From positions 19,978 to 83,977 of IMG/VR virus record IMGVR_UViG_3300044645_001738: DNA of 64,000 nt. One strand, given 5' to 3'. Below, piece after piece: positions 1-64,000 of this stretch. The number at the start of each line of letters is the position of its first letter. The first letter of the stretch is position 1. A program made the translations under genes and the position numbers. A model generated the notes under the pieces. That model saw only the letters and a program-made list of their open reading frames with translations. It was not told the origin of the DNA and searched no databases. Origin of the DNA: a virus (lineage: Duplodnaviria; Caudoviricetes).

Positions 1-68
1 GTGGCGGTCTGCCTGAGATTCCTGGTCAATACGGACAAGCCCCCAACCTCGACGAGATTCCTTTCTGA
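1..68 (+). CDS. ssb: 3' end of probable single-stranded DNA-binding protein (partial)
   Basis: Frame from nt 3 reads GGLPEIPGQYGQAPNLDEIPF*. The acidic DEIPF end matches the SSB C-terminal tail (DDIPF). Stop overlaps the next ATG (TGATG). Confidence 0.65.
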   Translation, partial: GGLPEIPGQYGQAPNLDEIPF

Positions 69-292
69 TGACGATTCGGTTTTCCCACTCGGATGAAGAT
101 TTAAGTATTTCATTTGAGTCCCAAGCTGTTACTACGGATGAGGTGATGGCGCACTTCATTCAGTTTCTTTTGGCAATGGGGTATGCCCGTGAAAGTATTC
201 ATGAGGCCATGCAAGAAATCGTTGATGAACACGACGATTACTTGAAGAATCTTGACAAAGAAAAAGCTCGGCTGCCTTTTGACGTAGACTGA
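68..292 (+). CDS. hypothetical phage protein
   Basis: 74-aa ORF coupled to the upstream stop (TGATG). Confidence 0.7.
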   Translation: MTIRFSHSDEDLSISFESQAVTTDEVMAHFIQFLLAMGYARESIHEAMQEIVDEHDDYLKNLDKEKARLPFDVD

Positions 293-380
293 GTCACGCC
301 TTGGGATGGCGTTAAAAGCATCCATCGTTTACTACGAACTGACCATGACCCAACTTCCGTCTTTGAAGGACATCAACACA

Positions 381-1385
381 ATGGCTACGAAGAAAACTTC
401 TGCTCTTGCTACACGCGGTCTGGAATCTTTTAAGATGTTCCAGTCCAAAGAATTTGTATCGGGTTACCAGAACCTGGTCACTATCCAACCACTGAACAAG
501 TCCAAGACTCGTGGTTGGTTTGTGCGTAAGTCTGACCTTGACACCTGCGGTTGGACCGCAACTGAAGATCAGTTTGCCAAAGGTTCAGTCATCTGGAACT
601 ACAAGCAAACCTTTGGCATGGCTCCCAACACTTCAATTGAAGAAGGGTTGAACTTCATTGAGCCTCGCCTTCAAGTGCTGTTGCGTTCTCCCCTGATGGT
701 TGAAGAAACTTCTGGGATGCGCCAGGTGATTGGTTCGTTTGACAATCCGAATGTCAAAGAACTGTTTGAGGCTGACAAGATTGCATCTGATCTTGCCAAC
801 AGCAAAGGTGAAATGTACAAGCGCAGGTACAGCGTGCGTACCAAATACCTGGTGTATGTGCTGACCCAGGACAACAAGCGTGCCCATAAGATCCCTATGA
901 TGCTGACGCTGAAAGGCTTGAATGGTACTGACGTTTCTGAGAAGATCCGTCTGTATGAAAAGGAAATGTCTAAGTGCTTGAGCAAAGCACTGGACTCTGA
1001 GGTGCCTCTGGCATTCAATGAAAAGTTCTATGCCACTACGGTGTTCTGCCCTGTGCTGGCAAATGAAATGCGCGGTGCCAACAACGTTGAGATCTGCGCC
1101 ATTGAATCCTTTGACATTCCTGATTACAGCTCCCAGGAAGATGCAGTCGAATCTTTGAATCGTCTGTCAATTCCTGATGAAGATCGGGAATCAACCTGGA
1201 AGTATCAAGAGATGTTCCAGGACTACATCAACGTCCATGCCAAACAGGACTCAGACAAACTCGGTGGTGCCTATGGCATTAAGGAAGGTGTTGAGATTCT
1301 GCCTGTGTCCCGCACCATGGATCCAGTAGATGTCAAAGCCCTGCCTTCTCGCGATGAGTTGACAGGGGAAGACTCTTCACTTTGA
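381..1385 (+). CDS. DUF5895-like protein, possibly DNA replication/recombination
   Basis: Long ORF, likely start at ATG 381 (MATKK). PRLQVLLRSPL and LTLKG motifs recall cyanobacterial/cyanophage DUF5895. Acidic C-terminus; lies beside ssb. Confidence 0.55.
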   Translation: MATKKTSALATRGLESFKMFQSKEFVSGYQNLVTIQPLNKSKTRGWFVRKSDLDTCGWTATEDQFAKGSVIWNYKQTFGMAPNTSIEEGLNFIEPRLQVLLRSPLMVEETSGMRQVIGSFDNPNVKELFEADKIASDLANSKGEMYKRRYSVRTKYLVYVLTQDNKRAHKIPMMLTLKGLNGTDVSEKIRLYEKEMSKCLSKALDSEVPLAFNEKFYATTVFCPVLANEMRGANNVEICAIESFDIPDYSSQEDAVESLNRLSIPDEDRESTWKYQEMFQDYINVHAKQDSDKLGGAYGIKEGVEILPVSRTMDPVDVKALPSRDELTGEDSSL

Positions 1386-1643
1386 TGTAGGTTCAACCTT
1401 AGGGTTAGCCAGGTCATCTTGATTAATGGAAACATTATTGAAGATGAACATATCCTGGACTAACCCTCGGATACAACCTTGACGATTAGTGGCGATCTGC
1501 GCAAGCAAGGTCGCCATTTCTTTTAACTCACTTACGGAGTTACAGTCTTGAATTGAACGTTTGATTTTTTCTAGCCAGAACTTATCGTCAAGCGATGGTT
1601 CAATCTGAAACTTGTTCAGGGGTACGTACTGAATTTCTTCCAT
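1377..1643 (-). CDS. small helical protein, divergent NblA-like candidate
   Basis: PSLDDKFWLEKIKRSIQDC..SELKEMATLL loosely follows the NblA LSLEQQF-helix-loop-helix pattern. Own TACAAT -10 near 1667-1672. Confidence 0.4.
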   Translation of the reverse strand: MEEIQYVPLNKFQIEPSLDDKFWLEKIKRSIQDCNSVSELKEMATLLAQIATNRQGCIRGLVQDMFIFNNVSINQDDLANPKVEPTSK

Positions 1644-1724
1644 AGGTATTCAGTTGTTACAAATCAATTGTACTTCCATAGTTAAATGCAACGTCAACCT
1701 TCACAATGTATTAAGGAGCACACA

Positions 1725-1925
1725 ATGCACAAGGCTGATGCGGCTGCTATCATTGCGGGTAGCACCACGGCATTGGTTGGTGCTGCTATCATTGCGGTCG
1801 GCAGCACTCCCGTTGCCTGGGCTGCACTAGCATACGGGACCTACCGCATGAGCAAACAAGCTCACCGCCTAGTCCAGAGCCGCACTGACTCCAACATCCA
1901 AGAAGAAGATTCTTGGCATGTCTAA
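1725..1925 (+). CDS. small membrane protein
   Basis: AAGGAG SD at 1713; hydrophobic Ala/Gly segment with duplicated AAIIA. Confidence 0.6.
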   Translation: MHKADAAAIIAGSTTALVGAAIIAVGSTPVAWAALAYGTYRMSKQAHRLVQSRTDSNIQEEDSWHV

Positions 1926-2889
1926 CTCAACCCTCAACTCAACCATGACTACTCGAACTGTTCTTGAACTCAACGCTGCACAAGCCAGCATTTACACTCG
2001 TACTAACATCCGTCGTGCTTACCAGGATTTTGATGACTCCGAGATTGCTGGCATTGGTGTGCGAGGCGACAATTGTATTGTTGTGCGTCGCGATGGTAGT
2101 GAGCAGACTTATGACAGGCAGTTGATTAAGACTGCGTTTAGCTCCTATACTCACCGTCTAAAAGATTTCTTCTCGTACCTTGGCCCTCATTACCGTGGCC
2201 CTAGTGTATGGCGTAACAATGCTTACGTATTGTTTAAAGGATGGACCTACACTCACGCCCTTGGACACACAACATCCCATGCAAAACTCCAAGCCCACTG
2301 GGCAGACAAGTTTATACACTTATCAGATGCCGTTAAACTCACCACGTTGCTTCAGTCTGACCAAACGGACCTGGGCCATTTGGTGGCGCCAGACGGATTT
2401 CGGTTTTCGAATCGGCCGTTTGATATGGACTCTGAGTTGGACAACGACAAAGAACAACAGCAGGTGCTTAATGAACCTAGTTGCTCGTGTGGGTCGTTTC
2501 AACGTCAGCTCAACAACCTATCTGCTTTCCAAGAAGAGATCCAGGGATTTAAACCGTGGTGTATTCACCTGACTTGGTTTCAGAAATACAGGGAACTGCT
2601 TTGCAAACGTACTGAGATTCGCAATGCTGCACATAGTGGTGTGTCTGACAAGTGCGTGGCTTGGTGGTACGCACCTCCTGTTGACTCCAACAATGATGGA
2701 CGTTTCGTATTGCTTCACACCAAGTCAGGTGCGCAAGCACCGCTTAGCCACTGGCGTACCTACAAACCACAAGAGGTCCTGACACAGAACGATGCATGGG
2801 ACCTGTTCTTCAATATGATGGAGGCGGGTTACATTCCATTCCCTGGAATTTCACTCCCACAACTCAAGGAGGCCGTCAAGAAATCATGA
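1918..2889 (+). CDS. SWIM zinc-finger domain protein
   Basis: CSCGSF...WCIH = CxC-xn-CxH SWIM signature. Confidence 0.75.
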   Translation: MSNSTLNSTMTTRTVLELNAAQASIYTRTNIRRAYQDFDDSEIAGIGVRGDNCIVVRRDGSEQTYDRQLIKTAFSSYTHRLKDFFSYLGPHYRGPSVWRNNAYVLFKGWTYTHALGHTTSHAKLQAHWADKFIHLSDAVKLTTLLQSDQTDLGHLVAPDGFRFSNRPFDMDSELDNDKEQQQVLNEPSCSCGSFQRQLNNLSAFQEEIQGFKPWCIHLTWFQKYRELLCKRTEIRNAAHSGVSDKCVAWWYAPPVDSNNDGRFVLLHTKSGAQAPLSHWRTYKPQEVLTQNDAWDLFFNMMEAGYIPFPGISLPQLKEAVKKS

Positions 2890-3053
2890 TCTTGTCTAAT
2901 GGTAAACACAGTTATCATCTTGAGTTTGACGATGATACACATTGGGCACTTGTAAAAATTGGTGCCGAGATAAAGATGGATTCTGAAACCTATGCTGAAC
3001 ATGTATTAACCAGTCATGTCGAACAATTCTTGGGTCAACAACCTACAAATTGA
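2886..3053 (+). CDS. hypothetical protein (possible ribbon-helix-helix)
   Basis: ATGA coupling to the upstream stop; strand-helix-helix-like pattern. Confidence 0.5.
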   Translation: MILSNGKHSYHLEFDDDTHWALVKIGAEIKMDSETYAEHVLTSHVEQFLGQQPTN

Positions 3054-3219
3054 ATACAAAGAAGAGCCTGATGGTTCCGGTACAATTGTCATTGAGTGGG
3101 ATGAAAACGACTGCTCACTAGAACAATGGATGTCATGGGGTGAAGAAAAACAAAAACAATTTATTTTTGATGCGCTTACTCTTGCTGTATCTGACGCACT
3201 AAACGACAATGAAACTTGA
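3016..3219 (+). CDS. hypothetical phage protein
   Basis: ORF in a tightly packed + strand operon. Confidence 0.65.
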   Translation: MSNNSWVNNLQIEYKEEPDGSGTIVIEWDENDCSLEQWMSWGEEKQKQFIFDALTLAVSDALNDNET

Positions 3220-3538
3220 TTCATGTGGGTTACCTGAAGATCAATTCATTGAGATCTTCCAGAAGAAGGCCCAGTTCTTAGGCAAACTATTAACAACATT
3301 TCATCCAGGGACGCAGACCATCATGGATGAGAAGATTGCCTGGGAGATGTTCCAGGAATGTGTCTATGCTGCTGAAGCAGAAGCACGGGACATTGTTGAT
3401 CCTGAAGGCAAGGATGATCCCTATGGTCCCAAGATGTTTATCTCCCGTGAGGATATGATGCTTGAGATTAAAACTGTTAAAGAGAAAGTGCAAGCGCTTA
3501 CCGATAGCATCTCTGTGTTAATTCATACAGAGAAGTGA
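3209..3538 (+). CDS. hypothetical phage protein
   Basis: 109-aa ORF overlapping the previous stop. Confidence 0.7.
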   Translation: MKLDSCGLPEDQFIEIFQKKAQFLGKLLTTFHPGTQTIMDEKIAWEMFQECVYAAEAEARDIVDPEGKDDPYGPKMFISREDMMLEIKTVKEKVQALTDSISVLIHTEK

Positions 3539-3542
3539 CGAT

Positions 3543-3570
3543 GCGTCCTGGTCATGACGTTAAACTGACC
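3543..3570 (+). ncRNA. compact H-type pseudoknot motif
   Basis: GCGTC(3543-47)/GACGT(3556-60) stem; loop GGTCA(3550-54) pairs with TGACC(3566-70); intergenic. Confidence 0.55.
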
Positions 3571-3594
3571 TTAACCAAATCCACTAATCAACTC

Positions 3595-3708
3595 ATGTTT
3601 GAATCCATCCTTGGCATTGTTCTTCCCGTTGTTAAAGATTTGTTGTGGGCAGCGGCAGGCATGGCGCTGACCTATTTGATTAACAAGGTTCAACATAGTT
3701 GGGCATGA
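3595..3708 (+). CDS. 37-aa hydrophobic peptide (not in ORF track)
   Basis: MFESILGIVLPVVKDLLWAAAGMALTYLINKVQHSWA*; ATGA overlap with the HicA-like start. Confidence 0.6.
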   Translation: MFESILGIVLPVVKDLLWAAAGMALTYLINKVQHSWA

Positions 3709-3917
3709 CTAAACACGATGCAACAAAACAAATCATTGCACTAGCTAAAACCTACGACTTTATTCTGATCAGGAAAAAGAAACATCTGATTTTCAAGCAT
3801 CCGTCTGGTGCCACGCTTGTAACATCAGGTACCACTGGTGACTGGCGTGCGCTTAAAAATGTTGAAGCCAACATCAAACACATTCTTTTGAAGCATGACT
3901 CAAATCACATCAACTAA
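3705..3917 (+). CDS. hicA: HicA-family (dsRBD-fold) toxin-like protein
   Basis: About 70 aa, basic; FILIRKKKHLIFKHPSG..V..T pattern with the conserved His. Confidence 0.7.
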   Translation: MTKHDATKQIIALAKTYDFILIRKKKHLIFKHPSGATLVTSGTTGDWRALKNVEANIKHILLKHDSNHIN

Positions 3918-4596
3918 ACTCAACGAGCTTAGTGTCATCAAACTCTACGAGCACTACAATGCTCTTGAAAAATCACTGCCTCTACTTACTCCTGAGTCCC
4001 AGGACTTGGCAAAAGCAGAGCTTGAAAGTTGCGCCAACCTACGGTCTGAAAAGGTTGATCGTATCTATTACGCCATGGCGGCGCACGACGACGCCTTGGA
4101 ACGTATCAAGAAAGAAACTGAACTCATTACGCAAGCTAAGCGTCACCACGAATCTCAGCTGCGGTCCCTCAAGGGGTTGTTAAACTGGTTGAAGCGGTCA
4201 TTGCCATTTGATACCAACAAAATCACTGGCCGCAACTATCAGTTCACACTTGTAAAGAAGAGGGAGTTAACGGTTGAAGTCTCGTCGGATCCAGACGTTT
4301 GGAGTCCTGAACACAGGCAACTCTATTGCATCGAAGAACAAGTCACCACAACTAAAGAAATTGTGCTACGTTCAATGTCAGGAGAAGTTCTTTCTACAAG
4401 AACAGAACCTGCCACCAAAACTAAAGTACTCCCAAACCTCGATGCCATCCGCGACGCCTACCAAGCCGGACAACTTCTACCAAGTGGGGTCAAGGTCTGC
4501 CAAGAGTACAGCATCCGTTCTAAGCGAATCTATGTCGAACCACGTGTGGAACTACAAGCATCCGAGTATCCAGGACAATTTCTACCTGAAGATTGA
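3895..4596 (+). CDS. Siphovirus Gp157-like coiled-coil protein
   Basis: EKVDRI..ERIKKE..KR..L..LK..L coiled coil and LPSGV near the C-terminus, typical of Gp157. Confidence 0.65.
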   Translation: MTQITSTKLNELSVIKLYEHYNALEKSLPLLTPESQDLAKAELESCANLRSEKVDRIYYAMAAHDDALERIKKETELITQAKRHHESQLRSLKGLLNWLKRSLPFDTNKITGRNYQFTLVKKRELTVEVSSDPDVWSPEHRQLYCIEEQVTTTKEIVLRSMSGEVLSTRTEPATKTKVLPNLDAIRDAYQAGQLLPSGVKVCQEYSIRSKRIYVEPRVELQASEYPGQFLPED

Positions 4597-4849
4597 AGCG
4601 CCATCCAATGTAGATGATGCCAAGATCAAAATGAACTGCCATCAACACGCAGTGAAAGACTTTGATCTTCAGCTGGAAATGAATGATCTTGAGATTGATA
4701 TGCTCAAAGATCAGGACCAGGTACTGCCGTACAACGAAACACGTGCGGATGAATTAGACCAAAAGAAACTTAAGTTGCTCCTTGGTAAGAGGTTCCATCA
4801 AAATGCTATGAATGCTTATTGGTATTACTTGGCTAAATGTGGTAAATAA
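4532..4849 (+). CDS. hypothetical phage protein
   Basis: Likely start MSNHVWNY at 4532 within track ORF 4274..4849. Confidence 0.6.
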   Translation: MSNHVWNYKHPSIQDNFYLKIEAPSNVDDAKIKMNCHQHAVKDFDLQLEMNDLEIDMLKDQDQVLPYNETRADELDQKKLKLLLGKRFHQNAMNAYWYYLAKCGK

Positions 4850-4855
4850 ACAACA

Positions 4856-5332
4856 ATGAAAAAGTACCCGTCAACAGAAAAATTGCGTCAAGTATTTGAT
4901 TATGTTGACGGGTGCCTTTATTGGAAAATAAAACCATGTATGGCTGTTTCTATTGGAGATAAAGCTGGAACAGATAAAGGAGCAAATGGTTACGCGCGTG
5001 TTAAGTATAATAAATCTATTTATTTAATTCACCGTATTGTTTGGGTTTGGCATGGAAATAGTCTTGATGAAAATCAAGAGATTGATCACATCAACCGCAA
5101 TAGAGCAGATAATCGAATTGAAAATTTACGTCAAGTAAGCAGAGATAAAAATTTAGAAAATCAAAAAGGCAATATGGTTTGTTATTGCCCTAGCGTTAAA
5201 AGCAAAAACAAATGGAAGGCCTATACAAAACAAACAAGCACAAACCGACAAGTTCATTTGGGTTATTATGAAACTAAAGAAGACGCTTTGCAAGCATTAA
5301 AAAACAATGAACGGAGATGCTGCTTTAAATAA
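4856..5332 (+). CDS. HNH homing endonuclease (HNH_3 plus AP2-like)
   Basis: IHRIVW..EIDHINRNRADNRIENLR; C-terminal KWKAY..VHLGYY AP2-like; visibly more AT-rich than its neighbours. Confidence 0.9.
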   Translation: MKKYPSTEKLRQVFDYVDGCLYWKIKPCMAVSIGDKAGTDKGANGYARVKYNKSIYLIHRIVWVWHGNSLDENQEIDHINRNRADNRIENLRQVSRDKNLENQKGNMVCYCPSVKSKNKWKAYTKQTSTNRQVHLGYYETKEDALQALKNNERRCCFK

Positions 5333-5570
5333 ATTAATCGCTGGTTTTACTCAAGATGGAACTCCATTGTCAGCCACCATCGGTTCAAAGCTTGAGCATG
5401 GTGTTCTTGTTTTAACCGCTGCAATGTTATCAAATGAAAACCTAGCTGCTTCTATGAATGCCGAAGAAATGGTAGACGCTTCTATCAATTACTACAACGT
5501 AATCCAAGAACGTCTTGGTTACTACCAGCAACATCAAGCCCATTCACTGGAACGACTTCTAAATAACTGA
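5307..5570 (+). CDS. hypothetical phage protein
   Basis: 87-aa ORF. Confidence 0.65.
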   Translation: MNGDAALNKLIAGFTQDGTPLSATIGSKLEHGVLVLTAAMLSNENLAASMNAEEMVDASINYYNVIQERLGYYQQHQAHSLERLLNN

Positions 5571-5598
5571 TATAGTGACTGGGTCCTTCCAGTTATTG

Positions 5599-5796
5599 AT
5601 GGAACCAGTTACTGTGCCAAAACTAACGGTGTCATTTGCAATTGACATTGAAGTGGAGTATGACTCCTTCGGTGGTAAAACGCCGCAGGATATTGCGATT
5701 GCGCTCCAGGATGAGATTGATGATCTCCTCTACGAAGCAAGCCCCACTGTGTCTTCTGTATTCACTTCCATTACCGCACTGGATTCCAATGACTGA
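5599..5796 (+). CDS. hypothetical acidic protein
   Basis: ORF; likely ATG 5599. Confidence 0.6.
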   Translation: MEPVTVPKLTVSFAIDIEVEYDSFGGKTPQDIAIALQDEIDDLLYEASPTVSSVFTSITALDSND

Positions 5797-6115
5797 CGAC
5801 CTCGCAATCAAACTTAAAACTGCTGGGGCTTTTGATACGCCTTGGCTCAAGGAACAACTCCGCAACTGGAATGTTATTGCTGAGCAAAAGAAAGCGGACT
5901 TTACTGAGCACATGTATGAGTGCTCTGGACGCCAGCACCCACAGCATCCTATGCACGGCCTCTACACCGGCCTGTGGGAAGCCTTCTGCCTGAATGAGGC
6001 AGGTCCGTACTGCCGGGAGAAGTACTTCCAGATGGTGGAAGCAGTGCGTCAATACGAAGCTGGTTTGCTGCCAGCGGTTGCGCTTGACACAGAACCCATG
6101 GTAGTTATATCTTAA
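5789..6115 (+). CDS. hypothetical phage protein
   Basis: Likely start MTDDLAIK at 5789, overlapping the previous stop. Confidence 0.65.
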   Translation: MTDDLAIKLKTAGAFDTPWLKEQLRNWNVIAEQKKADFTEHMYECSGRQHPQHPMHGLYTGLWEAFCLNEAGPYCREKYFQMVEAVRQYEAGLLPAVALDTEPMVVIS

Positions 6116-6140
6116 GCTTTATATTGAACACAGCTGCTTC

Positions 6141-6175
6141 AAAGCACATCACAATGCGGGTGTGCTTTTTCTTTT
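6141..6175 (+). terminator. probable intrinsic terminator
   Basis: AAAGCACATC/GGTGTGCTTT stem followed by a T run. Confidence 0.5.
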
Positions 6176-6643
6176 ATGGACCATCCCCACGAACCCATCA
6201 ATGCCATCAAGGAATGGCAAAAGTGGTACCGCACTCACGCCGTTGTTGCTTCCATGGATGAACCGTTAATGTCTAAGGACTCACGCGAAAATTTGCACGA
6301 CACCTCCAAGGCTACGCATGAGATGCCCGACTGGCGTTCGTTTTACAAAGAACTTGCCGAGGTTGATATTGAACCTACCGAGGTAGATGACAACATCTAT
6401 CTACAGAAAGCAATCGAACACTTTAGTGACACGCTTTGTGAATTTGCACATGAACTAAGTGCTGAACAGTTCTACAAAGCATTCTTGATTGCAGCTACAA
6501 ATGTAGCCAAGAGTGCACAAGATGATTACCTTAAGTGCAAAACATTAGTTGATCTTATTGAAGGCAATGAAGAAACAAAAGCGAGTCAATTATCCGAATT
6601 GGATATGCCACAAGTGCGGCGTAAAGCACGGTGCCTGGTATAA
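6176..6643 (+). CDS. hypothetical phage protein
   Basis: 155-aa ORF. Confidence 0.65.
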   Translation: MDHPHEPINAIKEWQKWYRTHAVVASMDEPLMSKDSRENLHDTSKATHEMPDWRSFYKELAEVDIEPTEVDDNIYLQKAIEHFSDTLCEFAHELSAEQFYKAFLIAATNVAKSAQDDYLKCKTLVDLIEGNEETKASQLSELDMPQVRRKARCLV

Positions 6644-6788
6644 GAACGGGACTTATATTGGACCTGACAATTACTCTACAAATCACATGGGAACTTGTGG
6701 TGTGTGTGGTGCAACTGATGTAAGCGTTACTGAGCCACGGGACTACGGCCACTTGCGTGCTGAGTGGAGGCAAGAAGAACTACAATAA
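6567..6788 (+). CDS. small zinc-ribbon protein
   Basis: CHKCG...CGVCG, two CxxC pairs; TEPRDYG. Confidence 0.65.
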   Translation: MKKQKRVNYPNWICHKCGVKHGAWYKNGTYIGPDNYSTNHMGTCGVCGATDVSVTEPRDYGHLRAEWRQEELQ

Positions 6789-6807
6789 GAAAAAGTCTTA
6801 TGGCAAA

Positions 6808-8142
6808 ATGATTATCCGTTATATCAATGATTATGGTGATGGAACTTCGGGATATGCAGATTACGGTTCTGGAATTGTCGTAACCACTGCAAGTGGTCAG
6901 CCAATTGAAGTAACCAGTACGTCCAGTGGGGTGGTTAACATCCAGCCTGCAGGCGTTGCTTCTGATGCCTTTGGTCGATTGCGTTCTTCCACACCCTTAA
7001 CACTGTTTGATTCCAGCCATCGTTATAAAGATAATGGTCTGTGGACTACAACCAGTGGTGTCGGTGGCACTACAGCATTTAACGCTAATGCTGGACTTGT
7101 AGACCTCAACGTCACAACAACATCTGGCTCTGAAATCATCAGGGAAACAACAAAGGTGTTTGCGTATCAACCAGGCAAGTCCTTGTTGGTGATGTCAACC
7201 TTTGTGATGAACGCATTCAAGACTGGGTTGCGTCAACGGGTTGGCTACTACGGCGCCGACAATGGCATCTATATAGAAAAAGATGGGACCAGTGCGGCAA
7301 CATTTGTTGAGCGCAGTCTTGTAACTGGTTCTGTAACTGAAACCAGAGTTGCTCAATCGAATTGGAATATTGACAAGCTTGATGGTACAGGCGTATCTGG
7401 TATTACGCTTGACCTAACTAAAGCTCAAATCCTGTTCATGGATATTGAGTGGCTGGGTCTTGGTACTGTACGGGTAGGTTTTGTTATTGACGGTAAGTTA
7501 ATTCATTGTCATTCATTCCATCATGCCAACTTAATTACATCTACTTACATCACAACCGCATCGTTACCTTTACGTTATGAAATTAGAAATACTGCTGCTA
7601 CTGCAAGTAGCAGTACACTGAAACAAATTTGTTCAAGTGTTATTTCAGAAGGTGGCTATGAGTTACGTGGCCTCCAGCAAGCCATTGGCACTACAATTAC
7701 TGCACCTTATAGTCTGACTACGGCTGGCACATTTTATCCAGTGATTTCGCTGCGGTTAAAAACAACGGCGCTTGATGCAATTGTCATCTTGACCGCCATC
7801 TCAATTATGTCGGCAGCAGGTACTGCAAACTATGTGTGGCGCGTGGTAGCCAGTGCAACCACTACTGCTGGTACTTGGGTAAGTGCAGGTGCTGACTCTG
7901 CCGTGGAATACAACTTAACTGGTACTGCAACTACGGGCGGACGCGTTCTTGCTCAAGGATATTTTGCTGGCAGCAACCAATCCAGTACTACAATCGACAT
8001 CTTGAAAGAAGCATTGTTTAAATTTCAGTTAGAGCGTAATGGTTTAACTGGTACTCCTTATGAGTTGTCACTTGTTTTGGCTGCTAGTGCAAACACATCA
8101 ACTGTGCATGCTGCATTGGATTGGGAAGAAATCTCAAGATAA
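6808..8142 (+). CDS. conserved phage protein, beta-rich, probably virion-associated
   Basis: DAFGRLR..PLTLFDS, YQPGKS, IEWLGLG, WEEI motifs seen in cyanophage hypothetical proteins; preceded by TACAATAAG. Confidence 0.7.
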   Translation: MIIRYINDYGDGTSGYADYGSGIVVTTASGQPIEVTSTSSGVVNIQPAGVASDAFGRLRSSTPLTLFDSSHRYKDNGLWTTTSGVGGTTAFNANAGLVDLNVTTTSGSEIIRETTKVFAYQPGKSLLVMSTFVMNAFKTGLRQRVGYYGADNGIYIEKDGTSAATFVERSLVTGSVTETRVAQSNWNIDKLDGTGVSGITLDLTKAQILFMDIEWLGLGTVRVGFVIDGKLIHCHSFHHANLITSTYITTASLPLRYEIRNTAATASSSTLKQICSSVISEGGYELRGLQQAIGTTITAPYSLTTAGTFYPVISLRLKTTALDAIVILTAISIMSAAGTANYVWRVVASATTTAGTWVSAGADSAVEYNLTGTATTGGRVLAQGYFAGSNQSSTTIDILKEALFKFQLERNGLTGTPYELSLVLAASANTSTVHAALDWEEISR

Positions 8143-8191
8143 GCCGTTGAGGTATTGACGGCTGATAAACTAGAACTATTGATAAGTAACC

Positions 8192-8746
8192 ATGTATACT
8201 CCTGCCCCTCAACAGTACCAGGCTGCGGAAACTCCTCAGGCACAACCTGTTCCTCGGCCCCAGGACAAGCCTAAGGCTCCCGCTAAATCCAAGGCTGGTG
8301 GTGATGTGGGTGCATTCATCCAGCAGTGCATTTCACTTTGCGCTTACCTCAAGGAACTTGAGACTCAATCACATTTGATTCATCTCAACTACGAGGGATC
8401 AAACTTCCTTGGGGTCCACGCATTCCTGAAGGATCAATACGAGGCTCACCTAGAACAGTTTGATACCCTTGCTGAGTTTGTTCGCAGCATGGACTACCTG
8501 ATGCCAATGTGTGGCTGTGGTCTTAAAGATGCTGCTCCTCCCATGCAGGCAGTGACTTCCTACAAGGGCGCTGACATGCTTGGCGTGTACTACAAGAACC
8601 TTGAGGAGCTGGGCATGAAAGCCAAGAAGCTTGAGCCTGTAGCACAAAAGGTTGGGGCAATTGACATCCAGAACTACATGGCTGATCTTGTTGGCCAGGC
8701 ATTTAAAGCTGCTTGGTTTGTTAAAGCGGTACTTAGGTCTTCTTGA
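8192..8746 (+). CDS. dps: Dps/ferritin-like protein
   Basis: HLIHLNYEGSNFLGVH..Y..DTLAEF = Dps H/H/D/E ferroxidase pattern; Pro/Lys-rich N-terminal tail. Confidence 0.85.
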   Translation: MYTPAPQQYQAAETPQAQPVPRPQDKPKAPAKSKAGGDVGAFIQQCISLCAYLKELETQSHLIHLNYEGSNFLGVHAFLKDQYEAHLEQFDTLAEFVRSMDYLMPMCGCGLKDAAPPMQAVTSYKGADMLGVYYKNLEELGMKAKKLEPVAQKVGAIDIQNYMADLVGQAFKAAWFVKAVLRSS

Positions 8747-8920
8747 ATTTTTGCCCTGGGATAACTGGTTGCATTACAGCATCGTAATGTGACCAGCCAA
8801 GCTTTAAGCGTCGTTCAATAGTTTGGCGTTTAAGTCCTGTTTCTAATGCCCATTCTTTAACTGTTTGGCATTTGCCGTCAATCGTAATAGAAATACACAT
8901 TGAACGATTTCTATTTTGTA
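8733..8920 (-). pseudogene. C-terminal remnant of a homing endonuclease (DNA-binding part only)
   Basis: QNRNRS..ITIDGKCQTVKEWA..GL..TI..RL..GW matches the C-terminus of 43547..44146; nuclease core absent. Confidence 0.55.
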
Positions 8921-9018
8921 GCGAGAAAACGTGGCGGTAAATGGAAATTCCCAACTCCATTTGGCACATTACGCATTCCTGAACTAGGTATTTCAGAAGC
9001 AGGTGGATTGTTTTTCCG

Positions 9019-9267
9019 TTAATCACTCCAGTGTTCAAGCCTGTGGCAATTGCAGCACAGCGGAATGCATTTATTGATTTCTTCTTGGATACGGCGCCAG
9101 GCGTATCCGTGATTGACCATACTTGACACATTTAAATCCTTGTCACCTACATGGTGAAACTCAAGGACTCTATAGTCTTCCAGGGCGCAGTGCTCGCACT
9201 TAAGAGTCTTCTTGTATTCCAAGAATCTCTGCCGGTTTTCTTGTAACCTGCGTGTACTTGTTGGCAC
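9019..9267 (-). CDS. small HNH endonuclease
   Basis: CEHC..LEFHH..KC.PLCCNCHRLEH. Confidence 0.85.
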   Translation of the reverse strand: MPTSTRRLQENRQRFLEYKKTLKCEHCALEDYRVLEFHHVGDKDLNVSSMVNHGYAWRRIQEEINKCIPLCCNCHRLEHWSD

Positions 9268-9296
9268 TAATGCCTACGCATTCTTTTTCAGTATAA

Positions 9297-9368
9297 AGGG
9301 TCGTGCCGGAATCGAACCGACTTTCAATGTGTGTTGTCCACCTGTCCTTACCAATAGACTAACGACCC
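9297..9368 (-). tRNA. tRNA-like gene with non-canonical anticodon arm (nominal AAC)
   Basis: GGGTCGT/ACGACCC acceptor; GTCT-ATTGGTAA-GGAC D arm; GTCGG-TTCGATT-CCGGC T arm. Anticodon arm weak, loop ACAACAC lacks U33, no encoded CCA. Confidence 0.7.
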
Positions 9369-9409
9369 AGCCCGATGCAAAGCAGAGCGGGAACATAAAC
9401 ATCATACAC

Positions 9410-9518
9410 AAAAAATCCCGGCTACTCACACCGGGATTGTATTCTCCTTACCGCTGTTGCAAGCCCTACCGTAAGGTGTCAGGGTTTCGACTATTACCCT
9501 GGAGCTTTAGTGCTCTCC
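9410..9518 (-). ncRNA. putative structured small RNA ending in an intrinsic terminator
   Basis: Hairpins GGAG..CTCC, CAGGGT/ACCCTG, CCTTAC/GTAAGG, then AATCCCGG/CCGGGATT plus T run; TAGTGT -10 at 9522-9527. Confidence 0.45.
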
Positions 9519-9527
9519 GATACACTA

Positions 9528-9695
9528 TCACTTTTTCTTTTTCTTTGCGGTCTTAGCAGAATCTTTGAATGCCTTGGCAGTTGGTGCGCCTTTCTCACCA
9601 GGTTTCCGCATCTTCTCACCGGAACCCGCAGCAATACGCTCCTTTTTGTCCTGAATGTTTTTGTACAAACCGTCAGGTTTCTTTTTGTCTGCCAT
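9528..9695 (-). CDS. small Lys-rich conserved phage protein (not in ORF track)
   Basis: MADKKKPDGLYKNIQDKKERIAAGSGEKMRKPGEKGAPTAKAFKDSAKTAKKKKK*. Confidence 0.8.
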   Translation of the reverse strand: MADKKKPDGLYKNIQDKKERIAAGSGEKMRKPGEKGAPTAKAFKDSAKTAKKKKK

Positions 9696-9861
9696 TGTTT
9701 TGTTTGCGTTCTTCCAGTATTTTAGCCCACTTACATGGTTTCATACTCAACTCCCACCCAAGGGGTGGCTTGGGAATTTGATGACTCAACCATGCGAAGT
9801 AACGGTATAACCGTTCTTCATCCGAAGGGACTGTCCTCTTTTTGTTTGTGACCATGACCAA
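9673..9861 (-). CDS. hypothetical protein
   Basis: Short ORF within the - strand run. Confidence 0.5.
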   Translation of the reverse strand: MVMVTNKKRTVPSDEERLYRYFAWLSHQIPKPPLGWELSMKPCKWAKILEERKQNNGRQKET

Positions 9862-10030
9862 ACTTTTCTAAGATCTGATCCATGGATTCAACTGATTCTA
9901 AACGTACGAGAAGATCAGAGATAGTTGCAATGGTCATTGGATGTTCAGATCTGGCGGCAAACGCAAGCGCATCACGAAGGTGCTCGGCGGCTTGATTGAC
10001 TGCTTCTTTGACCTGACTGGATAAAGACAT
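9818..10030 (-). CDS. conserved cyanophage-type hypothetical protein
   Basis: MSLSSQVKEAV..LRDALAFAARSEHP motif. Confidence 0.7.
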   Translation of the reverse strand: MSLSSQVKEAVNQAAEHLRDALAFAARSEHPMTIATISDLLVRLESVESMDQILEKFGHGHKQKEDSPFG

Positions 10031-10155
10031 TTCAGAAGTACGGGGTCCTCTAAGTATAAACGTGTTGGTGTACATACGTCTTTTGGACTAACCCAAACAG
10101 TATGAAATGCCGTATCAACTTTTGCAATACGGCGTTCACTGCTATGAGGTAGGGG

Positions 10156-10737
10156 TTACAGCTCCTGCCACACCCAGCCAACCTGGTAGTCGTCAAGGAA
10201 TGGCTCGATGCCCAGGGACTCCATCAGTTCGTAGACCAGGCGTCCTTTACCTAGGCGCTTACCCTCGTGCTTGATGTTGTCATCAATGACAATAAGGGTG
10301 TCATGCTGAATGATGTCCTTAGCTGCAAACAATTCCTTGAGATGATGTGCAGCCGGGGCCCAGTCGTCTTGCCAATTTTGGATGTTGTAGGAATCCAGGT
10401 AGAGGAGTGCAACGTTTCCTTGTAACGTGCCAAGGAATTCAACTGAGTCGGACTCGACAACTTCGGTGAGATTACTGGTGTTTGCCGAAGCCAAAGCGCA
10501 GGCTTTGGGGTCAATGTCAATAGAGATTACGCTGCCACCACGATCGTTGACGTAGTTGTCAAAGAGGAGGGTCGAACAACCATCTCCGGTGAAGTTGTTC
10601 TCCTCGCGGTATGTGCCAGTTTCAATAATGGTTGGATTGGTGGTTTCATCCAGGTAGGCAAAGATCTTTTCGAAGCCTCGTGCCCTAGCGCCAAGCTTTG
10701 GTTTTACTTCGGTAAAGTAGTCGTCCCAGCTAGTCAT
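10156..10737 (-). CDS. class I SAM-dependent methyltransferase (Methyltransf_24-like)
   Basis: IIETGT motif I, SIDID, SDSVEFL, LLYLDS, IVIDD. Confidence 0.85.
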   Translation of the reverse strand: MTSWDDYFTEVKPKLGARARGFEKIFAYLDETTNPTIIETGTYREENNFTGDGCSTLLFDNYVNDRGGSVISIDIDPKACALASANTSNLTEVVESDSVEFLGTLQGNVALLYLDSYNIQNWQDDWAPAAHHLKELFAAKDIIQHDTLIVIDDNIKHEGKRLGKGRLVYELMESLGIEPFLDDYQVGWVWQEL

Positions 10738-10743
10738 GGCGTT

Positions 10744-10881
10744 TTACAAATCAACCCGAGTATAAGAGATATCTTCGTTCTGTAAGCTTTGTTCAAATGC
10801 GTCGGCTTCAATGGTTTCAATGTCTTCCACTACGGGCCAGCCGTCAAGGTCGTAGTAGAAACGGGTGAGATTACAGGACAT
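10744..10881 (-). CDS. 45-aa acidic protein (not in ORF track)
   Basis: MSCNLTRFYYDLDGWPVVEDIETIEADAFEQSLQNEDISYTRVDL* fills the gap between genes. Confidence 0.6.
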   Translation of the reverse strand: MSCNLTRFYYDLDGWPVVEDIETIEADAFEQSLQNEDISYTRVDL

Positions 10882-11119
10882 GGACAAGATTCCAAATGGA
10901 AGATTTGGTGGTTAACTCGGTGACTAAGATGATGGTTACTGCTAGCATGGCAAGCCTTCCGTTGACACGCTCTGCATACCAGGTGAAATCATCTGGGTGA
11001 GTGGGTGGCTTCCAGAAGACTAGGTCTGGGAGATACTCCTTGACAATTTCAATGATGATCCAGGAGGCGCAGCTGTACCATCCACGGATTGAGTACCAGA
11101 ACTTAGCGAGTCCTGTCAT
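10871..11119 (-). CDS. hli: high-light inducible protein (HLIP)
   Basis: AERVNGRLAML = ExxNGRxAM chlorophyll-binding motif followed by a TM helix and a conserved E. Confidence 0.85.
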   Translation of the reverse strand: MTGLAKFWYSIRGWYSCASWIIIEIVKEYLPDLVFWKPPTHPDDFTWYAERVNGRLAMLAVTIILVTELTTKSSIWNLVHVL

Positions 11120-11220
11120 TGTCCTGGAGTAGAGGCAATAAAGATCAGATAAGCATCAATGGCCACAACTGTCAATAGAGCCAGGAGGATGCTGGAGATT
11201 GCGTACACAAAACCGTTCAT
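11116..11220 (-). CDS. 34-aa membrane peptide
   Basis: MNGFVYAISSILLALLTVVAIDAYLIFIASTPGQ; ATGA coupling to hli. Confidence 0.5.
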   Translation of the reverse strand: MNGFVYAISSILLALLTVVAIDAYLIFIASTPGQ

Positions 11221-11272
11221 TCGCACTTTGATAATTAGTGTGGTAACTTGAGGATAATATACAAAAGCTTCA

Positions 11273-12127
11273 ATGGTTGCTAAGATAGATTTATCGGATC
11301 CTTGGATTAAGGTCCAGGATAGGCAACCGGATCTCATGCGGAACCTAAACAGGGCCGCAACCAGAATTACGCTTAACGGCAAAAGGCATTACACCACGCC
11401 GTTACCCACTGGCCCAGCCCCGTCTGTAACTACAATCATATCTGAGACTGCTTCCGAAGCAAACAAACGGAAGCTTGAAATGTGGTCAAAAAATAATCCA
11501 GGTGTTAAGGAGGCCGCTGCCGAAAGGGGGACCGCCATTCACTATGGTATGGAGCAGTACCTAAAAGGGAACAAAACTCCGGAGATCGCTGATGAGTACC
11601 AAGACTTTTGGCAAGGCATGCCGTCAATTTTGGATCAGTTTGACGAAGTCTTATGGGCAGAGACGCCTGTGGTTGATCGGTTTAAATTCACTATTGGCGC
11701 TGATGACGTTGCTCGCGTTTGGGGTTGCGATCCTGACGGGCGAGCTTGGGCTGGTGCTCCCGACATTATCGGTGTGGTTAATAACAAGCTTACTCTCGCT
11801 GATTTGAAGACCAGCGTCAAACCCTACAGTCGCAAGTGGCCTAAAGACCTGGAGAAGGGGTCGCCTGAATGGCGTGATCTCTTGGGTGGTCACATGAAAT
11901 TTAAAAAAACTTTGAAGCAGCTCGCAGCTTACGACTTGGCTATTACCCAGACGCTTGGCATCAAGGTCCAGCAGGCTGCCATCTTGGTATCAACACCGGT
12001 GCGTACACAAGTCTTTAAGATCTCCAGGAATTTTCTTAATGCTTTGCATGCGGATTGGCACAAACTGGTTGAAGAGTATTACACGCAAATGGAAGAGTAT
12101 GGTCAGCAGGACCAGGATCTTGTCTGA
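11273..12127 (+). CDS. PD-(D/E)XK exonuclease
   Basis: PSVTTII, RGTAIH, WAGAPD, LADLKTS, QLAAY motifs. Confidence 0.85.
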   Translation: MVAKIDLSDPWIKVQDRQPDLMRNLNRAATRITLNGKRHYTTPLPTGPAPSVTTIISETASEANKRKLEMWSKNNPGVKEAAAERGTAIHYGMEQYLKGNKTPEIADEYQDFWQGMPSILDQFDEVLWAETPVVDRFKFTIGADDVARVWGCDPDGRAWAGAPDIIGVVNNKLTLADLKTSVKPYSRKWPKDLEKGSPEWRDLLGGHMKFKKTLKQLAAYDLAITQTLGIKVQQAAILVSTPVRTQVFKISRNFLNALHADWHKLVEEYYTQMEEYGQQDQDLV

Positions 12128-12226
12128 GATATAAGTGGGTCTAATGAGTCTCAAAACTCTGGGAAGTCGTAAGGTTGTCCTTGGATTGGTGGCCCTAGGA
12201 TAAGTAAACAGCCAGACAACCCTCCG

Positions 12227-12412
12227 ATGGAAATCTACGTTTCCGTTGGTGAGTGGATGAATAGTCTTCAGAATCGCATGAATAGTGCGATGGATGGGGA
12301 CTGTTTTTATCTGCCCACCCCTATGCATCTTCATGCTTTTTTCTTGGTGAAGGACCAGGCATTTGCCAATAAAGACTTTAAAGTAGAACTCATGCCATCA
12401 GTTAACGAATGA
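12227..12412 (+). CDS. hypothetical protein
   Basis: ATGA-coupled to the primase; TAGGATAAG upstream. Confidence 0.6.
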   Translation: MEIYVSVGEWMNSLQNRMNSAMDGDCFYLPTPMHLHAFFLVKDQAFANKDFKVELMPSVNE

Positions 12413-15039
12413 CTAATACTTCTCAGCTCTCGCTCAGGCCCGGCGAAATTCGTTTTGATTACATCCCAGCGGATTGGCCTCTTACTCCGCTTGGTGCCAA
12501 CAAGGATCCGTATGTCGCTGGATGGCAGAACAAACCGTTTAGTGTCAAGGAAATTGAAGATGAATTGACAAGCGGTAAGTGTAAGGCTATTGGTCTGCTC
12601 GGTGGTCCTGTTTACAACCATCCGTACGGTTTCATCTGGATTGACATTGATGGCCCATCGGTGTACCAGCTGGTGGAGGAGTTGGCCGATGCACCTTTCA
12701 TTAAGGTGATGCCGCCCACACTGACAATCTTCAGTGGGAAGGAAGGTAGGGAGCGTAGGTTATACCGGGTTAGCCGTGAGAAACATAAGCACATCGTTCG
12801 GAATAAGTACACGTGGCACGCAGCAGTAGACAAAGAAAAGCTTGAGATTCTTTGGAAGCGGCACCAGGGTGTGTTAATGGGGTTACATCCGGAAACGGAT
12901 GGGTACTACACGGCTCCAGACCTTGGGTTTGAGTGGGCAAAGGCTGTGCCTGAAATGCCGGACTTCTTGTTGAATGCCATCATCAACAAGAATGTCAAGC
13001 AAGGTATTCCGGCAAAGGAAACAACGCGTGTTATCGGCCCAGGCTTTGCGATCAATAGTGTTGTGGACCTTGACCGGGATATGAAGCTTGCCGCAGAGGC
13101 AATGTGGGGCATGCCTCCAGAAGCGGCGGATGACTATGACATCTGGATTACGGTCGGTCAATCACTCCATAATCTCGATGAATCACTCCTTGATCAGTGG
13201 GAAGAATGGTCCAAGCAGTCGGACAAGTATAGGGAGGGGGAGTGTCACCGGCGGTGGCTGTCGTTTACTCGTGGCTCTGGTCGCAGCATTGGCTCACTGA
13301 TTCACGTTGCTCGTGAGCAGGGGTGGCAGCCGTCCCAGGAGTATAGGGGGCTGAGTGTTGATGATGCGACATTAGAGCATGCTTCAAAATTATTGGCTGA
13401 AATTGATCTGGAAGAATCTCAAATGACTCCCGTAACCGCTCCATGTGCTGCATCCGATGCCACTCAGACAAATCAATGGCAGTCGCAGGAGCTGGACACA
13501 AAAAACATGAAGTCAAAAGAAGAGAAGAAAACGTCAAAGAACCCGTCATCCAGCAAAATCGTAGATCATTTGCGCTCAACATATAACGGAGATCTGCGCT
13601 TTAGTCAAGCCCACGGTCAATTCTTTATTTATGCTAAAGAAAGTGATGGGCTTTGGTCGCCTCTCACGAAGATCGAAATGATGGGTGACATTCGGGAAAA
13701 GCTGCAAGTACTGCACCTTCCCGGTGGATTCACTTCTAATCTGATGAATGACATCTACCTGCAGCTCCAGGCGGTGTTGGTGTTTGATGATTGGTATGAC
13801 GGTTCCAACTACCTGTTGTTTACCAATGGGGTGCTGGATATCGAGAAGAAGGAGTTGCTTCCATTCAATCGGGGGATGCACCTGACCCAGCAAATGCCTT
13901 ATCGGTATGATCCAGCGGCTGGGTGTGAAGACATCATTAAGTGGCTGAAGCATGTGCAGCACGGTAGCTGGGAACGTGTTCAGGTGTTACGTGCATGGTT
14001 GCGTGCCACGCTACTGGGGCGCTATGAGATCCAGAAGTTTGTGGAGATTGTTGGCCCTGGTAAGTCCGGTAAGTCGACCTATGCAAACCTGGCTGTGGCA
14101 TTGGTTGGTAAGCAAAACACCTACTCAACAGACTTTGAGAATCTGGAGAAGAACAGGTTTGAAGCTGCAAGCTACATGGGCAAGAAGCTTCTGCTGTTCC
14201 AGGATGCTGATAGGTGGGGTGGATCGGTATCAAAGCTGAAGGCAATTACCGGTAATGATTGGATCCGTAGTGAACGCAAGTATCAAAGCGAAGGTCAAGA
14301 TCCGTTTCAGTATCATGGAGTTGTGATGATTACAGCTAATGAAGCTATTCAATCAACTGATTACACTTCTGGCCTTGCGCGTCGCCGCCTTACTATTCCG
14401 TTCGACCGTCCGTTTGAGGGCGGTCAGGCAGAACAAAAGGAACTGATTAAGTTCGATTCCAAGGGTGTCCCCCAGGGTGTGTTCGCTCCCTTGTTGCCAG
14501 GGTTGGTAAACTGGTTGTTGGATATGACTGAGGATGACATGCGTGCTTGTCTCATGGAAACCGGTAAGAAGATTGATTTCTTTCGTAAGTATGAGAAGCA
14601 GCAAAGCCTGCGTTCTAATCCACTGTTGGATTGGATGGATCACAAGTTGGTGTTCCAGCCGAATGTGATGACGCACGTTGGCTTCTGTCAGCAGAATCCA
14701 AATGGAACTGGCGGCTATTACAAGGACAATACGCGTTGGTTGTATGCCAGCTATGCGGAGTTCTGTCGCAACTGCAACGTGGGCATCATGTCACGCGGCA
14801 GGTTTGAGCCCTTGTTCTTGGACATTTGCAGGCACCAGCTCAAACTGAACGTCTACTCCAAGAAGGCGGCGTCTGGTATGCAGGTCTTTAACATTGCCAT
14901 CAAGGAGTCGAATATTGACAGGTACTTACAGCTGCCTTCGGTTGTGGAATTTGCAGCAAACCCTGACCGTTATAAGGATCAATACCCTGAGCTTTTTGTA
15001 CCTACTGGTGAGACAATAGAGAATGATGCAACAATGTAG
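12409..15039 (+). CDS. primase-helicase (Prim-Pol, PriCT-2, D5_N, SF3 helicase)
   Basis: N-terminal IDID AEP motif; YDIWITVGQSLH..W..WS..S.KY (PriCT-2); FTNGVLD; Walker A GPGKSGKST; LKAITGND; RRRL. Confidence 0.92.
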   Translation: MTNTSQLSLRPGEIRFDYIPADWPLTPLGANKDPYVAGWQNKPFSVKEIEDELTSGKCKAIGLLGGPVYNHPYGFIWIDIDGPSVYQLVEELADAPFIKVMPPTLTIFSGKEGRERRLYRVSREKHKHIVRNKYTWHAAVDKEKLEILWKRHQGVLMGLHPETDGYYTAPDLGFEWAKAVPEMPDFLLNAIINKNVKQGIPAKETTRVIGPGFAINSVVDLDRDMKLAAEAMWGMPPEAADDYDIWITVGQSLHNLDESLLDQWEEWSKQSDKYREGECHRRWLSFTRGSGRSIGSLIHVAREQGWQPSQEYRGLSVDDATLEHASKLLAEIDLEESQMTPVTAPCAASDATQTNQWQSQELDTKNMKSKEEKKTSKNPSSSKIVDHLRSTYNGDLRFSQAHGQFFIYAKESDGLWSPLTKIEMMGDIREKLQVLHLPGGFTSNLMNDIYLQLQAVLVFDDWYDGSNYLLFTNGVLDIEKKELLPFNRGMHLTQQMPYRYDPAAGCEDIIKWLKHVQHGSWERVQVLRAWLRATLLGRYEIQKFVEIVGPGKSGKSTYANLAVALVGKQNTYSTDFENLEKNRFEAASYMGKKLLLFQDADRWGGSVSKLKAITGNDWIRSERKYQSEGQDPFQYHGVVMITANEAIQSTDYTSGLARRRLTIPFDRPFEGGQAEQKELIKFDSKGVPQGVFAPLLPGLVNWLLDMTEDDMRACLMETGKKIDFFRKYEKQQSLRSNPLLDWMDHKLVFQPNVMTHVGFCQQNPNGTGGYYKDNTRWLYASYAEFCRNCNVGIMSRGRFEPLFLDICRHQLKLNVYSKKAASGMQVFNIAIKESNIDRYLQLPSVVEFAANPDRYKDQYPELFVPTGETIENDATM

Positions 15040-15392
15040 TGGGAAATGGCCGGCATCTGATACTGGATCTATACGATTGTGATCCAGAGATTTTGGATGA
15101 TTACCAGGAGCTTCAACGATTGCTTGAGGCTTCTTTGGTAATGGCCAAAGCAACTATCCTGCGCATTATTGGCGAGAAGTTTAAGCCGCAAGGTGTCACA
15201 CTATTGGCACTGCTGGCTGAATCCCACGCATCAATTCATTCGTGGCCCGAGATTGGGTATTGTGCAATCGATCTTTATACTTGTGGCGATACCACGCAGA
15301 CGCATCGGGCGGCAGAATTTCTCAAGAAGAAGTTGAAAGCTAAAACTGTAGAGCAAAAAGAGTTGGTACGGTCGACTACTCCGTCGAATTGA
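15039..15392 (+). CDS. speD: S-adenosylmethionine decarboxylase proenzyme
   Basis: GRHLILDLYDC, F.PQGVT, LLAESHASIHSWPE (ES cleavage site), DLYTCG. Confidence 0.95.
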   Translation: MGNGRHLILDLYDCDPEILDDYQELQRLLEASLVMAKATILRIIGEKFKPQGVTLLALLAESHASIHSWPEIGYCAIDLYTCGDTTQTHRAAEFLKKKLKAKTVEQKELVRSTTPSN

Positions 15393-15421
15393 GTATAGTA
15401 AAACGAGATAATCCGTCTTAA

Positions 15422-16684
15422 ATGGCTAAAAAAACTAAGATTCTTTGGGTTGCTGACTTTGCAGCAATGACCGGTTTCGGCCGTGTCAGTGGTGCGGTAC
15501 TGCCGCGACTGAAGGATGACTTTGAAATTGTGGTGCTCGCATGTAATTGGCATGGAGATCCAACGGATGAGCAGAAAGATTTCAAGATGTATCCTGCGTC
15601 CAACCGATTCCAGCAGGCGCCCTTTGGTGAGGATCGCATTCGGGAGATTGTTGAGAAAGAACAGCCGGATATTGTGTTCAGCTTGAATGATCCTTGGATC
15701 GTTAGTGAACAGTACAGGCGTATTCAAGATCTGCACCAGCAGAAGAAGTTTAAGTTCTGTGGCTACCTCACGATGGATAGCTACAACTGGATTGGTGGCA
15801 TCGATGCACACATCAATGAATGGGATGCGTTGATTGCATTTACGGAATTTGGTGCATACGAATTCTTTAAGGCGGGTATCACCAAGCCGGTCACTGTAAT
15901 TCCACATGGTTTGGATACGGATCTCTTTTATCCCATGGATAAGAAGGAGGCACGCAAGAAGCTGGGGCTGTCGGAGGACATCTTCATCTGTTTGAATGCC
16001 AACAGGAATCAGTTCCGCAAACGGATGGACATTACGATTGCAGCCTTTGCCAAGTTCGCAGTCGGTCGCCCGGATACGCAACTTTATATGCACTGCGGTA
16101 CCAAGGATCAAGGGTGGGATATCATGCCGCTCTTCGGGCGGGAGATGAGTAAGAACGGACTTGATCCAAACGGTCGCATCATCATGACCAATAACAACCA
16201 GGGGCCGCCGAACGTTTCGGTGGAGTTCCTGAATTGCATTTACAACGCGGCTGATATTGGGATCAATACCACCAAGGGGGGTGGCTGGGAGCTAGTCAAC
16301 TTTGAGAATGCTGCCTGCCGTGTGGCACAGGTGGTGCCGGATCACACCAGTACCAAAGAGATTTTTGAGGGCTATGCCCCACTGATTCGTTGCGACCACG
16401 TGGATGTGGACACCAACATGGCACGGGAGATGCCCTGCCCCTCCGACCAACACCTGGCGCAGATCCTTGCCAACCTCTACGACGATCGGGAGTACCTGAA
16501 CAGTGTGGCCGATGCCTGCTACAAGCGGGTGACGGATCCTCAATTTAGTTGGGACTCAGTTGCGTCTCAGTTTGGAGGGGTGTTCCAGGAGGTGATGGAG
16601 GGTGGTGAGCCGGAAGTGGAAGAGAAGCCAAAGAAGAAAAAGAAGGAGAAGAAGGAAAAACGCACGGTTGGGGCTGCGGCGTGA
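15422..16684 (+). CDS. glycosyltransferase family 4 (GT-B)
   Basis: TGFGRV, VIPHGLD..F.P, NRNQFRKR, YNAADI..GGGWEL..FE. Confidence 0.88.
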   Translation: MAKKTKILWVADFAAMTGFGRVSGAVLPRLKDDFEIVVLACNWHGDPTDEQKDFKMYPASNRFQQAPFGEDRIREIVEKEQPDIVFSLNDPWIVSEQYRRIQDLHQQKKFKFCGYLTMDSYNWIGGIDAHINEWDALIAFTEFGAYEFFKAGITKPVTVIPHGLDTDLFYPMDKKEARKKLGLSEDIFICLNANRNQFRKRMDITIAAFAKFAVGRPDTQLYMHCGTKDQGWDIMPLFGREMSKNGLDPNGRIIMTNNNQGPPNVSVEFLNCIYNAADIGINTTKGGGWELVNFENAACRVAQVVPDHTSTKEIFEGYAPLIRCDHVDVDTNMAREMPCPSDQHLAQILANLYDDREYLNSVADACYKRVTDPQFSWDSVASQFGGVFQEVMEGGEPEVEEKPKKKKKEKKEKRTVGAAA

Positions 16685-16734
16685 GACTGGTCTCATGTGA
16701 GACGACTGAGGCTTGATTGGTGCCAAGGTGATGG

Positions 16735-16759
16735 ATCCCCTGGAAACAGGGGATTTTTT
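16735..16759 (+). terminator. intrinsic terminator
   Basis: ATCCCCTG-GAAA-CAGGGGAT followed by TTTTT. Confidence 0.85.
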
Positions 16760-16802
16760 GTAGCAAGGTGTACGCATTGAGGAGGTGGGGTACGGGTGAA
16801 AT

Positions 16803-17018
16803 CCGATAAAACCCCCTTCCTATCTTTACGTGACGCACATGACACTTTACTGAAAGTGTCATTATTTGAGTCAGGGTGAGACAGGAATGAGACGGTGGGA
16901 TTGGTGGGTTGTGCTTATTGTCTCAAGTACAATCTCACTTGAGAATCCTTGACAAATAATGACACTTTCGGCAAAGTGTCATTTGGATCTAATAAAGATA
17001 AACAGGGGGTTTTATCGG
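16803..17018. repeat. 216-bp imperfect inverted repeat with nested palindromes (candidate replication origin)
   Basis: Two 66-bp arms (16803-16868, 16953-17018) match as blocks of 14, 8, 10 and 17 bp separated by unmatched spacers of 4, 10 and 3 bp; TGAGAC/GTCTCA repeats in the core. Confidence 0.9.
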
Positions 17019-17023
17019 GTTCT

Positions 17024-17359
17024 ATGGCTAGACCAGGCGCACCACTGCCACCTCTCTGGTACTTGGAGTCCCAGCTTCGGTTGTCGACTCAGTACCCATC
17101 TGGCCTGGAATGGGCTTGTACCACGGGCTGGCACGCTGAAGGAGACATGGCCGGGAAATACGTCCCAGCCACCCGCTACTACGTGGTGAGGCTGGGGGGA
17201 GGGCAGTACCAGGCCCACAGGCTTGTCTACTTCCTACGCACCGGCCAGGACCCCCTGGAGGCCTCTGTCATTCACGTCGCATCTGACCGTGACAATCGCA
17301 AGGAACTGATCCTTCGTTCCAGATCCCCTACCACCAATCTCATATTGGACTCAAATTGA
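17024..17359 (+). CDS. degenerate HNH-like protein
   Basis: GDMAG..YYVVRL..YQAHRLVYFL.TG.DP..VIH..DN, an HNH_3-like scaffold that is eroded and truncated. Confidence 0.65.
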   Translation: MARPGAPLPPLWYLESQLRLSTQYPSGLEWACTTGWHAEGDMAGKYVPATRYYVVRLGGGQYQAHRLVYFLRTGQDPLEASVIHVASDRDNRKELILRSRSPTTNLILDSN

Positions 17360-17360
17360 C

Positions 17361-18032
17361 ATGGCAAATTTGATTGCTCAGGTTTCCGAACTCAACGCTC
17401 GGCTCAACATTCGCTATTTGCGAAATGCAAATCAATGTGACGACAAGACCCTCGATGAGTACGGCTACTACCGGGGCTACGTGTGTCCGCACAACCACGA
17501 CATACGTGACCAGGAAAACCATTGGTGTTACTACTGTGTCCAGAAAATCTGGAAGAACGTCTGTGGTTTTGACATCAACTATCTGGATCCCAACTACAAA
17601 CACAAATACGCCGCGATCTGGAACCGAATCAATGTCACAACCATGGATGAGTGCTGGCACATACGTGGCAATTCCAAACGTGCGTGCCTTCCTTCTTACC
17701 GTTCTCACTACGCCAAGCAATCATCTGAATACGTCTCGCTCCATAAAGCGGTCTACCAGTGCGCGTGGGGAGATGTTGGTAAGTTTTTTGTGACTCGCGT
17801 GTGTGGCAATCCGGAATGTTTTAATCCTGTACACATGCTTTCCAGCTGGAACAGGGACTATCCCCCTGGCCGCATTCACCCACTCGTCTTGGAATTTGAG
17901 CCAAGTAAATTGATGTGCTATGCCAGGGCGCGGAAGAAAGTACAGGCTGACTCTCTGGCTGCCACGCAGTACAAACAAACGATTACCAATCCACGGGAAG
18001 CAGCACCACCACCTGAATACGATGAGGGTTGA
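17361..18032 (+). CDS. His-Me/HNH zinc-loop protein, possibly catalytically inactive
   Basis: DECWH..HKAVY..VTRVCGNPECFNPVHM where V.H.C.N..C.NP.HL is expected; extra N-terminal CPHNH..CYYC. Confidence 0.7.
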   Translation: MANLIAQVSELNARLNIRYLRNANQCDDKTLDEYGYYRGYVCPHNHDIRDQENHWCYYCVQKIWKNVCGFDINYLDPNYKHKYAAIWNRINVTTMDECWHIRGNSKRACLPSYRSHYAKQSSEYVSLHKAVYQCAWGDVGKFFVTRVCGNPECFNPVHMLSSWNRDYPPGRIHPLVLEFEPSKLMCYARARKKVQADSLAATQYKQTITNPREAAPPPEYDEG

Positions 18033-18074
18033 ATTGAGCGCACTTACAATAAGGAAAAGGAATTATATCAAATA

Positions 18075-19019
18075 ATGTCGCGCAACCCGGCTATTGCCCA
18101 AGCCAATCGCAGTAAATCAAATCCATTGGTACTTGGTACCTTTAGTACAACTTCACTGCGCTATCTAAAGGGTAAGCTGGGCCCGCAAAATAAAGTCATT
18201 GGCTACAAGGATACCAACCAAACGTCAAACGGTGGCTTCGGCGGTGGCACCTACAACCATTGGTTTCAAATTAACCTTGTAATCCCTGGTTGGATTGTTG
18301 TTACCAAAGGGCCACCGCGTCCAAGCTACATTCAAATTTCTGCGTATGACTTGGATTCAATTCCTATCCAGGGACGTGGAGTTTTTGATGAAGACTCTGT
18401 GTCAATCATCAGTGACAACGAAATTTCACATCCGTACCTTGGTACGGTTATGGGCGCACAATCGAATGTATACAACTTCTTCTCAAGGTTTCGCGTCGAC
18501 CGTGGCGACGATCGCTACTACGCGCTGGAAGCGGGTGCATACTTGATTTGTGTTTCGACTACTCGCAATGAACCGCTTGATTACGAGCTTGGTCTTGTTG
18601 TTGAGTTTCCTCCAACCGAAATGTTTATCGCCCTGGAGGATGAGGGTGATATTGCTTACCTGCTCCAGGAGACCTCAATTGATTTCAGCCGTACAATCAA
18701 TGTAATTTCTCCTGTTTCTGTTAACACTGTCATTTCTAGCAGCGTAGAACAACCGAATGGATTCACCGAACTGCTTTGCGCTATTAACTCAGGCATTACC
18801 GTTACCGTGCTCGATGGTTCCACTTGGTTCATTGGTGACCAAATTCCATCTGAACAAGGTGATCAATATTGGGTAAACGTTGACACTGCAGATGATCAAG
18901 AATATTTTCTTGCCATTCACGATCACTCTCTGTCAGAATGGCAGCAAGCATGGGAGTCTGAGCACCAGGACACGGACAAGTTCCCTGATATCTTTATCCC
19001 TCTCACCAACAGACCATGA
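18075..19019 (+). CDS. hypothetical beta-rich protein, probably virion-associated
   Basis: 314-aa ORF preceded by TACAATAAG. Confidence 0.7.
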   Translation: MSRNPAIAQANRSKSNPLVLGTFSTTSLRYLKGKLGPQNKVIGYKDTNQTSNGGFGGGTYNHWFQINLVIPGWIVVTKGPPRPSYIQISAYDLDSIPIQGRGVFDEDSVSIISDNEISHPYLGTVMGAQSNVYNFFSRFRVDRGDDRYYALEAGAYLICVSTTRNEPLDYELGLVVEFPPTEMFIALEDEGDIAYLLQETSIDFSRTINVISPVSVNTVISSSVEQPNGFTELLCAINSGITVTVLDGSTWFIGDQIPSEQGDQYWVNVDTADDQEYFLAIHDHSLSEWQQAWESEHQDTDKFPDIFIPLTNRP

Positions 19020-19153
19020 TTTACCGATTGCTTTCGTTTTGGTCTCGTCTTACAAAACAAAGGCCAACCAAAACAAAAACTCAGGCACATCGTTGGTATC
19101 AGTACTGCCAGGAAAATCCACACGCTAGTTGCTGCAAGATGTATGACGTATGA
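19016..19153 (+). CDS. CP12-like mini-protein (C-terminal CP12 motif only; not in ORF track)
   Basis: 45 aa ending YCQENPHASCCKMYDV* = C-x3-P-x4-C-x2-Y-D; ATGA coupling upstream. Confidence 0.6.
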   Translation: MIYRLLSFWSRLTKQRPTKTKTQAHRWYQYCQENPHASCCKMYDV

Positions 19154-19589
19154 AGCTAAACGCTTTAGACGCTGCAAAAAGACAACAACGTATCAACTGA
19201 AAAACGGGTACATCTTTAAGATGCGCCTGATGCCGTGGCTAAGGACGGATGCTGGTTGTATTTGGCTGGCCAGCTTGGCAGTCGGCAAATCAAAACGTCA
19301 ACTTAATGACTGGCTCAATAAACGCAACAAAAAGTCGGTGCGTTCTTTAGCGGCGTCTTTGACAGGGCAAGAAGGAAACAAAATACAAGCTTTGGCTATC
19401 CGTCAAGTTCGTCATTGGGTAGCTGATTTACCGCCTGGTGATTCTTTGTGTTTAAGGTGTGAGTCTGCAGTACCAGACAAACAATTCAAGGTGTGGCGAC
19501 GTTGGTTTGAAACGCATGAAGATCCAAGGTGGAGAATAAATCCAGATCTTAAATCTTTCTATATTTATAAGCCTAGCAATTTAGAATAA
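19143..19589 (+). CDS. hypothetical basic protein
   Basis: 148-aa ORF. Confidence 0.65.
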   Translation: MTYEAKRFRRCKKTTTYQLKNGYIFKMRLMPWLRTDAGCIWLASLAVGKSKRQLNDWLNKRNKKSVRSLAASLTGQEGNKIQALAIRQVRHWVADLPPGDSLCLRCESAVPDKQFKVWRRWFETHEDPRWRINPDLKSFYIYKPSNLE

Positions 19590-19606
19590 GGAAAAAGGTA
19601 TTGATC

Positions 19607-19771
19607 ATGTCCCAATTTCAACGTTACCTGGAAATCTTGTTTGCTTTCCACGCTTTTTGTTCGTTAGTTTGTGCACTGACTCCGACGCGCAAAGACGACA
19701 CATTTATTGGTTATCTCTATCGTTTCCTTGAAGCAGGTGCTCTGTTGGTTGGCCGCGCCAAAGATCGCTGA
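19607..19771 (+). CDS. 54-aa two-helix membrane protein, holin-like (not in ORF track)
   Basis: Hydrophobic-LTPTRKDD-hydrophobic-basic tail; TAGAATAAG upstream; close to the endolysin. Confidence 0.6.
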   Translation: MSQFQRYLEILFAFHAFCSLVCALTPTRKDDTFIGYLYRFLEAGALLVGRAKDR

Positions 19772-19939
19772 TCAATCGGGCAACGCTTGAAACCACCAAG
19801 TGCATCCGCCTTGTTGCTCTACCCAATCTCGTGTTGCATACGCCGCCTCTTTCGAGAGTGTGGCGCATTTTTTTTCATCACCAACTTGCCAACACATATT
19901 GACACGTATGTGTAGATCTTTGTTTTTTGCTTTAGCCAT
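19772..19939 (-). CDS. 55-aa hypothetical protein (not in ORF track)
   Basis: MAKAKNKDLHIRVNMCWQVG..WWFQALPD*; TGATG coupling to the endolysin. Confidence 0.65.
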   Translation of the reverse strand: MAKAKNKDLHIRVNMCWQVGDEKKCATLSKEAAYATRDWVEQQGGCTWWFQALPD

Positions 19940-20946
19940 CAGTAGTCCCAGCGAATTCGCGCTTTACTTTCCCTCATTCCAAGATGGACAAATCCCTTTT
20001 TAGCACCGTAACCAACTGAGTACGGCCAATTTTTGTCACACCAGTCTTGCAGTGTGTAGACACTGACGCCATCAATGTAAAAGTCAACGGCACCTTTGGA
20101 GGGTGCGTCGTAGGTGTGCTCACTGTTTCTTGCACCACCAACTTGTGAATTAATTGGTTCCGGCCGTGAACCACTGGTAATTACCAACGGTTTGTTCCCA
20201 AATGCAGCACGTGCTTTTTCCAAGAACTTACACAGTTCCAAGGCTGTTTCACATTGATACTGTTTGGTAAAACGACGCGCCTCTTGATTCAAAGTCAATT
20301 CACCGTAGGTGATGTGTTCCGTGACTTTGGTTGTGAATGGGCTCCAGGGTTGAAATTTAGATGGCGTTTCAGGTTTTACTGCTGGCGTTGAGGGCTTGTC
20401 TTGTTTGGATAAGATGCCAATCAGTTTTGTTGCGTAGTTTGGATCAGTGGCATACCCTTCGGCAACTAAAAGCTTGGCGCATTCTTCAGCACTTTTGGCA
20501 CGATTAACACCTTGGTAGCGACCAAAGTCTTTGTACCAGCGCTCGACTAGGTAGCAAACACAGGTGTAAAGGTCGGGGAAATCAATGAATCCGGCTTTGA
20601 TCGTGACCCATTTACCGTTGAGAAATTCTTGGGTGTTGACGTTGGACCCACTTCCCTTTAATCCAAAGTAGTTGTGAGTACCTGATGTGTGTTTGCCCCA
20701 GCCTGATTCCAGTGCCCACTGCGCCGCAACAACTTCCGGATATTTACTGCCCGCTGCTTTTGCTGCGGCAAATACACCGTCCCAGGTGTTGTCAAAACTT
20801 TGGGGCGGTGTTGGTTTTTTTCGGTACATAGACGCAAAAGTCTCCAGAACCGAGGAGGAAACCTGATCCTGGAGCCAGTTAAATGCGTCAACTTGATGTG
20901 GCAGTCCTTTGAAAAACTCGGCTGCCTCGACAAATTTTATTGACAT
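19939..20946 (-). CDS. endolysin: GH73 glucosaminidase plus peptidase M15
   Basis: AAQWALESGWG, NYFGLKG, GYATDPNY; C-terminal ITSGSR..N..VGGA.NSEH..AVD..FVHLG. Confidence 0.9.
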   Translation of the reverse strand: MSIKFVEAAEFFKGLPHQVDAFNWLQDQVSSSVLETFASMYRKKPTPPQSFDNTWDGVFAAAKAAGSKYPEVVAAQWALESGWGKHTSGTHNYFGLKGSGSNVNTQEFLNGKWVTIKAGFIDFPDLYTCVCYLVERWYKDFGRYQGVNRAKSAEECAKLLVAEGYATDPNYATKLIGILSKQDKPSTPAVKPETPSKFQPWSPFTTKVTEHITYGELTLNQEARRFTKQYQCETALELCKFLEKARAAFGNKPLVITSGSRPEPINSQVGGARNSEHTYDAPSKGAVDFYIDGVSVYTLQDWCDKNWPYSVGYGAKKGFVHLGMRESKARIRWDY

Positions 20947-20987
20947 CGACCTAAAGCTTTTTACTAACTTTAGATCAGGTGTGTCAA

Positions 20988-21179
20988 TTACTCAGCAGTT
21001 TCTTCTGCCACAACTTCGGGAGTAATGGCTTCTTCTTCGGATTCCGGTTCAAACTCCAGGGTATCAACCAGTTTGCCAATGAGTTCAGCGGCAAACGCAA
21101 TAAGGTTGCCGTCACCTGTGGCACGTGCAGAACCAAAGGAGTTGATGGCGGAAACCAGTTGAGACTTTTTGCAGGCCAT
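20988..21179 (-). CDS. hypothetical protein
   Basis: 63-aa ORF with acidic tail. Confidence 0.65.
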   Translation of the reverse strand: MACKKSQLVSAINSFGSARATGDGNLIAFAAELIGKLVDTLEFEPESEEEAITPEVVAEETAE

Positions 21180-21215
21180 GTCAGTCAGTTAGCTTACGTA
21201 AAATATAGCAAATAA

Positions 21216-21539
21216 TTACCAGGGAATGCCAGACGCTGATGTTGGGTTGAGTTTTTGTTGAATCTGGTCGTTCAAACTTTTTTCAATAGAAACAACTTGA
21301 TCAACGCCAAGTGCTGCCAGTAACCAACCAACAACTTGCGATTTGGTCAGTTGATTGTACGGCGTAAAGGAACCGGAGGCTGGCTCACCTAACCCAATGC
21401 TGCCGTAAACACTGGCTACTTCACCGCTTTCTTCCAGGGATGCAGTCCAGTGGATCGTGGAAACAGCACCGTCTGGGCATGTGTCTCCATCAGGAAGATG
21501 ACGCTCAAGCTGTGCAATATCCCAGGTAACAGTAGACAT
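21216..21539 (-). CDS. tail-fibre-associated conserved phage protein
   Basis: W.I..LER..DG.V..IHW..YGS..F.PY..LT..V..W..G.PW pattern common downstream of tail fibres. Confidence 0.7.
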   Translation of the reverse strand: MSTVTWDIAQLERHLPDGDTCPDGAVSTIHWTASLEESGEVASVYGSIGLGEPASGSFTPYNQLTKSQVVGWLLAALGVDQVVSIEKSLNDQIQQKLNPTSASGIPW

Positions 21540-21591
21540 GTTGATAAATGTTTTTCTTATTTTAACAGTTTGTTCGTTTAAGTGACCTTAG

Positions 21592-22098
21592 TTAAAACCC
21601 AATCTCCAAAAATGAATGCCTTTCTGTTGACACAAACCCACTTCGTGCTTGCCTTACAGAAATCCAGTACGGCAAAATACCAAGTCTACGCCACATCCAG
21701 GCTCTCCATGTGTCGATTTTGATGTGTGTGGCGTCGGATGTTTTGTAGCCATCACCATCTTGGTAACTGTGACCTTCAATGGGAACACGCCCACCCCATA
21801 CTTGTTCTGCGATAGCAAGCGCTCGTGGCATGTGGGAGGAATCAGTGACCACAAACAAACGTGTGATGCCAAGTCGACGCAACAACTTATAGGTATGAGT
21901 GAAGTTGGTAACGGTGTCCCAGGCCTGCATGTCGATTGTAATTCGACTACGATCAATGCCAGCGGTATCGTAATAATTGAGGCCATGGTCACCCCCTTCC
22001 GAGGAGATGACCACAGCTGCGTTTGGATACTGCAAGGCAAGTTCAGCGGCCTTGGTTGCCCTAACCGGATTGCCTCCCAAGTGGAGAATAATATCCAC
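21592..22098 (-). CDS. YdcF/DUF218-family protein
   Basis: ILHLGG..R..A, AWDTVTNF, VVTDSSHMPRA. Confidence 0.8.
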   Translation of the reverse strand: MDIILHLGGNPVRATKAAELALQYPNAAVVISSEGGDHGLNYYDTAGIDRSRITIDMQAWDTVTNFTHTYKLLRRLGITRLFVVTDSSHMPRALAIAEQVWGGRVPIEGHSYQDGDGYKTSDATHIKIDTWRAWMWRRLGILPYWISVRQARSGFVSTERHSFLEIGF

Positions 22099-22100
22099 GT

Positions 22101-24572
22101 TTAGTTTCCCTCCAGTGCGGCGACTTTGGCTTCCAAGGTTTCGATGCGGGACTGTGCTTCTTGGAGAGCCTTAATAGCCATCCACATCATCTGCTGATCT
22201 TTGACGCCAAGTTGCTGCTCTCGGGCAGGCTGATCTTCAGTCGCCTCTTTGGCTTCTTGAAAAACGGTAATTACTTCTGGGCAGCTCTCGGCAACCTGCT
22301 GGGCAATGACGCCCATGTTCAGGTCAGCGTCGTCTGGCTGGTCCTTGTAGCGGAAGTTGACGATCTCCCATTCCTTCAAGTAATTCCAAGTGCCGGCAGC
22401 TGGGACAATATCTTTTTTGGCGTTGCGATCAGACAAGTTGACGTTGTTGGCGCTGAAGTTGGCTAAACCACCGTTAGAACGTATTTCTGCTCTTATGGCA
22501 GCAGTGTCGCCGCATTTAATGAAAACAGCTGTTGTATTATTTGGCGCATAGCCACTAAAATCAGTCTCAAGCAGTGCGGTAGTAAATCCACTGGTTGCAC
22601 TTCCATTTACATATAAGTTGTATTCGTTATTTGCGTGACCAAGTCTAGTTTGACCAGTACTACTAATCCTCATCCGCTCCGTGGGGCTGCTCGCACCATC
22701 GGCGGTGGTGGAGAAGACCAGGCAACCTGGATAATCGCCGCTCCCACCCGCGCCATCTGCTTCTGCAAGTATACGCGCATAATCTCCTCCACTTCCATCG
22801 GCAAACCAAATGCTGCCTAGATCGTTTCCTGCGACAATAGACGCTGAAGCCGTGGTGTTCCCTAAGGTTAATCTTCCTTCTGAGCCTCCTCCAGCAGTAT
22901 TGCCTCTAATTTGAATCAAAGAATAGTTGCTGTCGTTGACGCCACTTCCAAAAGCAGTACTCGTCCCCACCAGCAGCCTGCCGTCGCTCGTGAATCTAGC
23001 TATTTCTGAAGGGCCACCACCACCACTGGTGCCGGATTTCAAAATAATAGATTGCGTGGTGCCGAGATTAGCCGGAAATGCGTTGGCAATTATTTCTAAT
23101 CCAGACGAAGTAGGAAGTAATCGAGAATAAATATTAGTTGATGAAACAACGTTAATCGCACCAGCAACCTGTAGTAAATCGCTTCCTCCAAGTCCAACTT
23201 CAGTAGCGCTTCTGCCAACTAAGAGCCTGCCGGAGCTGTCGATGCGGAGGCGTTCGGTGCCGCCAGGGGCAAAAAAGATGTCCTTAAGTGCTCCGGTTCC
23301 GCGGAAAGAAGTACCAAATCCAAAAGCAGAACCGTTGTAACCAATACCTAGAACAGACTGGTCCGCGTTTGCTTCAATGTGAATTGCAGAAGCAAATGTG
23401 GTGTCATTTTGCTGCTTTAAGCTAATAACAGGGCGTGCAAATGTCCCAGTGGTTGGGTTGGTTGTCGTATTTGCAAGAATTGAGCCGGAGCTGTCGATGC
23501 GGAGGCGTTCGGTGTTGTTTGTGGCAAAGCGCAGGTAACCATTGCGGGGATTCCATATCTCACTATCAACGTTATTAACGGCAGTTACATTTCCAATTGT
23601 CAGCGTTTCAGTACCGTTATTTTGTAAACTTAATCCGCCAACAATGGATGAACCATCTCCGTTAATTGTTGTACGGTAAACAATACTTGGACTACTCGTC
23701 CCAATCCCCACGTTGCCGGAGCTGTCGATGCGGAGGCGTTCGGTGTTGTTTGTGCTCCAAATATGAGAACCGCCAGCGCCTCCAGTGTATAGATATGCAG
23801 ATTGATTGTTAGTTCGATCATAAATCAATAAGTTGTTTCCAACTGCCCCGCCCATGCCAATTGACATTGAGCCGCTTGTGTTCACAAAACGAATGTAACC
23901 TCCACTAGAGGCTGATGTTTCTACGCGTAGTCCTTCTCCACTACCAAACACGTGAAGCGGCGCCGCAGGACTACTCGTCCCAATCCCCACGTTGCCAACG
24001 CTGTCGATGCGGAGGCGTTCAGCGCCAACAGTTTGAAATGCAATACTCTGAGAGCTTTGGTTGGCTGCAATAGTGGCAACACCAGAAGAATCAATCCACA
24101 ACTCAAGGCGTTTTGTGCTTGCGCTTGATTCTTCTAAACGTATTTGAGCAGTGGCCGCATTGATTTGCAGCGGATACTGTGGGCTACTTGTCCCAACCCC
24201 AAGTCTGCCCGTTGAATCAATAAAAATTCTTCCTGCACCACCAGTGCTAATACCTAAAAGGTCAGTGCCAGCACCATATAAACCAGGTGCCACACTTGCG
24301 CCAACACCTACTTGAATACTTGGAGCACCAGCGCTTCCTGCTGGAACTTTAACAATTGCACCAGAAATTTGCGTGGTGTAAACACCTGATGCAAAGTTGG
24401 CAGTCGTACCAGTTACCGTTGGGGCCTGAACAATTAAACCAGAGATGGTACCTGTTGCCGTGACGTTACCAGTGAAGGTAGGGTTTTGAACTAAACCTGA
24501 AATTGCGACACTCTTATCTACGCCCGCATCCGTAAACGTAATCGTATCAACTTTGATAGTACCGTACGGCAT
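22101..24572 (-). CDS. tail fibre with C-terminal peptidase S74 chaperone
   Basis: Repeated ERLRIDSSG.VGIGTSSP modules; SDRNAKKDI..GVIAQQV..KALQE..IETLE. Confidence 0.9.
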   Translation of the reverse strand: MPYGTIKVDTITFTDAGVDKSVAISGLVQNPTFTGNVTATGTISGLIVQAPTVTGTTANFASGVYTTQISGAIVKVPAGSAGAPSIQVGVGASVAPGLYGAGTDLLGISTGGAGRIFIDSTGRLGVGTSSPQYPLQINAATAQIRLEESSASTKRLELWIDSSGVATIAANQSSQSIAFQTVGAERLRIDSVGNVGIGTSSPAAPLHVFGSGEGLRVETSASSGGYIRFVNTSGSMSIGMGGAVGNNLLIYDRTNNQSAYLYTGGAGGSHIWSTNNTERLRIDSSGNVGIGTSSPSIVYRTTINGDGSSIVGGLSLQNNGTETLTIGNVTAVNNVDSEIWNPRNGYLRFATNNTERLRIDSSGSILANTTTNPTTGTFARPVISLKQQNDTTFASAIHIEANADQSVLGIGYNGSAFGFGTSFRGTGALKDIFFAPGGTERLRIDSSGRLLVGRSATEVGLGGSDLLQVAGAINVVSSTNIYSRLLPTSSGLEIIANAFPANLGTTQSIILKSGTSGGGGPSEIARFTSDGRLLVGTSTAFGSGVNDSNYSLIQIRGNTAGGGSEGRLTLGNTTASASIVAGNDLGSIWFADGSGGDYARILAEADGAGGSGDYPGCLVFSTTADGASSPTERMRISSTGQTRLGHANNEYNLYVNGSATSGFTTALLETDFSGYAPNNTTAVFIKCGDTAAIRAEIRSNGGLANFSANNVNLSDRNAKKDIVPAAGTWNYLKEWEIVNFRYKDQPDDADLNMGVIAQQVAESCPEVITVFQEAKEATEDQPAREQQLGVKDQQMMWMAIKALQEAQSRIETLEAKVAALEGN
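23229..24020. repeat. identical nucleotide repeats within the tail fibre gene
   Basis: GCCGGAGCTGTCGATGCGGAGGCGTTCGGTG at 23229, 23484, 23715; 21-nt core at 24000; second unit GGACTACTCGTCCCAATCCCCACGTTGCC at ~23689 and ~23969. Confidence 0.85.
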
Positions 24573-24610
24573 TGTTGCTTACCTGTTTTTACTTATTTTA
24601 AGCCAAAAAA

Positions 24611-26887
24611 TTAAGGAAGGATGATTAATGGTCCTTGAATTACAAAACCAGATGCACTACCAGAAACAACACCGGAGCAAACAATGGCTGGTGTTGCACC
24701 AGAGGGAGTTGTAACCCGAAGAATACTACCGGTGATATTGGTGAATGCACCCGTAGCACCGGTCACTGTGGCGCCAGAAACTTGTGTACTGAAGTTACCG
24801 TTGACAAAGTTGGCGGTAGTACCAGTGGTTGTCGTACCGGTTAGTGATGTGAAGTTACCACTGACAGCATTTGCAGTTGTGAAATTAGCCGTTGTGCCAG
24901 TAACGGTTGTACCTGAAACAACGGTGGTAAATACACCAGATGCAAAGTTAGCCGTAGTGCCGGTAACGGTTACGCCTGTTACAACAGTAAATGCACCGCT
25001 GATACCCGTGACAGTTGTGAATTGACCCGTATTACCGGTTACGGTTGTGCCAGAGACTCGTGTGGTGAATACGCCACTGGCAAAGTTAGCGGTTGTACCC
25101 GTGACAGTTACACCAGTAACAACAGTAAATGCACCGCTTACACCAGTGATTGTTGTGCCTTGGATCGTTGTGCCGGTTACGGTAGCACCAGACAATAACG
25201 TAGTGAATACGCCAGTGACACCTGTGATTGATTGGTAGTTACCAGTGGTTGCGTTAACGGTATTACCAGTAACCGTCGCACCAGAGACTACGGTCGTGAA
25301 TACGCCAGATGCAAAGTTGGCAGTAGTACCTGTCGTGGTTGTACCAGTTAATGACGTGAAGCTACCAGTGACAGCAGTTGCAGTTGTGAATTGACCTGCA
25401 GTGCCGGTAACAGTGATGCCACTAATTGTTCCAGTGACACTAAGACCGGAAACAATAAAGCCGGATCCCAGTGTTGTTGTATTACCAGAGAATGTAAGGT
25501 TGCCGCCAAACGTTTGGTTGGTTGCCGTTAAGTTCTGGAAAATACCACTTGTGAAGTTGGCGGTTGTACCAGTGACGGTCGTACCTGAAAGCTGTGTTGT
25601 GAATACGCCTGACGCAAAGTTTGCCGTTGTGCCGGTTATGGTCACACCAGTAAGAACAGTAAATGCTCCACTGACGCCAGTGACGGTCGTGAATTGAGCC
25701 GTGGTACCGGTTACGGTTGCGCCTGATAACGATGTAGTAAAGACGCCTGTTACTCCGGTCAGCGATGTAAATGCACCACTAACACCTGTGATTGTTTGTC
25801 CTGTTAACGATGTAAATGCGCCGCTGATGCCAGTAACAGTTGTAAATCGAGCCAGGGTACCAGTTGTAGTTACACCAGTAAGTGACGTAAAGTTTCCTGT
25901 TACAGCATTTGCGGTCGTAAATTGTCCCGTGTTGCCTGTAACGGTGGCACCAGAAACAGACGTTGTGAATACACCAGTAACACCAGTAAGAGACGTATAT
26001 TGCCCAACGTTGCCAGTAATCGTGGCACCCGATAACTGTGTTGTATAAACACCGGATACACCTGTTACAGATGTAAAGACGCCTGTTGCACCAGTAATTG
26101 TGTTGCCGCTGAGCGTACCAGTGACATTGACGTTGCCCTGGAAAAGACCTGAGCCAATGAACGTACTAACGCCAGTTACCGTAAGTGTCGACTGGATAAT
26201 TCCAGTGGCGGCCGTGAGTGTCTGAAAGTTTCCTGTGGTGACGTTAGCGGTAACACCGGTGACAGTTGTCGCTTGAATGGTATTGCCCGTGATTGTGGCA
26301 CCGGATAACTGAGTTGTGAATACGCCAGAAACACCGGTGATGTTTGCACCAGAAATTGATTGGCCTGAGACCGTGGTAAATTGACCAACGTTGCCGGTAA
26401 TTGTCGCACCAGAGAGACTGGTTGTAAAAACACCGGTCACACCAGTAAGAGACTGATAGTTACCTGTGGTTGCTTGGATGTTATTGCCGGTGATAGTGGC
26501 GCCAGATACTCTGTCCGTAAATCGTCCGGACACAAAGTTTGCCATGGAGCCAGTGAAGGTTGTTCCACTGGTAGTGCCGCTGACATTTAAATTGTTTTGG
26601 ACGATAACACCGCTAAATGTTCCAAAGCCTGAGCTTGTTACTGTGCTCAGGATTGTTGTACCACTAACGGTTAAACCACCTTGAATTACAACATTGCCAC
26701 TGATTGTTTCGCCAGTGACGTTTGCATAGTATTGATCTAGGTAGGTACGGAACTGACTGAAGGTAATTTTTTTGTTGCGCAGTACCGGGTCCACTTCAAA
26801 AACGTGGACCAGCGTCATGAGGTCTTCATCAACAATCGCGGTGCCGTCAATCGACGGAAACTCGCTGATCCTTCTATTGGTGGCCAC
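24611..26887 (-). CDS. Thr/Gly-rich repeat fibre protein
   Basis: Many TVTGTTANF(A/T)SGVFTT-type repeats; N-terminal RRISEFP..D..NKKITF anchor-like domain. Confidence 0.8.
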   Translation of the reverse strand: MATNRRISEFPSIDGTAIVDEDLMTLVHVFEVDPVLRNKKITFSQFRTYLDQYYANVTGETISGNVVIQGGLTVSGTTILSTVTSSGFGTFSGVIVQNNLNVSGTTSGTTFTGSMANFVSGRFTDRVSGATITGNNIQATTGNYQSLTGVTGVFTTSLSGATITGNVGQFTTVSGQSISGANITGVSGVFTTQLSGATITGNTIQATTVTGVTANVTTGNFQTLTAATGIIQSTLTVTGVSTFIGSGLFQGNVNVTGTLSGNTITGATGVFTSVTGVSGVYTTQLSGATITGNVGQYTSLTGVTGVFTTSVSGATVTGNTGQFTTANAVTGNFTSLTGVTTTGTLARFTTVTGISGAFTSLTGQTITGVSGAFTSLTGVTGVFTTSLSGATVTGTTAQFTTVTGVSGAFTVLTGVTITGTTANFASGVFTTQLSGTTVTGTTANFTSGIFQNLTATNQTFGGNLTFSGNTTTLGSGFIVSGLSVTGTISGITVTGTAGQFTTATAVTGSFTSLTGTTTTGTTANFASGVFTTVVSGATVTGNTVNATTGNYQSITGVTGVFTTLLSGATVTGTTIQGTTITGVSGAFTVVTGVTVTGTTANFASGVFTTRVSGTTVTGNTGQFTTVTGISGAFTVVTGVTVTGTTANFASGVFTTVVSGTTVTGTTANFTTANAVSGNFTSLTGTTTTGTTANFVNGNFSTQVSGATVTGATGAFTNITGSILRVTTPSGATPAIVCSGVVSGSASGFVIQGPLIILP

Positions 26888-26932
26888 CTACTTATACTGC
26901 GCAGTATTATACCTAATTATAGTTCTCTTTGC

Positions 26933-27244
26933 TCACTTAACCCTTACCTCAATCCTGGGCAGCAGGTTGGAAACACCGTGCCAAACAAATTGGATTCCTG
27001 TTACAATTCCACAAGAAATGAGGAATACAACCAGTAGTTCTGCAACGGTGAGGTTGCGCCGAACATACATCACCTGCGGCGGTTGCTGTTGAAAGCTTGC
27101 TTGCTGGGCCAAGGCTTGTTGGATGGCTAGTTCTTTTGCCCTTGCTTTCATTGCTGCAAGATTTTCAGGGCTGATCTCATTCATGAAATAGTCCTGACCA
27201 GTGGGTTGACCCGGAAACTGACTAGGGGGAATTTGTTCTTCCAT
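26933..27244 (-). CDS. membrane-anchored hypothetical protein
   Basis: Gln/Pro-rich N-terminus, one TM near the C-terminus. Confidence 0.65.
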   Translation of the reverse strand: MEEQIPPSQFPGQPTGQDYFMNEISPENLAAMKARAKELAIQQALAQQASFQQQPPQVMYVRRNLTVAELLVVFLISCGIVTGIQFVWHGVSNLLPRIEVRVK

Positions 27245-27295
27245 GATGCAAAACCTTTTCACACACACTAGCATCTATAGAGAGGATTTGTCGCT

Positions 27296-27721
27296 ATGAA
27301 CTACGGCTTACGAAAAGGTTTGGAGGATATTGCCACCGAACTCAAGGGTATTCGCAACATCCTTTCGTCAATGTGGCACAGTCGTTACGGAGAAGATGAA
27401 ACAAATATCTTGAATCCCCAGATTTACGCAGATGAATACGTATCAACTGAGGAGTGTGCCAAGCGGTTGGGCGTATCCGATCAAACGATCAGAAATTGGA
27501 TTTCTATTGGACGTAAGACTCCTGACAAGGGTTGGGTAGAAGGTGTTCACTACGTCAATATTTCGCCAGATCCCAATCGCAAAGCGGTTATTCGTATCCC
27601 ATGGAACCAGATGATTCACGCATTCTGCAAGAATCGCCAAAGTGATCTCTGGGATTTTATTGGCAACACCGGTGCACGGTCGACCAAATATAAAACAACT
27701 AACCCCGATCGTCTCGTATAA
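27296..27721 (+). CDS. helix-turn-helix DNA-binding protein (excisionase/MerR-like)
   Basis: VSTEECAKRLGVSDQTIRNWI..W.EGVHY. Confidence 0.8.
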   Translation: MNYGLRKGLEDIATELKGIRNILSSMWHSRYGEDETNILNPQIYADEYVSTEECAKRLGVSDQTIRNWISIGRKTPDKGWVEGVHYVNISPDPNRKAVIRIPWNQMIHAFCKNRQSDLWDFIGNTGARSTKYKTTNPDRLV

Positions 27722-28188
27722 TGCCGCACAGATTTCACGGGATTGAAACTGAGGTTGTAACCCTGGTCAATTACAGGGAAGTATTGCCAGCATCACTTGC
27801 GGATCAAGTGGAAATGTTCTTGCCACCCGAAGGATCTTTCGATGACGGGTGCCTGCAAAGATACCTGGAAAACTTAAAAAATTATGAAGAAGAGGATGCG
27901 AACTTTGGTATGACACTTGCCAATCGTTTGCGTCTTGCGTTCCAGGACTTAACACCTGATACAATCTGCGGCAAATTCCCGCAAGCCGAATTGCCACTTA
28001 AACGACGGCTACGTTGTGTGGCAGAATATCTGATCCGTTCAGGAGAATTTGAAAAACTGAAGGACGATACTGGACGCCTCGTAAAAAAACGCGGTATCCT
28101 GGGCAAGATGGTTGTCTTGTACAAACCAACCAATAAACTACTGGAAGCATTAATCAAGCAGGGGTTGATCAAAAATGAGCCGTCGTGA
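27721..28188 (+). CDS. hypothetical protein
   Basis: TAATG-coupled 155-aa ORF. Confidence 0.7.
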   Translation: MPHRFHGIETEVVTLVNYREVLPASLADQVEMFLPPEGSFDDGCLQRYLENLKNYEEEDANFGMTLANRLRLAFQDLTPDTICGKFPQAELPLKRRLRCVAEYLIRSGEFEKLKDDTGRLVKKRGILGKMVVLYKPTNKLLEALIKQGLIKNEPS

Positions 28189-28561
28189 AAAGTTGATCGC
28201 ATCGGTGATCGGTCCTGAGCTTGATCAAACGAAAGCCAAGATGCTTGATGCCACTATCAAGTTGATCCTTGGTGACATGGGGCAGCATTATTGCAAAATG
28301 TGGGAGCATGAAGGTCCAGGGGTGATGGTGTTTCAACCTGACAATTCCGACCGTTCGATGTTCTTCATGACGCTAAAGGAGATGCACTCAGCGCAAGAGG
28401 AGTGTGAACGCGGTAATGATGGGGATTTAGCTGAGACATTCAGGCGTATCCTCAGTGCTGCACAGAAAATTAATCCAACGGAAAAAGCTGGTTACATCAT
28501 CAATGATGCAGCGGGCATGCGTTACTTGGAAATCGACTACAACAAAGTATCGGAAGACTGA
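28175..28561 (+). CDS. hypothetical protein
   Basis: 128-aa ORF in operon. Confidence 0.7.
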   Translation: MSRREKLIASVIGPELDQTKAKMLDATIKLILGDMGQHYCKMWEHEGPGVMVFQPDNSDRSMFFMTLKEMHSAQEECERGNDGDLAETFRRILSAAQKINPTEKAGYIINDAAGMRYLEIDYNKVSED

Positions 28562-29148
28562 TGGCAATTGAAAACATCAAGGCTCACGCAGAAGATCGTG
28601 AGTTAATCACAAGTTCTGACCTGGTTTCAGCAGCGCACGCCCTGATGGAGGGTATTGATCTTGATGTTGCCAGCTCAGATTTTGCAAATGAATACGTCGA
28701 TGCCAAGAAGTATTTCACTCCATCTGACGATGGATTGAACTGCCAAACGTGGTACGGCAAGGTTTACGTCTTTCCTCCCAGTGGCGCATACTTCTGGGAC
28801 AAGAAGAATGAACGCTGGAAGATGACACGGTCTTCTTCTCCAACTTTGACATCGTCACATGCGGTGTGGTTCCGAAAGCTGTACCGCAGCTGGTTAGCAA
28901 GAGAAGTAAGTCAGGGCTTGTACTTTACCAACTGCCCGGACATGATTCGTTACGAGTTTAAGATCTTTGATTTTCCCATCTGCATCTTGCGGACGCCACC
29001 AACGTTAACAGTTCGCAAGAGCACAGGTGTTGGCGTGCATAAAACGTGCACCTCACTATTGGTGTACCTGCCTCCCATGGAAGATACGGGGAAAGCAATC
29101 GAACGTTTTAAGGATATTTACGAACCAAGGGGGCACATTCTCTGTTAA
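28561..29148 (+). CDS. phage Dam-like N6-adenine methyltransferase homologue with altered catalytic motif
   Basis: IDLDVASS..AN..V.A..YFT..DDGL..W.G.V.VFPPS (NPPY expected). Confidence 0.7.
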   Translation: MAIENIKAHAEDRELITSSDLVSAAHALMEGIDLDVASSDFANEYVDAKKYFTPSDDGLNCQTWYGKVYVFPPSGAYFWDKKNERWKMTRSSSPTLTSSHAVWFRKLYRSWLAREVSQGLYFTNCPDMIRYEFKIFDFPICILRTPPTLTVRKSTGVGVHKTCTSLLVYLPPMEDTGKAIERFKDIYEPRGHILC

Positions 29149-29180
29149 TTTCTCTAGAGTGAAAAGGATTAAAAGGAATT

Positions 29181-29768
29181 ATGAGCATCCTTGCCGACTG
29201 GGAAATTCGTGAGCAGGCCCTTGAACATGGGATGATTGATCCATTTGTGGATCATTTGGTAAGCAAGGAGAATGGACGGAAACTTCTCAGTTACGGCCTC
29301 AGTTCGTACGGATATGACATTCGCTTATCACCTAGTCAGTGCCTGATTTTTGGCCGTGTACAAGCCGGGGATTGTGACCCCAAGAATTTTGATCCCGATA
29401 TTTTGAAGCCAGCGGATCTGCGGGAAGACGAACGTGGCCAATACTTCTTGCTGCCGCCGTACGGCTATTGCCTTGGCGTAGCGCATGAACGTCTGAGGCT
29501 CCCTAGCAACATTAGTGTTGTAGCTGTTGGTAAATCTACATATGCGCGGTCAGGGATTATGGTAAACATCACGCCTGCCGAAGCAGGATGGGAGGGTTAC
29601 CTTACGCTTGAAATCAGTAACTGCACTGGTTTGTTCAATCGCATTTATGCGAACGAGGGAATTACTCAGCTGTTGTTCCACACTGGTAGCCATTGTGAAG
29701 TTACTTACCAGGACCGGAAAGGTAAGTATCAAGACCAACCAAAGAACGTTGTGTTCTCCCAGGTTTAG
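29181..29768 (+). CDS. dcd: dCTP deaminase
   Basis: SYGLSSYGYDIR, GKSTYARSG, TPAEAGWEG.LTLE, YANEGI.Q, GKYQDQ. Confidence 0.95.
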   Translation: MSILADWEIREQALEHGMIDPFVDHLVSKENGRKLLSYGLSSYGYDIRLSPSQCLIFGRVQAGDCDPKNFDPDILKPADLREDERGQYFLLPPYGYCLGVAHERLRLPSNISVVAVGKSTYARSGIMVNITPAEAGWEGYLTLEISNCTGLFNRIYANEGITQLLFHTGSHCEVTYQDRKGKYQDQPKNVVFSQV

Positions 29769-30136
29769 TATTGCTTACCAAAGCTTGATCCAGGTTTACG
29801 GGCGTAGCCGGTACTTCCGGCTCGTCCGATTGTGTCCCCCATACTTGGCAGTGCAACACCGTCCATTGTTGCTTCTGTTCTTGGGGTTTTACCTCGGATG
29901 GTCGGTTCAGCAATACCTGCTCTTTGTCGGTATGCCCCAGCGGTTTTGGCTGCCCTAAAGAACTTACCAACGCGGTCTTGATTATCGTTTAACGATTCAA
30001 CAGCTTGTCTTTCTTCTGATGGGAAACGACGTAAATCTGTATCGTACGCCTGTTCAGGATTAAGGTCAGTAACCTCAGCCCCTGACGTACCAGCGTCAGC
30101 CGTTGGATCGTAATTGGGGTCAAAGAATTTTGCCAT
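29765..30136 (-). CDS. hypothetical protein
   Basis: ORF with own TACAAT -10. Confidence 0.65.
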   Translation of the reverse strand: MAKFFDPNYDPTADAGTSGAEVTDLNPEQAYDTDLRRFPSEERQAVESLNDNQDRVGKFFRAAKTAGAYRQRAGIAEPTIRGKTPRTEATMDGVALPSMGDTIGRAGSTGYARKPGSSFGKQY

Positions 30137-30177
30137 AGTATCATTGTAGAAGCAATAAATCAACCAGGGTATTCGCC

Positions 30178-30519
30178 ATGCATGGCGTCGCAGGTTTCTT
30201 AGATAGCTTCATTCAAGACGAAGTAAAGTGCCGCTGCCTCAGCGAAGAAGATTTTGGTGCACCGCTCGACAATGAAGCGAATGATGTACCATTAATGGAT
30301 ATGTACAACCGAGGCTTGGTCGCATGTCAACAGGGGCGGGAAAGGAATCCACTGAATCTCGAGGGGCAACGGCCTGGAACGACGGGGTATATTCCGTCAA
30401 TGGAGGAGGGTCTGCAGATGGGGGCATCACCCAAGCCCAGGGCGTTAGTGCTGGACCTGGAGGGGCCCAGCGAGGAGATGCTGGAGCAGTCACGCAAGCG
30501 TCGTGGTTTGAGCCGGTAA
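30178..30519 (+). CDS. hypothetical protein
   Basis: 113-aa ORF divergent from the previous gene. Confidence 0.6.
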   Translation: MHGVAGFLDSFIQDEVKCRCLSEEDFGAPLDNEANDVPLMDMYNRGLVACQQGRERNPLNLEGQRPGTTGYIPSMEEGLQMGASPKPRALVLDLEGPSEEMLEQSRKRRGLSR

Positions 30520-30809
30520 CAGACGATTCTGGCTGCAAGGACGGCATTTGTCCTGTGCCCTGGCTAACGAAAGAAAAGGCATCGGTGCTCCAGGAGGATG
30601 TGGTTAATCATCCTTCTCACTACGGCGGCATTGAGTGCATTGAAGCCATTGAGACAGCTTTAACCACCGAAGAATTCCGTGGTTTCTGCAAGGCCAACTG
30701 CATGAAGTATATCTGGCGTGAGAAGCATAAAGGCGGGACAGAATCACTGAAGAAGGCACAGTGGTACCTCAACCGCCTTATTGATTTGGACGAAGCTCAA
30801 AACGGTTGA
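30324..30809 (+). CDS. DUF3310 (SaV/T7 gp1.7-like) protein
   Basis: DVVNHPSHY..IECIEAI..GFC..N..KYIWR..KGG.E.LKKAQWYL; start uncertain. Confidence 0.85.
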   Translation: MSTGAGKESTESRGATAWNDGVYSVNGGGSADGGITQAQGVSAGPGGAQRGDAGAVTQASWFEPVTDDSGCKDGICPVPWLTKEKASVLQEDVVNHPSHYGGIECIEAIETALTTEEFRGFCKANCMKYIWREKHKGGTESLKKAQWYLNRLIDLDEAQNG

Positions 30810-31102
30810 AGCTCATCTTCGTCTTCGTCATCCTCGTCGTCGCCAATACAAGCGGCGGCGAGTTCTGCTAATTCCAAGTCGGTGGGAATGTCGAAGTCAA
30901 TCGAGATGTTTTCTGCTGCGAGGATATCTTTGATGGCATACCACTCCATCAGCCGCTGGTGGTAGAGGTTCAGAAGTGCGTACAGCAATTCATCCCATGT
31001 CATCTCTTGCGCTGCAAGTTCTGCCTTGCGCATGGAGAACTGCAATTCCAACGGGAGTTCAAATTCCCTGGGCTCGACTGATCTCTCCATTCCAGCCTTC
31101 AT
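30797..31102 (-). CDS. nblA: NblA-like phycobilisome degradation protein with acidic tail
   Basis: LPLELQFSMR..QEMTWDELLYALLNLYHQ versus the NblA pattern LSLEQQFSIR..Q.MS.DQ...L..LY.Q. Confidence 0.7.
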   Translation of the reverse strand: MKAGMERSVEPREFELPLELQFSMRKAELAAQEMTWDELLYALLNLYHQRLMEWYAIKDILAAENISIDFDIPTDLELAELAAACIGDDEDDEDEDELQPF

Positions 31103-31126
31103 TTGCGTGTTGCAATTATTCTAATG

Positions 31127-31810
31127 CTAGCTGGCGGACAGAAGATCTGCTTCTTGGTCGTTAAAATCAAACCAAGGGTTTTCATCAATCCGGAAGTTGT
31201 TTCCAAACTCTGCCAGGATGTATGGACTCATGAGTTCTTCCAAGCGTCGCACTGCTTTCACCTGATGAGGTGCTGCGGTGTAATTGCGGAATGCTGTCAA
31301 CAATACTTCGGTAGAGGCCCAGGGATTTGCATCAACTCCTTGGAGGAACAGGTTGATTTCTTCTCGGCGTCGATCCAGGAGATTACCAACGACTTGATGA
31401 TCAGCATTGAAGATCCACCGGCCCATTTCTCGCGTGGCACCGCAGTAATCTTCGTGTTCAATGCAATCGATAATGGCGCTGTAAAGGAAGGGTTCCCAGC
31501 CGATGGAGTGAATGAAAGAAATCAAGGCTTGACGCATGCCGTCATCAAGGCCCAGGTTTTGCTTTAGCAGCTGGGTGTCAATGATATTTGTTTCGTGGAA
31601 TAACAGCTCCAGTGCTTTTTGTGGACTGCAACGTTGACCACGTTTGACAGGAGAGCCGTCAGGGTAAAACTGTGTGCCGTAACCAATGGTGTACGGATCT
31701 TTCCCTGTGTGAGGATCTGCGAAAGCTTGTTCGTTAAAACCTTCGTATTTCCTGATCAGATTAAGCGCAGCGGAAAGATCCGACATAGGAGTAACATTAG
31801 TTACTCCCAA
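31127..31810 (-). CDS. GH24 phage lysozyme with C-terminal PHQ module
   Basis: LIRKYEG..AF.D..TIGYG, ALISF, L..RRREE. Confidence 0.88.
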   Translation of the reverse strand: MGVTNVTPMSDLSAALNLIRKYEGFNEQAFADPHTGKDPYTIGYGTQFYPDGSPVKRGQRCSPQKALELLFHETNIIDTQLLKQNLGLDDGMRQALISFIHSIGWEPFLYSAIIDCIEHEDYCGATREMGRWIFNADHQVVGNLLDRRREEINLFLQGVDANPWASTEVLLTAFRNYTAAPHQVKAVRRLEELMSPYILAEFGNNFRIDENPWFDFNDQEADLLSAS

Positions 31811-31821
31811 TCATACACAAT

Positions 31822-31947
31822 TTACTTACCTTGGCCGCGTGTTTGTTTGCGTCCGTGATTAGGAAGTGAGTGTTGCCCTTGTCCTTGACGAGTCTTTTTA
31901 GGGCGGGATTCAATCTTGACGACTGAGCTGGACTTGGGTTTGGCCAT
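31822..31947 (-). CDS. 41-aa basic conserved phage peptide (not in ORF track)
   Basis: ..PKKTRQGQG..RGQGK*. Confidence 0.7.
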   Translation of the reverse strand: MAKPKSSSVVKIESRPKKTRQGQGQHSLPNHGRKQTRGQGK

Positions 31948-31965
31948 GGGAAACCAATGTGGTGC

Positions 31966-32265
31966 TCACCATTTTACACGGTGGCTCCAGTAGCGTGCTG
32001 ACATTTTGTCGGGACTTGAATCTTGCGCATTGTGACGTGCGTAATAAGACCTGCGACGGGCCTTGTCTTTTTCTGAAGTTGGGTTTTTACCTGCGCCTTC
32101 AACTCCTTGCTGTCCAAACCTGATAATTTTTTCTTCACCGTCTTTACATGCTTTTACAACATGCGATTTTGTGGCATGACCTGGAGTGCGCTGCGGTTTG
32201 TTGCAGGCCATCTTATCTTTTGCCAACTTGGCAGCACCAGCGGCTTTCTTACGTTTGTCAGACAT
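31966..32265 (-). CDS. basic conserved phage protein
   Basis: KSHVV.A..K.IRFGQQG..RR.SY.ARH..SARYWS..KW. Confidence 0.8.
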   Translation of the reverse strand: MSDKRKKAAGAAKLAKDKMACNKPQRTPGHATKSHVVKACKDGEEKIIRFGQQGVEGAGKNPTSEKDKARRRSYYARHNAQDSSPDKMSARYWSHRVKW

Positions 32266-34982
32266 CAGAATCCTTTAAACATTGATGTAAATTCACCCAA
32301 GATTTGGCTACCTGTCTTTGATTTGTAGCTTGTTTCTTCATCATCCAATCCTAAGTTAAAGATACTTTTTTCTTTGGTGGTTGTCTCATCTGTTGTATCG
32401 GTGTCCTCATCACCAAAGAAACCTTGGATAGTACCAAGGGATGCGAATGGATCACTTAAGTCAAGTCCTTTTAACTGAAGGGCGCTGCCTGCGCCCGCCT
32501 TGGTGAGAAGCTGCTGCTCACTTCGGTCCGTATCGGGGAACAAATCAGTGTAAAACTCATCTTCTGTTCCCTTGTAACCAGCTTGTTGAAAGACTCTGTA
32601 CATTTCTGTTTCTGATTTGATCGAGTCTGTCTTGTAATCTTCGGGCCTTTCAATGTAATCAACACCTAAAACTTTTTGAGTAGGCTTCTCACCTTTTTCA
32701 TTCAGGTATTTGATCTGCTCTCTGATTTGTTGTGCGGAACCCGTGCGTAATGTCTCTGCAACTAAGTCTTTAAATTCACCCAGGTTCCCCTGAAAATCTT
32801 TAAGACCAACGGCGTCTAGCGCTTTTTGCCAAGTAGCTTTATCCGTTGGGTCCAGGCCCTTTAACATTTCGTCGGCAAACTCTTCTGGCGTAATGAATTG
32901 ACCAAAAATTGTTCCTTGTTTTAATGCTTCCTGCTTAAGAGACGGCAAGATTTTGTTGTAAATTTCATCTTGAACTCTTCCTGCCGTTAATATGTCTTCC
33001 GCCGGATCGTAGCCTAAGCCTTTCCCCTTGACCTGGAAGTGCATTCGCGCAAATTGTTCTTTGTTATTTGGATCAATACCAAAGCGATAAGCCTGGCTTG
33101 CCCAGTATTCATCACCGGCTTTTGCCTTTTCCCAATCATCTGCTACTGCCTGAGACTGTTGAGAGTAAGCATCAGTCCTGGCCTTGTCTCCAGTGGGATT
33201 GAAATAAAAGTCGGCATTAAAATAACGGTCGGGAGTATTTTGAACTTGAGCTAAAAACTGATCGGCACGCAAGTTGGCAACCTGACTAACAGCGTTCAGC
33301 ATGTCCTGCGTTTGGAACGGGTTTTGCTCTTGTTGCCGAACATCAAGGTACTCCGTGAATTCACTGATTGAACGAGAGGTGTTAAAACGTGGGATCAAAT
33401 ACTTGTCCATAAAATCTCTCGCAAACTGCGCTTCAACTTTTATGGTGTCTTTTGCCGTCTCGGTGCTGTAACCAAGTTCAACTTCTTGTTCGTACTTCTT
33501 CTTTAGCTCCGTATCAAACCATTGTTGCCAGTTGTAGGTGGTGCTGTTGTTGACACCTGTTATGTTTTGAAGGCTTTTCTCCAGGGAATCCTGGGACGCT
33601 TTGCCTGATGTAAAAGAAAGAATACCACCAACCCCAGAATCACCAAGGATGCTGTTACTGAGTTCTTTGTTGATGTCCATGATTTCTCCAAAGCCGGAGA
33701 AGCCTTGCATAAGGCCAAGCATTTGTTCTTTTCCCTTGGCCTTCTTCATTTGCTCAATGGTGTCCTTTAACACATTTTGAGTTAACGCACCAAATTTTTT
33801 TGCGTCTACTGTTGCCTTTTCACCAACCGCTTGGTTTACTGCATCTTCTAATTCCGTGACGCCATACCCAGCATTCAAGTTGTAAGCAAAACTTACTTGT
33901 TTGTCTTCTGGTCGTTGGGACAAACGGAACAGTGCGGCAAATTCATCAGGTTTCTCTGGGTTTAAGAACTTCTCTTTGCCCAGTGTTTTCCAGTATTGAT
34001 CACCTGCTTTTGCTTTATCCCATTCAGCAGAAACCTCAGGTACTGCCAAGAGGCGTTCAGTTTGTGTGTCAGTATTAAGGCCTAGCTGGAGGCTACGGGC
34101 AGCCTGAATGTCGGCATCGGTTGGCTTGCGTTCCAGGTATTGGTTTGCTGCTGTTGTTTGTTCTGCGGCATTACCTCGCTTCCCAGCTGCTTTCCCTTGG
34201 GATGTGTAGTGTTGAAGGTAATACGAGTTTTCAGAATACCTTTGGGTGATGTCAATATCATCATTAGCAACTGCGGCTTGCCACTTTTGCCCTACATCTG
34301 GATTGATTGATTTGTAGTACTTTGGATCAAAGTCGCCGTACTGCGGTTTTGCTCCCAGGTTTGCATCCCAGGTTTGTAGCTTTTCAGTTGAATAAAAAGC
34401 TTTGAAGTAATCCTCTAATTGTGATTTAGTTACATCACTGATACCCTGAAGCCTTCTGATCTGCTCCCTTTGCGTAACATAGTCTCCTCCTTGCGTTGAA
34501 TTAGCTGTTGCAAGGACGGTGTTATAGGCGTTGTTTTTGCTTGTGTTCTCAGTGTTTAAAGTTGTATTCTCTTGGTTTCTTTGGGTGTTTAAGTTGTTTG
34601 TTTGTTCATTATTTCTGTAAGTCGTTGCTGTACTTGCAGCTTTATCGCGCAATGCTTGAGTTGCTGACAAATAAGTAAGACTGTCTAGTCCTCCAAACCT
34701 TGAGCTAATTGCTTGTCTAACGCTTTCATCACTAACGTTGTCCCTTGGTACCGACCCTACGCTAATCCAGTCTTTTCCGGGTGATGAAGATTGTGCCGCT
34801 GTGTCGGTTACGACGGGATCGAAAAAATTTTGTCCTTTGAAAACACGCACACGCTTTTCAGTTTTTACCCAAAGATTTACCGTGCCTGAGTTCTCTAGAT
34901 TAGTTGGAAAATTAGTTTGGTAGTCTGTTTTCTCCTGTGCCAGATTCCACTTTTTATTTGTTGGATCGTAAGTTAATGCCAT
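32265..34982 (-). CDS. large virion-associated protein
   Basis: 905-aa ORF; internal repeat W.KAKAGD.YW; FDPKYY..NPDV..HY...GK..G.RG motif. Confidence 0.7.
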   Translation of the reverse strand: MALTYDPTNKKWNLAQEKTDYQTNFPTNLENSGTVNLWVKTEKRVRVFKGQNFFDPVVTDTAAQSSSPGKDWISVGSVPRDNVSDESVRQAISSRFGGLDSLTYLSATQALRDKAASTATTYRNNEQTNNLNTQRNQENTTLNTENTSKNNAYNTVLATANSTQGGDYVTQREQIRRLQGISDVTKSQLEDYFKAFYSTEKLQTWDANLGAKPQYGDFDPKYYKSINPDVGQKWQAAVANDDIDITQRYSENSYYLQHYTSQGKAAGKRGNAAEQTTAANQYLERKPTDADIQAARSLQLGLNTDTQTERLLAVPEVSAEWDKAKAGDQYWKTLGKEKFLNPEKPDEFAALFRLSQRPEDKQVSFAYNLNAGYGVTELEDAVNQAVGEKATVDAKKFGALTQNVLKDTIEQMKKAKGKEQMLGLMQGFSGFGEIMDINKELSNSILGDSGVGGILSFTSGKASQDSLEKSLQNITGVNNSTTYNWQQWFDTELKKKYEQEVELGYSTETAKDTIKVEAQFARDFMDKYLIPRFNTSRSISEFTEYLDVRQQEQNPFQTQDMLNAVSQVANLRADQFLAQVQNTPDRYFNADFYFNPTGDKARTDAYSQQSQAVADDWEKAKAGDEYWASQAYRFGIDPNNKEQFARMHFQVKGKGLGYDPAEDILTAGRVQDEIYNKILPSLKQEALKQGTIFGQFITPEEFADEMLKGLDPTDKATWQKALDAVGLKDFQGNLGEFKDLVAETLRTGSAQQIREQIKYLNEKGEKPTQKVLGVDYIERPEDYKTDSIKSETEMYRVFQQAGYKGTEDEFYTDLFPDTDRSEQQLLTKAGAGSALQLKGLDLSDPFASLGTIQGFFGDEDTDTTDETTTKEKSIFNLGLDDEETSYKSKTGSQILGEFTSMFKGF

Positions 34983-35353
34983 TATCCAGCAGCAAATGTA
35001 TCTGGTACCGTCTCAATATTATAAGTAAACAGGTCGATAATTTCTTGGTGTATCCAGGCCTCAATCCTGTTCATCCTTACTTCGGTGTAGTACGTCTGTT
35101 GTGGATACCATTCTTCCATTTTTGAACTAGCCTTGTTTGCATTACATCTTTTGCAGCAAGGCAGAAGGTTGTTCCGATTGCTGGAACCAGAACGAAACCT
35201 TGGGACAATGTGATCCAGGGATGTAGCTTGTTCTTCGCAATAACCACACTTGTGGTCCCACGCATCGTATATGGATTGACGGTAACGTTTCTTGGCCAAT
35301 TTAGGAGTTAATTCAAGGAGAAGGGAAAGGGGTTCCTGCTCACAGTTGAACAT
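34982..35353 (-). CDS. HNH endonuclease (HNH_5-like)
   Basis: CGYC..SLDHIVPR..G..NL.PCC..CN..K. Confidence 0.9.
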   Translation of the reverse strand: MFNCEQEPLSLLLELTPKLAKKRYRQSIYDAWDHKCGYCEEQATSLDHIVPRFRSGSSNRNNLLPCCKRCNANKASSKMEEWYPQQTYYTEVRMNRIEAWIHQEIIDLFTYNIETVPDTFAAG

Positions 35354-35488
35354 GCTCTTCGGTTGCCGTTAACTTATTCTAATTTCAGGACATGTAGACC
35401 AATGTAAACAAAGGGATGAAATCTTGCTTAAATCCATTGACGATCTGCCTGAGACCCATAACGTACAGAGGCAAGCACATGCCTTTTT

Positions 35489-35707
35489 ATGGCTAAGCAT
35501 CCAGGTTGGGTCACGGTCCAACAAGCCGAAGAACTTCTCGGCATTGATAAAAAGACTCTCTTCAAGTACCGCGATGACGGCACACTGAAGCTTGGCCCTC
35601 ACTACGCTGCCTTTCCTGATACACGTTCACGCGACACCTATCGCTGGAACGTAGCAGCAGTACGTAAGCACCTTCGCAAACTGGAGGCTGCTGCTACGGC
35701 AGCTTAA
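35489..35707 (+). CDS. small winged-HTH DNA-binding protein (excisionase-like)
   Basis: WVTVQQAEELLGIDKKTL..R..G.LK.G.HY..YRWN; TTGACG-N16-TAACGT upstream. Confidence 0.75.
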   Translation: MAKHPGWVTVQQAEELLGIDKKTLFKYRDDGTLKLGPHYAAFPDTRSRDTYRWNVAAVRKHLRKLEAAATAA

Positions 35708-35711
35708 GGCA

Positions 35712-35945
35712 TCAGTCTTCGGGCAGTATGCCTTCTGCGTATGCTGCCCAAGCAAGACCAAGTGATTCCATGGAGGATAGTTCATTTGCCTCGTAGGGCA
35801 AGTTGACTACATCTCCAGTTTTGTAAACAGTAGGAGATCCGTCGTAATAAACGGAGCTGAATCCATATTGACGGCGTGTGAGTTGTTCTTCACTTGGAGC
35901 TTTAGTGGAGTCAACAACATCGCCAAAGCCTGGTGTGTTGGTCAT
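35712..35945 (-). CDS. hypothetical protein
   Basis: ATGA-coupled to the GT-MTase gene. Confidence 0.65.
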   Translation of the reverse strand: MTNTPGFGDVVDSTKAPSEEQLTRRQYGFSSVYYDGSPTVYKTGDVVNLPYEANELSSMESLGLAWAAYAEGILPED

Positions 35946-37561
35946 GGCTTACGAAACACCAAAAGGTTTTGAAGGAACCAACCCATATGATAACCCTTCT
36001 CAATAAAGGAAATTAACTGGGCTTCAATTACCCAGTCATGAATCAAACCTGTATCTTCAAGTAGCAGTTTCCAATAGTCTTTGGTTTGACAGTTAATGTG
36101 ACCAACGCCACCTTGGCCTGGTTTAGCGGCGGTCCAAATTAACACGCCGCCAGGTTCCAGTGCTTGATGCATTGTGTCAACAATCCGCTGATTCTCAGAC
36201 CCATCAATGTGCTCTGCCACTTCCATGCATAAGACGACAGGTGCAGAATGCTCAAGATCAAAAAGACTCTTGCAAAGAAGGCGATCTTGATTCTCGACAC
36301 GCAAATCAGTGTCATAACCAATGCAATCAATTCCAAGGTCAGTAAAGCAATCAACATAAGTACCTGGCCCGCAACCAAGATCTAGTACATGTGTGGGATG
36401 AAGATTCTCCCCAATCCAACTTGTGAGTCGCTTTGCGAATGGACGTTCTTCGGCATCGAGGTGATTGTAGTCAATCCTGGACGGCTCTCGTAACTGATAC
36501 CAACCCGCGTGGTGAAGAGCATCGATTGTTTTAAAGATCTTGTCATATTTTGCTCCACAGGCTTCCAGGCTGTAACGAGACCTGGCAGTGGCGGCAACTA
36601 CCTGACGGTCGAGATCTCCTGCTGCGTGGATGGCGTCAATCCAATCTTGGAGAGTATGGCAGCGAAAACCTGTGCAACCTTCGATAATGGTTTCAGTAAA
36701 GGCTCCGTAATCAACTGCAATTAACGGAGTGCCGCACAACATTGCTTCTACGCCACTGCCGCCGAATGGCTCAGTGAAATTAGTTGGCATCAAAGCTGCA
36801 CGTGCTTTACCTAAGAAATCAGACCGCTCACGACCTACCAACGGACCGCCGTACTTAATGTTCGGATGGCTCCAGGGGGTTGGATCACCTTGACCGTGGA
36901 TGACAATTGGCCATGGACTGTGGCTTGCCAATTCCTTAATGGTGTCCATCCCTTTGACTGAACAGATGCGTCCAAGGAATGCAAGATATTCTCCGTCTTC
37001 GTAACAAGGATCCCAATCAGACAATTCAAAGTAATTGGGCACAACCCATTCGTAGTTTTTGCCTTGCCTTTTTTCTTGTCCCTGGTGGTAATGCATCCAG
37101 GCGTACGACTCGAAGATCCGAAAACTGTTCGGCATCAAAGTCGGATACCCAATCCCCGTTTCTACATGGTGATGAGTGGGGAACTTCTCCATGAGAATTT
37201 GATGGGCGTGCCCGAAGGGATGACAAATAATGTCACGTGGCTCCAGGCGTTTACGCATCTCGACAATTAAACGTTCTTCAAATGCTTGATGCCCTTCGCT
37301 GCCAATGGTTGCATCGTTGCCATGGAAGTCGGTTTTCTTCCGATCACCGTAAAACTTCTTGAATTCTTTCTCGGTCAGGATTGGTACGTGCTCTGTTGCG
37401 CCAGCTTCACTTCCTTCGTTGCTGTACTCAATCACGTCATAGCCATACGCCTGCATCATCTTGGGAAAACGCAAAGCCTTACCAGTAAATGCACAGTGAG
37501 AGTATTGACTGGTTGCCTGTGTGTGAAAGATCCCAATCAGATGCAGGCGAGGTTTTGCCAT
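35942..37561 (-). CDS. GT4 glycosyltransferase fused to class I SAM methyltransferase
   Basis: FLGRI..KG, EPFGG..VEAMLCGTPLI; C-terminal VLDLGCGPG, CMEVAEH, GHINCQ..YW. Confidence 0.88.
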   Translation of the reverse strand: MAKPRLHLIGIFHTQATSQYSHCAFTGKALRFPKMMQAYGYDVIEYSNEGSEAGATEHVPILTEKEFKKFYGDRKKTDFHGNDATIGSEGHQAFEERLIVEMRKRLEPRDIICHPFGHAHQILMEKFPTHHHVETGIGYPTLMPNSFRIFESYAWMHYHQGQEKRQGKNYEWVVPNYFELSDWDPCYEDGEYLAFLGRICSVKGMDTIKELASHSPWPIVIHGQGDPTPWSHPNIKYGGPLVGRERSDFLGKARAALMPTNFTEPFGGSGVEAMLCGTPLIAVDYGAFTETIIEGCTGFRCHTLQDWIDAIHAAGDLDRQVVAATARSRYSLEACGAKYDKIFKTIDALHHAGWYQLREPSRIDYNHLDAEERPFAKRLTSWIGENLHPTHVLDLGCGPGTYVDCFTDLGIDCIGYDTDLRVENQDRLLCKSLFDLEHSAPVVLCMEVAEHIDGSENQRIVDTMHQALEPGGVLIWTAAKPGQGGVGHINCQTKDYWKLLLEDTGLIHDWVIEAQLISFIEKGYHMGWFLQNLLVFRKP

Positions 37562-37605
37562 TGTCAACAAACACTATGACGGTGAAGGAACCAATTGTAT
37601 CCCGT

Positions 37606-38544
37606 CTACCAAGAATAAATTAGAACCAGGCCTGCGCCACCGTTTCCACCAGCGCCACTTCCACCTGTGGTACCACCAGCACCACCGCCTCCTCCACCGG
37701 AACCGACGCGGCCGTCACCTCCGCGGCCGCCAAGTGCGTTGCCGCTGTTACAGCCACCGCCAGACCCACCGGTAGAAAGTAGCGGAGTGTTGCGTTGGTG
37801 CCCAGGACTGCCAATGCCTGCAGTGGCACCTGCCGCACCACCGTTCAACGTTGGAAACAGGTTCAAGACAGCGGTCTGAGATGCTGGCGCTGTGATGTTG
37901 CCCCCTGCGCCAGTAGAGCCACCTCCACCGCCTGCACCACCGGAGAGGAGCAGTCCGGTCGTTGGGTATGTGATTGCGCCCCCTGCACCGTTAGCGACTG
38001 CACCACCAGCACCACCGGCCTGTCCTGCAAGAAAAAAGCTAGTTCCCAGTCCAGCCAATATAGAGTTGGCTACTGTTGCAACTGCACCAGCACCACCCGC
38101 CGATCCTACAACCGTCGCTGTAGCCGCTGTAGTGCCCGCGCTTCCAGGGTTGGCAAAACATACGGTGTAGATAGCGGCAGTCGCTGGAGCGATTGAAACA
38201 TAAGATCCAATACCATTAGCCCCAAGAGTGCCGACAGTAGTTGAGGAAGCACCACCGTTACCGCCAAGACCTGCTGAAACGTACAACAGATCAGGCAATA
38301 AAGCAGCAGGAATTTCTACTGTTGAGATGCCGCTACTGCCACCGCCACCGCCACCGCCTCGGTTTCCTGTGGCCGCTGGAAAACCACCGCCGCCGCCTCC
38401 GCCGCCGCCAATGCAGACGATGCGAACCATGGCAATACCTGCTGGTTTCTCCCAGGGAACCCACTGTGTGTTGGCGTTTGCAAAACCTGGGAATACGTCG
38501 ACAAAACCGTTTTGCGGCTTTGGAACGCTGAATACGTTAATCAT
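37606..38544 (-). CDS. glycine-rich virion protein
   Basis: W.KP.G...V..IGGGGGGGGG..G.GG.G.V.I..W architecture. Confidence 0.75.
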   Translation of the reverse strand: MINVFSVPKPQNGFVDVFPGFANANTQWVPWEKPAGIAMVRIVCIGGGGGGGGGFPAATGNRGGGGGGGSSGISTVEIPAALLPDLLYVSAGLGGNGGASSTTVGTLGANGIGSYVSIAPATAAIYTVCFANPGSAGTTAATATVVGSAGGAGAVATVANSILAGLGTSFFLAGQAGGAGGAVANGAGGAITYPTTGLLLSGGAGGGGGSTGAGGNITAPASQTAVLNLFPTLNGGAAGATAGIGSPGHQRNTPLLSTGGSGGGCNSGNALGGRGGDGRVGSGGGGGGAGGTTGGSGAGGNGGAGLVLIYSW

Positions 38545-38996
38545 CAGTAGTCACCTCCAATCGCCAATCCCTGCCAGTTGGAGTTGGTGTTTTGAGCAAC
38601 GGATTGCGCCACGAGTAGGAATCTGTTAGCTGGAATTGCAAAGTTAAACGGAATCTCGATTTGGTAGGGCGCAGTTGTTACTGCCGAGACAGTTTGCGCT
38701 GCAGCCTGAACTATCGCAAGCAAGTCGGTGTTGGCTGCTGTTGTGGCACCAGTATTGACAGTGGATGAGTACACTTGCAGTGTAGTGGCAACAGAGCTAA
38801 TAACACTTGTGGTTGAAACGAATGAGAAGCGGAATTTTTGTATGTAAGAGCCGTTTACGCCAGATGTAAATGCTACGAAACAGTTGGTCCCTACTGTACC
38901 AGGGGCCGTGGTATTAGTGTTTGTGGCTGTAGTCAAGATGTCGGCATGACTGACGTTTGGGGTTAACGTCCAAATGGGCGAAGTGTTAGCGGGCAT
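38544..38996 (-). CDS. small beta-rich virion protein
   Basis: MPANTSPIW..GGDY pattern found beside fibre genes. Confidence 0.7.
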   Translation of the reverse strand: MPANTSPIWTLTPNVSHADILTTATNTNTTAPGTVGTNCFVAFTSGVNGSYIQKFRFSFVSTTSVISSVATTLQVYSSTVNTGATTAANTDLLAIVQAAAQTVSAVTTAPYQIEIPFNFAIPANRFLLVAQSVAQNTNSNWQGLAIGGDY

Positions 38997-39014
38997 GGCG
39001 GGTAAAAGTAAATG

Positions 39015-41015
39015 TTAGGGCATTGCTGCGCCGTAGTGAATAGCAAGAATATCACCGTATTTTGTTGCGCCTGCAGGGCCAGTAGCCCCTGTTGCACCTG
39101 ATACACCTATTACACCAGTAGCTCCTGTAATGCCTATCACTCCTGTGGCACCTGTAACACCAGTGGGGCCAGCAACGCCCGTGGCACCGGTAGTACCTTG
39201 AACACCTGTCGCCCCTGTAATTCCAACAACTCCTGTGGCACCTGTTATTCCTACACCTGTTGCACCTGTTGGTCCGGTGATTCCCACACCAGTGGCACCT
39301 GTTGGTCCCGTGATTCCAGTGGCACCTGTTACGCCCTGAACACCTGTGGCACCGGTGATTCCAATAACACCCGTCGCACCTTGTACGCCAGTTGCGCCGG
39401 TAACACCTGTTACACCTGTAGCACCTGCAACGCCTGTAGCACCTTGAACACCTGTTGCTCCCGTAGTTCCAGCAACTCCTGTAGCGCCGGTTATTCCTAC
39501 ACCTGTGGCACCAGTTGGCCCGGTGGCACCTTGTGGTCCGCTAACCAACGCTAAGAATACAGCTAGGTTATTCGCAAAGTTTGTCGAGCCCGTACCACCG
39601 GATGCAACTAAAGTTGCTGGATATGTCCAGTAGCTGGTTGACGTGCCAGGATTAACGTTCGTTGGGGTGCCGTTAACTTTCCATGTTTGGTAATTAGAAC
39701 TGGAGCCTTGGTCCTGGATTGTAATAATTTCTGTATTGAAAACTTGCGCAAGAAAGATATCGATATCAATCGCATCGCTTGTTAAATGGCTAACGTTGAT
39801 TTGCGTTGCACTTGCTTGTGTTGCGTTGTTCCAAATTACAAAACCTGCGCCTGGATCTCCGCTTGTAATTGTTGTCTTTGCGGAATACTTAAAGAGGCTG
39901 GAAGAAAAACCTTGTGGGCCAGTCGCACCAGTGGGACCTGCAACACCAGTAGCGCCAACACCCGTGGCACCTTGTACGCCTGTAGCGCCAGTGGAACCCT
40001 GCACACCCGTAGCACCAGTGGCTCCTGTAACGCCCTGTATGCCGGTTGCACCTGTGATACCAACAACGCCTGTGGCACCTTGCACGCCAGTGGCACCTGT
40101 GGCTCCTGTAGCGCCTTGCGTACCAGTGGCACCGGTAACTCCTGCGACACCGGTAGCACCCGTGGGACCAGTTATGCCCTGAACTCCGGTAGCACCTGTG
40201 ACACCGGTAGGACCCGCAATGCCTGTTGCGCCCGTTACTCCAGTAACTCCTTGGATACCAGTGGGACCTTGTATGCCAGTGGCACCTGTTGGACCGGTAA
40301 TACCTTGAACACCAGTGGCACCAGTAGGGCCGTCAATACCTGTGGCACCGGTGGGACCAGTGGGTCCATCTACGCCTGTTACACCTTGAATACCCGTGGC
40401 ACCTGTGATACCAATGGGGCCTGTAGCGCCGGTAACTCCAGTGACACCTGTAGGACCAGCTACGCCTGTAGGACCGGTAATACCTTGAATACCAGTTGCG
40501 CCTTGTGGACCAGTGACGCCTTGTATGCCGCTCGCACCTGTAGGGCCACTTGGACCTGTGGGGCCTGTAGTACCAGAGGGACCAGTAGGGCCGGTGGGGC
40601 CGCCACTAGGGCCAGTGGGACCTGTCGGGCCAATCATTGTATAGACCTTCGCCAGACCGGCGGAATCGTATACAACCCAATCTGCGTTCTCATTGAGGAC
40701 CACAGATTCGCCAGCGAGAAGCAAACCGGTCCACACCGTGGTTGTTAGTGCACCATCAGTGTGATTGATGGTAATACTGTTGCTTAAAGTTGGATCATCA
40801 TTCTTGATAAAACAGGTTCTTAAGTTGCGCTGAATAGTAGAGGTTGTGGGACCAGTGACAATTGTAGTTGTTGTGGCAGTTGTGATATTGGTGTCAAGTC
40901 TACCGGCGGACACATTACCGCTGTTGTTATCTGCAAACGCAGCATGAACTTCAACATTCGTTGCCGCCGAAGTAACAATACGAACAGCATCCGACGTGGA
41001 AGTCAGCAGTAACAT
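39015..41015 (-). CDS. collagen-like fibre protein with GXT triplets
   Basis: Two long (G-X-T/Q)n blocks ([12 protein letters not shown]) interrupted by a globular domain of about 120 aa. Confidence 0.9.
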
Positions 41016-41056
41016 TTCAGCCTACCTACCGTAATAATCTATTTTAATCTATTTGC

Positions 41057-42694
41057 TTAAGTTGCGGGCATGCCGCCTTGAGAAGGAATGTACAGATTTC
41101 CTTCCTTGTCAAACATTGAGAAGCCTTGCATGCGAATAAAGGTCGACGGTACGTTAAACAGTTTCTGCATCATTGGCATCATCATTGGTGCCTGGCAGTT
41201 ATACGGTGGTACGTCCATGTAAGAAACGGCGTGCCTGGCTAGTTCGACACTGATTCTTTCTTGGTTTTTTTCATTTGTATCCACAAGTTGTTGTTCCCAT
41301 TCAACTAAACTGCCGTTGCTTATTGGAACATCTGACGGCTCGGGCGGGAATACTCCCTCCTTAAAGCGCATTGCGTAAACATGTTTGCAATACCGAAATT
41401 CATCTAAGACTGGGGTCCACGTATCCGTCAAGGATACCAACTCATTTCCTACCGTGGAGTAGTCAGCGTAAGTCGGCAAGCCGTCTGATTTTGCACCAGG
41501 TAATGCTGGGTCTGTCCCTCTTAAGTAAACAGAGCCAAAGTCTGTAAACAAACCAGGACTGTCCCTGGTCGTACCTTCTACTACCGATGAGTTTGGTGTG
41601 ATGGTTGGTGGAACATTATATTCTGGTGCAGGGGCAACAATCTGCATTCCACGATTGACATTACCTGGTGTCATTGCATTATTGTTGACGAGACCATTGA
41701 GCGTAATGATTTCCTTGCGACCAGGCTTCACGTTGCCGATGCTATTCCTGGGGAAACATCTACGGTTGGAATCTTTTAGATTCATCATGAATGCATAATC
41801 TCGCCTTGTGAAATCTTGGCAAGAACAGCAGTAACGCGTACCCGTCATGAAGAAACGCCCCACGTTTGGCGGCCTGGTAGCAGGAGTAACCAGTGCTCGA
41901 TCTGGGGTTGCCTCAACGGAACCACGCTTGCGAAGTGTCAATACACCCGTGAATGGGTTGGTGTCTACCAGGATGGCTTGAACGTATCCGTAGCGCTTCT
42001 GTGTTAACGGATCAATCGTATCCCTGGTAATCGGCACACCATTCTGAGTGATAATTCGATCCTCTAAGATCTCACCGTTAATTGCCTTGAGTCCCCCTGG
42101 TACTCCTGGGAGTGCAACGTATAGCGGAGGTGGTAATGGATTTTGTGTACTCCAATCACCAGCCAACTGGACGTACCAATACTCATCATCTTCCGTTACG
42201 GAAGCAATCGAAGCAGTTCTTGTGGTTATGTAAAATTGCGGATCAAACCACTGACCAATGTTTTCATAGTTGTTGAATTGCGCGGCATGCCAATAGAACG
42301 GATTGGTAACGCGAGTGTTGCGTATGTTATCAAACCGAAGACTTCCTGCGACCCGGATCCCGGACCAGTGCATCCCAAACTCTTTGTTGACTGTTGGGAA
42401 ACCTTTGAAGATACCAGGCAATACTGGTGGGTTAGACCCAGGGGTTGATGTTGCTCCTTGTGGGATTGGTACTTGGTATAAGAATGGATATTCGTACGAC
42501 GTATCCGTTACCGATGCTGTGGCCAGCTCGTAACCACGGCGCCAACGTGCCCAAGAGGACTCCCGATCGAGAGCCGCAAAAGAGTTTGGGACGCTGCCCT
42601 GTGAAAACTCTGTTGTAATCGGTTTTACTTTTGGCGGTTCAAAAGCTCGTTGCTTGCTGAAACCGTCAAACGAACCACCAAATTTTTTTGGCAT
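41057..42694 (-). CDS. hypothetical protein with split SWIM-like motif
   Basis: YCCSCQDF ... YCKHVYA separated by about 140 aa. Confidence 0.65.
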   Translation of the reverse strand: MPKKFGGSFDGFSKQRAFEPPKVKPITTEFSQGSVPNSFAALDRESSWARWRRGYELATASVTDTSYEYPFLYQVPIPQGATSTPGSNPPVLPGIFKGFPTVNKEFGMHWSGIRVAGSLRFDNIRNTRVTNPFYWHAAQFNNYENIGQWFDPQFYITTRTASIASVTEDDEYWYVQLAGDWSTQNPLPPPLYVALPGVPGGLKAINGEILEDRIITQNGVPITRDTIDPLTQKRYGYVQAILVDTNPFTGVLTLRKRGSVEATPDRALVTPATRPPNVGRFFMTGTRYCCSCQDFTRRDYAFMMNLKDSNRRCFPRNSIGNVKPGRKEIITLNGLVNNNAMTPGNVNRGMQIVAPAPEYNVPPTITPNSSVVEGTTRDSPGLFTDFGSVYLRGTDPALPGAKSDGLPTYADYSTVGNELVSLTDTWTPVLDEFRYCKHVYAMRFKEGVFPPEPSDVPISNGSLVEWEQQLVDTNEKNQERISVELARHAVSYMDVPPYNCQAPMMMPMMQKLFNVPSTFIRMQGFSMFDKEGNLYIPSQGGMPAT

Positions 42695-42697
42695 TGA

Positions 42698-43483
42698 TTA
42701 GAAGAAGCCGCCTTGCGCAGCAACGTGCACACCTGGGATGTAACCAGAACTATTGGGACCATCCGGGAACACGCCAACGTAAACACGATCGCCACGCTCA
42801 AGGTAAATTCCTTTGTTACGCAGTGGAGCTGTAGTACCAAGGCCGTTGGTATTACCTGCGCTCACACTGGGAACTGCCAGTTGTGGCATCACATCCGAAC
42901 AGTCAACCACACCGCTGTTTGCGGGGATTGTTTTGGCGAATAACACTTTGTAGTCACCAGAGCCAGGGATTGGTGTGGTTGTGCCACGTGTCTGGTAAAA
43001 GACAAAGGTAGCAGCGGGTTGATCCCCGTATGCAATACCGTTGTACAAGAAACCAGACGTAGTACCGCCCGAATAATTCAATGCACTGTTGACGCCTGTC
43101 AGCGTGCCAGAACCGGTGTATGTGTAATAGCCGTAACCACTGTATGGTGCGCCAGCACCAGTGAGAGAACCTGTGGCGGATACAAAAACAATCTGTCCGC
43201 TAACCAGGGAGACTGGTGTTCCTGACGTTGTGGAATTTACTGTATAGTCGGGGCCGCGATAAAAATCGTTACGTGTGATCGTGATGGAATCAATGACACC
43301 GCCACTGTTATTGTCTTCGCTCAGTGACGCATCCATGTCTACCAAGATGGAAGGCGCTTGGCCACCTTGGACAAACAAAGTATTACTTGCTGCACTACCA
43401 ACGGTTTGCGTTGTAACACGCACCGAATCAAATAAGGGCCTATCAACCAACAGTGGCTGCTTGTTTGTAGATGTCGAGCTCAA
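42698..43483 (-). CDS. virion structural protein (hypothetical)
   Basis: Ser/Thr/Gly-rich 261-aa ORF, TTG start. Confidence 0.65.
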   Translation of the reverse strand: MSSTSTNKQPLLVDRPLFDSVRVTTQTVGSAASNTLFVQGGQAPSILVDMDASLSEDNNSGGVIDSITITRNDFYRGPDYTVNSTTSGTPVSLVSGQIVFVSATGSLTGAGAPYSGYGYYTYTGSGTLTGVNSALNYSGGTTSGFLYNGIAYGDQPAATFVFYQTRGTTTPIPGSGDYKVLFAKTIPANSGVVDCSDVMPQLAVPSVSAGNTNGLGTTAPLRNKGIYLERGDRVYVGVFPDGPNSSGYIPGVHVAAQGGFF

Positions 43484-43546
43484 AGTAGACTTAACACCCT
43501 ATCTCTGTTATATTGATAGGGTCCCCGAGAAACTCCCTTTATTCTA

Positions 43547-44146
43547 ATGGTCCAAACTGTTTTTACTTGCAAGAATTGTGGCAAAATTTTTGAACGTTCT
43601 GGCATGGCTGGGGCTACGTGCCGGGCTCGGGTAAGGCAACGTGGTTATGTTTTTTGTTCTAAAGGCTGTGGCAGCTACAAGCACGGTGGGTACAAAAATC
43701 AAGACTCGGAATATTGCTCGTGGAACGCAATGAAGTCTCGTTGCAATAATTTAAACCATGGCTCTTATGCCCGCTATGGAGGCCGTGGTATTACGTATGA
43801 TCCATCATGGGAAATTTATACAAATTTTCTTACTGACATGGGGCCAAAGCCAAGCCCTGAAATGGAGTTAGAAAGAATAGACAATGACAAAAACTATTGT
43901 AAAGAAAATTGCCGCTGGGCCACGCATAAAGAACAGACTCGCAACCGTGGCGGAAAACGTGCAACACGTCTTTACACGTTTAACGGGAAAACTCAATGCA
44001 TTGCCGATTGGGCAAAAGAAGTTGGCATCAGCCCGCAATCAATGCAAAAACGGCTCAACAATGATTGGCCTTTGGAAAAAGCGTTTTCCAAAGAAAGGCA
44101 CGACGCAAAAGGCAAACCACAAGTAAAGCCAAGGCAGAATACCTAA
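43547..44146 (+). CDS. HNH-type homing endonuclease
   Basis: SWNAMKSRC..YGGRGI..W..F..DMG..LERIDN..Y..ENCRWAT..Q.RN; inserted antisense in the structural run. Confidence 0.88.
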   Translation: MVQTVFTCKNCGKIFERSGMAGATCRARVRQRGYVFCSKGCGSYKHGGYKNQDSEYCSWNAMKSRCNNLNHGSYARYGGRGITYDPSWEIYTNFLTDMGPKPSPEMELERIDNDKNYCKENCRWATHKEQTRNRGGKRATRLYTFNGKTQCIADWAKEVGISPQSMQKRLNNDWPLEKAFSKERHDAKGKPQVKPRQNT

Positions 44147-44148
44147 CG

Positions 44149-44415
44149 TCAACCACCCATGCCTGACATCGCCATAAAAGCTTGGAAATTTGCGGGCAAT
44201 TTCATCTTGGATTCAACCAAGGCATTGGGATTGTTTTGTAATGCAAGGAAACGACCGAACAGATTACCGTCTTCCGCTGGTTGAAATTTAAATTTCTGAG
44301 CGGCTAGGTAATCTGTTTCAGCTTGTGGTTCTGAGAGGAAGCTATCGCCAATCCCAACTTTCAAGGCTTCGCTTGGAAGGTAATCATACTCAGAGTATTT
44401 GTAAAAACGAGACAT
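44149..44415 (-). CDS. hypothetical protein
   Basis: 88-aa ORF. Confidence 0.65.
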   Translation of the reverse strand: MSRFYKYSEYDYLPSEALKVGIGDSFLSEPQAETDYLAAQKFKFQPAEDGNLFGRFLALQNNPNALVESKMKLPANFQAFMAMSGMGG

Positions 44416-44420
44416 TGTGA

Positions 44421-45104
44421 TTACCCAAGGAAGCCAAAAGGATTAAGCAAATTAGGAAGCATTGAACCAAGTACTTCTGCTACCAATTGATTGGCAGTAG
44501 CTTTCCTCTGTTCTAATACTGGTTTTTGCATTCCAGAAAATGCAGCCCCTAAGATGCTTTCAACAGACAACTTATTACTTGCTCCGGTGGTTGCCGGGGC
44601 AATCGAAGGAGTAGAAGGAGCTTGCTTCATTCCTTCTTCATAAAACTTCTGAATGTCTGTTTGTTTTTTGACCGGCTGTCCGTAGTAACTAGCGCCTCCC
44701 ATCGTGGGAAAAGACGCCCACTCTGGGGCCAATCTTGCTTGAATTTGCGGACTCATGCCTTGTTTTGAAAGGGCGGCTAAACCGCCAACAGGCATCAGAC
44801 GGTTTCTTGCCAAATAAGCAAGGGCACGATCTTGGTTTTGGGGAGAAAAGTCACTTAGTCCCAAGGCTTTTTGTGCGCCTGCCCAAGTGTCTGGCATGAA
44901 TTGACCAATTCCTGCAGCCGCACTTGAGTATCCACCTGAACGAATGACTTTATCCGGATGTTTACTGTAGTCATTAAAACGCCCACCGCCAAACATGACG
45001 TTATAATCTGAACCCTCTGCTCGTTTGATGGCATTTTTTAAGCCAGCAAACTGCTGAGGATTAGACCGCATCCATTGATCAATTAGTTCACGTGTGGATG
45101 ACAT
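44421..45104 (-). CDS. lambda-R-like lysozyme/transglycosylase (GH104-like), probably virion-associated
   Basis: AI..AEG..YNVMFGG..F..HP..SAAAG..QF..TW..FSP.NQD..EWASFP..YGQ. Confidence 0.88.
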   Translation of the reverse strand: MSSTRELIDQWMRSNPQQFAGLKNAIKRAEGSDYNVMFGGGRFNDYSKHPDKVIRSGGYSSAAAGIGQFMPDTWAGAQKALGLSDFSPQNQDRALAYLARNRLMPVGGLAALSKQGMSPQIQARLAPEWASFPTMGGASYYGQPVKKQTDIQKFYEEGMKQAPSTPSIAPATTGASNKLSVESILGAAFSGMQKPVLEQRKATANQLVAEVLGSMLPNLLNPFGFLG

Positions 45105-45108
45105 ACTA

Positions 45109-45231
45109 TTAGCTTTCGGCTCCTACCCAATTTGAACTTGCTCTGAGACCAGGGATAAATACTGTTTGAAGAACCAGTGTTGATGCCAGGTAGGTCAGGG
45201 TTCGTTTAACAAATTTTGGGCAGAGAATCAT
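45109..45231 (-). CDS. 40-aa signal-peptide-like ORF (not in ORF track)
   Basis: MILCPKFVKRTLTYLASTLVLQTVFIPGLRASSNWVGAES*. Confidence 0.5.
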   Translation of the reverse strand: MILCPKFVKRTLTYLASTLVLQTVFIPGLRASSNWVGAES

Positions 45232-45317
45232 GGGTTTAAAGCAACTACACTGGCCCCCGTGAATCAAAAGATTCGTGTCCAGTCGGCTGGGCTTACATGC
45301 TTTGCAATGCCAGGGTA

Positions 45318-46343
45318 TTACTTTTGTGTAGTGAAAATGGAGTCCTTGAACATTTCCAGGAGCCTTTGGGCCTCTGGCCCCTTAGGGTCAAACTTATCAA
45401 CAGCGGACCCCATTGGTTGGATGCCTGTTGCGCCTGCGTATGAGGCAGTGGGCATTTCTGAGGGGAAGCCTAGGGGGGCGCTCTGAAGTGTGGGGCCCTG
45501 ACTGAAACCAGCATAAGGAGCTGCAGAGGCACCAGCGAAGGCATTCCTCGGCACAGTGGAAAGACCTAATCCTTGGGCCACCTTGCCAGCATCATAAGAA
45601 GCAGGAGAAATAGGGGGCGTAGTTCCAAGGGGGGAGTTGGTGTCAAACGGTAAGTTCAACGGTGAGCCCATCTGACCCGCGCCAAGGGTACGTTGGATGA
45701 CATCGTAACCAGCCTGACCGGGCTTAACGCGTGACGCAAGATCTCCTGGTTTGTTATATTTTTTTGCCCAAATCTGCATCCCAAGATCTTCTGCAGATTG
45801 TTCGGCAGCAGAACCAGGGCCTGCAAGTTTTGCCTTTTGGCGAGCGTCTTCGTAACGCTGGAGCTCAGGGTCTTGAGCGGTTAGCTGGGCAACACGAGAA
45901 ACTTCCTGCTGGTAAGCGAGTTCTGCTGCTGAGCGATCGCCAAGGGGAGGCGGTAAATCTGGGGCGGGCGGCGCAGATGTAGGTCTTCCAACAATAGTAT
46001 TAAATCGTGTGGTTTCGCCACGGGGAATGTATACAGCATTAGCCCCCTGCTGCGCTAAATCCCAGGTGCGTCCTACAACGTTTACATTGCCGGGCATATT
46101 TGAGCGATTATTCCATCCCCCAGGAACGACCAACTGATTCTTGCCTTGCATTTGAGTTGCAAAAGCTGTCGGCGGTTTTGTAATGCCGAAAAAAGAACCA
46201 ATTCCTTGTACAGCCGCTTCTAAGGGATTTGCAGAATACAAGCCAATTCCGCGACCGGCTTGCAGACGTTTCTGTACTTGCGCCTGATCAGCGGCCCGAC
46301 GCTGTTTTGCCTGAGCGCGTTGTTGTTCAGAATAAGACGCCAT
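45318..46343 (-). CDS. Pro/Ala/Gln-rich virion (ejection-like) protein
   Basis: Low-complexity ORF in the structural run. Confidence 0.6.
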   Translation of the reverse strand: MASYSEQQRAQAKQRRAADQAQVQKRLQAGRGIGLYSANPLEAAVQGIGSFFGITKPPTAFATQMQGKNQLVVPGGWNNRSNMPGNVNVVGRTWDLAQQGANAVYIPRGETTRFNTIVGRPTSAPPAPDLPPPLGDRSAAELAYQQEVSRVAQLTAQDPELQRYEDARQKAKLAGPGSAAEQSAEDLGMQIWAKKYNKPGDLASRVKPGQAGYDVIQRTLGAGQMGSPLNLPFDTNSPLGTTPPISPASYDAGKVAQGLGLSTVPRNAFAGASAAPYAGFSQGPTLQSAPLGFPSEMPTASYAGATGIQPMGSAVDKFDPKGPEAQRLLEMFKDSIFTTQK

Positions 46344-46345
46344 CT

Positions 46346-46807
46346 TTACCTCCAAGCCTCATGTAAATAAATACGGGAACCAACTGCGGTGTCGGCAGGT
46401 CCAGGTAATGCCTGGATGAATTCAGCGCCAGAGCGTTCGTAACGGTATCTGGCCTGGAACGGATCCTTGTAGTTTGGAACGTAAAGGATGCCGGCTAAAC
46501 GGTTTGTTTCGTAGAGATAAATCTCATCCCAAACCTTTAAGGCTTCTTTGGCATTACTGGATCTAATGGTGCGATCAACGTCACCAGCAATGCTTTCAAG
46601 GCGCGTAGAAGGAGAAGTAGCAACTTCAGTTTTCTTTTCAGCTGTGTCACAACGACCCAACTGAATAGCGAGTTTGTCGTAGAAGTACGAATCCGGCACG
46701 GTGTTCATTGCTTCTTCCAGGCGGGCGTAATCGCCAGCCGGAACAGAAACAGTAAAGTAACCGAGGTGGTAACGAACTCTACTTTTGTCGTAGTCGCTTA
46801 ACTGCAC
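46346..46807 (-). CDS. head-completion/adaptor-like protein
   Basis: LS..DKSRVRYHLGY helical N-terminus; downstream of the capsid genes. Confidence 0.5.
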   Translation of the reverse strand: MQLSDYDKSRVRYHLGYFTVSVPAGDYARLEEAMNTVPDSYFYDKLAIQLGRCDTAEKKTEVATSPSTRLESIAGDVDRTIRSSNAKEALKVWDEIYLYETNRLAGILYVPNYKDPFQARYRYERSGAEFIQALPGPADTAVGSRIYLHEAWR

Positions 46808-46846
46808 TTCTACGTGTCGTTGTCTTTCAATTATAAAAGCAAGTAA

Positions 46847-47584
46847 TCAACCAAACAGGCCATTGAGGTAATCTGATGTGGCGCTGGATTGACCCATAAG
46901 TAACGGATCGTTTGTTCTGTAAGAATCCAGGAATCCCATGGGGTTGAGTGCTTGTGAAATTAAACCTCCGACCAACTGTTCTTTGAGTGTGTCTTGTATT
47001 GTTTTCTTGGGTTTTTCTGGTTCTTTACCCTGCAACTGAGCACCGTACATAAATGCTTTAATGATGTCTTCAGCGCGAGAATCGGCGCCCCCTTGTGGTT
47101 GAGTCGGTGCTGCAGTTGGTGCAGTTGATGCAATAGCCCCGGATTTGCCAAGGGATTTCATGTGTCCGAAACCAAGTTCGTATTTGTTATCCCCTGTGGT
47201 AAATGCTGCCAGGTTGCCGTAACCACCTTGATTAGCAAGGGGTTTGTATGTACCAGAGCCTTCAAAATAAACTGGAGTTCCTTCTGGAAGAGCCCAATCT
47301 TCCCCCCGGTGAAACGAACTGGCCCCCTTGGTTGGGGCACTGCGCGGACCATACTTGGAAGTCAGGCTGATCCCAGCTTGTGGATTGAAATCATATTTGC
47401 CTTCTTTGTTTTTAATCAGTGCTGGGACTCTTTGCTCGCCAATGCGAACACCAGCCAAAGCAGAACGAATAGTAGAGGGATCAATATATTGTCCTGTCGA
47501 AAGATCTTTCACATAAACATGCTTATGGGGACCGGTTGATACTCCGGTAGAACCCACCTGTCCTAAGTATGTTATGCCTGCCAT
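46847..47584 (-). CDS. M23 peptidase, circularly permuted
   Basis: GSTGVSTGPHKH (HxH) at the N-terminus precedes TSKYGPR, HRGED (HxxxD), GGYGN and GHM. Confidence 0.8.
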   Translation of the reverse strand: MAGITYLGQVGSTGVSTGPHKHVYVKDLSTGQYIDPSTIRSALAGVRIGEQRVPALIKNKEGKYDFNPQAGISLTSKYGPRSAPTKGASSFHRGEDWALPEGTPVYFEGSGTYKPLANQGGYGNLAAFTTGDNKYELGFGHMKSLGKSGAIASTAPTAAPTQPQGGADSRAEDIIKAFMYGAQLQGKEPEKPKKTIQDTLKEQLVGGLISQALNPMGFLDSYRTNDPLLMGQSSATSDYLNGLFG

Positions 47585-47613
47585 GGTATCGTTTTATTCT
47601 TCATTGTAAGATT

Positions 47614-47640
47614 AAAAAACCCCTGGTTTCCCAGGGGCTT
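47614..47640 (-). terminator. intrinsic terminator after the capsid operon
   Basis: CCCCTGG-GAAA-CCAGGGG followed by TTTTTT on the - strand. Confidence 0.85.
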
Positions 47641-47651
47641 GGTGGAGATAG

Positions 47652-48062
47652 TTATACGCGAATTAAATCAGCAGCAAGTACGGACTCCCAATCAACACGC
47701 TTGATTTGCTTCAGCTGTTCAAGATTATTAAACCTTTCACCCGACAGAGACATCTGAAGATCTTTAATCTCACGTGCTGTTTTAAGGCCAATTCCCTTAA
47801 TGTGATCCGCAAGCATTTGTGCGGTAGCGGAATTGACATTTAAACGGTGATCGGGGGGAAAATCCCGTGGGTCCTCTTTGGCTGCTTTATCTTTGACTTG
47901 AAGAGTTTTTACCTTTTTGGTAGCCTCTTCATCTGGGATAAGTTCAGAGTTGTAAGCGGTGTAAAGGCGACCGTCCTGATCTTCGACCATGAACCAATCG
48001 CCATTATCAAACTCACTGACAACTTTGACGCGAGCGCCAGTTTTTTTGTGCTGGTAAAGCAT
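47652..48062 (-). CDS. helix-hairpin-helix (ComEA-like) DNA-binding protein
   Basis: LNVNSAT..L..IKGIG.KTA..I..F..LEQL. Confidence 0.8.
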   Translation of the reverse strand: MLYQHKKTGARVKVVSEFDNGDWFMVEDQDGRLYTAYNSELIPDEEATKKVKTLQVKDKAAKEDPRDFPPDHRLNVNSATAQMLADHIKGIGLKTAREIKDLQMSLSGERFNNLEQLKQIKRVDWESVLAADLIRV

Positions 48063-48100
48063 AAGGACCAGATGTTAATTCTGGTCCTAGTTTAGCTTAT

Positions 48101-48910
48101 TCAGCTGACAGTGCGGCCAAGCAGGTAAGCTTCGATGTCTTCGTAGCCAGGGGCAATGTCAGGCTGGACGTAGCAGGTTTCCACAACCAGGTAACCAATA
48201 CGACCGGCGGCGGCGTCACCGCTGGAGATGTAGAAACCACCGGAAGTTGTGGTGGAGTTTGCAGTTTCCTTAGCAAACACACGCATCGTGGTCGCGGCAG
48301 TAACCGGGTAGTTCACCACGGAACCAGAGACACCAGCGGCGCCAGTAGCGGTCAGGAAGGCGTTGGTACCATAACCGGCAGTGCCGCCAGCGAAGTAGAT
48401 TTCGCCAGCTTGGAGGCCGGAAACAGTGGAAGTTAGGTTGGCTTGAATCACGCCTTCACCCACGCCAGAAGCGGCGACAGGTGCACCACCGTTGCTGCGA
48501 CCGAACGAAATGACGTTACCGGTAGCGGCATACACACCAGAGGCAACACGACCGTCACCCCAACCAGAGGCAACCGAAATGGCGGTGCGGTACACGTAAG
48601 CAGGCAGTGTGCTGCTGCCAGAGATCACCATGCCCGTGATGTCGGGACGAGTGTCATCCTGACGATAGGGAGAAGGAACGATCACAGCAGCGGAGTTGAC
48701 GCTACCAGCACCAGAGGTGGTTGTCACTGCGACATAGCCACGCTGCTGGAAATAACGGTAACCAGGCAGAGCAAGGACCGAGGTGGGGCCACCAAGGGAG
48801 CTGTCGAGAGCAGTACCGCCTTCGACAACAGAGTCAATGTTCTTGTACCAGCCGTTCAGGGGTTCTGCCCAGTTGCCTGGGAAGATTTTTTTAGCGGACA
48901 AATAGGTCAT
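48101..48910 (-). CDS. capsid decoration/minor capsid protein
   Basis: Immediately after the MCP; Gly/Ala/Ser-rich; similar codon bias. Confidence 0.55.
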   Translation of the reverse strand: MTYLSAKKIFPGNWAEPLNGWYKNIDSVVEGGTALDSSLGGPTSVLALPGYRYFQQRGYVAVTTTSGAGSVNSAAVIVPSPYRQDDTRPDITGMVISGSSTLPAYVYRTAISVASGWGDGRVASGVYAATGNVISFGRSNGGAPVAASGVGEGVIQANLTSTVSGLQAGEIYFAGGTAGYGTNAFLTATGAAGVSGSVVNYPVTAATTMRVFAKETANSTTTSGGFYISSGDAAAGRIGYLVVETCYVQPDIAPGYEDIEAYLLGRTVS

Positions 48911-48945
48911 TTATTTTTCCTTTTGTTAGTTGTTTACGTTATTGA

Positions 48946-50109
48946 TCAGATGTTACCGTCATCTTGCACGAAGCTGAACGCGGTGGTCACAAAGTCCTTG
49001 TTCAGGATTTCAAAACCGGCGTACAGTTGCCAAATAAGAATGATGAAACGGCTGAAATCGTCGTTGTTGTTGATGAGCACCTGGGCGTTCGGGCCACCGA
49101 TACCAACGCCAATCGCTTGAGGACCGAAGAAGTAACCTTGAGCGGCTTCTTTCACGTTATAGGTAGAACCACCGTCAAAGGAAGTGCTGATGCTCTTGAT
49201 CGGGAAGTTGGTGGATTCGAAGAACTTAACGCCTTCAAACTGCACACCAGTAGGCATAACAGGTTCGCCAGCCAGGAAGTAGGCTTGACCGGCCTGGGGG
49301 CCTTGGTAGAAGCTGGCGTTGTTAGGCAGCATGGGGTTGCCCATGTACATGCCTTGACCAGGATTACCAGCGTAACGGGCGATCTCACGGAAGTCAGGGT
49401 CACGACGCAGGTGCATCATGAACGTGGGATCGCAAATACAACGATACAGACCATCGGCATAGGTCGGAACGTTGCGCTTGCGCAGGTCCTTAACAACGGT
49501 CAGCAGGTCAGTACGCACCTGGAACTGCTGCAGGTCAGCGGTGTATTCAGTACCAGTGTAGGAAATACGACCGGAAGAATCCTTAACCTTGTTACCAGCG
49601 AAGTAGTAACCGCCTTGAGTTGTAGAGGCTGCACCGTTGGCTTCAGCTTTGGACAGTTCATCAATGAACACGCGGTCACGCCACCGGCGATAGTCGTCAA
49701 GCAGCGTCAGGCTACCGATCGACTGGTGGAACATATTCAGGTTGCCGGTATCCAGCAGCATGCGCTGAGCGGTAACCAGAGTTTCGCGAGCAATCTTGAA
49801 TGTGCTAGGCTGAGTCGGGTCGCCCGGATCCGCAGGACCCGTGTACTCCTTAAGCACCACCAGAACTTTCTCTTTGGTGATGTTACGGCTGTTAGCGGTA
49901 CCGATCGTTTGGTCAGCAATACGCTCACGGCTGTCCTTAGTACCAGGGGTACCCCAGAACTTGTAGCGGTCCAACTGAACGGTTTGACCAGGCTGACGTG
50001 TGAAGTCGTGGACAACCACGGGCTCCACAGCCATCTCAGCGATGTACGCAGGGTGGGGACGATAAAGTTCCGCACCTAAAATCTTTGGAAAGTCGTTATC
50101 AATAAACAC
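48946..50109 (-). CDS. major capsid protein
   Basis: 387 aa; GGAGG SD plus GTG start; follows portal and scaffold; PGQTV, G..EGVKFFESTN, D+ R..W GFEIL HK97-fold-like motifs. Confidence 0.85.
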   Translation of the reverse strand: MFIDNDFPKILGAELYRPHPAYIAEMAVEPVVVHDFTRQPGQTVQLDRYKFWGTPGTKDSRERIADQTIGTANSRNITKEKVLVVLKEYTGPADPGDPTQPSTFKIARETLVTAQRMLLDTGNLNMFHQSIGSLTLLDDYRRWRDRVFIDELSKAEANGAASTTQGGYYFAGNKVKDSSGRISYTGTEYTADLQQFQVRTDLLTVVKDLRKRNVPTYADGLYRCICDPTFMMHLRRDPDFREIARYAGNPGQGMYMGNPMLPNNASFYQGPQAGQAYFLAGEPVMPTGVQFEGVKFFESTNFPIKSISTSFDGGSTYNVKEAAQGYFFGPQAIGVGIGGPNAQVLINNNDDFSRFIILIWQLYAGFEILNKDFVTTAFSFVQDDGNI

Positions 50110-50228
50110 TTTGTTTTATCCTCCAGTGTCGCAGGAAGTGTGTTGTCAGGTGAAAGATTCAGACATGATTATGTCTTATCTAACACAAATTTTAGCAGCC
50201 GATAATTTATTTAATTACCGGCATTAAA

Positions 50229-51215
50229 TCATTCCATTACAAACAGTTTGTTTGCAACGGTTTGAGGCTGAGCTTGGTTCAGGACGCGCCAGGCATTCTG
50301 AGGATCGCGATTCATCATCTCGCCAAAAGTGCCCCAGAAATTCTCAGGTGCTTGCGGAGCAGCAGCTGTCGGGGGAGCAGGGAAGTTGCCAGCTTGGAAC
50401 TGACCAATCGACTGGGTCGGATAACCGCGTGTCTCAAGTTCCTGCTCGTTTTCGTACACAGGGTACGGACCTTCAGGACCAAAGAACTTAAGCGTGTAAT
50501 CGCTCAGAACATCGGGATTGGTAAGGATCTCGTTGTAGGCAAGATTCTCTTGATGCTCGTTAACAGCGAAATTAGCGTAACCCTTGATGGTATCAGCGGC
50601 GCGGTTTCCCCACGCGACGGCGCTGTCCAGCATTTGCTCCAGGTTTAGAGCGTAGTTGTTCAGCACTGCCGGAGCTTCGATCCCGAACGCGTCCATCACG
50701 TACCGACTGTCCTGGCTCATTCCCAGGAGGTCCGCCATTTGGCTTGCCGCCTCCTGCAAGGATTGATTGGAGGAGGTTGGGGAATAGCTGGGCGAGTATG
50801 CCTGGTTGGGAGACCAAGTCTGCGGAGCCGATTGTTGCGTAGCTTGGCTGCTGTACTGTCCGTAATTGGCCGGGGTATACGCCGTCGTCGGCTGCGAGGG
50901 TTGACCCTGGAACGGGGATTGGACTGGTGCGCTCAGCAGATTCACCACCTTGTTGAACGCCGATTCCCAGGGATTCCCCGCCGAGTCCGCCGCCGGTTGG
51001 GATTGGGGGGCGTACTGAGTAGGGCTGGATTGGTAGCTGGGGGCTGCCTGAGGTACCGCTTGGGGGTAACTGGTACCCACCTGATACGCCACCGGAGCCG
51101 GAGCCTGGTAGCTGGCCGGAGCTGCTTGCGGTGCTGCCACCACGTAGCTGCTCGGCGCGACGGCCACTGGTGCTTGGCTCGTCTGTGGGATCGATTGGAC
51201 GGTAGCGTCCTGCAT
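50229..51215 (-). CDS. capsid scaffolding protein
   Basis: Pro/Gln/Ala-rich, between portal and MCP; AAGGAG SD. Confidence 0.7.
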   Translation of the reverse strand: MQDATVQSIPQTSQAPVAVAPSSYVVAAPQAAPASYQAPAPVAYQVGTSYPQAVPQAAPSYQSSPTQYAPQSQPAADSAGNPWESAFNKVVNLLSAPVQSPFQGQPSQPTTAYTPANYGQYSSQATQQSAPQTWSPNQAYSPSYSPTSSNQSLQEAASQMADLLGMSQDSRYVMDAFGIEAPAVLNNYALNLEQMLDSAVAWGNRAADTIKGYANFAVNEHQENLAYNEILTNPDVLSDYTLKFFGPEGPYPVYENEQELETRGYPTQSIGQFQAGNFPAPPTAAAPQAPENFWGTFGEMMNRDPQNAWRVLNQAQPQTVANKLFVME

Positions 51216-52965
51216 AACTCATCTCCTTTTGTAAAGCTTCTAAAGTGCGATATAGATAGGGTGTTAAATCTAATCGCGGGTCCGCAGCCATCGGTAAATC
51301 CGGTGATTGCGGATGGGGAGTTTGCATCATTCCCCCCACAAGGCGAGCAAATTGAGAGTATGCACCCTGCAATTCATTCACCATTCTGAACGGAAACCCA
51401 GATAACATCTCGGCCCGTTCCTCATCCGTCTTGGACGGGAAGAGGTATTTCAGTGCCTCAATGCTATCAACACCTAACTCCTGTAAGTTGCGTACCACGA
51501 TGGAGTTGTTCAGGATGTCTTGAGTGGAATCCTCATAAACAGGTCCAAGCCAACGCCACTGCATGGTCACATCGCCATCTGGAATCAAACCAGAAACACC
51601 GGGCGGAATCTGCTGCGTTTGAAGGCAAGCCATCATCAACTGCTTGACCTGATCATCAAATGCACTCATGGCATCGTTGTACGCTGCCAAGTCTTCCGCA
51701 CTAGATTCCTCTGGGAGATCCAGGGGTTTTTCTAATCCTGCAGCAGCGGCCAGCGTCTCCCTGAACAGACGTTCTTCCTGGTAGATGATCAGTTCAAAAC
51801 AACGGCAAATACCGTAAGTGTAAATAGCGATTGCCTTTTTCTTGGACGTGGCAGAAACACGACCAAACAGTGACTTGTACTCAGTTGCAGTCACGCCTGC
51901 AGAAATTGACAGTTCGTCAACGCCACCCAGGGCAGTGCGAATCTCTTCTCGGTACTGACGTGCGAAAGAATTCTGGTCGCCAGTGATGGCATCAGGAACA
52001 ATGTAACCAACACGGTCGTTTGGTTCCAGGTTTGCAATGACGCGTGGAACTCTGATCTGTCCGTCAATACCACGGTGAATGGGATCAGCCTTGAATCGGG
52101 ATTGACTCAGTCCACTGGGACCACTGAACCCAGAGTTAGCTGCGATAGAAGGACGCTGGACAACGTTCTCGCCACCGGCCTCCATAAGGTCAGTCTTGGG
52201 CCTGGAGGAAAGAAGCGTGGGGTTACCAAAGAACTGCACGTTCTTACGCATGGTACGAACCATTTCATCATGCGTACAGATGTGATTGGCTAACGCTTCA
52301 AATTCACCAACACCTTCAGTAGAGAAACCCTTGACGTTGTGGAAAATTTCTACGCAAGGAATAAAGCCCAGCGTATTTTTGAACGTTTTTGTCCTACCGA
52401 AATTTGCTTGGTAGTTGCTATCAAACGACAGCTCGCCTTCCGAGTGCGTTTCTTCAATCGTTTTGCGTTTGATGGAAAGGCGGATGTAACGCTTTGCACC
52501 GCCCCGCCCCATGGTGGCCGGACCACTTAAACTTGCGGAATCAATGTCCTGCTGGTAACCAAACCCGTTCTTGACCTTGTAGCTGTAAATAATTACAACT
52601 TCATCAAGCTCGCCATCAATGTTGTAATAGCTACGATATTCGTGCTTACGAAAGTAGTAAAGACGATAGTTGTTCTGAGTTGGACGGATGTAAAGAAGAC
52701 CTTGCCCATCACAAAGTGAATAATCCCAGATTGAATCGAAGCGGATGTCGAGAGAGTTGTATTTGATTACACGGTCAATAAAGTCTTTGCGCTGATTACC
52801 AAAGTTATCTTGCACAGGAAAAAACTCGACACCCTGGCGGATGCCGAATAATTTCATCTGCGCCAGGTGTGAAGCTACGACGCCAGTGTCAATCATTGAC
52901 CCGCCGTCTTTTTCAAGATACGAGTCAATAATTTCCTTGAGTCTAGACTTAGCGTCGACGGCCAT
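50593..52965 (-). CDS. portal protein with long C-terminal extension
   Basis: Between terminase and scaffold/MCP; NTLGFIPCVEI, FFGNP motifs. Confidence 0.8.
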   Translation of the reverse strand: MAVDAKSRLKEIIDSYLEKDGGSMIDTGVVASHLAQMKLFGIRQGVEFFPVQDNFGNQRKDFIDRVIKYNSLDIRFDSIWDYSLCDGQGLLYIRPTQNNYRLYYFRKHEYRSYYNIDGELDEVVIIYSYKVKNGFGYQQDIDSASLSGPATMGRGGAKRYIRLSIKRKTIEETHSEGELSFDSNYQANFGRTKTFKNTLGFIPCVEIFHNVKGFSTEGVGEFEALANHICTHDEMVRTMRKNVQFFGNPTLLSSRPKTDLMEAGGENVVQRPSIAANSGFSGPSGLSQSRFKADPIHRGIDGQIRVPRVIANLEPNDRVGYIVPDAITGDQNSFARQYREEIRTALGGVDELSISAGVTATEYKSLFGRVSATSKKKAIAIYTYGICRCFELIIYQEERLFRETLAAAAGLEKPLDLPEESSAEDLAAYNDAMSAFDDQVKQLMMACLQTQQIPPGVSGLIPDGDVTMQWRWLGPVYEDSTQDILNNSIVVRNLQELGVDSIEALKYLFPSKTDEERAEMLSGFPFRMVNELQGAYSQFARLVGGMMQTPHPQSPDLPMAADPRLDLTPYLYRTLEALQKEMSYAGRYRPIDPTDEPSTSGRRAEQLRGGSTASSSGQLPGSGSGGVSGGYQLPPSGTSGSPQLPIQPYSVRPPIPTGGGLGGESLGIGVQQGGESAERTSPIPVPGSTLAADDGVYPGQLRTVQQPSYATIGSADLVSQPGILAQLFPNLLQSILAGGGKPNGGPPGNEPGQSVRDGRVRDRSSGSAEQLRSKPGANAGQRRRVGKPRR

Positions 52966-53111
52966 TAACTATTTTCCTTTTTCTTTGACTCAATCTTAGC
53001 AGCTTTTGCCTGCTTCTTAAGGTCTAACCATTTGCCAAAATACACCAGTTCGGCAGAGGAATAAAGCTCTGGATGATGCAGCGCTTGCTTTACAAGTTTT
53101 TTAGTTTTCAT
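52965..53111 (-). CDS. 48-aa basic conserved phage protein (not in ORF track)
   Basis: MKTKKLVKQALHHPELYSSAELVYF..; TAATG coupling to the portal. Confidence 0.7.
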   Translation of the reverse strand: MKTKKLVKQALHHPELYSSAELVYFGKWLDLKKQAKAAKIESKKKENS

Positions 53112-53120
53112 AGCGTTTCC

Positions 53121-53339
53121 TCACGAAACAAACTTGGATTGGAACCCGGCTGGCAACTGCTCAGCGTCAGCCACTCCCTGAAGATTGCCAACAGCACCGG
53201 GTAAATTGCTGGAACCAAACGCCGAAGGGAATTTTTTAAATTTTGCGCCGGGGGGAGTGTCGAAACTTGGGTTAACAGCAAGTAGGCCACCCTGGTTACC
53301 AGGGGCTCCAGGGACGTTAGATTCTCCGCCGTAATACAT
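53121..53339 (-). CDS. hypothetical protein
   Basis: TAGAATAAG upstream; internal SN(V/L)PGA.GN duplication. Confidence 0.6.
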   Translation of the reverse strand: MYYGGESNVPGAPGNQGGLLAVNPSFDTPPGAKFKKFPSAFGSSNLPGAVGNLQGVADAEQLPAGFQSKFVS

Positions 53340-53363
53340 GTGCTTATCTTGTTTTCCCTTATT

Positions 53364-53546
53364 CTAGTCCTCTAAAACTTCGTAACCAGACGCGTCATTT
53401 ACCTTAGAAATTACGATACCTTCGCCGCGTACATCCCAATTCAAGACATCGCCTTCTTGCCAACCCAACTCTTCGATTACTTCATCAGGCAAAACAATAT
53501 ATTGATCTCCGTTTTCGTCCTCTTGTACTTCAAGGATGTAACTCAT
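53364..53546 (-). CDS. AbrB/MazE/SpoVT-family DNA-binding protein
   Basis: IVLPDEVIEELGWQEGDVL.W. Confidence 0.8.
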   Translation of the reverse strand: MSYILEVQEDENGDQYIVLPDEVIEELGWQEGDVLNWDVRGEGIVISKVNDASGYEVLED

Positions 53547-53815
53547 TTGGTCAAAAGCTTTTCCATCAGTTTATCAAGCTTATTATTGATCTCGCGAAAA
53601 TTGTTGTGCATTTCTTGAATTTCCCTTAAGAAGTCCACCTTGAGCACGTAGTCTAGTGGCATGCGGTTGACTTGGTCTTCCAAGAGATCCACTCTTCGGT
53701 TTTGTGAATTAAGTCTTTCGCCCAGGCGGCTCATAAGCTTACTCATTGCCCAGGAGCCACCTGTCGCAGCTGAGATCACTGCCGTAAGAGCAATAGCTAA
53801 ATACTCTGGTCCCAC
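53543..53815 (-). CDS. N-terminal TM plus coiled-coil protein
   Basis: Hydrophobic N-terminus; P..YV.K.DF..KLDKL. Confidence 0.7.
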   Translation of the reverse strand: MGPEYLAIALTAVISAATGGSWAMSKLMSRLGERLNSQNRRVDLLEDQVNRMPLDYVLKVDFLREIQEMHNNFREINNKLDKLMEKLLTK

Positions 53816-53844
53816 GAATCCAAGGTTTTTTAATATTCTAAGAG

Positions 53845-55374
53845 TCAGTAATCAAGGTGAAGCTGTCCTTTTCTTGCTAATCCAGTAACAAGCCAGACGA
53901 GAGCGTCAACACAATCGTCGTGACTACTTACGCCAAAGTTGGTAAGCTCTTCAAACATATTGGTGAAATTACGAAAACGATTGAAGATGATCTTGCGGTC
54001 CTCAAACATACCCATAATGCCACGGAAGCGAGCCAACTTATCTGCCCTGAAACCTTTGACGGGATGCCAAATCAAATTGTAAAGACCTTCATTGTTCAAG
54101 CAAACACGTTTGAAGTCTGCCTCCAGGGATGCCTGGTACTGTACGGCCTCACTCCAAATGTCGCACGTTGAATAGCTGGGGTAATACAAACCGCTTTGTT
54201 CGTCTTTGGCAATCACTGACCAATCATTCAACAACTCCTTGAGGGCATCAAGTTTTTCAAGGTTACCCATGACGCGAATACGTCGGTAATCAATGATATG
54301 AATGCGGTCGCCAATGCGACCACCAAGAATCATAACCGTGTAATCGTTTTTCTCTTTAGTGCCAGCGGAGAGGTCAACCCCAACTCCAAGGGCGTCAAAC
54401 TCCGTTGCAATTTCCGCTTTTACAATCAACTCCGGAGCCAACGAAAGTTCGTTCTGCCGGATGACTTGATTCATGTACTGGAACGAGAAAGCAATTGGTG
54501 CCTGCCGTTTTTTCTCCTTCAGGTAATCCAATGACCACATGTCCGGCCAATACGATTCCTCTTCGCCAGTGATGGGATTGTTTTGAATTGCTGAAAGGAT
54601 AATCTGTTGCCAGTTGTTTTGTTCGTTGAATGTTGTGGAGTGAATGTCATCGTGTCTGAAGCGAGTACCAAGACAGATTGCTCGTGCACCTTCAAACATG
54701 GTGGGTGCAATCACAGCATTCCAGTTGTCCTGCATCTGTTTCCTGATGTCAGGGTTGGCAATATCTGCGGCTGACTTAATGGCGTCATCAATCATGACCA
54801 AGTGCGAACGCTTGGAAGTCACCGAACCCTTGAGGCCTGCTGCGCAAAGCGTAAACTGTTCGTCACCTGTTACGTCAATGCCAGCAAACTTGTGATCAAT
54901 TGACCAGTACTCATTACTGGTGGCGTTCTTCAGAAGGCGAACTTTAGGGAAAACCTCTTGGTATCGTTTGCTTTCAATGATGCGTTTGATGGTGGAAGAT
55001 TTGGAACGAGCAATGTCAACCGTATAGGACAGATACAGAATCTGCAGTGGCAGCCCTGCGTGCGTGTGGATGCCAATGGCCCACGCCGTAAGCAGACCCA
55101 ACACTGTGGACTTGGCAGAACCCCTGGGCGCCAGGAGATCCACATTGGGACCAGCGATCTTAATGAGGCAACTGCTATCCTCCTCTGTGACGAAGTGTCG
55201 ATGCCAGTTGAGGTGATGAGCAGCCGGTGGTTTATCTGCTACGTATTCACAGAAGAAGCCAAAATCTTCCTGGGCTTTCTTCAGTGCTTCTGCGTTACGT
55301 GGCTTGCGTATTTGCTGTCTGCGTGCGGCGGCTTGAGCATTGCGGCGGTAAGCAAGATGCGTATAGCTTGGCAC
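53845..55374 (-). CDS. terL: terminase large subunit
   Basis: Walker A APRGSAKST, Walker B VMIDD, GTRF..DD, GVDLS, HDDCVDA. Confidence 0.95.
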   Translation of the reverse strand: MPSYTHLAYRRNAQAAARRQQIRKPRNAEALKKAQEDFGFFCEYVADKPPAAHHLNWHRHFVTEEDSSCLIKIAGPNVDLLAPRGSAKSTVLGLLTAWAIGIHTHAGLPLQILYLSYTVDIARSKSSTIKRIIESKRYQEVFPKVRLLKNATSNEYWSIDHKFAGIDVTGDEQFTLCAAGLKGSVTSKRSHLVMIDDAIKSAADIANPDIRKQMQDNWNAVIAPTMFEGARAICLGTRFRHDDIHSTTFNEQNNWQQIILSAIQNNPITGEEESYWPDMWSLDYLKEKKRQAPIAFSFQYMNQVIRQNELSLAPELIVKAEIATEFDALGVGVDLSAGTKEKNDYTVMILGGRIGDRIHIIDYRRIRVMGNLEKLDALKELLNDWSVIAKDEQSGLYYPSYSTCDIWSEAVQYQASLEADFKRVCLNNEGLYNLIWHPVKGFRADKLARFRGIMGMFEDRKIIFNRFRNFTNMFEELTNFGVSSHDDCVDALVWLVTGLARKGQLHLDY

Positions 55375-55406
55375 AGCAGTAATTCAGAGTATCACTGAAT
55401 ACTACC

Positions 55407-55571
55407 TTACTTTTTGTCTTCTTGTTTTTTGGCCTTTTGCTTTTGATACTTACGTGCTTTTTCTAAAGCGGCCTTACGCTTTTCCTTGTCCGACATCTCA
55501 GTGCCGTCTTCTTTCTTCGCATCTTTTTTCTTAAGGTGCGCAAGAAACTGCGGAGGAACTTTACCAGCCAT
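55407..55571 (-). CDS. 54-aa Lys-rich protein (not in ORF track)
   Basis: MAGKVPPQFLAHLKKKDAKKEDG..KKQEDKK*. Confidence 0.7.
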   Translation of the reverse strand: MAGKVPPQFLAHLKKKDAKKEDGTEMSDKEKRKAALEKARKYQKQKAKKQEDKK

Positions 55572-55625
55572 TTAAATCAGTTATCTGTTAACAATGTTGT
55601 ATTGCACCTCAATATTTTAAGGCAG

Positions 55626-56159
55626 TTATTCGTCAAGTTGCATTTTTGCCCACACACTCATGGTCGCTTCTTCCAGGGGGATCTCAATGGGATCATCCTT
55701 GAAGACGGATAGGAGTTCACGAATGGCACGATCGGCACCAGCCATTAACAGGCCTTTGCGATCTTTCATGCCAGTGAATCGGTCAATTTGTTCGATGTGA
55801 CCACGAATTTCTTTTTGCATTGACGCAATGCGAGCAACGCCCGCATCACGTTTAACATTGCCGTTCTCAACATCTTCACGGAGTTTGCGAACATCCTCCT
55901 GCATCTCGTCAATTTCGTACAGAAGTTTTTGACGATGGTCAGCCTTTGGGTAATTGTTTTGCACCCAAAGCTCACACGCAGTAATGCTACCTGTATACCG
56001 CAAGAACCGGGCATACAAGTAGACTTCGACTACAGAATAGTTGTTGCTGGCGAAAGAGCAAAATGTTTCCTGAGTTGACGCATCGAGATTGTCAACCCAT
56101 GAATCAAATAACTCAATATCGATAAGCTCGTTGGGCCTGCCCGTAATCCCGCTCTTCAT
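55626..56159 (-). CDS. helical protein, terminase small subunit candidate
   Basis: Near terL, coiled-coil; start uncertain; function inferred from position only. Confidence 0.45.
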   Translation of the reverse strand: MKSGITGRPNELIDIELFDSWVDNLDASTQETFCSFASNNYSVVEVYLYARFLRYTGSITACELWVQNNYPKADHRQKLLYEIDEMQEDVRKLREDVENGNVKRDAGVARIASMQKEIRGHIEQIDRFTGMKDRKGLLMAGADRAIRELLSVFKDDPIEIPLEEATMSVWAKMQLDE

Positions 56160-56361
56160 CGCGTTGCTTGAACTGCTGGCCTTGTTCGGCAGAGCTACGT
56201 TGTTCTTCTGCGCCCTTACCGATGGTTTCACGTTCTTGTTCACCAGCAGTCTCCATTTTTTTCTTGGAAAATTCGTAAGCCACACCAGCAGCCTGGCGGT
56301 ACTTGTCTAGATCAAACCAGTCATCAACGTCTGTTTGACCAGCGGGTACACTGCTTGTCAT
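56113..56361 (-). CDS. hypothetical virion protein
   Basis: 82-aa charged ORF. Confidence 0.65.
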   Translation of the reverse strand: MTSSVPAGQTDVDDWFDLDKYRQAAGVAYEFSKKKMETAGEQERETIGKGAEEQRSSAEQGQQFKQRDEERDYGQAQRAYRY

Positions 56362-56385
56362 GGCTTAGATAGTTTACAAGAAAAA

Positions 56386-56559
56386 TCAGAAGTTGGACAT
56401 CATCGATGCCAGGCCCTGGGAGAAGATGTCGCGGCGACCTTCAACAGACTTTTGACGTTGTTGACGCCCCTTAGAGGCTTCAAGCCGATTCAGTAATTCC
56501 TGAAAACGATCAATGTTAAAATCTGTGGCCGTATCGGTTCCAGATAACTCGGTAGACAT
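56386..56559 (-). CDS. 57-aa hypothetical protein (not in ORF track)
   Basis: MSTELSGTDTATDFNIDRFQELL..GLASMMSNF*; CTATAAT upstream. Confidence 0.65.
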   Translation of the reverse strand: MSTELSGTDTATDFNIDRFQELLNRLEASKGRQQRQKSVEGRRDIFSQGLASMMSNF

Positions 56560-56600
56560 TTTGCAAAAGTGTTAACTAAATAAATTATAGCAATAACAAG

Positions 56601-57494
56601 CTATGACCAAAAACCAGAAACAAGATTTGAAAACACACTAGTTTCGCGATTTATTCTTGCGACTTCTTTGGAGCCTTCATTTTTCAACTTCTGGGTTTCT
56701 TTGTCGATCTCTCCTTGAAGGTTGGTCAACCCAGCGCTGTAAAGATACTTGCGGGTGTCACGTACGTTTTGTAGGTTCTCTTCAATTTCACTGGGAGTTC
56801 CGGTGAAGCTATCAGCAAAGTTTGGCAGCTGGACCCCAGCCCTTGCTTTAGTTGTGTCTGCGTAGCTGGGGAGAAGATTCTTGTCAAACTTGAAAGTACG
56901 TTGTCCTGTTTTCTTGCCAGCAGCGTCAGTCGCCTGCTTGCCAAACGTTGTGTCGTAGTAATTATCAAGATAGCTATTGTTGAACTTATCTTGATACTCT
57001 TGACCCTTTGCGAGAGAATCGCGAAGATCCTGGACGGTACTGTAGTAGCCCTGATTAAAACGTTCCAGTGCTTCTGTTTTTTCTTCTTCTTTAGCCTCTC
57101 GACCCAATACTTCTTTATACGCAGACGTAATGCCTGTGGCACGCCGACCAGGGAGAAGTTCTTTTGTATAGATATCCGTCAATCCAGCAACGTCTTGCTC
57201 CGGTGGAGAAAGATCATATTTGGATGCATAATCACGTAATTGTGACGCTGCATCATTGTACGAAATTAAACCCTGGCGAAGTTGAGATTCAATTCCGGAA
57301 CGCATTCCGGAGTATGCAGCTGCACCAGATGATTTACGTGCCTCGGCAGCTGCTTTTTGTTCTGCTTTTTCCGTATCAGCACGCTGCTCTGCACGCGCCT
57401 CTCTTTCTTGCTGATACTTTAAATACTCAGCAAAAGTATTGTCCCTTGGAATTTCAGGGGATTTGTATTCAACTCTAGTGCCGCCGCCACCCAT
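56601..57494 (-). CDS. internal virion/ejection-like protein
   Basis: MGGGG N-terminus, helical. Confidence 0.6.
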   Translation of the reverse strand: MGGGGTRVEYKSPEIPRDNTFAEYLKYQQEREARAEQRADTEKAEQKAAAEARKSSGAAAYSGMRSGIESQLRQGLISYNDAASQLRDYASKYDLSPPEQDVAGLTDIYTKELLPGRRATGITSAYKEVLGREAKEEEKTEALERFNQGYYSTVQDLRDSLAKGQEYQDKFNNSYLDNYYDTTFGKQATDAAGKKTGQRTFKFDKNLLPSYADTTKARAGVQLPNFADSFTGTPSEIEENLQNVRDTRKYLYSAGLTNLQGEIDKETQKLKNEGSKEVARINRETSVFSNLVSGFWS

Positions 57495-57504
57495 GATTCA
57501 ATCC

Positions 57505-58092
57505 TCAAACGAACGTTGTGCTCAAATTAGGTCTAGCAATGGGACCAAACATGCCAGCCATAGCGGCTTCTTTTTCAGCCAGGGAACGATTTAACGCTGC
57601 CCTGTTTTCTCTTTGACTTTGCTCGCGTGCTTCAAGAGAATTTTCAAGGGCAAAACCACGTCGAGCACGATCAGAAAAAGTGGCTGATTCCATTTCAGCA
57701 AGTGGGCCAAGCTGAAACTTTTTTGCATAAAGCTGCCTGCCAAGTTCCAGGTCTGGCATCCAGGTGCCTTGTGCTGTGCGATTTCCAATTTCCTGGGCAG
57801 CTTGGCCATATCCTTGTTCGCGGCCAAGCATCACCTGCCATTTGAGCTGGTCGGCCCCAAGCCCCAGCTTTGCATTGGCAACTTTTGCTTGCGTATCAGC
57901 TGCTCTATTTGCGCCAAACACAGAAGCTAATGCGCCTGCGCCAGCCAAACCTAATGTAAGCGGATCAAAAGCCATTTTTCCTCCTTTACTTACTCCTTTG
58001 CTTAAACTCCCTGTATTTTCACCAAAAGCAACTGGGGTAAACGAATTAAAATTCGTGTTGCTAAAAGAAGAAGAATAGTTGGGAAATTCCAT
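57505..58092 (-). CDS. DNA pilot/ejection-like protein
   Basis: FDPLTLGLAGAGALASVFG followed by Ala/Gln coiled coil. Confidence 0.6.
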   Translation of the reverse strand: MEFPNYSSSFSNTNFNSFTPVAFGENTGSLSKGVSKGGKMAFDPLTLGLAGAGALASVFGANRAADTQAKVANAKLGLGADQLKWQVMLGREQGYGQAAQEIGNRTAQGTWMPDLELGRQLYAKKFQLGPLAEMESATFSDRARRGFALENSLEAREQSQRENRAALNRSLAEKEAAMAGMFGPIARPNLSTTFV

Positions 58093-58116
58093 TTCTACAG
58101 TCTACTGTCATTCACA

Positions 58117-58530
58117 TTAGAAATAACGATTCGGGCTGAAGTTAAACGAACCGCGTTGATAGTTTGTCAGATTAGGAATGTTTGCAGCACCCTGGGACAT
58201 CATTTGCGCAATATCAGCTGCACCTTGGGCTTGAATCCTGGAAGGAACAGAGTATGCGTTAATCAACGCATTTGGTAAATCAAACAGGGCTTTGTATTTA
58301 CCGGCTTCCCTCATGCGATCTTTGTCAAGTTCCTTTTGTAAATTTACAAGCTCGCGAGTTCTTTCAATCGTGTTATTTTTTAAAGCCGCTGCCAGGAAGT
58401 CACTAAAAGGATCAGACTTTTGATACATTTGGTTTAAAGCAAATGCACGATCTTCAGGACTAAGGCCCTTAAGCTGCTCAGTGTCACTTCTAAATTGTGT
58501 CAGATCAAAAGGTGATTGGGTCATGATCAA
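58117..58530 (-). CDS. hypothetical virion protein
   Basis: ORF in operon. Confidence 0.65.
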   Translation of the reverse strand: MIMTQSPFDLTQFRSDTEQLKGLSPEDRAFALNQMYQKSDPFSDFLAAALKNNTIERTRELVNLQKELDKDRMREAGKYKALFDLPNALINAYSVPSRIQAQGAADIAQMMSQGAANIPNLTNYQRGSFNFSPNRYF

Positions 58531-59621
58531 CCAGCCCTAAAGACGGAAGCAGCATAAGGATTAGAAGAAGCAAGAATATCGCGCACTGTTTGGCCAGCTT
58601 GTTGCTGTGCACCGCCTGCAAGTTGTGCAGCGTACATCTGACGGTTTAATGCACCAGTGAGTTGACCAAGTTGTTGGTTAAGCTGCATTTGGTTCTGCAT
58701 ATCAACGCCGCGATACTGTTGATAAAGCGGAAGCATTTGTTCAGCAGTTTTGACGTTGCCACTACGAAGTGCTTCAGCAGCCTGAAGATCGCCCGTGGTA
58801 AGACCTGGGATACTGCCGCCAAAAACACCAGATTGTCCTGCTTCACGTTTTGCGCCAGTTACTGCTTCAACAGCTTTGGCAGCACCACCGGCAAGAGCTT
58901 TAGTCGCGCCGCCACCAATTGTGGCACCAATGATGGAACCAACGGGGCCGCCAACAACACCACCAAGTAAACCACCAGCAACAGTACCGGCCGCACCAAG
59001 TACATCACCTTGCGCAAGAGCAAGGCCACCACCAATCAAGGGGCCGTATTTACCAGCGAGTGCTAATCCTGCACCACGTAAAGTTGTTCTACCGGTGTTC
59101 TGTAAAACAGACTGGCCCAACTGACTTGCCCTTGCTTGATCACGCATCCCGGCAAGGTTAATACCGGGTCCGCTATTTCCGCCAGGGGGGGATGCTGAAG
59201 CGCCCGCACCTGTCACAGGAGGGCGTCCACTGCCACCGCCACCGCCACCGCCAGCTGCCCCCATCGGAGGAATAGAAGAGGCACCTCCTCCCGTCCCTGG
59301 GGCTGCATTTGCTCCGGCGGCTGTATTTACTCCTGCATTTGCCGTGGTGGCTCCAGAGCCAGTGACTTGTGTGTTACCACCTGCACCAGCACCTTGTGTA
59401 ATGTTGAAACCTTGACGAGTTGTACCTAAGGTATCACCAGTAACTTGAACGCCTGGTTGGGAGGCGCCACCGCCACCGCCACTAAACCAGCTTAAAAGTT
59501 GCTGGAAAAAACCAGGATCTTGTTGTGCACGACGCTTCAGTTCTTGGGGATCCATGGGAGCACCATTATTTCCCGTGACGTTTGCGTTGGATCCACTTCC
59601 GTATCCTGTAACGTTTGCCAT
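58527..59621 (-). CDS. glycine-zipper ejection-like protein
   Basis: GAAGTVAGGLLGGVVGGPVGSIIGATIGG; Gln-rich C-terminus. Confidence 0.65.
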   Translation of the reverse strand: MANVTGYGSGSNANVTGNNGAPMDPQELKRRAQQDPGFFQQLLSWFSGGGGGASQPGVQVTGDTLGTTRQGFNITQGAGAGGNTQVTGSGATTANAGVNTAAGANAAPGTGGGASSIPPMGAAGGGGGGGSGRPPVTGAGASASPPGGNSGPGINLAGMRDQARASQLGQSVLQNTGRTTLRGAGLALAGKYGPLIGGGLALAQGDVLGAAGTVAGGLLGGVVGGPVGSIIGATIGGGATKALAGGAAKAVEAVTGAKREAGQSGVFGGSIPGLTTGDLQAAEALRSGNVKTAEQMLPLYQQYRGVDMQNQMQLNQQLGQLTGALNRQMYAAQLAGGAQQQAGQTVRDILASSNPYAASVFRAG

Positions 59622-59662
59622 TATTGGAATATTTGTTATTGCTAAATTCTATCACTGCTATT

Positions 59663-60694
59663 TCACTGAGCAGTGTAAGAAGAATACTCAGAAGTTGTTG
59701 GAAGTTGTGGTCGATTGCCTGCAGCAATTGCGGCATTGGTAAGATTGCCTGCTGCAACACCAGCCACTGAACCACCTGCTGCTGCGGCAATGGTTCCTAG
59801 TAATTTTTTAACTGGTGAGGTACCTGGTCGATTCAAAGCAATGGACGCCTGCCGTGCAGCAAGAGTGCCTGCAGTAAAACCGCCAACCATTGGTAAGGTA
59901 ACCGGGAACCCAAGCATGCGAACTTCAGGATTGCCTTGTAGGTTTTCTGTGGTTCCTTTGATAATACCAAGACCAAGCAGGCCCTTATCGTTGTACAAGT
60001 AATTCATGTAGTTACCGTAACGCTGGGGAGTAAGACTTGGAATATCTTGTTTTGCTGTTTCGTATTTTAACGGATCACCAGTACGCCCTAAAAAGAAACG
60101 TTCAAACATTTCTTGAACAGGTTGTCCGGTTTGACGCCTATCCTCTGCACCTTTTGGTGAATAAGATTGAGCGTACCCCTCAGGCCGAAACTGCTCTTCT
60201 GGATTAGTAATGTCAAATGTACCAGCAGCTGAAATGGCTGGAGCGGCAATTGCAAGTGCAGTGGCTGCACGAATTGTGGGGGAGGGAATTACCTTTTCAT
60301 TAATACCTAAACCAACGCCTGCCTGCGATACAGCAAGCGGGTGGTTGTAACGCCACCAGTAGGTACGTGTACCGTCGTTAGCGGCGTCCACAACGAGACG
60401 TGAAGTATAAGCACCCAAAAACTGCGCTGGTGTGCCACGGAGGGTCACGCCCTCTGCTGCTAACGATTGTTTAAAACGTGGATCAAGAATACTTTGGCCG
60501 TAACCAAGTCCCGATCCAACAGAAGAGGCACCGGGTTTATATGCAGCATTTGCACCTCCTGCGCTGGTACCTGGGGCACTTTTTGTGTACACACCTTTTT
60601 GGCCAGCTTGAATTACATCGGCTTTACGTGCACCAAGTTTGATGTCTTCCCAGATACTTCCAAGTTGTTGCACAAGGTTTTCTTTCTTCATCAC
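59663..60694 (-). CDS. virion protein with hydrophobic Ala/Gly segments
   Basis: 343-aa ORF. Confidence 0.65.
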   Translation of the reverse strand: MMKKENLVQQLGSIWEDIKLGARKADVIQAGQKGVYTKSAPGTSAGGANAAYKPGASSVGSGLGYGQSILDPRFKQSLAAEGVTLRGTPAQFLGAYTSRLVVDAANDGTRTYWWRYNHPLAVSQAGVGLGINEKVIPSPTIRAATALAIAAPAISAAGTFDITNPEEQFRPEGYAQSYSPKGAEDRRQTGQPVQEMFERFFLGRTGDPLKYETAKQDIPSLTPQRYGNYMNYLYNDKGLLGLGIIKGTTENLQGNPEVRMLGFPVTLPMVGGFTAGTLAARQASIALNRPGTSPVKKLLGTIAAAAGGSVAGVAAGNLTNAAIAAGNRPQLPTTSEYSSYTAQ

Positions 60695-61302
60695 ATTGCC
60701 CCCCTGGTCAGTGCATATGGATCAATGGCGCCACGGAAAAGACTTGATTCGACGCCTTGCATTTGGAACATCGTCCCAGGTGATAATGCTTCTTGGCTTC
60801 CAGGATTCATTGCTTGGCGCTGCATTAATTGTTGTTCAGCAGTTGCCGTTTGATCCATTACAACTGGTTCTGCAGATAGCTGTTGAAGTTCCTGTTGAGA
60901 TAAACCTGCAATTTGACTGGAAGCAAAAATAGGTTCCACAAGCATTGGTGCTGCAATCGATGTACCAATCATCAATGCAGACTGAGGACCACTTGGTCGA
61001 TATTCTTGATGGCTAACCTTGCTACCCGGTGGAGTAACGGTGTAGTATTTACCCGCAAGCTTGGGATTGATTTTACCAAGTTGCTTGGCGGCACCCGCAC
61101 TTAACAGGGCATCAGCTGCGCCAACCGCAAGTCCTGCAACCGGATTGCCTGTAAACATTGCAGTGGATGCACCTGACCACAAACCGCCGAGCGCAGAATG
61201 TCCCAACAATTCTTTGCCGCCACCAGCGAGACGTTGCTGGATAACAGGGGCGTTTTTAACACCTTGCAATGCAGCCCCAATTCTTCCAGCTAATCCCAAC
61301 AT
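60691..61302 (-). CDS. virion protein with hydrophobic segments
   Basis: 203-aa ORF; TAAAATAAG upstream. Confidence 0.65.
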   Translation of the reverse strand: MLGLAGRIGAALQGVKNAPVIQQRLAGGGKELLGHSALGGLWSGASTAMFTGNPVAGLAVGAADALLSAGAAKQLGKINPKLAGKYYTVTPPGSKVSHQEYRPSGPQSALMIGTSIAAPMLVEPIFASSQIAGLSQQELQQLSAEPVVMDQTATAEQQLMQRQAMNPGSQEALSPGTMFQMQGVESSLFRGAIDPYALTRGAM

Positions 61303-61336
61303 TTTTATACTTCTTATTTGCTTATTTTACGATCAG

Positions 61337-61990
61337 TTATTTAAGTGTTTTGCCGGGGGAGGTATTTGTTTCCACTGATTTTTCGTCGACAGTGTCCTCG
61401 CCTTCTTTTTCTTCCTCCTTGACCGGCATTGATTTCATGACGCCTTTACGATCAAGAAGTTGAGCAATTGACGGTTTATCCTCAACCTCGTTCTCCGCAC
61501 GTTTTTCTGCCATTGCCATTAAGTATCCATTGGGATCCGGATTACGCATCCGTGGCATTGGATTCTTAGCGACCTTACTTGGATTTAATGTTGGACTAAG
61601 TTTGTATGCTTCAATCCATTGAGGATTAAAATCAGGTTGGTCCTGGGGGCGCTGCGCAGTTCTTGGTCGACCCTCTTCAAAATCGTAAGCAGTAGGACGA
61701 TCAAACGTCCCTAGGCCAAACATGTCATATGCTTCGGTTACTTTACTGTTGTCATCAAAGAATGGTGTATTACCAACAAAATCAAGATCCGGGTTTAAGG
61801 TGATCTTACGCGTCATGGCGCGACGCATTAAATCCTGTTGACCAAACCTTGATGGGTTCCAGGGATACTGACCGGTCTCCGCTTCGGAGCGAAACAAGTC
61901 GTCGAAATTTAATCGTTTGGCGATTTCACCACGGCGATTAAATGGGTTTTGAATGTAACGACCTAGATCAAGCCTGTCATCTTTTGCCAT
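61337..61990 (-). CDS. hypothetical protein
   Basis: 217-aa ORF, TGATG coupled. Confidence 0.7.
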   Translation of the reverse strand: MAKDDRLDLGRYIQNPFNRRGEIAKRLNFDDLFRSEAETGQYPWNPSRFGQQDLMRRAMTRKITLNPDLDFVGNTPFFDDNSKVTEAYDMFGLGTFDRPTAYDFEEGRPRTAQRPQDQPDFNPQWIEAYKLSPTLNPSKVAKNPMPRMRNPDPNGYLMAMAEKRAENEVEDKPSIAQLLDRKGVMKSMPVKEEEKEGEDTVDEKSVETNTSPGKTLK

Positions 61991-62217
61991 CAGCCCTCAG
62001 ATTTCTTCTGGTCTTTTTTCTTCTTTAATCCTACCAACGTTTGGCGAAGCCGTGCTTGCTTAACTGTTTTCTCATCGTACTTATCCGGATTGGAAAGAAC
62101 ATTTTCCTGGAGCTGAGCAGAAGTAATGCCTTTCTTTTTGGCTTTAGCTGTGAAGACGCCTTCCTTGATGTCAGCGCCTTGGATCCACTTTTTATCTTTC
62201 TTGTTTTTGTTAGTCAT
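61990..62217 (-). CDS. Lys-rich conserved phage protein
   Basis: KKWIQ..IK.G.FT..A..KQARL.QTL. Confidence 0.75.
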   Translation of the reverse strand: MTNKNKKDKKWIQGADIKEGVFTAKAKKKGITSAQLQENVLSNPDKYDEKTVKQARLRQTLVGLKKKKDQKKSEG

Positions 62218-64000
62218 GACTTGCCAATATTTAGATATTCTAATAGAAGATCCAATCCTCGACCCTCAATGCCAAGTTGTTGAGGAGTGGCTGGATAAGT
62301 ACGAACAGGGCCGCCACGGCGATACGCAGATCGCATAAGGTCATTCCTCCAATCTTCAGCACCAGGATCGATGCCATACGGTGGAATATTGGTCACTTTA
62401 CCACCACGGAAGCCTTCTGCCGTAATAGGTTTAGCCATCCGTGGGTAAGCAATTTTTTGTCCTTGAGTAGTAGTTTGAATGACCGGCTGTAAACCAGCGC
62501 CCATTACTACTTGTTCTGTCCAACCGCCAATACGAGACAAACCTGGGGATTGAGTCAAGGGCCCAATAGGAGCTGGTTCCATACCCGTTACAAGCGTTTC
62601 TTGGGGAACATCACCAAGAAGGAAATCAGGGAAGAAACGAGCTTTTGCTCCGCGCCGTGTTAAGTCAATCCTGCTTCCAGGGGGAGTTCCAATATCGCGT
62701 CGTTCATTAGAAGCGGCACCTGGTGTTGGTTCGATAACCACGGTGCCGCCGGGCATATCACCAATGAACGGGCTTAAAGGAGTTAACGCACTACGCCCCG
62801 GTTGATATTGCGCATAAAGGGTACGTTTACTGGGCTCTTGGCCAGGGAGACCAAGTGTTGACTTAAGACGTAACGGAGACCTGCGCGATACTTGGGCTGA
62901 TTCACCAGGATCAGGTAAAAGTTCTAATTGCCTTAATGGCGTTCTTGTTGGAGTTACAAACCTTTCCGGAGATGCAATAACTTTTGCTTGAAGACCGCCC
63001 GTCAAAGCGTCTGCCAAGAAAGCCTGGGCATTTGCTTCGACTTGAGTTGAAATTGCACGGTTTGCTCGAGTACCCGCAACGTTGTAAACAGTACCCAAGA
63101 CATCGGGATTGTCTTGAGTTAAATAACGACCTGTTGGCGTTTTAATGGCGCCAGTAATGCGTGGTTGACGAATAACGCTATTTGCTTTGCTTTTGCCTGT
63201 AAAAATTACAGGTCCAGCAGCTTCGGCGGCAGCTCCTGTATAAACATCAGAAGCTCCCAGGATTGGGCCAAGGTCTTCGTCGGTGACATACCCAGTTCTA
63301 AGTTGAGTGACACTTGGAAACACTGGGAGTGGCTCAGAAGGATCAACAATCATTCCGCGCCTTAACGTTTCCATTGAACGAGCTACGTCTTGTGCAGGTC
63401 CAGGGGGAACCGTTGGGCGCAGATTACGAGCTTGCTGCAATACCTCTTGCGAGGCAGCAACAGCAACCCTGGAGCGATCCAAAGCATCTAACTGTAAAGA
63501 CGTAGGTTCTGCTCTTTTGGATGCCCTAGTACGCAAAACTTCAGACGCCATTCTGGCGAGTTCTTCATCAAATGCACTACCAAAAGTTTGTTCAGGATCA
63601 ACAGATTGAACAGGCAAGTTTAATTGTTGAGTTGCGCCATATTTTGTATATTTAGATGCTACAAGATTTTTGAGATATTGATTCATTGAGGCCTGCTGGC
63701 CCATTGTGATCAATTCCGTTAGGTCTTCATCGGAAGCTCTATTAAGTTCATTTGAAAGCTGTGCTTTTATTTTATATTCCGTACCTTGTTTTAACCTGGT
63801 TTTTAACCCTGTATCGGCAGAAACAAACTCACCAGCCGCATCTTGATAAACAACATCGCCAGTAACACCAGGTTTACCGCCACGCAAAGCTTTACCGCGC
63901 ATGGTGGTTTCAATTGGAACAGCGCCACCTGTTAATAAGGAATCAATGTCTTCACCTAAATTTGCAGTTGATTTATCGCGTAATTCAGCACGTTGGCGAG
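62214..64000 (-). CDS. large low-complexity virion protein (probably 5'-partial)
   Basis: Track ORF 62214..63902; the frame appears to stay open to the window edge. Confidence 0.65.
   Translation of the reverse strand, partial: RQRAELRDKSTANLGEDIDSLLTGGAVPIETTMRGKALRGGKPGVTGDVVYQDAAGEFVSADTGLKTRLKQGTEYKIKAQLSNELNRASDEDLTELITMGQQASMNQYLKNLVASKYTKYGATQQLNLPVQSVDPEQTFGSAFDEELARMASEVLRTRASKRAEPTSLQLDALDRSRVAVAASQEVLQQARNLRPTVPPGPAQDVARSMETLRRGMIVDPSEPLPVFPSVTQLRTGYVTDEDLGPILGASDVYTGAAAEAAGPVIFTGKSKANSVIRQPRITGAIKTPTGRYLTQDNPDVLGTVYNVAGTRANRAISTQVEANAQAFLADALTGGLQAKVIASPERFVTPTRTPLRQLELLPDPGESAQVSRRSPLRLKSTLGLPGQEPSKRTLYAQYQPGRSALTPLSPFIGDMPGGTVVIEPTPGAASNERRDIGTPPGSRIDLTRRGAKARFFPDFLLGDVPQETLVTGMEPAPIGPLTQSPGLSRIGGWTEQVVMGAGLQPVIQTTTQGQKIAYPRMAKPITAEGFRGGKVTNIPPYGIDPGAEDWRNDLMRSAYRRGGPVRTYPATPQQLGIEGRGLDLLLEYLNIGKS

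Follow-up and report, generated by a model that had tools for sequence, protein, structure and literature searches.

What is the function of a 216-bp, nearly two-fold symmetric piece of non-coding DNA that lies between a glycosyltransferase (GT) gene and a small endonuclease gene of a tailed phage? The genome in question is an 83,977-bp IMG/VR virus record (IMGVR_UViG_3300044645_001738), linear, without a terminal repeat and 100% complete by CheckV, and the stretch that we analysed, here termed the window, is the 64,000 nt corresponding to its bases 19,978-83,977; positions are those of the window unless marked as genome positions. The source virus is an S-EIVl-like freshwater cyanophage: its GT gene shares 75% DNA identity with the counterpart in Synechococcus phage S-EIVl, the sole match to the region in the GenBank phage collection, in which only the flanks were matched and the non-coding part matched nothing. 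The region is present in public lake-water metagenomes (24 runs, examined as contigs); the single public RNA run (X24) gave three contigs, all outside the element. The genes to be considered are:

genome 17151-19016: family A DNA polymerase
11273-12127, + strand: exonuclease, a gene near the element
12409..15039, + strand: primase-helicase, 876 aa (Pfam; PHROG DNA primase match)
15039-15392, + strand: S-adenosylmethionine (SAM) decarboxylase, an auxiliary gene between the primase-helicase and the element
15422-16684, + strand: GT, also an auxiliary gene between the two
between the GT end (16684) and the HNH ATG (17024): non-coding DNA, 340 nt
17024..17359, + strand: HNH_3-like small endonuclease, 111 aa (PHROG 99, E 6.7e-7), termed HNH below
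17361..18032, + strand: P223, a conserved Cys/His-rich protein of 223 aa (PHROG 1872 'endonuclease')
53845-55374: large terminase

Beyond P223 lie two + strand genes with products of unknown function, and all genes around the element are on the + strand. As the terminase gene is 37 kb away, nothing links the element to packaging. Within and next to the non-coding DNA we distinguished the following parts:

16682..16703, unstranded: TGAGAC-tg-GTCTCA-tg-TGAGAC triplet, overlapping the GT stop codon
16735..16762, + strand: terminator-like hairpin ATCCCCTG-GAAA-CAGGGGAT with a T run, read directly from the sequence
16800..16868, unstranded: left arm, consisting of outer block (A)AATCCGATAAAACCCCC, a 4-nt spacer, TATCTTTA, a 10-nt spacer, palindrome 1 and TATTTG
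16839..16862, unstranded: palindrome 1, ATGACACTTT-ACTG-AAAGTGTCAT
16869..16952, + strand: polar core of 84 nt, with G runs on the + strand and a GC skew of +0.38
16953..17021, unstranded: right arm, mirroring the left arm and ending directly before the ATG at 17024
16958..16983, unstranded: palindrome 2, AATGACACTTT-CGGC-AAAGTGTCATT

The initial annotation had described a two-fold inverted repeat with nested palindromes at 16803-17018, and this description holds. Arms of 69 nt, at 16800-16868 and 16953-17021, lie 84 nt apart and are 83% complementary in an ungapped alignment, so the spacers that part the matched blocks are equal in length in both arms, as had been stated, and they are unlike in sequence. 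Each arm has its own perfect palindrome (stems of 10 and 11 bp, loops of 4 nt), and the form TGACACTTT-N4-AAAGTGTCA occurs at 16840 and 16960 only, in the window as in the genome, with 0.01 expected by chance and two matches in none of 100 shuffles. The facing hexamers that had been listed are all present: TGAGAC at 16877 and 16888 faces GTCTCA at 16920 and ATCTCA at 16932 within the core, which also holds TTGACA at 16949, and further copies lie at 16682-16703. The core includes a local hairpin, TCTCAAGT-N8-ACTTGAGA, and is neither AT-rich nor self-complementary. With symmetric arms around a polar core, the element falls short of full two-fold symmetry. Both strands, whether as RNA or DNA, fold as a long hairpin far above shuffles (z of -11 and -13.5), a direct consequence of the inverted repeat itself. 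The terminator-like hairpin at 16735-16762 is perfect, with an 8-bp stem and a 4-nt loop, and is identical in near-identical loci; it was not among the results of a consensus terminator scan of 16400-17400.

Within the 83,977-bp genome the element is a single copy and the strongest inverted repeat, scoring 33 against 13 for the runner-up and a median of 8 in a ranking of 234 distinct best matches from 631-nt windows, and palindromes 1 and 2 are both among the five longest perfect hairpins. TGAGAC (16682, 16698, 16877, 16888) and GTCTCA (16564, 16690, 16920) place seven of the 28 genome copies inside 370 nt, a number reached in none of 20,000 random placements (maximum 5), and such clusters are found nowhere else in the genome. 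The palindrome by itself is not diagnostic, since a scan of genome contigs recovered 51 stretches that are mostly unrelated repeats in Saprospiraceae and Eubacteriales MAGs; a Leptolyngbya match proved to be a plain hairpin. The scan of viral contigs recovered 11 loci, nine of which have both copies 120 bp apart and are 78-97% identical to the window over the region, the others being a distant relative, L006 (on the same contig as L040, discussed below), and L008 in an unrelated context. We set aside L008, L081 and L084, which have one palindrome copy each in AT-rich unrelated surroundings.

To follow the element beyond these close relatives we used the GT protein, a search with which recovered 62 loci; the HNH gene lies downstream in 48 of them and P223 alone in 10, making 58 in total. 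The usual order is SAM decarboxylase, GT, gap, HNH, P223 and P314. The 10 relatives without an HNH gene still retain the non-coding gap, and in L048, L054 and L055, where HNH/P223 are upstream of GT, the palindrome or inverted repeat moves along. In the 630 nt that lead up to HNH/P223 we sought the highest-scoring inverted repeat without gaps and set a threshold score of 15: 29 of the 58 loci score at least 15 and 29 lie below it, and in 43 of 58 the repeat beats every other 631-nt segment of its own locus (control maxima 9-13), counts that are not independent because the loci are mutually related. The arm sequences are wholly different between lineages; L028, for example, has arms of 67 nt, L073 and L038 have arms of 81 nt, and those of L027 measure 86 nt. 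The isolate S-EIVl has an element at KJ410740 complement 7830-7968, with 29-nt arms and an inner perfect 13-nt repeat. Inspection of ten lineages revealed a common layout of operon stop codon, GC hairpin with T run (after the upstream operon in 10 of 10), left arm, a core with a tendency to be G-rich on the + strand, right arm and, 5-110 nt further on, the ATG; a GTCTCA-N3-TGAGAC palindrome is often located between the GC hairpin and the left arm. TGAGAC/GTCTCA is present at 2.43 per kb in the upstream regions of the relatives versus 0.42 per kb in the rest of the loci, with at least two copies in 20 of 58 loci, and TCTCA-N0-4-TGAGA palindromes number 19 in 32.8 kb of upstream regions versus 3 in 413 kb elsewhere, being present in 15 of 52 distinct loci. 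Other lineages display their own 6-9-mers in 4-9 copies, e.g. nine copies of GGTATA in L028 and seven of CTATAC in L041. Conservation in related phages, the absence of which the initial annotation had named as a possible refutation, is found in place and symmetry, and the element is one of a class of symmetric elements that occur at a conserved position in S-EIVl-like cyanophages.

The same observations bear on whether the element is a selfish or neutral palindrome (MITE-like, an invertible segment, attP or a hairpin-telomere junction) or an assembly artefact, some of which had been foreseen in the initial annotation. Size and terminal inverted repeats are indeed MITE-like, and near-identical genomes differ in the orientation of the palindrome 1 loop, which reads ACTG or CAGT; however, the element is a single copy, no target-site duplication is visible flanking the arms, and the position is the same in relatives with a GT protein of only 57-67% identity, which together exclude a MITE. 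An attP or invertible segment would lack its enzyme, as no integrase or resolvase is found (PF00589 and PF00239 are unmatched in the 83,977-bp record), and a hairpin-telomere junction is excluded by the 84-nt core, which is not self-complementary. Independent assemblies contain the element collinearly and argue against an artefact; contigs of the public runs X1 and X10 likewise cross it collinearly, with no strand-changing joint listed. We therefore regard this whole group of explanations as scarcely credible.

Conserved blocks with free spacers had initially been taken as a sign of binding sites rather than of a recent duplication. Alignment A3, comprising 12 window-family elements, speaks for the second half of this, that no recent duplication is involved: six base pairs have changed on both sides, all of them in the outer helix and none broken, the outer block occurs in three distinct versions, the observed values were reached in none of 500 shuffles, and the spacers beside the outer blocks vary without mirroring. 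Compensated changes next to free spacers indicate an element that is maintained rather than a decaying duplication, and the complementarity of the arms is under selection. Against a strict symmetry, 16946-17009 in the same alignment (the right arm with the last 7 core nt, including TTGACA) is invariant in the 12 sequences bar one base, the sole change in A3 columns 152-215 being at column 192 in L009, and it is near-invariant even at 78% overall identity. Likewise, the changes of L009 in the inner left arm are uncompensated.

A related pattern is seen in four relatives, L040, L079, L030 and L033 (cluster C), which possess a box X in two direct copies and one inverted copy. There are four versions of this box, and all three copies agree within each genome, in regions that are otherwise 90-99% identical; L040 and L079 share 99% identity in GT and 95% in P223, and their HNH proteins are alike in all but 1 residue. 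A hairpin unit can be delineated that consists of box X, a T-rich stretch, an ATGACAC...GTGTCAT palindrome and box X', and two direct copies of it are also found in a metagenome contig (L083) with a tRNA-Ser, an integrase and an AlpA-like gene; in this tRNA-Ser-integrated island the unit sits between divergent alpA-like and HTH-like genes. The two units of L083 differ at one X position, each compensated inside its own unit, which favours base pairing over a protein reading X. Comparison of the island proteins with the phage gave no homologue, and among viral contigs we found no relative of its 102-aa ORF. The palindrome loops of the L083 units read CGCC and GGCG, and flipped loops of this kind, as in the near-identical genomes above, show DNA-level recombination or template switching of the small repeats, an observation that is by itself silent on function.

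Does the element then act as DNA or as RNA? The stems of the small palindromes are conserved across lineages and the gap between their halves varies from 10 to 12 nt, which suggests sequence recognition over a purely structural RNA stem. Further, the 140 mismatches in 25 distinct arm pairs (from loci scoring at least 15, duplicates removed) comprise 26 G.T, 46 A.C and 68 others; this is no + strand RNA wobble signature, and the - strand excess is weak and drawn from non-independent pairs. With moderate confidence, we conclude that the element acts at the DNA level. A structured non-coding RNA or RNase III-type processing hairpin, encoded on either strand, is highly unlikely in our estimate, even though the folding of both strands, the compensated changes of the outer helix and the excess of + strand A.C, equal to - strand G.U, over G.T (46 versus 26) would all suit it: 68 of the 140 mismatches are of wobble type on neither strand, the palindromes keep stem sequence over loop length, a terminator lies upstream with no promoter found, and Rfam 15 gave no match up to E 1 on both strands of 16400-17400.

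From the symmetry of the element and its nearness to the primase-helicase gene, the initial annotation had proposed a candidate bidirectional replication origin, which would load two helicases head-to-head. The predicted initiator has Prim-Pol (PF09250), PriCT_2 (PF08707), D5_N (PF08706) and DUF5906/SF3 (PF19263) domains, all above the Pfam cut-offs, and in BLASTP aligns over 624 residues with the replication protein of phage BIP-1 (E 1e-10). An AlphaFold2 (AF2) model of its last 236 aa, built on an alignment of 28 sequences (A4), contains a helix-helix-hairpin domain with a pLDDT of ~90 over fragment residues ~100-215, for which the best PDB match in Foldseek is the P4 origin-binding domain (1ka8_A, E 3.2e-3, probability 1.00); the lower matches, RFX, STIV F93 and Orc1/Cdc6, are also winged helices. 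The modelled C-terminal domain, at about residues 740-860 of the protein, is hence a predicted winged helix closest to the P4 origin-binding domain. It is near-unchanged between lineages with different repeat motifs, and the primase-helicase is 99.7% identical across the outer-block variants. The lineage-specific boxes are consequently not explained by this domain, which may instead read a feature common to the lineages.

The closest precedents are pRN1 and BIP-1. In the Sulfolobus plasmid pRN1, according to one study (PMC4234260), a terminator and then a ~100-nt stem-loop follow downstream of orf904; the stem-loop is needed for replication, is functional when moved, and is conserved among pRN plasmids in structure and not in sequence. 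The same pRN1 region is mapped in a second study (PMC3869888). For BIP-1, a Bordetella phage, the former study reports a protein of the same architecture, PriCT_2 included, whose gene is followed by a large stem-loop, and proposes bidirectional initiation (PMC4234260); in the BIP-1 sequence itself we found 23-nt arms, 52 nt apart, directly after the replication gene. The present locus is like both in that: 1) the initiator combines Prim-Pol, a helical PriCT-type domain, an SF3 helicase and a C-terminal winged helix, the last being modelled here; 2) a non-coding element follows a terminator downstream of the initiator operon; 3) there is a large inverted repeat, the structure of which is kept among relatives and the sequence not; and 4) bidirectional initiation is proposed from symmetry. 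Unlike the ~100-nt stem-loop of pRN1, the element is 216 bp long with 69-nt arms and a nested perfect palindrome in each, and its role as an origin is a prediction. It further differs from both precedents in the polar G-rich core with TGAGAC repeats, in the two auxiliary genes (SAM decarboxylase and GT) that part the initiator gene from the element, and in adjoining an HNH nuclease operon.

Two less close comparisons are with P4 and SV40. In P4, the alpha primase-helicase binds ori and crr through its winged-helix origin-binding domain (PMC4234260; PDB 1ka8). The present system is like P4 in the top structural match of its C-terminal domain and in having short repeats, both direct and inverted, clustered at one locus, and unlike it in that P4 alpha has a bacterial Toprim-type primase, whereas here Prim-Pol is present and Pfam detects no Toprim. 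Octamer repeats of P4 form arrays at two sites, ori and crr, in contrast to the one large palindrome found here, and the near-constancy of the winged helix between lineages with differing repeats is a further difference. The core origin of polyomavirus SV40, the initiator of which is an SF3 helicase, has four short motifs arranged as two facing pairs around a dyad. By analogy, two copies of TGAGAC here face GTCTCA and ATCTCA, and the SV40 motifs too are flanked by palindromic and AT-rich parts; unlike in SV40, there is no homology of DNA-binding domain or motif, the element is much larger, and a double hexamer would be hypothetical. Our full-text literature search, which covered main texts, found no origin description for S-EIVl-like phages.

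The initial annotation had further noted, in favour of an origin, that the + strand is G-rich to the left and C-rich to the right of the element. This contrast is real at the local scale (12-17 kb, skew of +0.13 to +0.16; 17-19 kb, about -0.05), but the genome-wide inflection that an origin would predict is absent: the cumulative GC skew changes only locally at the element, and its extremes lie elsewhere, at genome positions 24,625 (minimum) and 71,301 (maximum). By the usual rule, moreover, a G-rich left and a C-rich right side represent terminus-like polarity. In the relatives GT is G-rich (mean skew +0.074) and HNH and P223 are neutral, and GT skew is unchanged in L048 and L054 though GT there follows P223, which indicates that the skew belongs to the genes. 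We accordingly discarded GC skew as origin evidence. The core itself has a positive skew in 16 of 23 distinct cores of relatives, a negative one in 6 and zero in 1. A 259-nt gap at the global skew minimum (4597-4855) is probably coding and has no notable repeats.

The constant company of the element is the HNH-P223 operon. It always lies within ~110 nt of the HNH/P223 start, also where extra genes follow GT, and its distance to the primase-helicase gene ranges from ~0.4 kb to >3 kb across relatives. This adjacency makes a promoter, operator or leader role a serious rival and the main one, in which the element would be the control region of the HNH-P223-P314 operon, with a promoter and with operators (palindromes and boxes) bound by a phage regulator, and in the window subfamily also a long-range stem hiding the HNH translation start in read-through transcripts. 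We rate it as rather unlikely when taken as the whole explanation. Several features point towards it: 1) with a terminator in front of the element, transcription of the next operon calls for a promoter of its own; 2) the element stays by the HNH/P223 start despite changed gene order or inserted genes; 3) a strong inverted repeat goes with HNH presence, being found in 28 of 48 loci with the gene versus 1 of 10 without it (Fisher p 0.012, the loci not being independent); 4) the near-invariant 16946-17009 includes a perfect TTGACA and the arm ends just before the ATG; 5) in S-EIVl a third copy of the arm motif overlaps a TATAAT box ~25 nt before the next gene; and 6) the hairpin unit recurs between the divergent alpA-like and HTH-like genes of the integrated island. 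On the other hand, a sigma-70 promoter scan of 16400-17400 found none, there is no + strand G.U bias, and 216 bp with at least three kinds of motif go beyond usual operators. Palindromes and TGAGAC clusters are present nowhere else in the genome, which fits an autoregulator and not a general phage regulator. As for the long-range stem, there are phage T4 late genes whose translation start sites sit in hairpins, and the right outer block of the window subfamily similarly lies just before the ATG (17005-17018, with the ATG at 17024), its pairing partner being a block 200 nt upstream. Unlike in the T4 case, we identified no internal late promoter. Nor is occlusion of the start site general among the relatives, most of which have 40-110 nt between the end of the right arm and the ATG.

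The adjacent proteins might alternatively act on the element rather than be controlled by it. Under this proposal the HNH_3-like protein and P223 would nick or cut the hairpin or a cruciform, e.g. to start recombination-dependent or nick-primed replication. Among the neighbouring genes HNH evolves fastest, and in L061 it is fused to P223; alignment A1 shows that its catalytic-type residues H65, R66, H84, D90, N91 and R92 are invariant, and an HNH profile had no match in the PDB. P223 is conserved in alignment A2 and its AF2 model has a pLDDT of 85.9, for which Foldseek returned nothing below E 1, with Smad MH1, I-PpoI and NFI as weak top matches; a PDB profile match to I-PpoI is non-significant (E 0.73). 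I-PpoI and Smad MH1 are dimeric His-Me finger proteins that bind short palindromic sites, and P223 may have a His-Me finger fold, a weak lead given that all its similarities are non-significant (E above 0.7). The Smad site is GTCT/AGAC. The outer-block variant of L007, L013 and L014 is accompanied by six amino-acid changes at the N-terminus of HNH, but the idea that HNH co-varies with the boxes holds in the window family and fails in cluster C, where the boxes switch against a background of a single HNH residue change and 95% P223 identity. The hairpin loops are not conserved, which makes a nick site in the loop unlikely, and the ten relatives without an HNH gene keep the non-coding gap. Despite the constant adjacency and the fused genes, a nuclease target is decidedly unlikely.

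In light of the above, we tentatively favour the element being a cis-acting DNA site and most likely a phage replication origin of the pRN1/BIP-1 kind, a reading to which we would give just short of an even chance. The proposal of an origin thus survives on precedent, on the winged helix and on conservation, its GC-skew argument falls away, and the element tracks HNH-P223 at least as closely as the initiator. Against it also stand the varying distance to the primase-helicase beside a constant one to the HNH/P223 start, the weak inverted repeats of 29 of 58 relatives, the core that is not AT-rich and the uncompensated inner left arm of L009. If the element is such an origin, the primase-helicase would bind short repeats in or beside it via the C-terminal winged helix, with TGAGAC/GTCTCA as the candidate binding motif in the window lineage, and would oligomerise on the two-fold symmetric DNA; arms and nested palindromes could help a hairpin or cruciform to extrude and the core to melt; and the same signal on both strands would allow priming and fork movement both ways. 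Binding, melting, priming and origin function are what we infer for the element. The HNH-P223 operon promoter is probably in or beside the right arm, and the origin site possibly doubles as this promoter. A more specific version, which we consider speculative and on the whole improbable, is that the hairpin unit is portable and that two inverted copies of it, with the polar, G-rich TGAGAC core between them, form a bidirectional loading and priming site for a Prim-Pol/SF3 helicase, with rapid and concerted box X switching setting replicon specificity among co-infecting phages of the same lineage.

The S-EIVl-like phages form a cyanophage lineage that is widespread in freshwater and polar settings. 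Were the element the control region of the nuclease operon instead, it would be an unusually elaborate one, and the three-way switching of box X would need explanation. If it is an origin, the experimentally based pRN1 model of a stem-loop served by a Prim-Pol/SF3 helicase would extend to a large group of tailed phages, and the natural compensatory variants, together with the isolate S-EIVl, would provide a system for separating recognition of structure from recognition of sequence.

Two genes lie between the primase-helicase gene and the inverted-repeat element, and in three of the compared loci (L048, L054 and L055) the second of these is relocated to the far side of P223, the Cys/His-rich 223-residue product encoded just after the HNH_3-like gene:

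15039-15392, S-adenosylmethionine (SAM) decarboxylase gene
15422-16684, glycosyltransferase gene
17361-18032, P223 gene, kept in 58 of 58 loci

Within the left arm of the element, the 4-nt loop of palindrome 1 (16849-16852) was compared at the equivalent site in L004-L014, L080 and L082. The window, L007, L014 and L082 have ACTG there; 7 further near-identical genomes have its reverse complement, CAGT, and L009 has CGGC.

The element's hairpin unit also occurs on a metagenome contig (L083:1-2595), along with a tRNA-Ser and genes for an integrase of the P4 type and an AlpA-like protein. Here two direct copies, each with the ATGACACTTT-N4-AAAGTGTCAT palindrome, precede a 102-aa HTH-like open reading frame, and the contig ends before the genes next after it. 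A small number of bacterial genomes also contain the 22-bp palindrome as a repeat in multiple copies: one Eubacteriales MAG (L089, L091, L095, L109, L110, L114, L121, L123 and L131) and several Saprospiraceae MAGs, in contexts that appear unrelated to the phage.

Elsewhere in the window lie four large open reading frames, 545-905 aa long, for which PHROG gave no hit at E 1e-5:

24611-26887, open reading frame
32265-34982, open reading frame
41057-42694, open reading frame
62214-63902, open reading frame

P223 has invariant Cys/His positions at C42, H46, C56, C59, C148, C153 and H158, and AF2 models the protein with confidence (pLDDT 85.9). Comparisons with PDB and Pfam recovered no significant match; the best matches, all weak, are without exception His-Me finger DNA binders. 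The record of the Synechococcus phage isolate S-EIVl places two small hypothetical genes (L077:8619-8882; KJ410740 7462-7725), on the opposite strand, inside the 5' part of the P223-homologous open reading frame, whose start it annotates only at locus position 8877. In the relative L061 the HNH_3-like and P223 genes are joined in one 337-aa open reading frame (5812-6822), and this single-frame state suggests that the two proteins act jointly.
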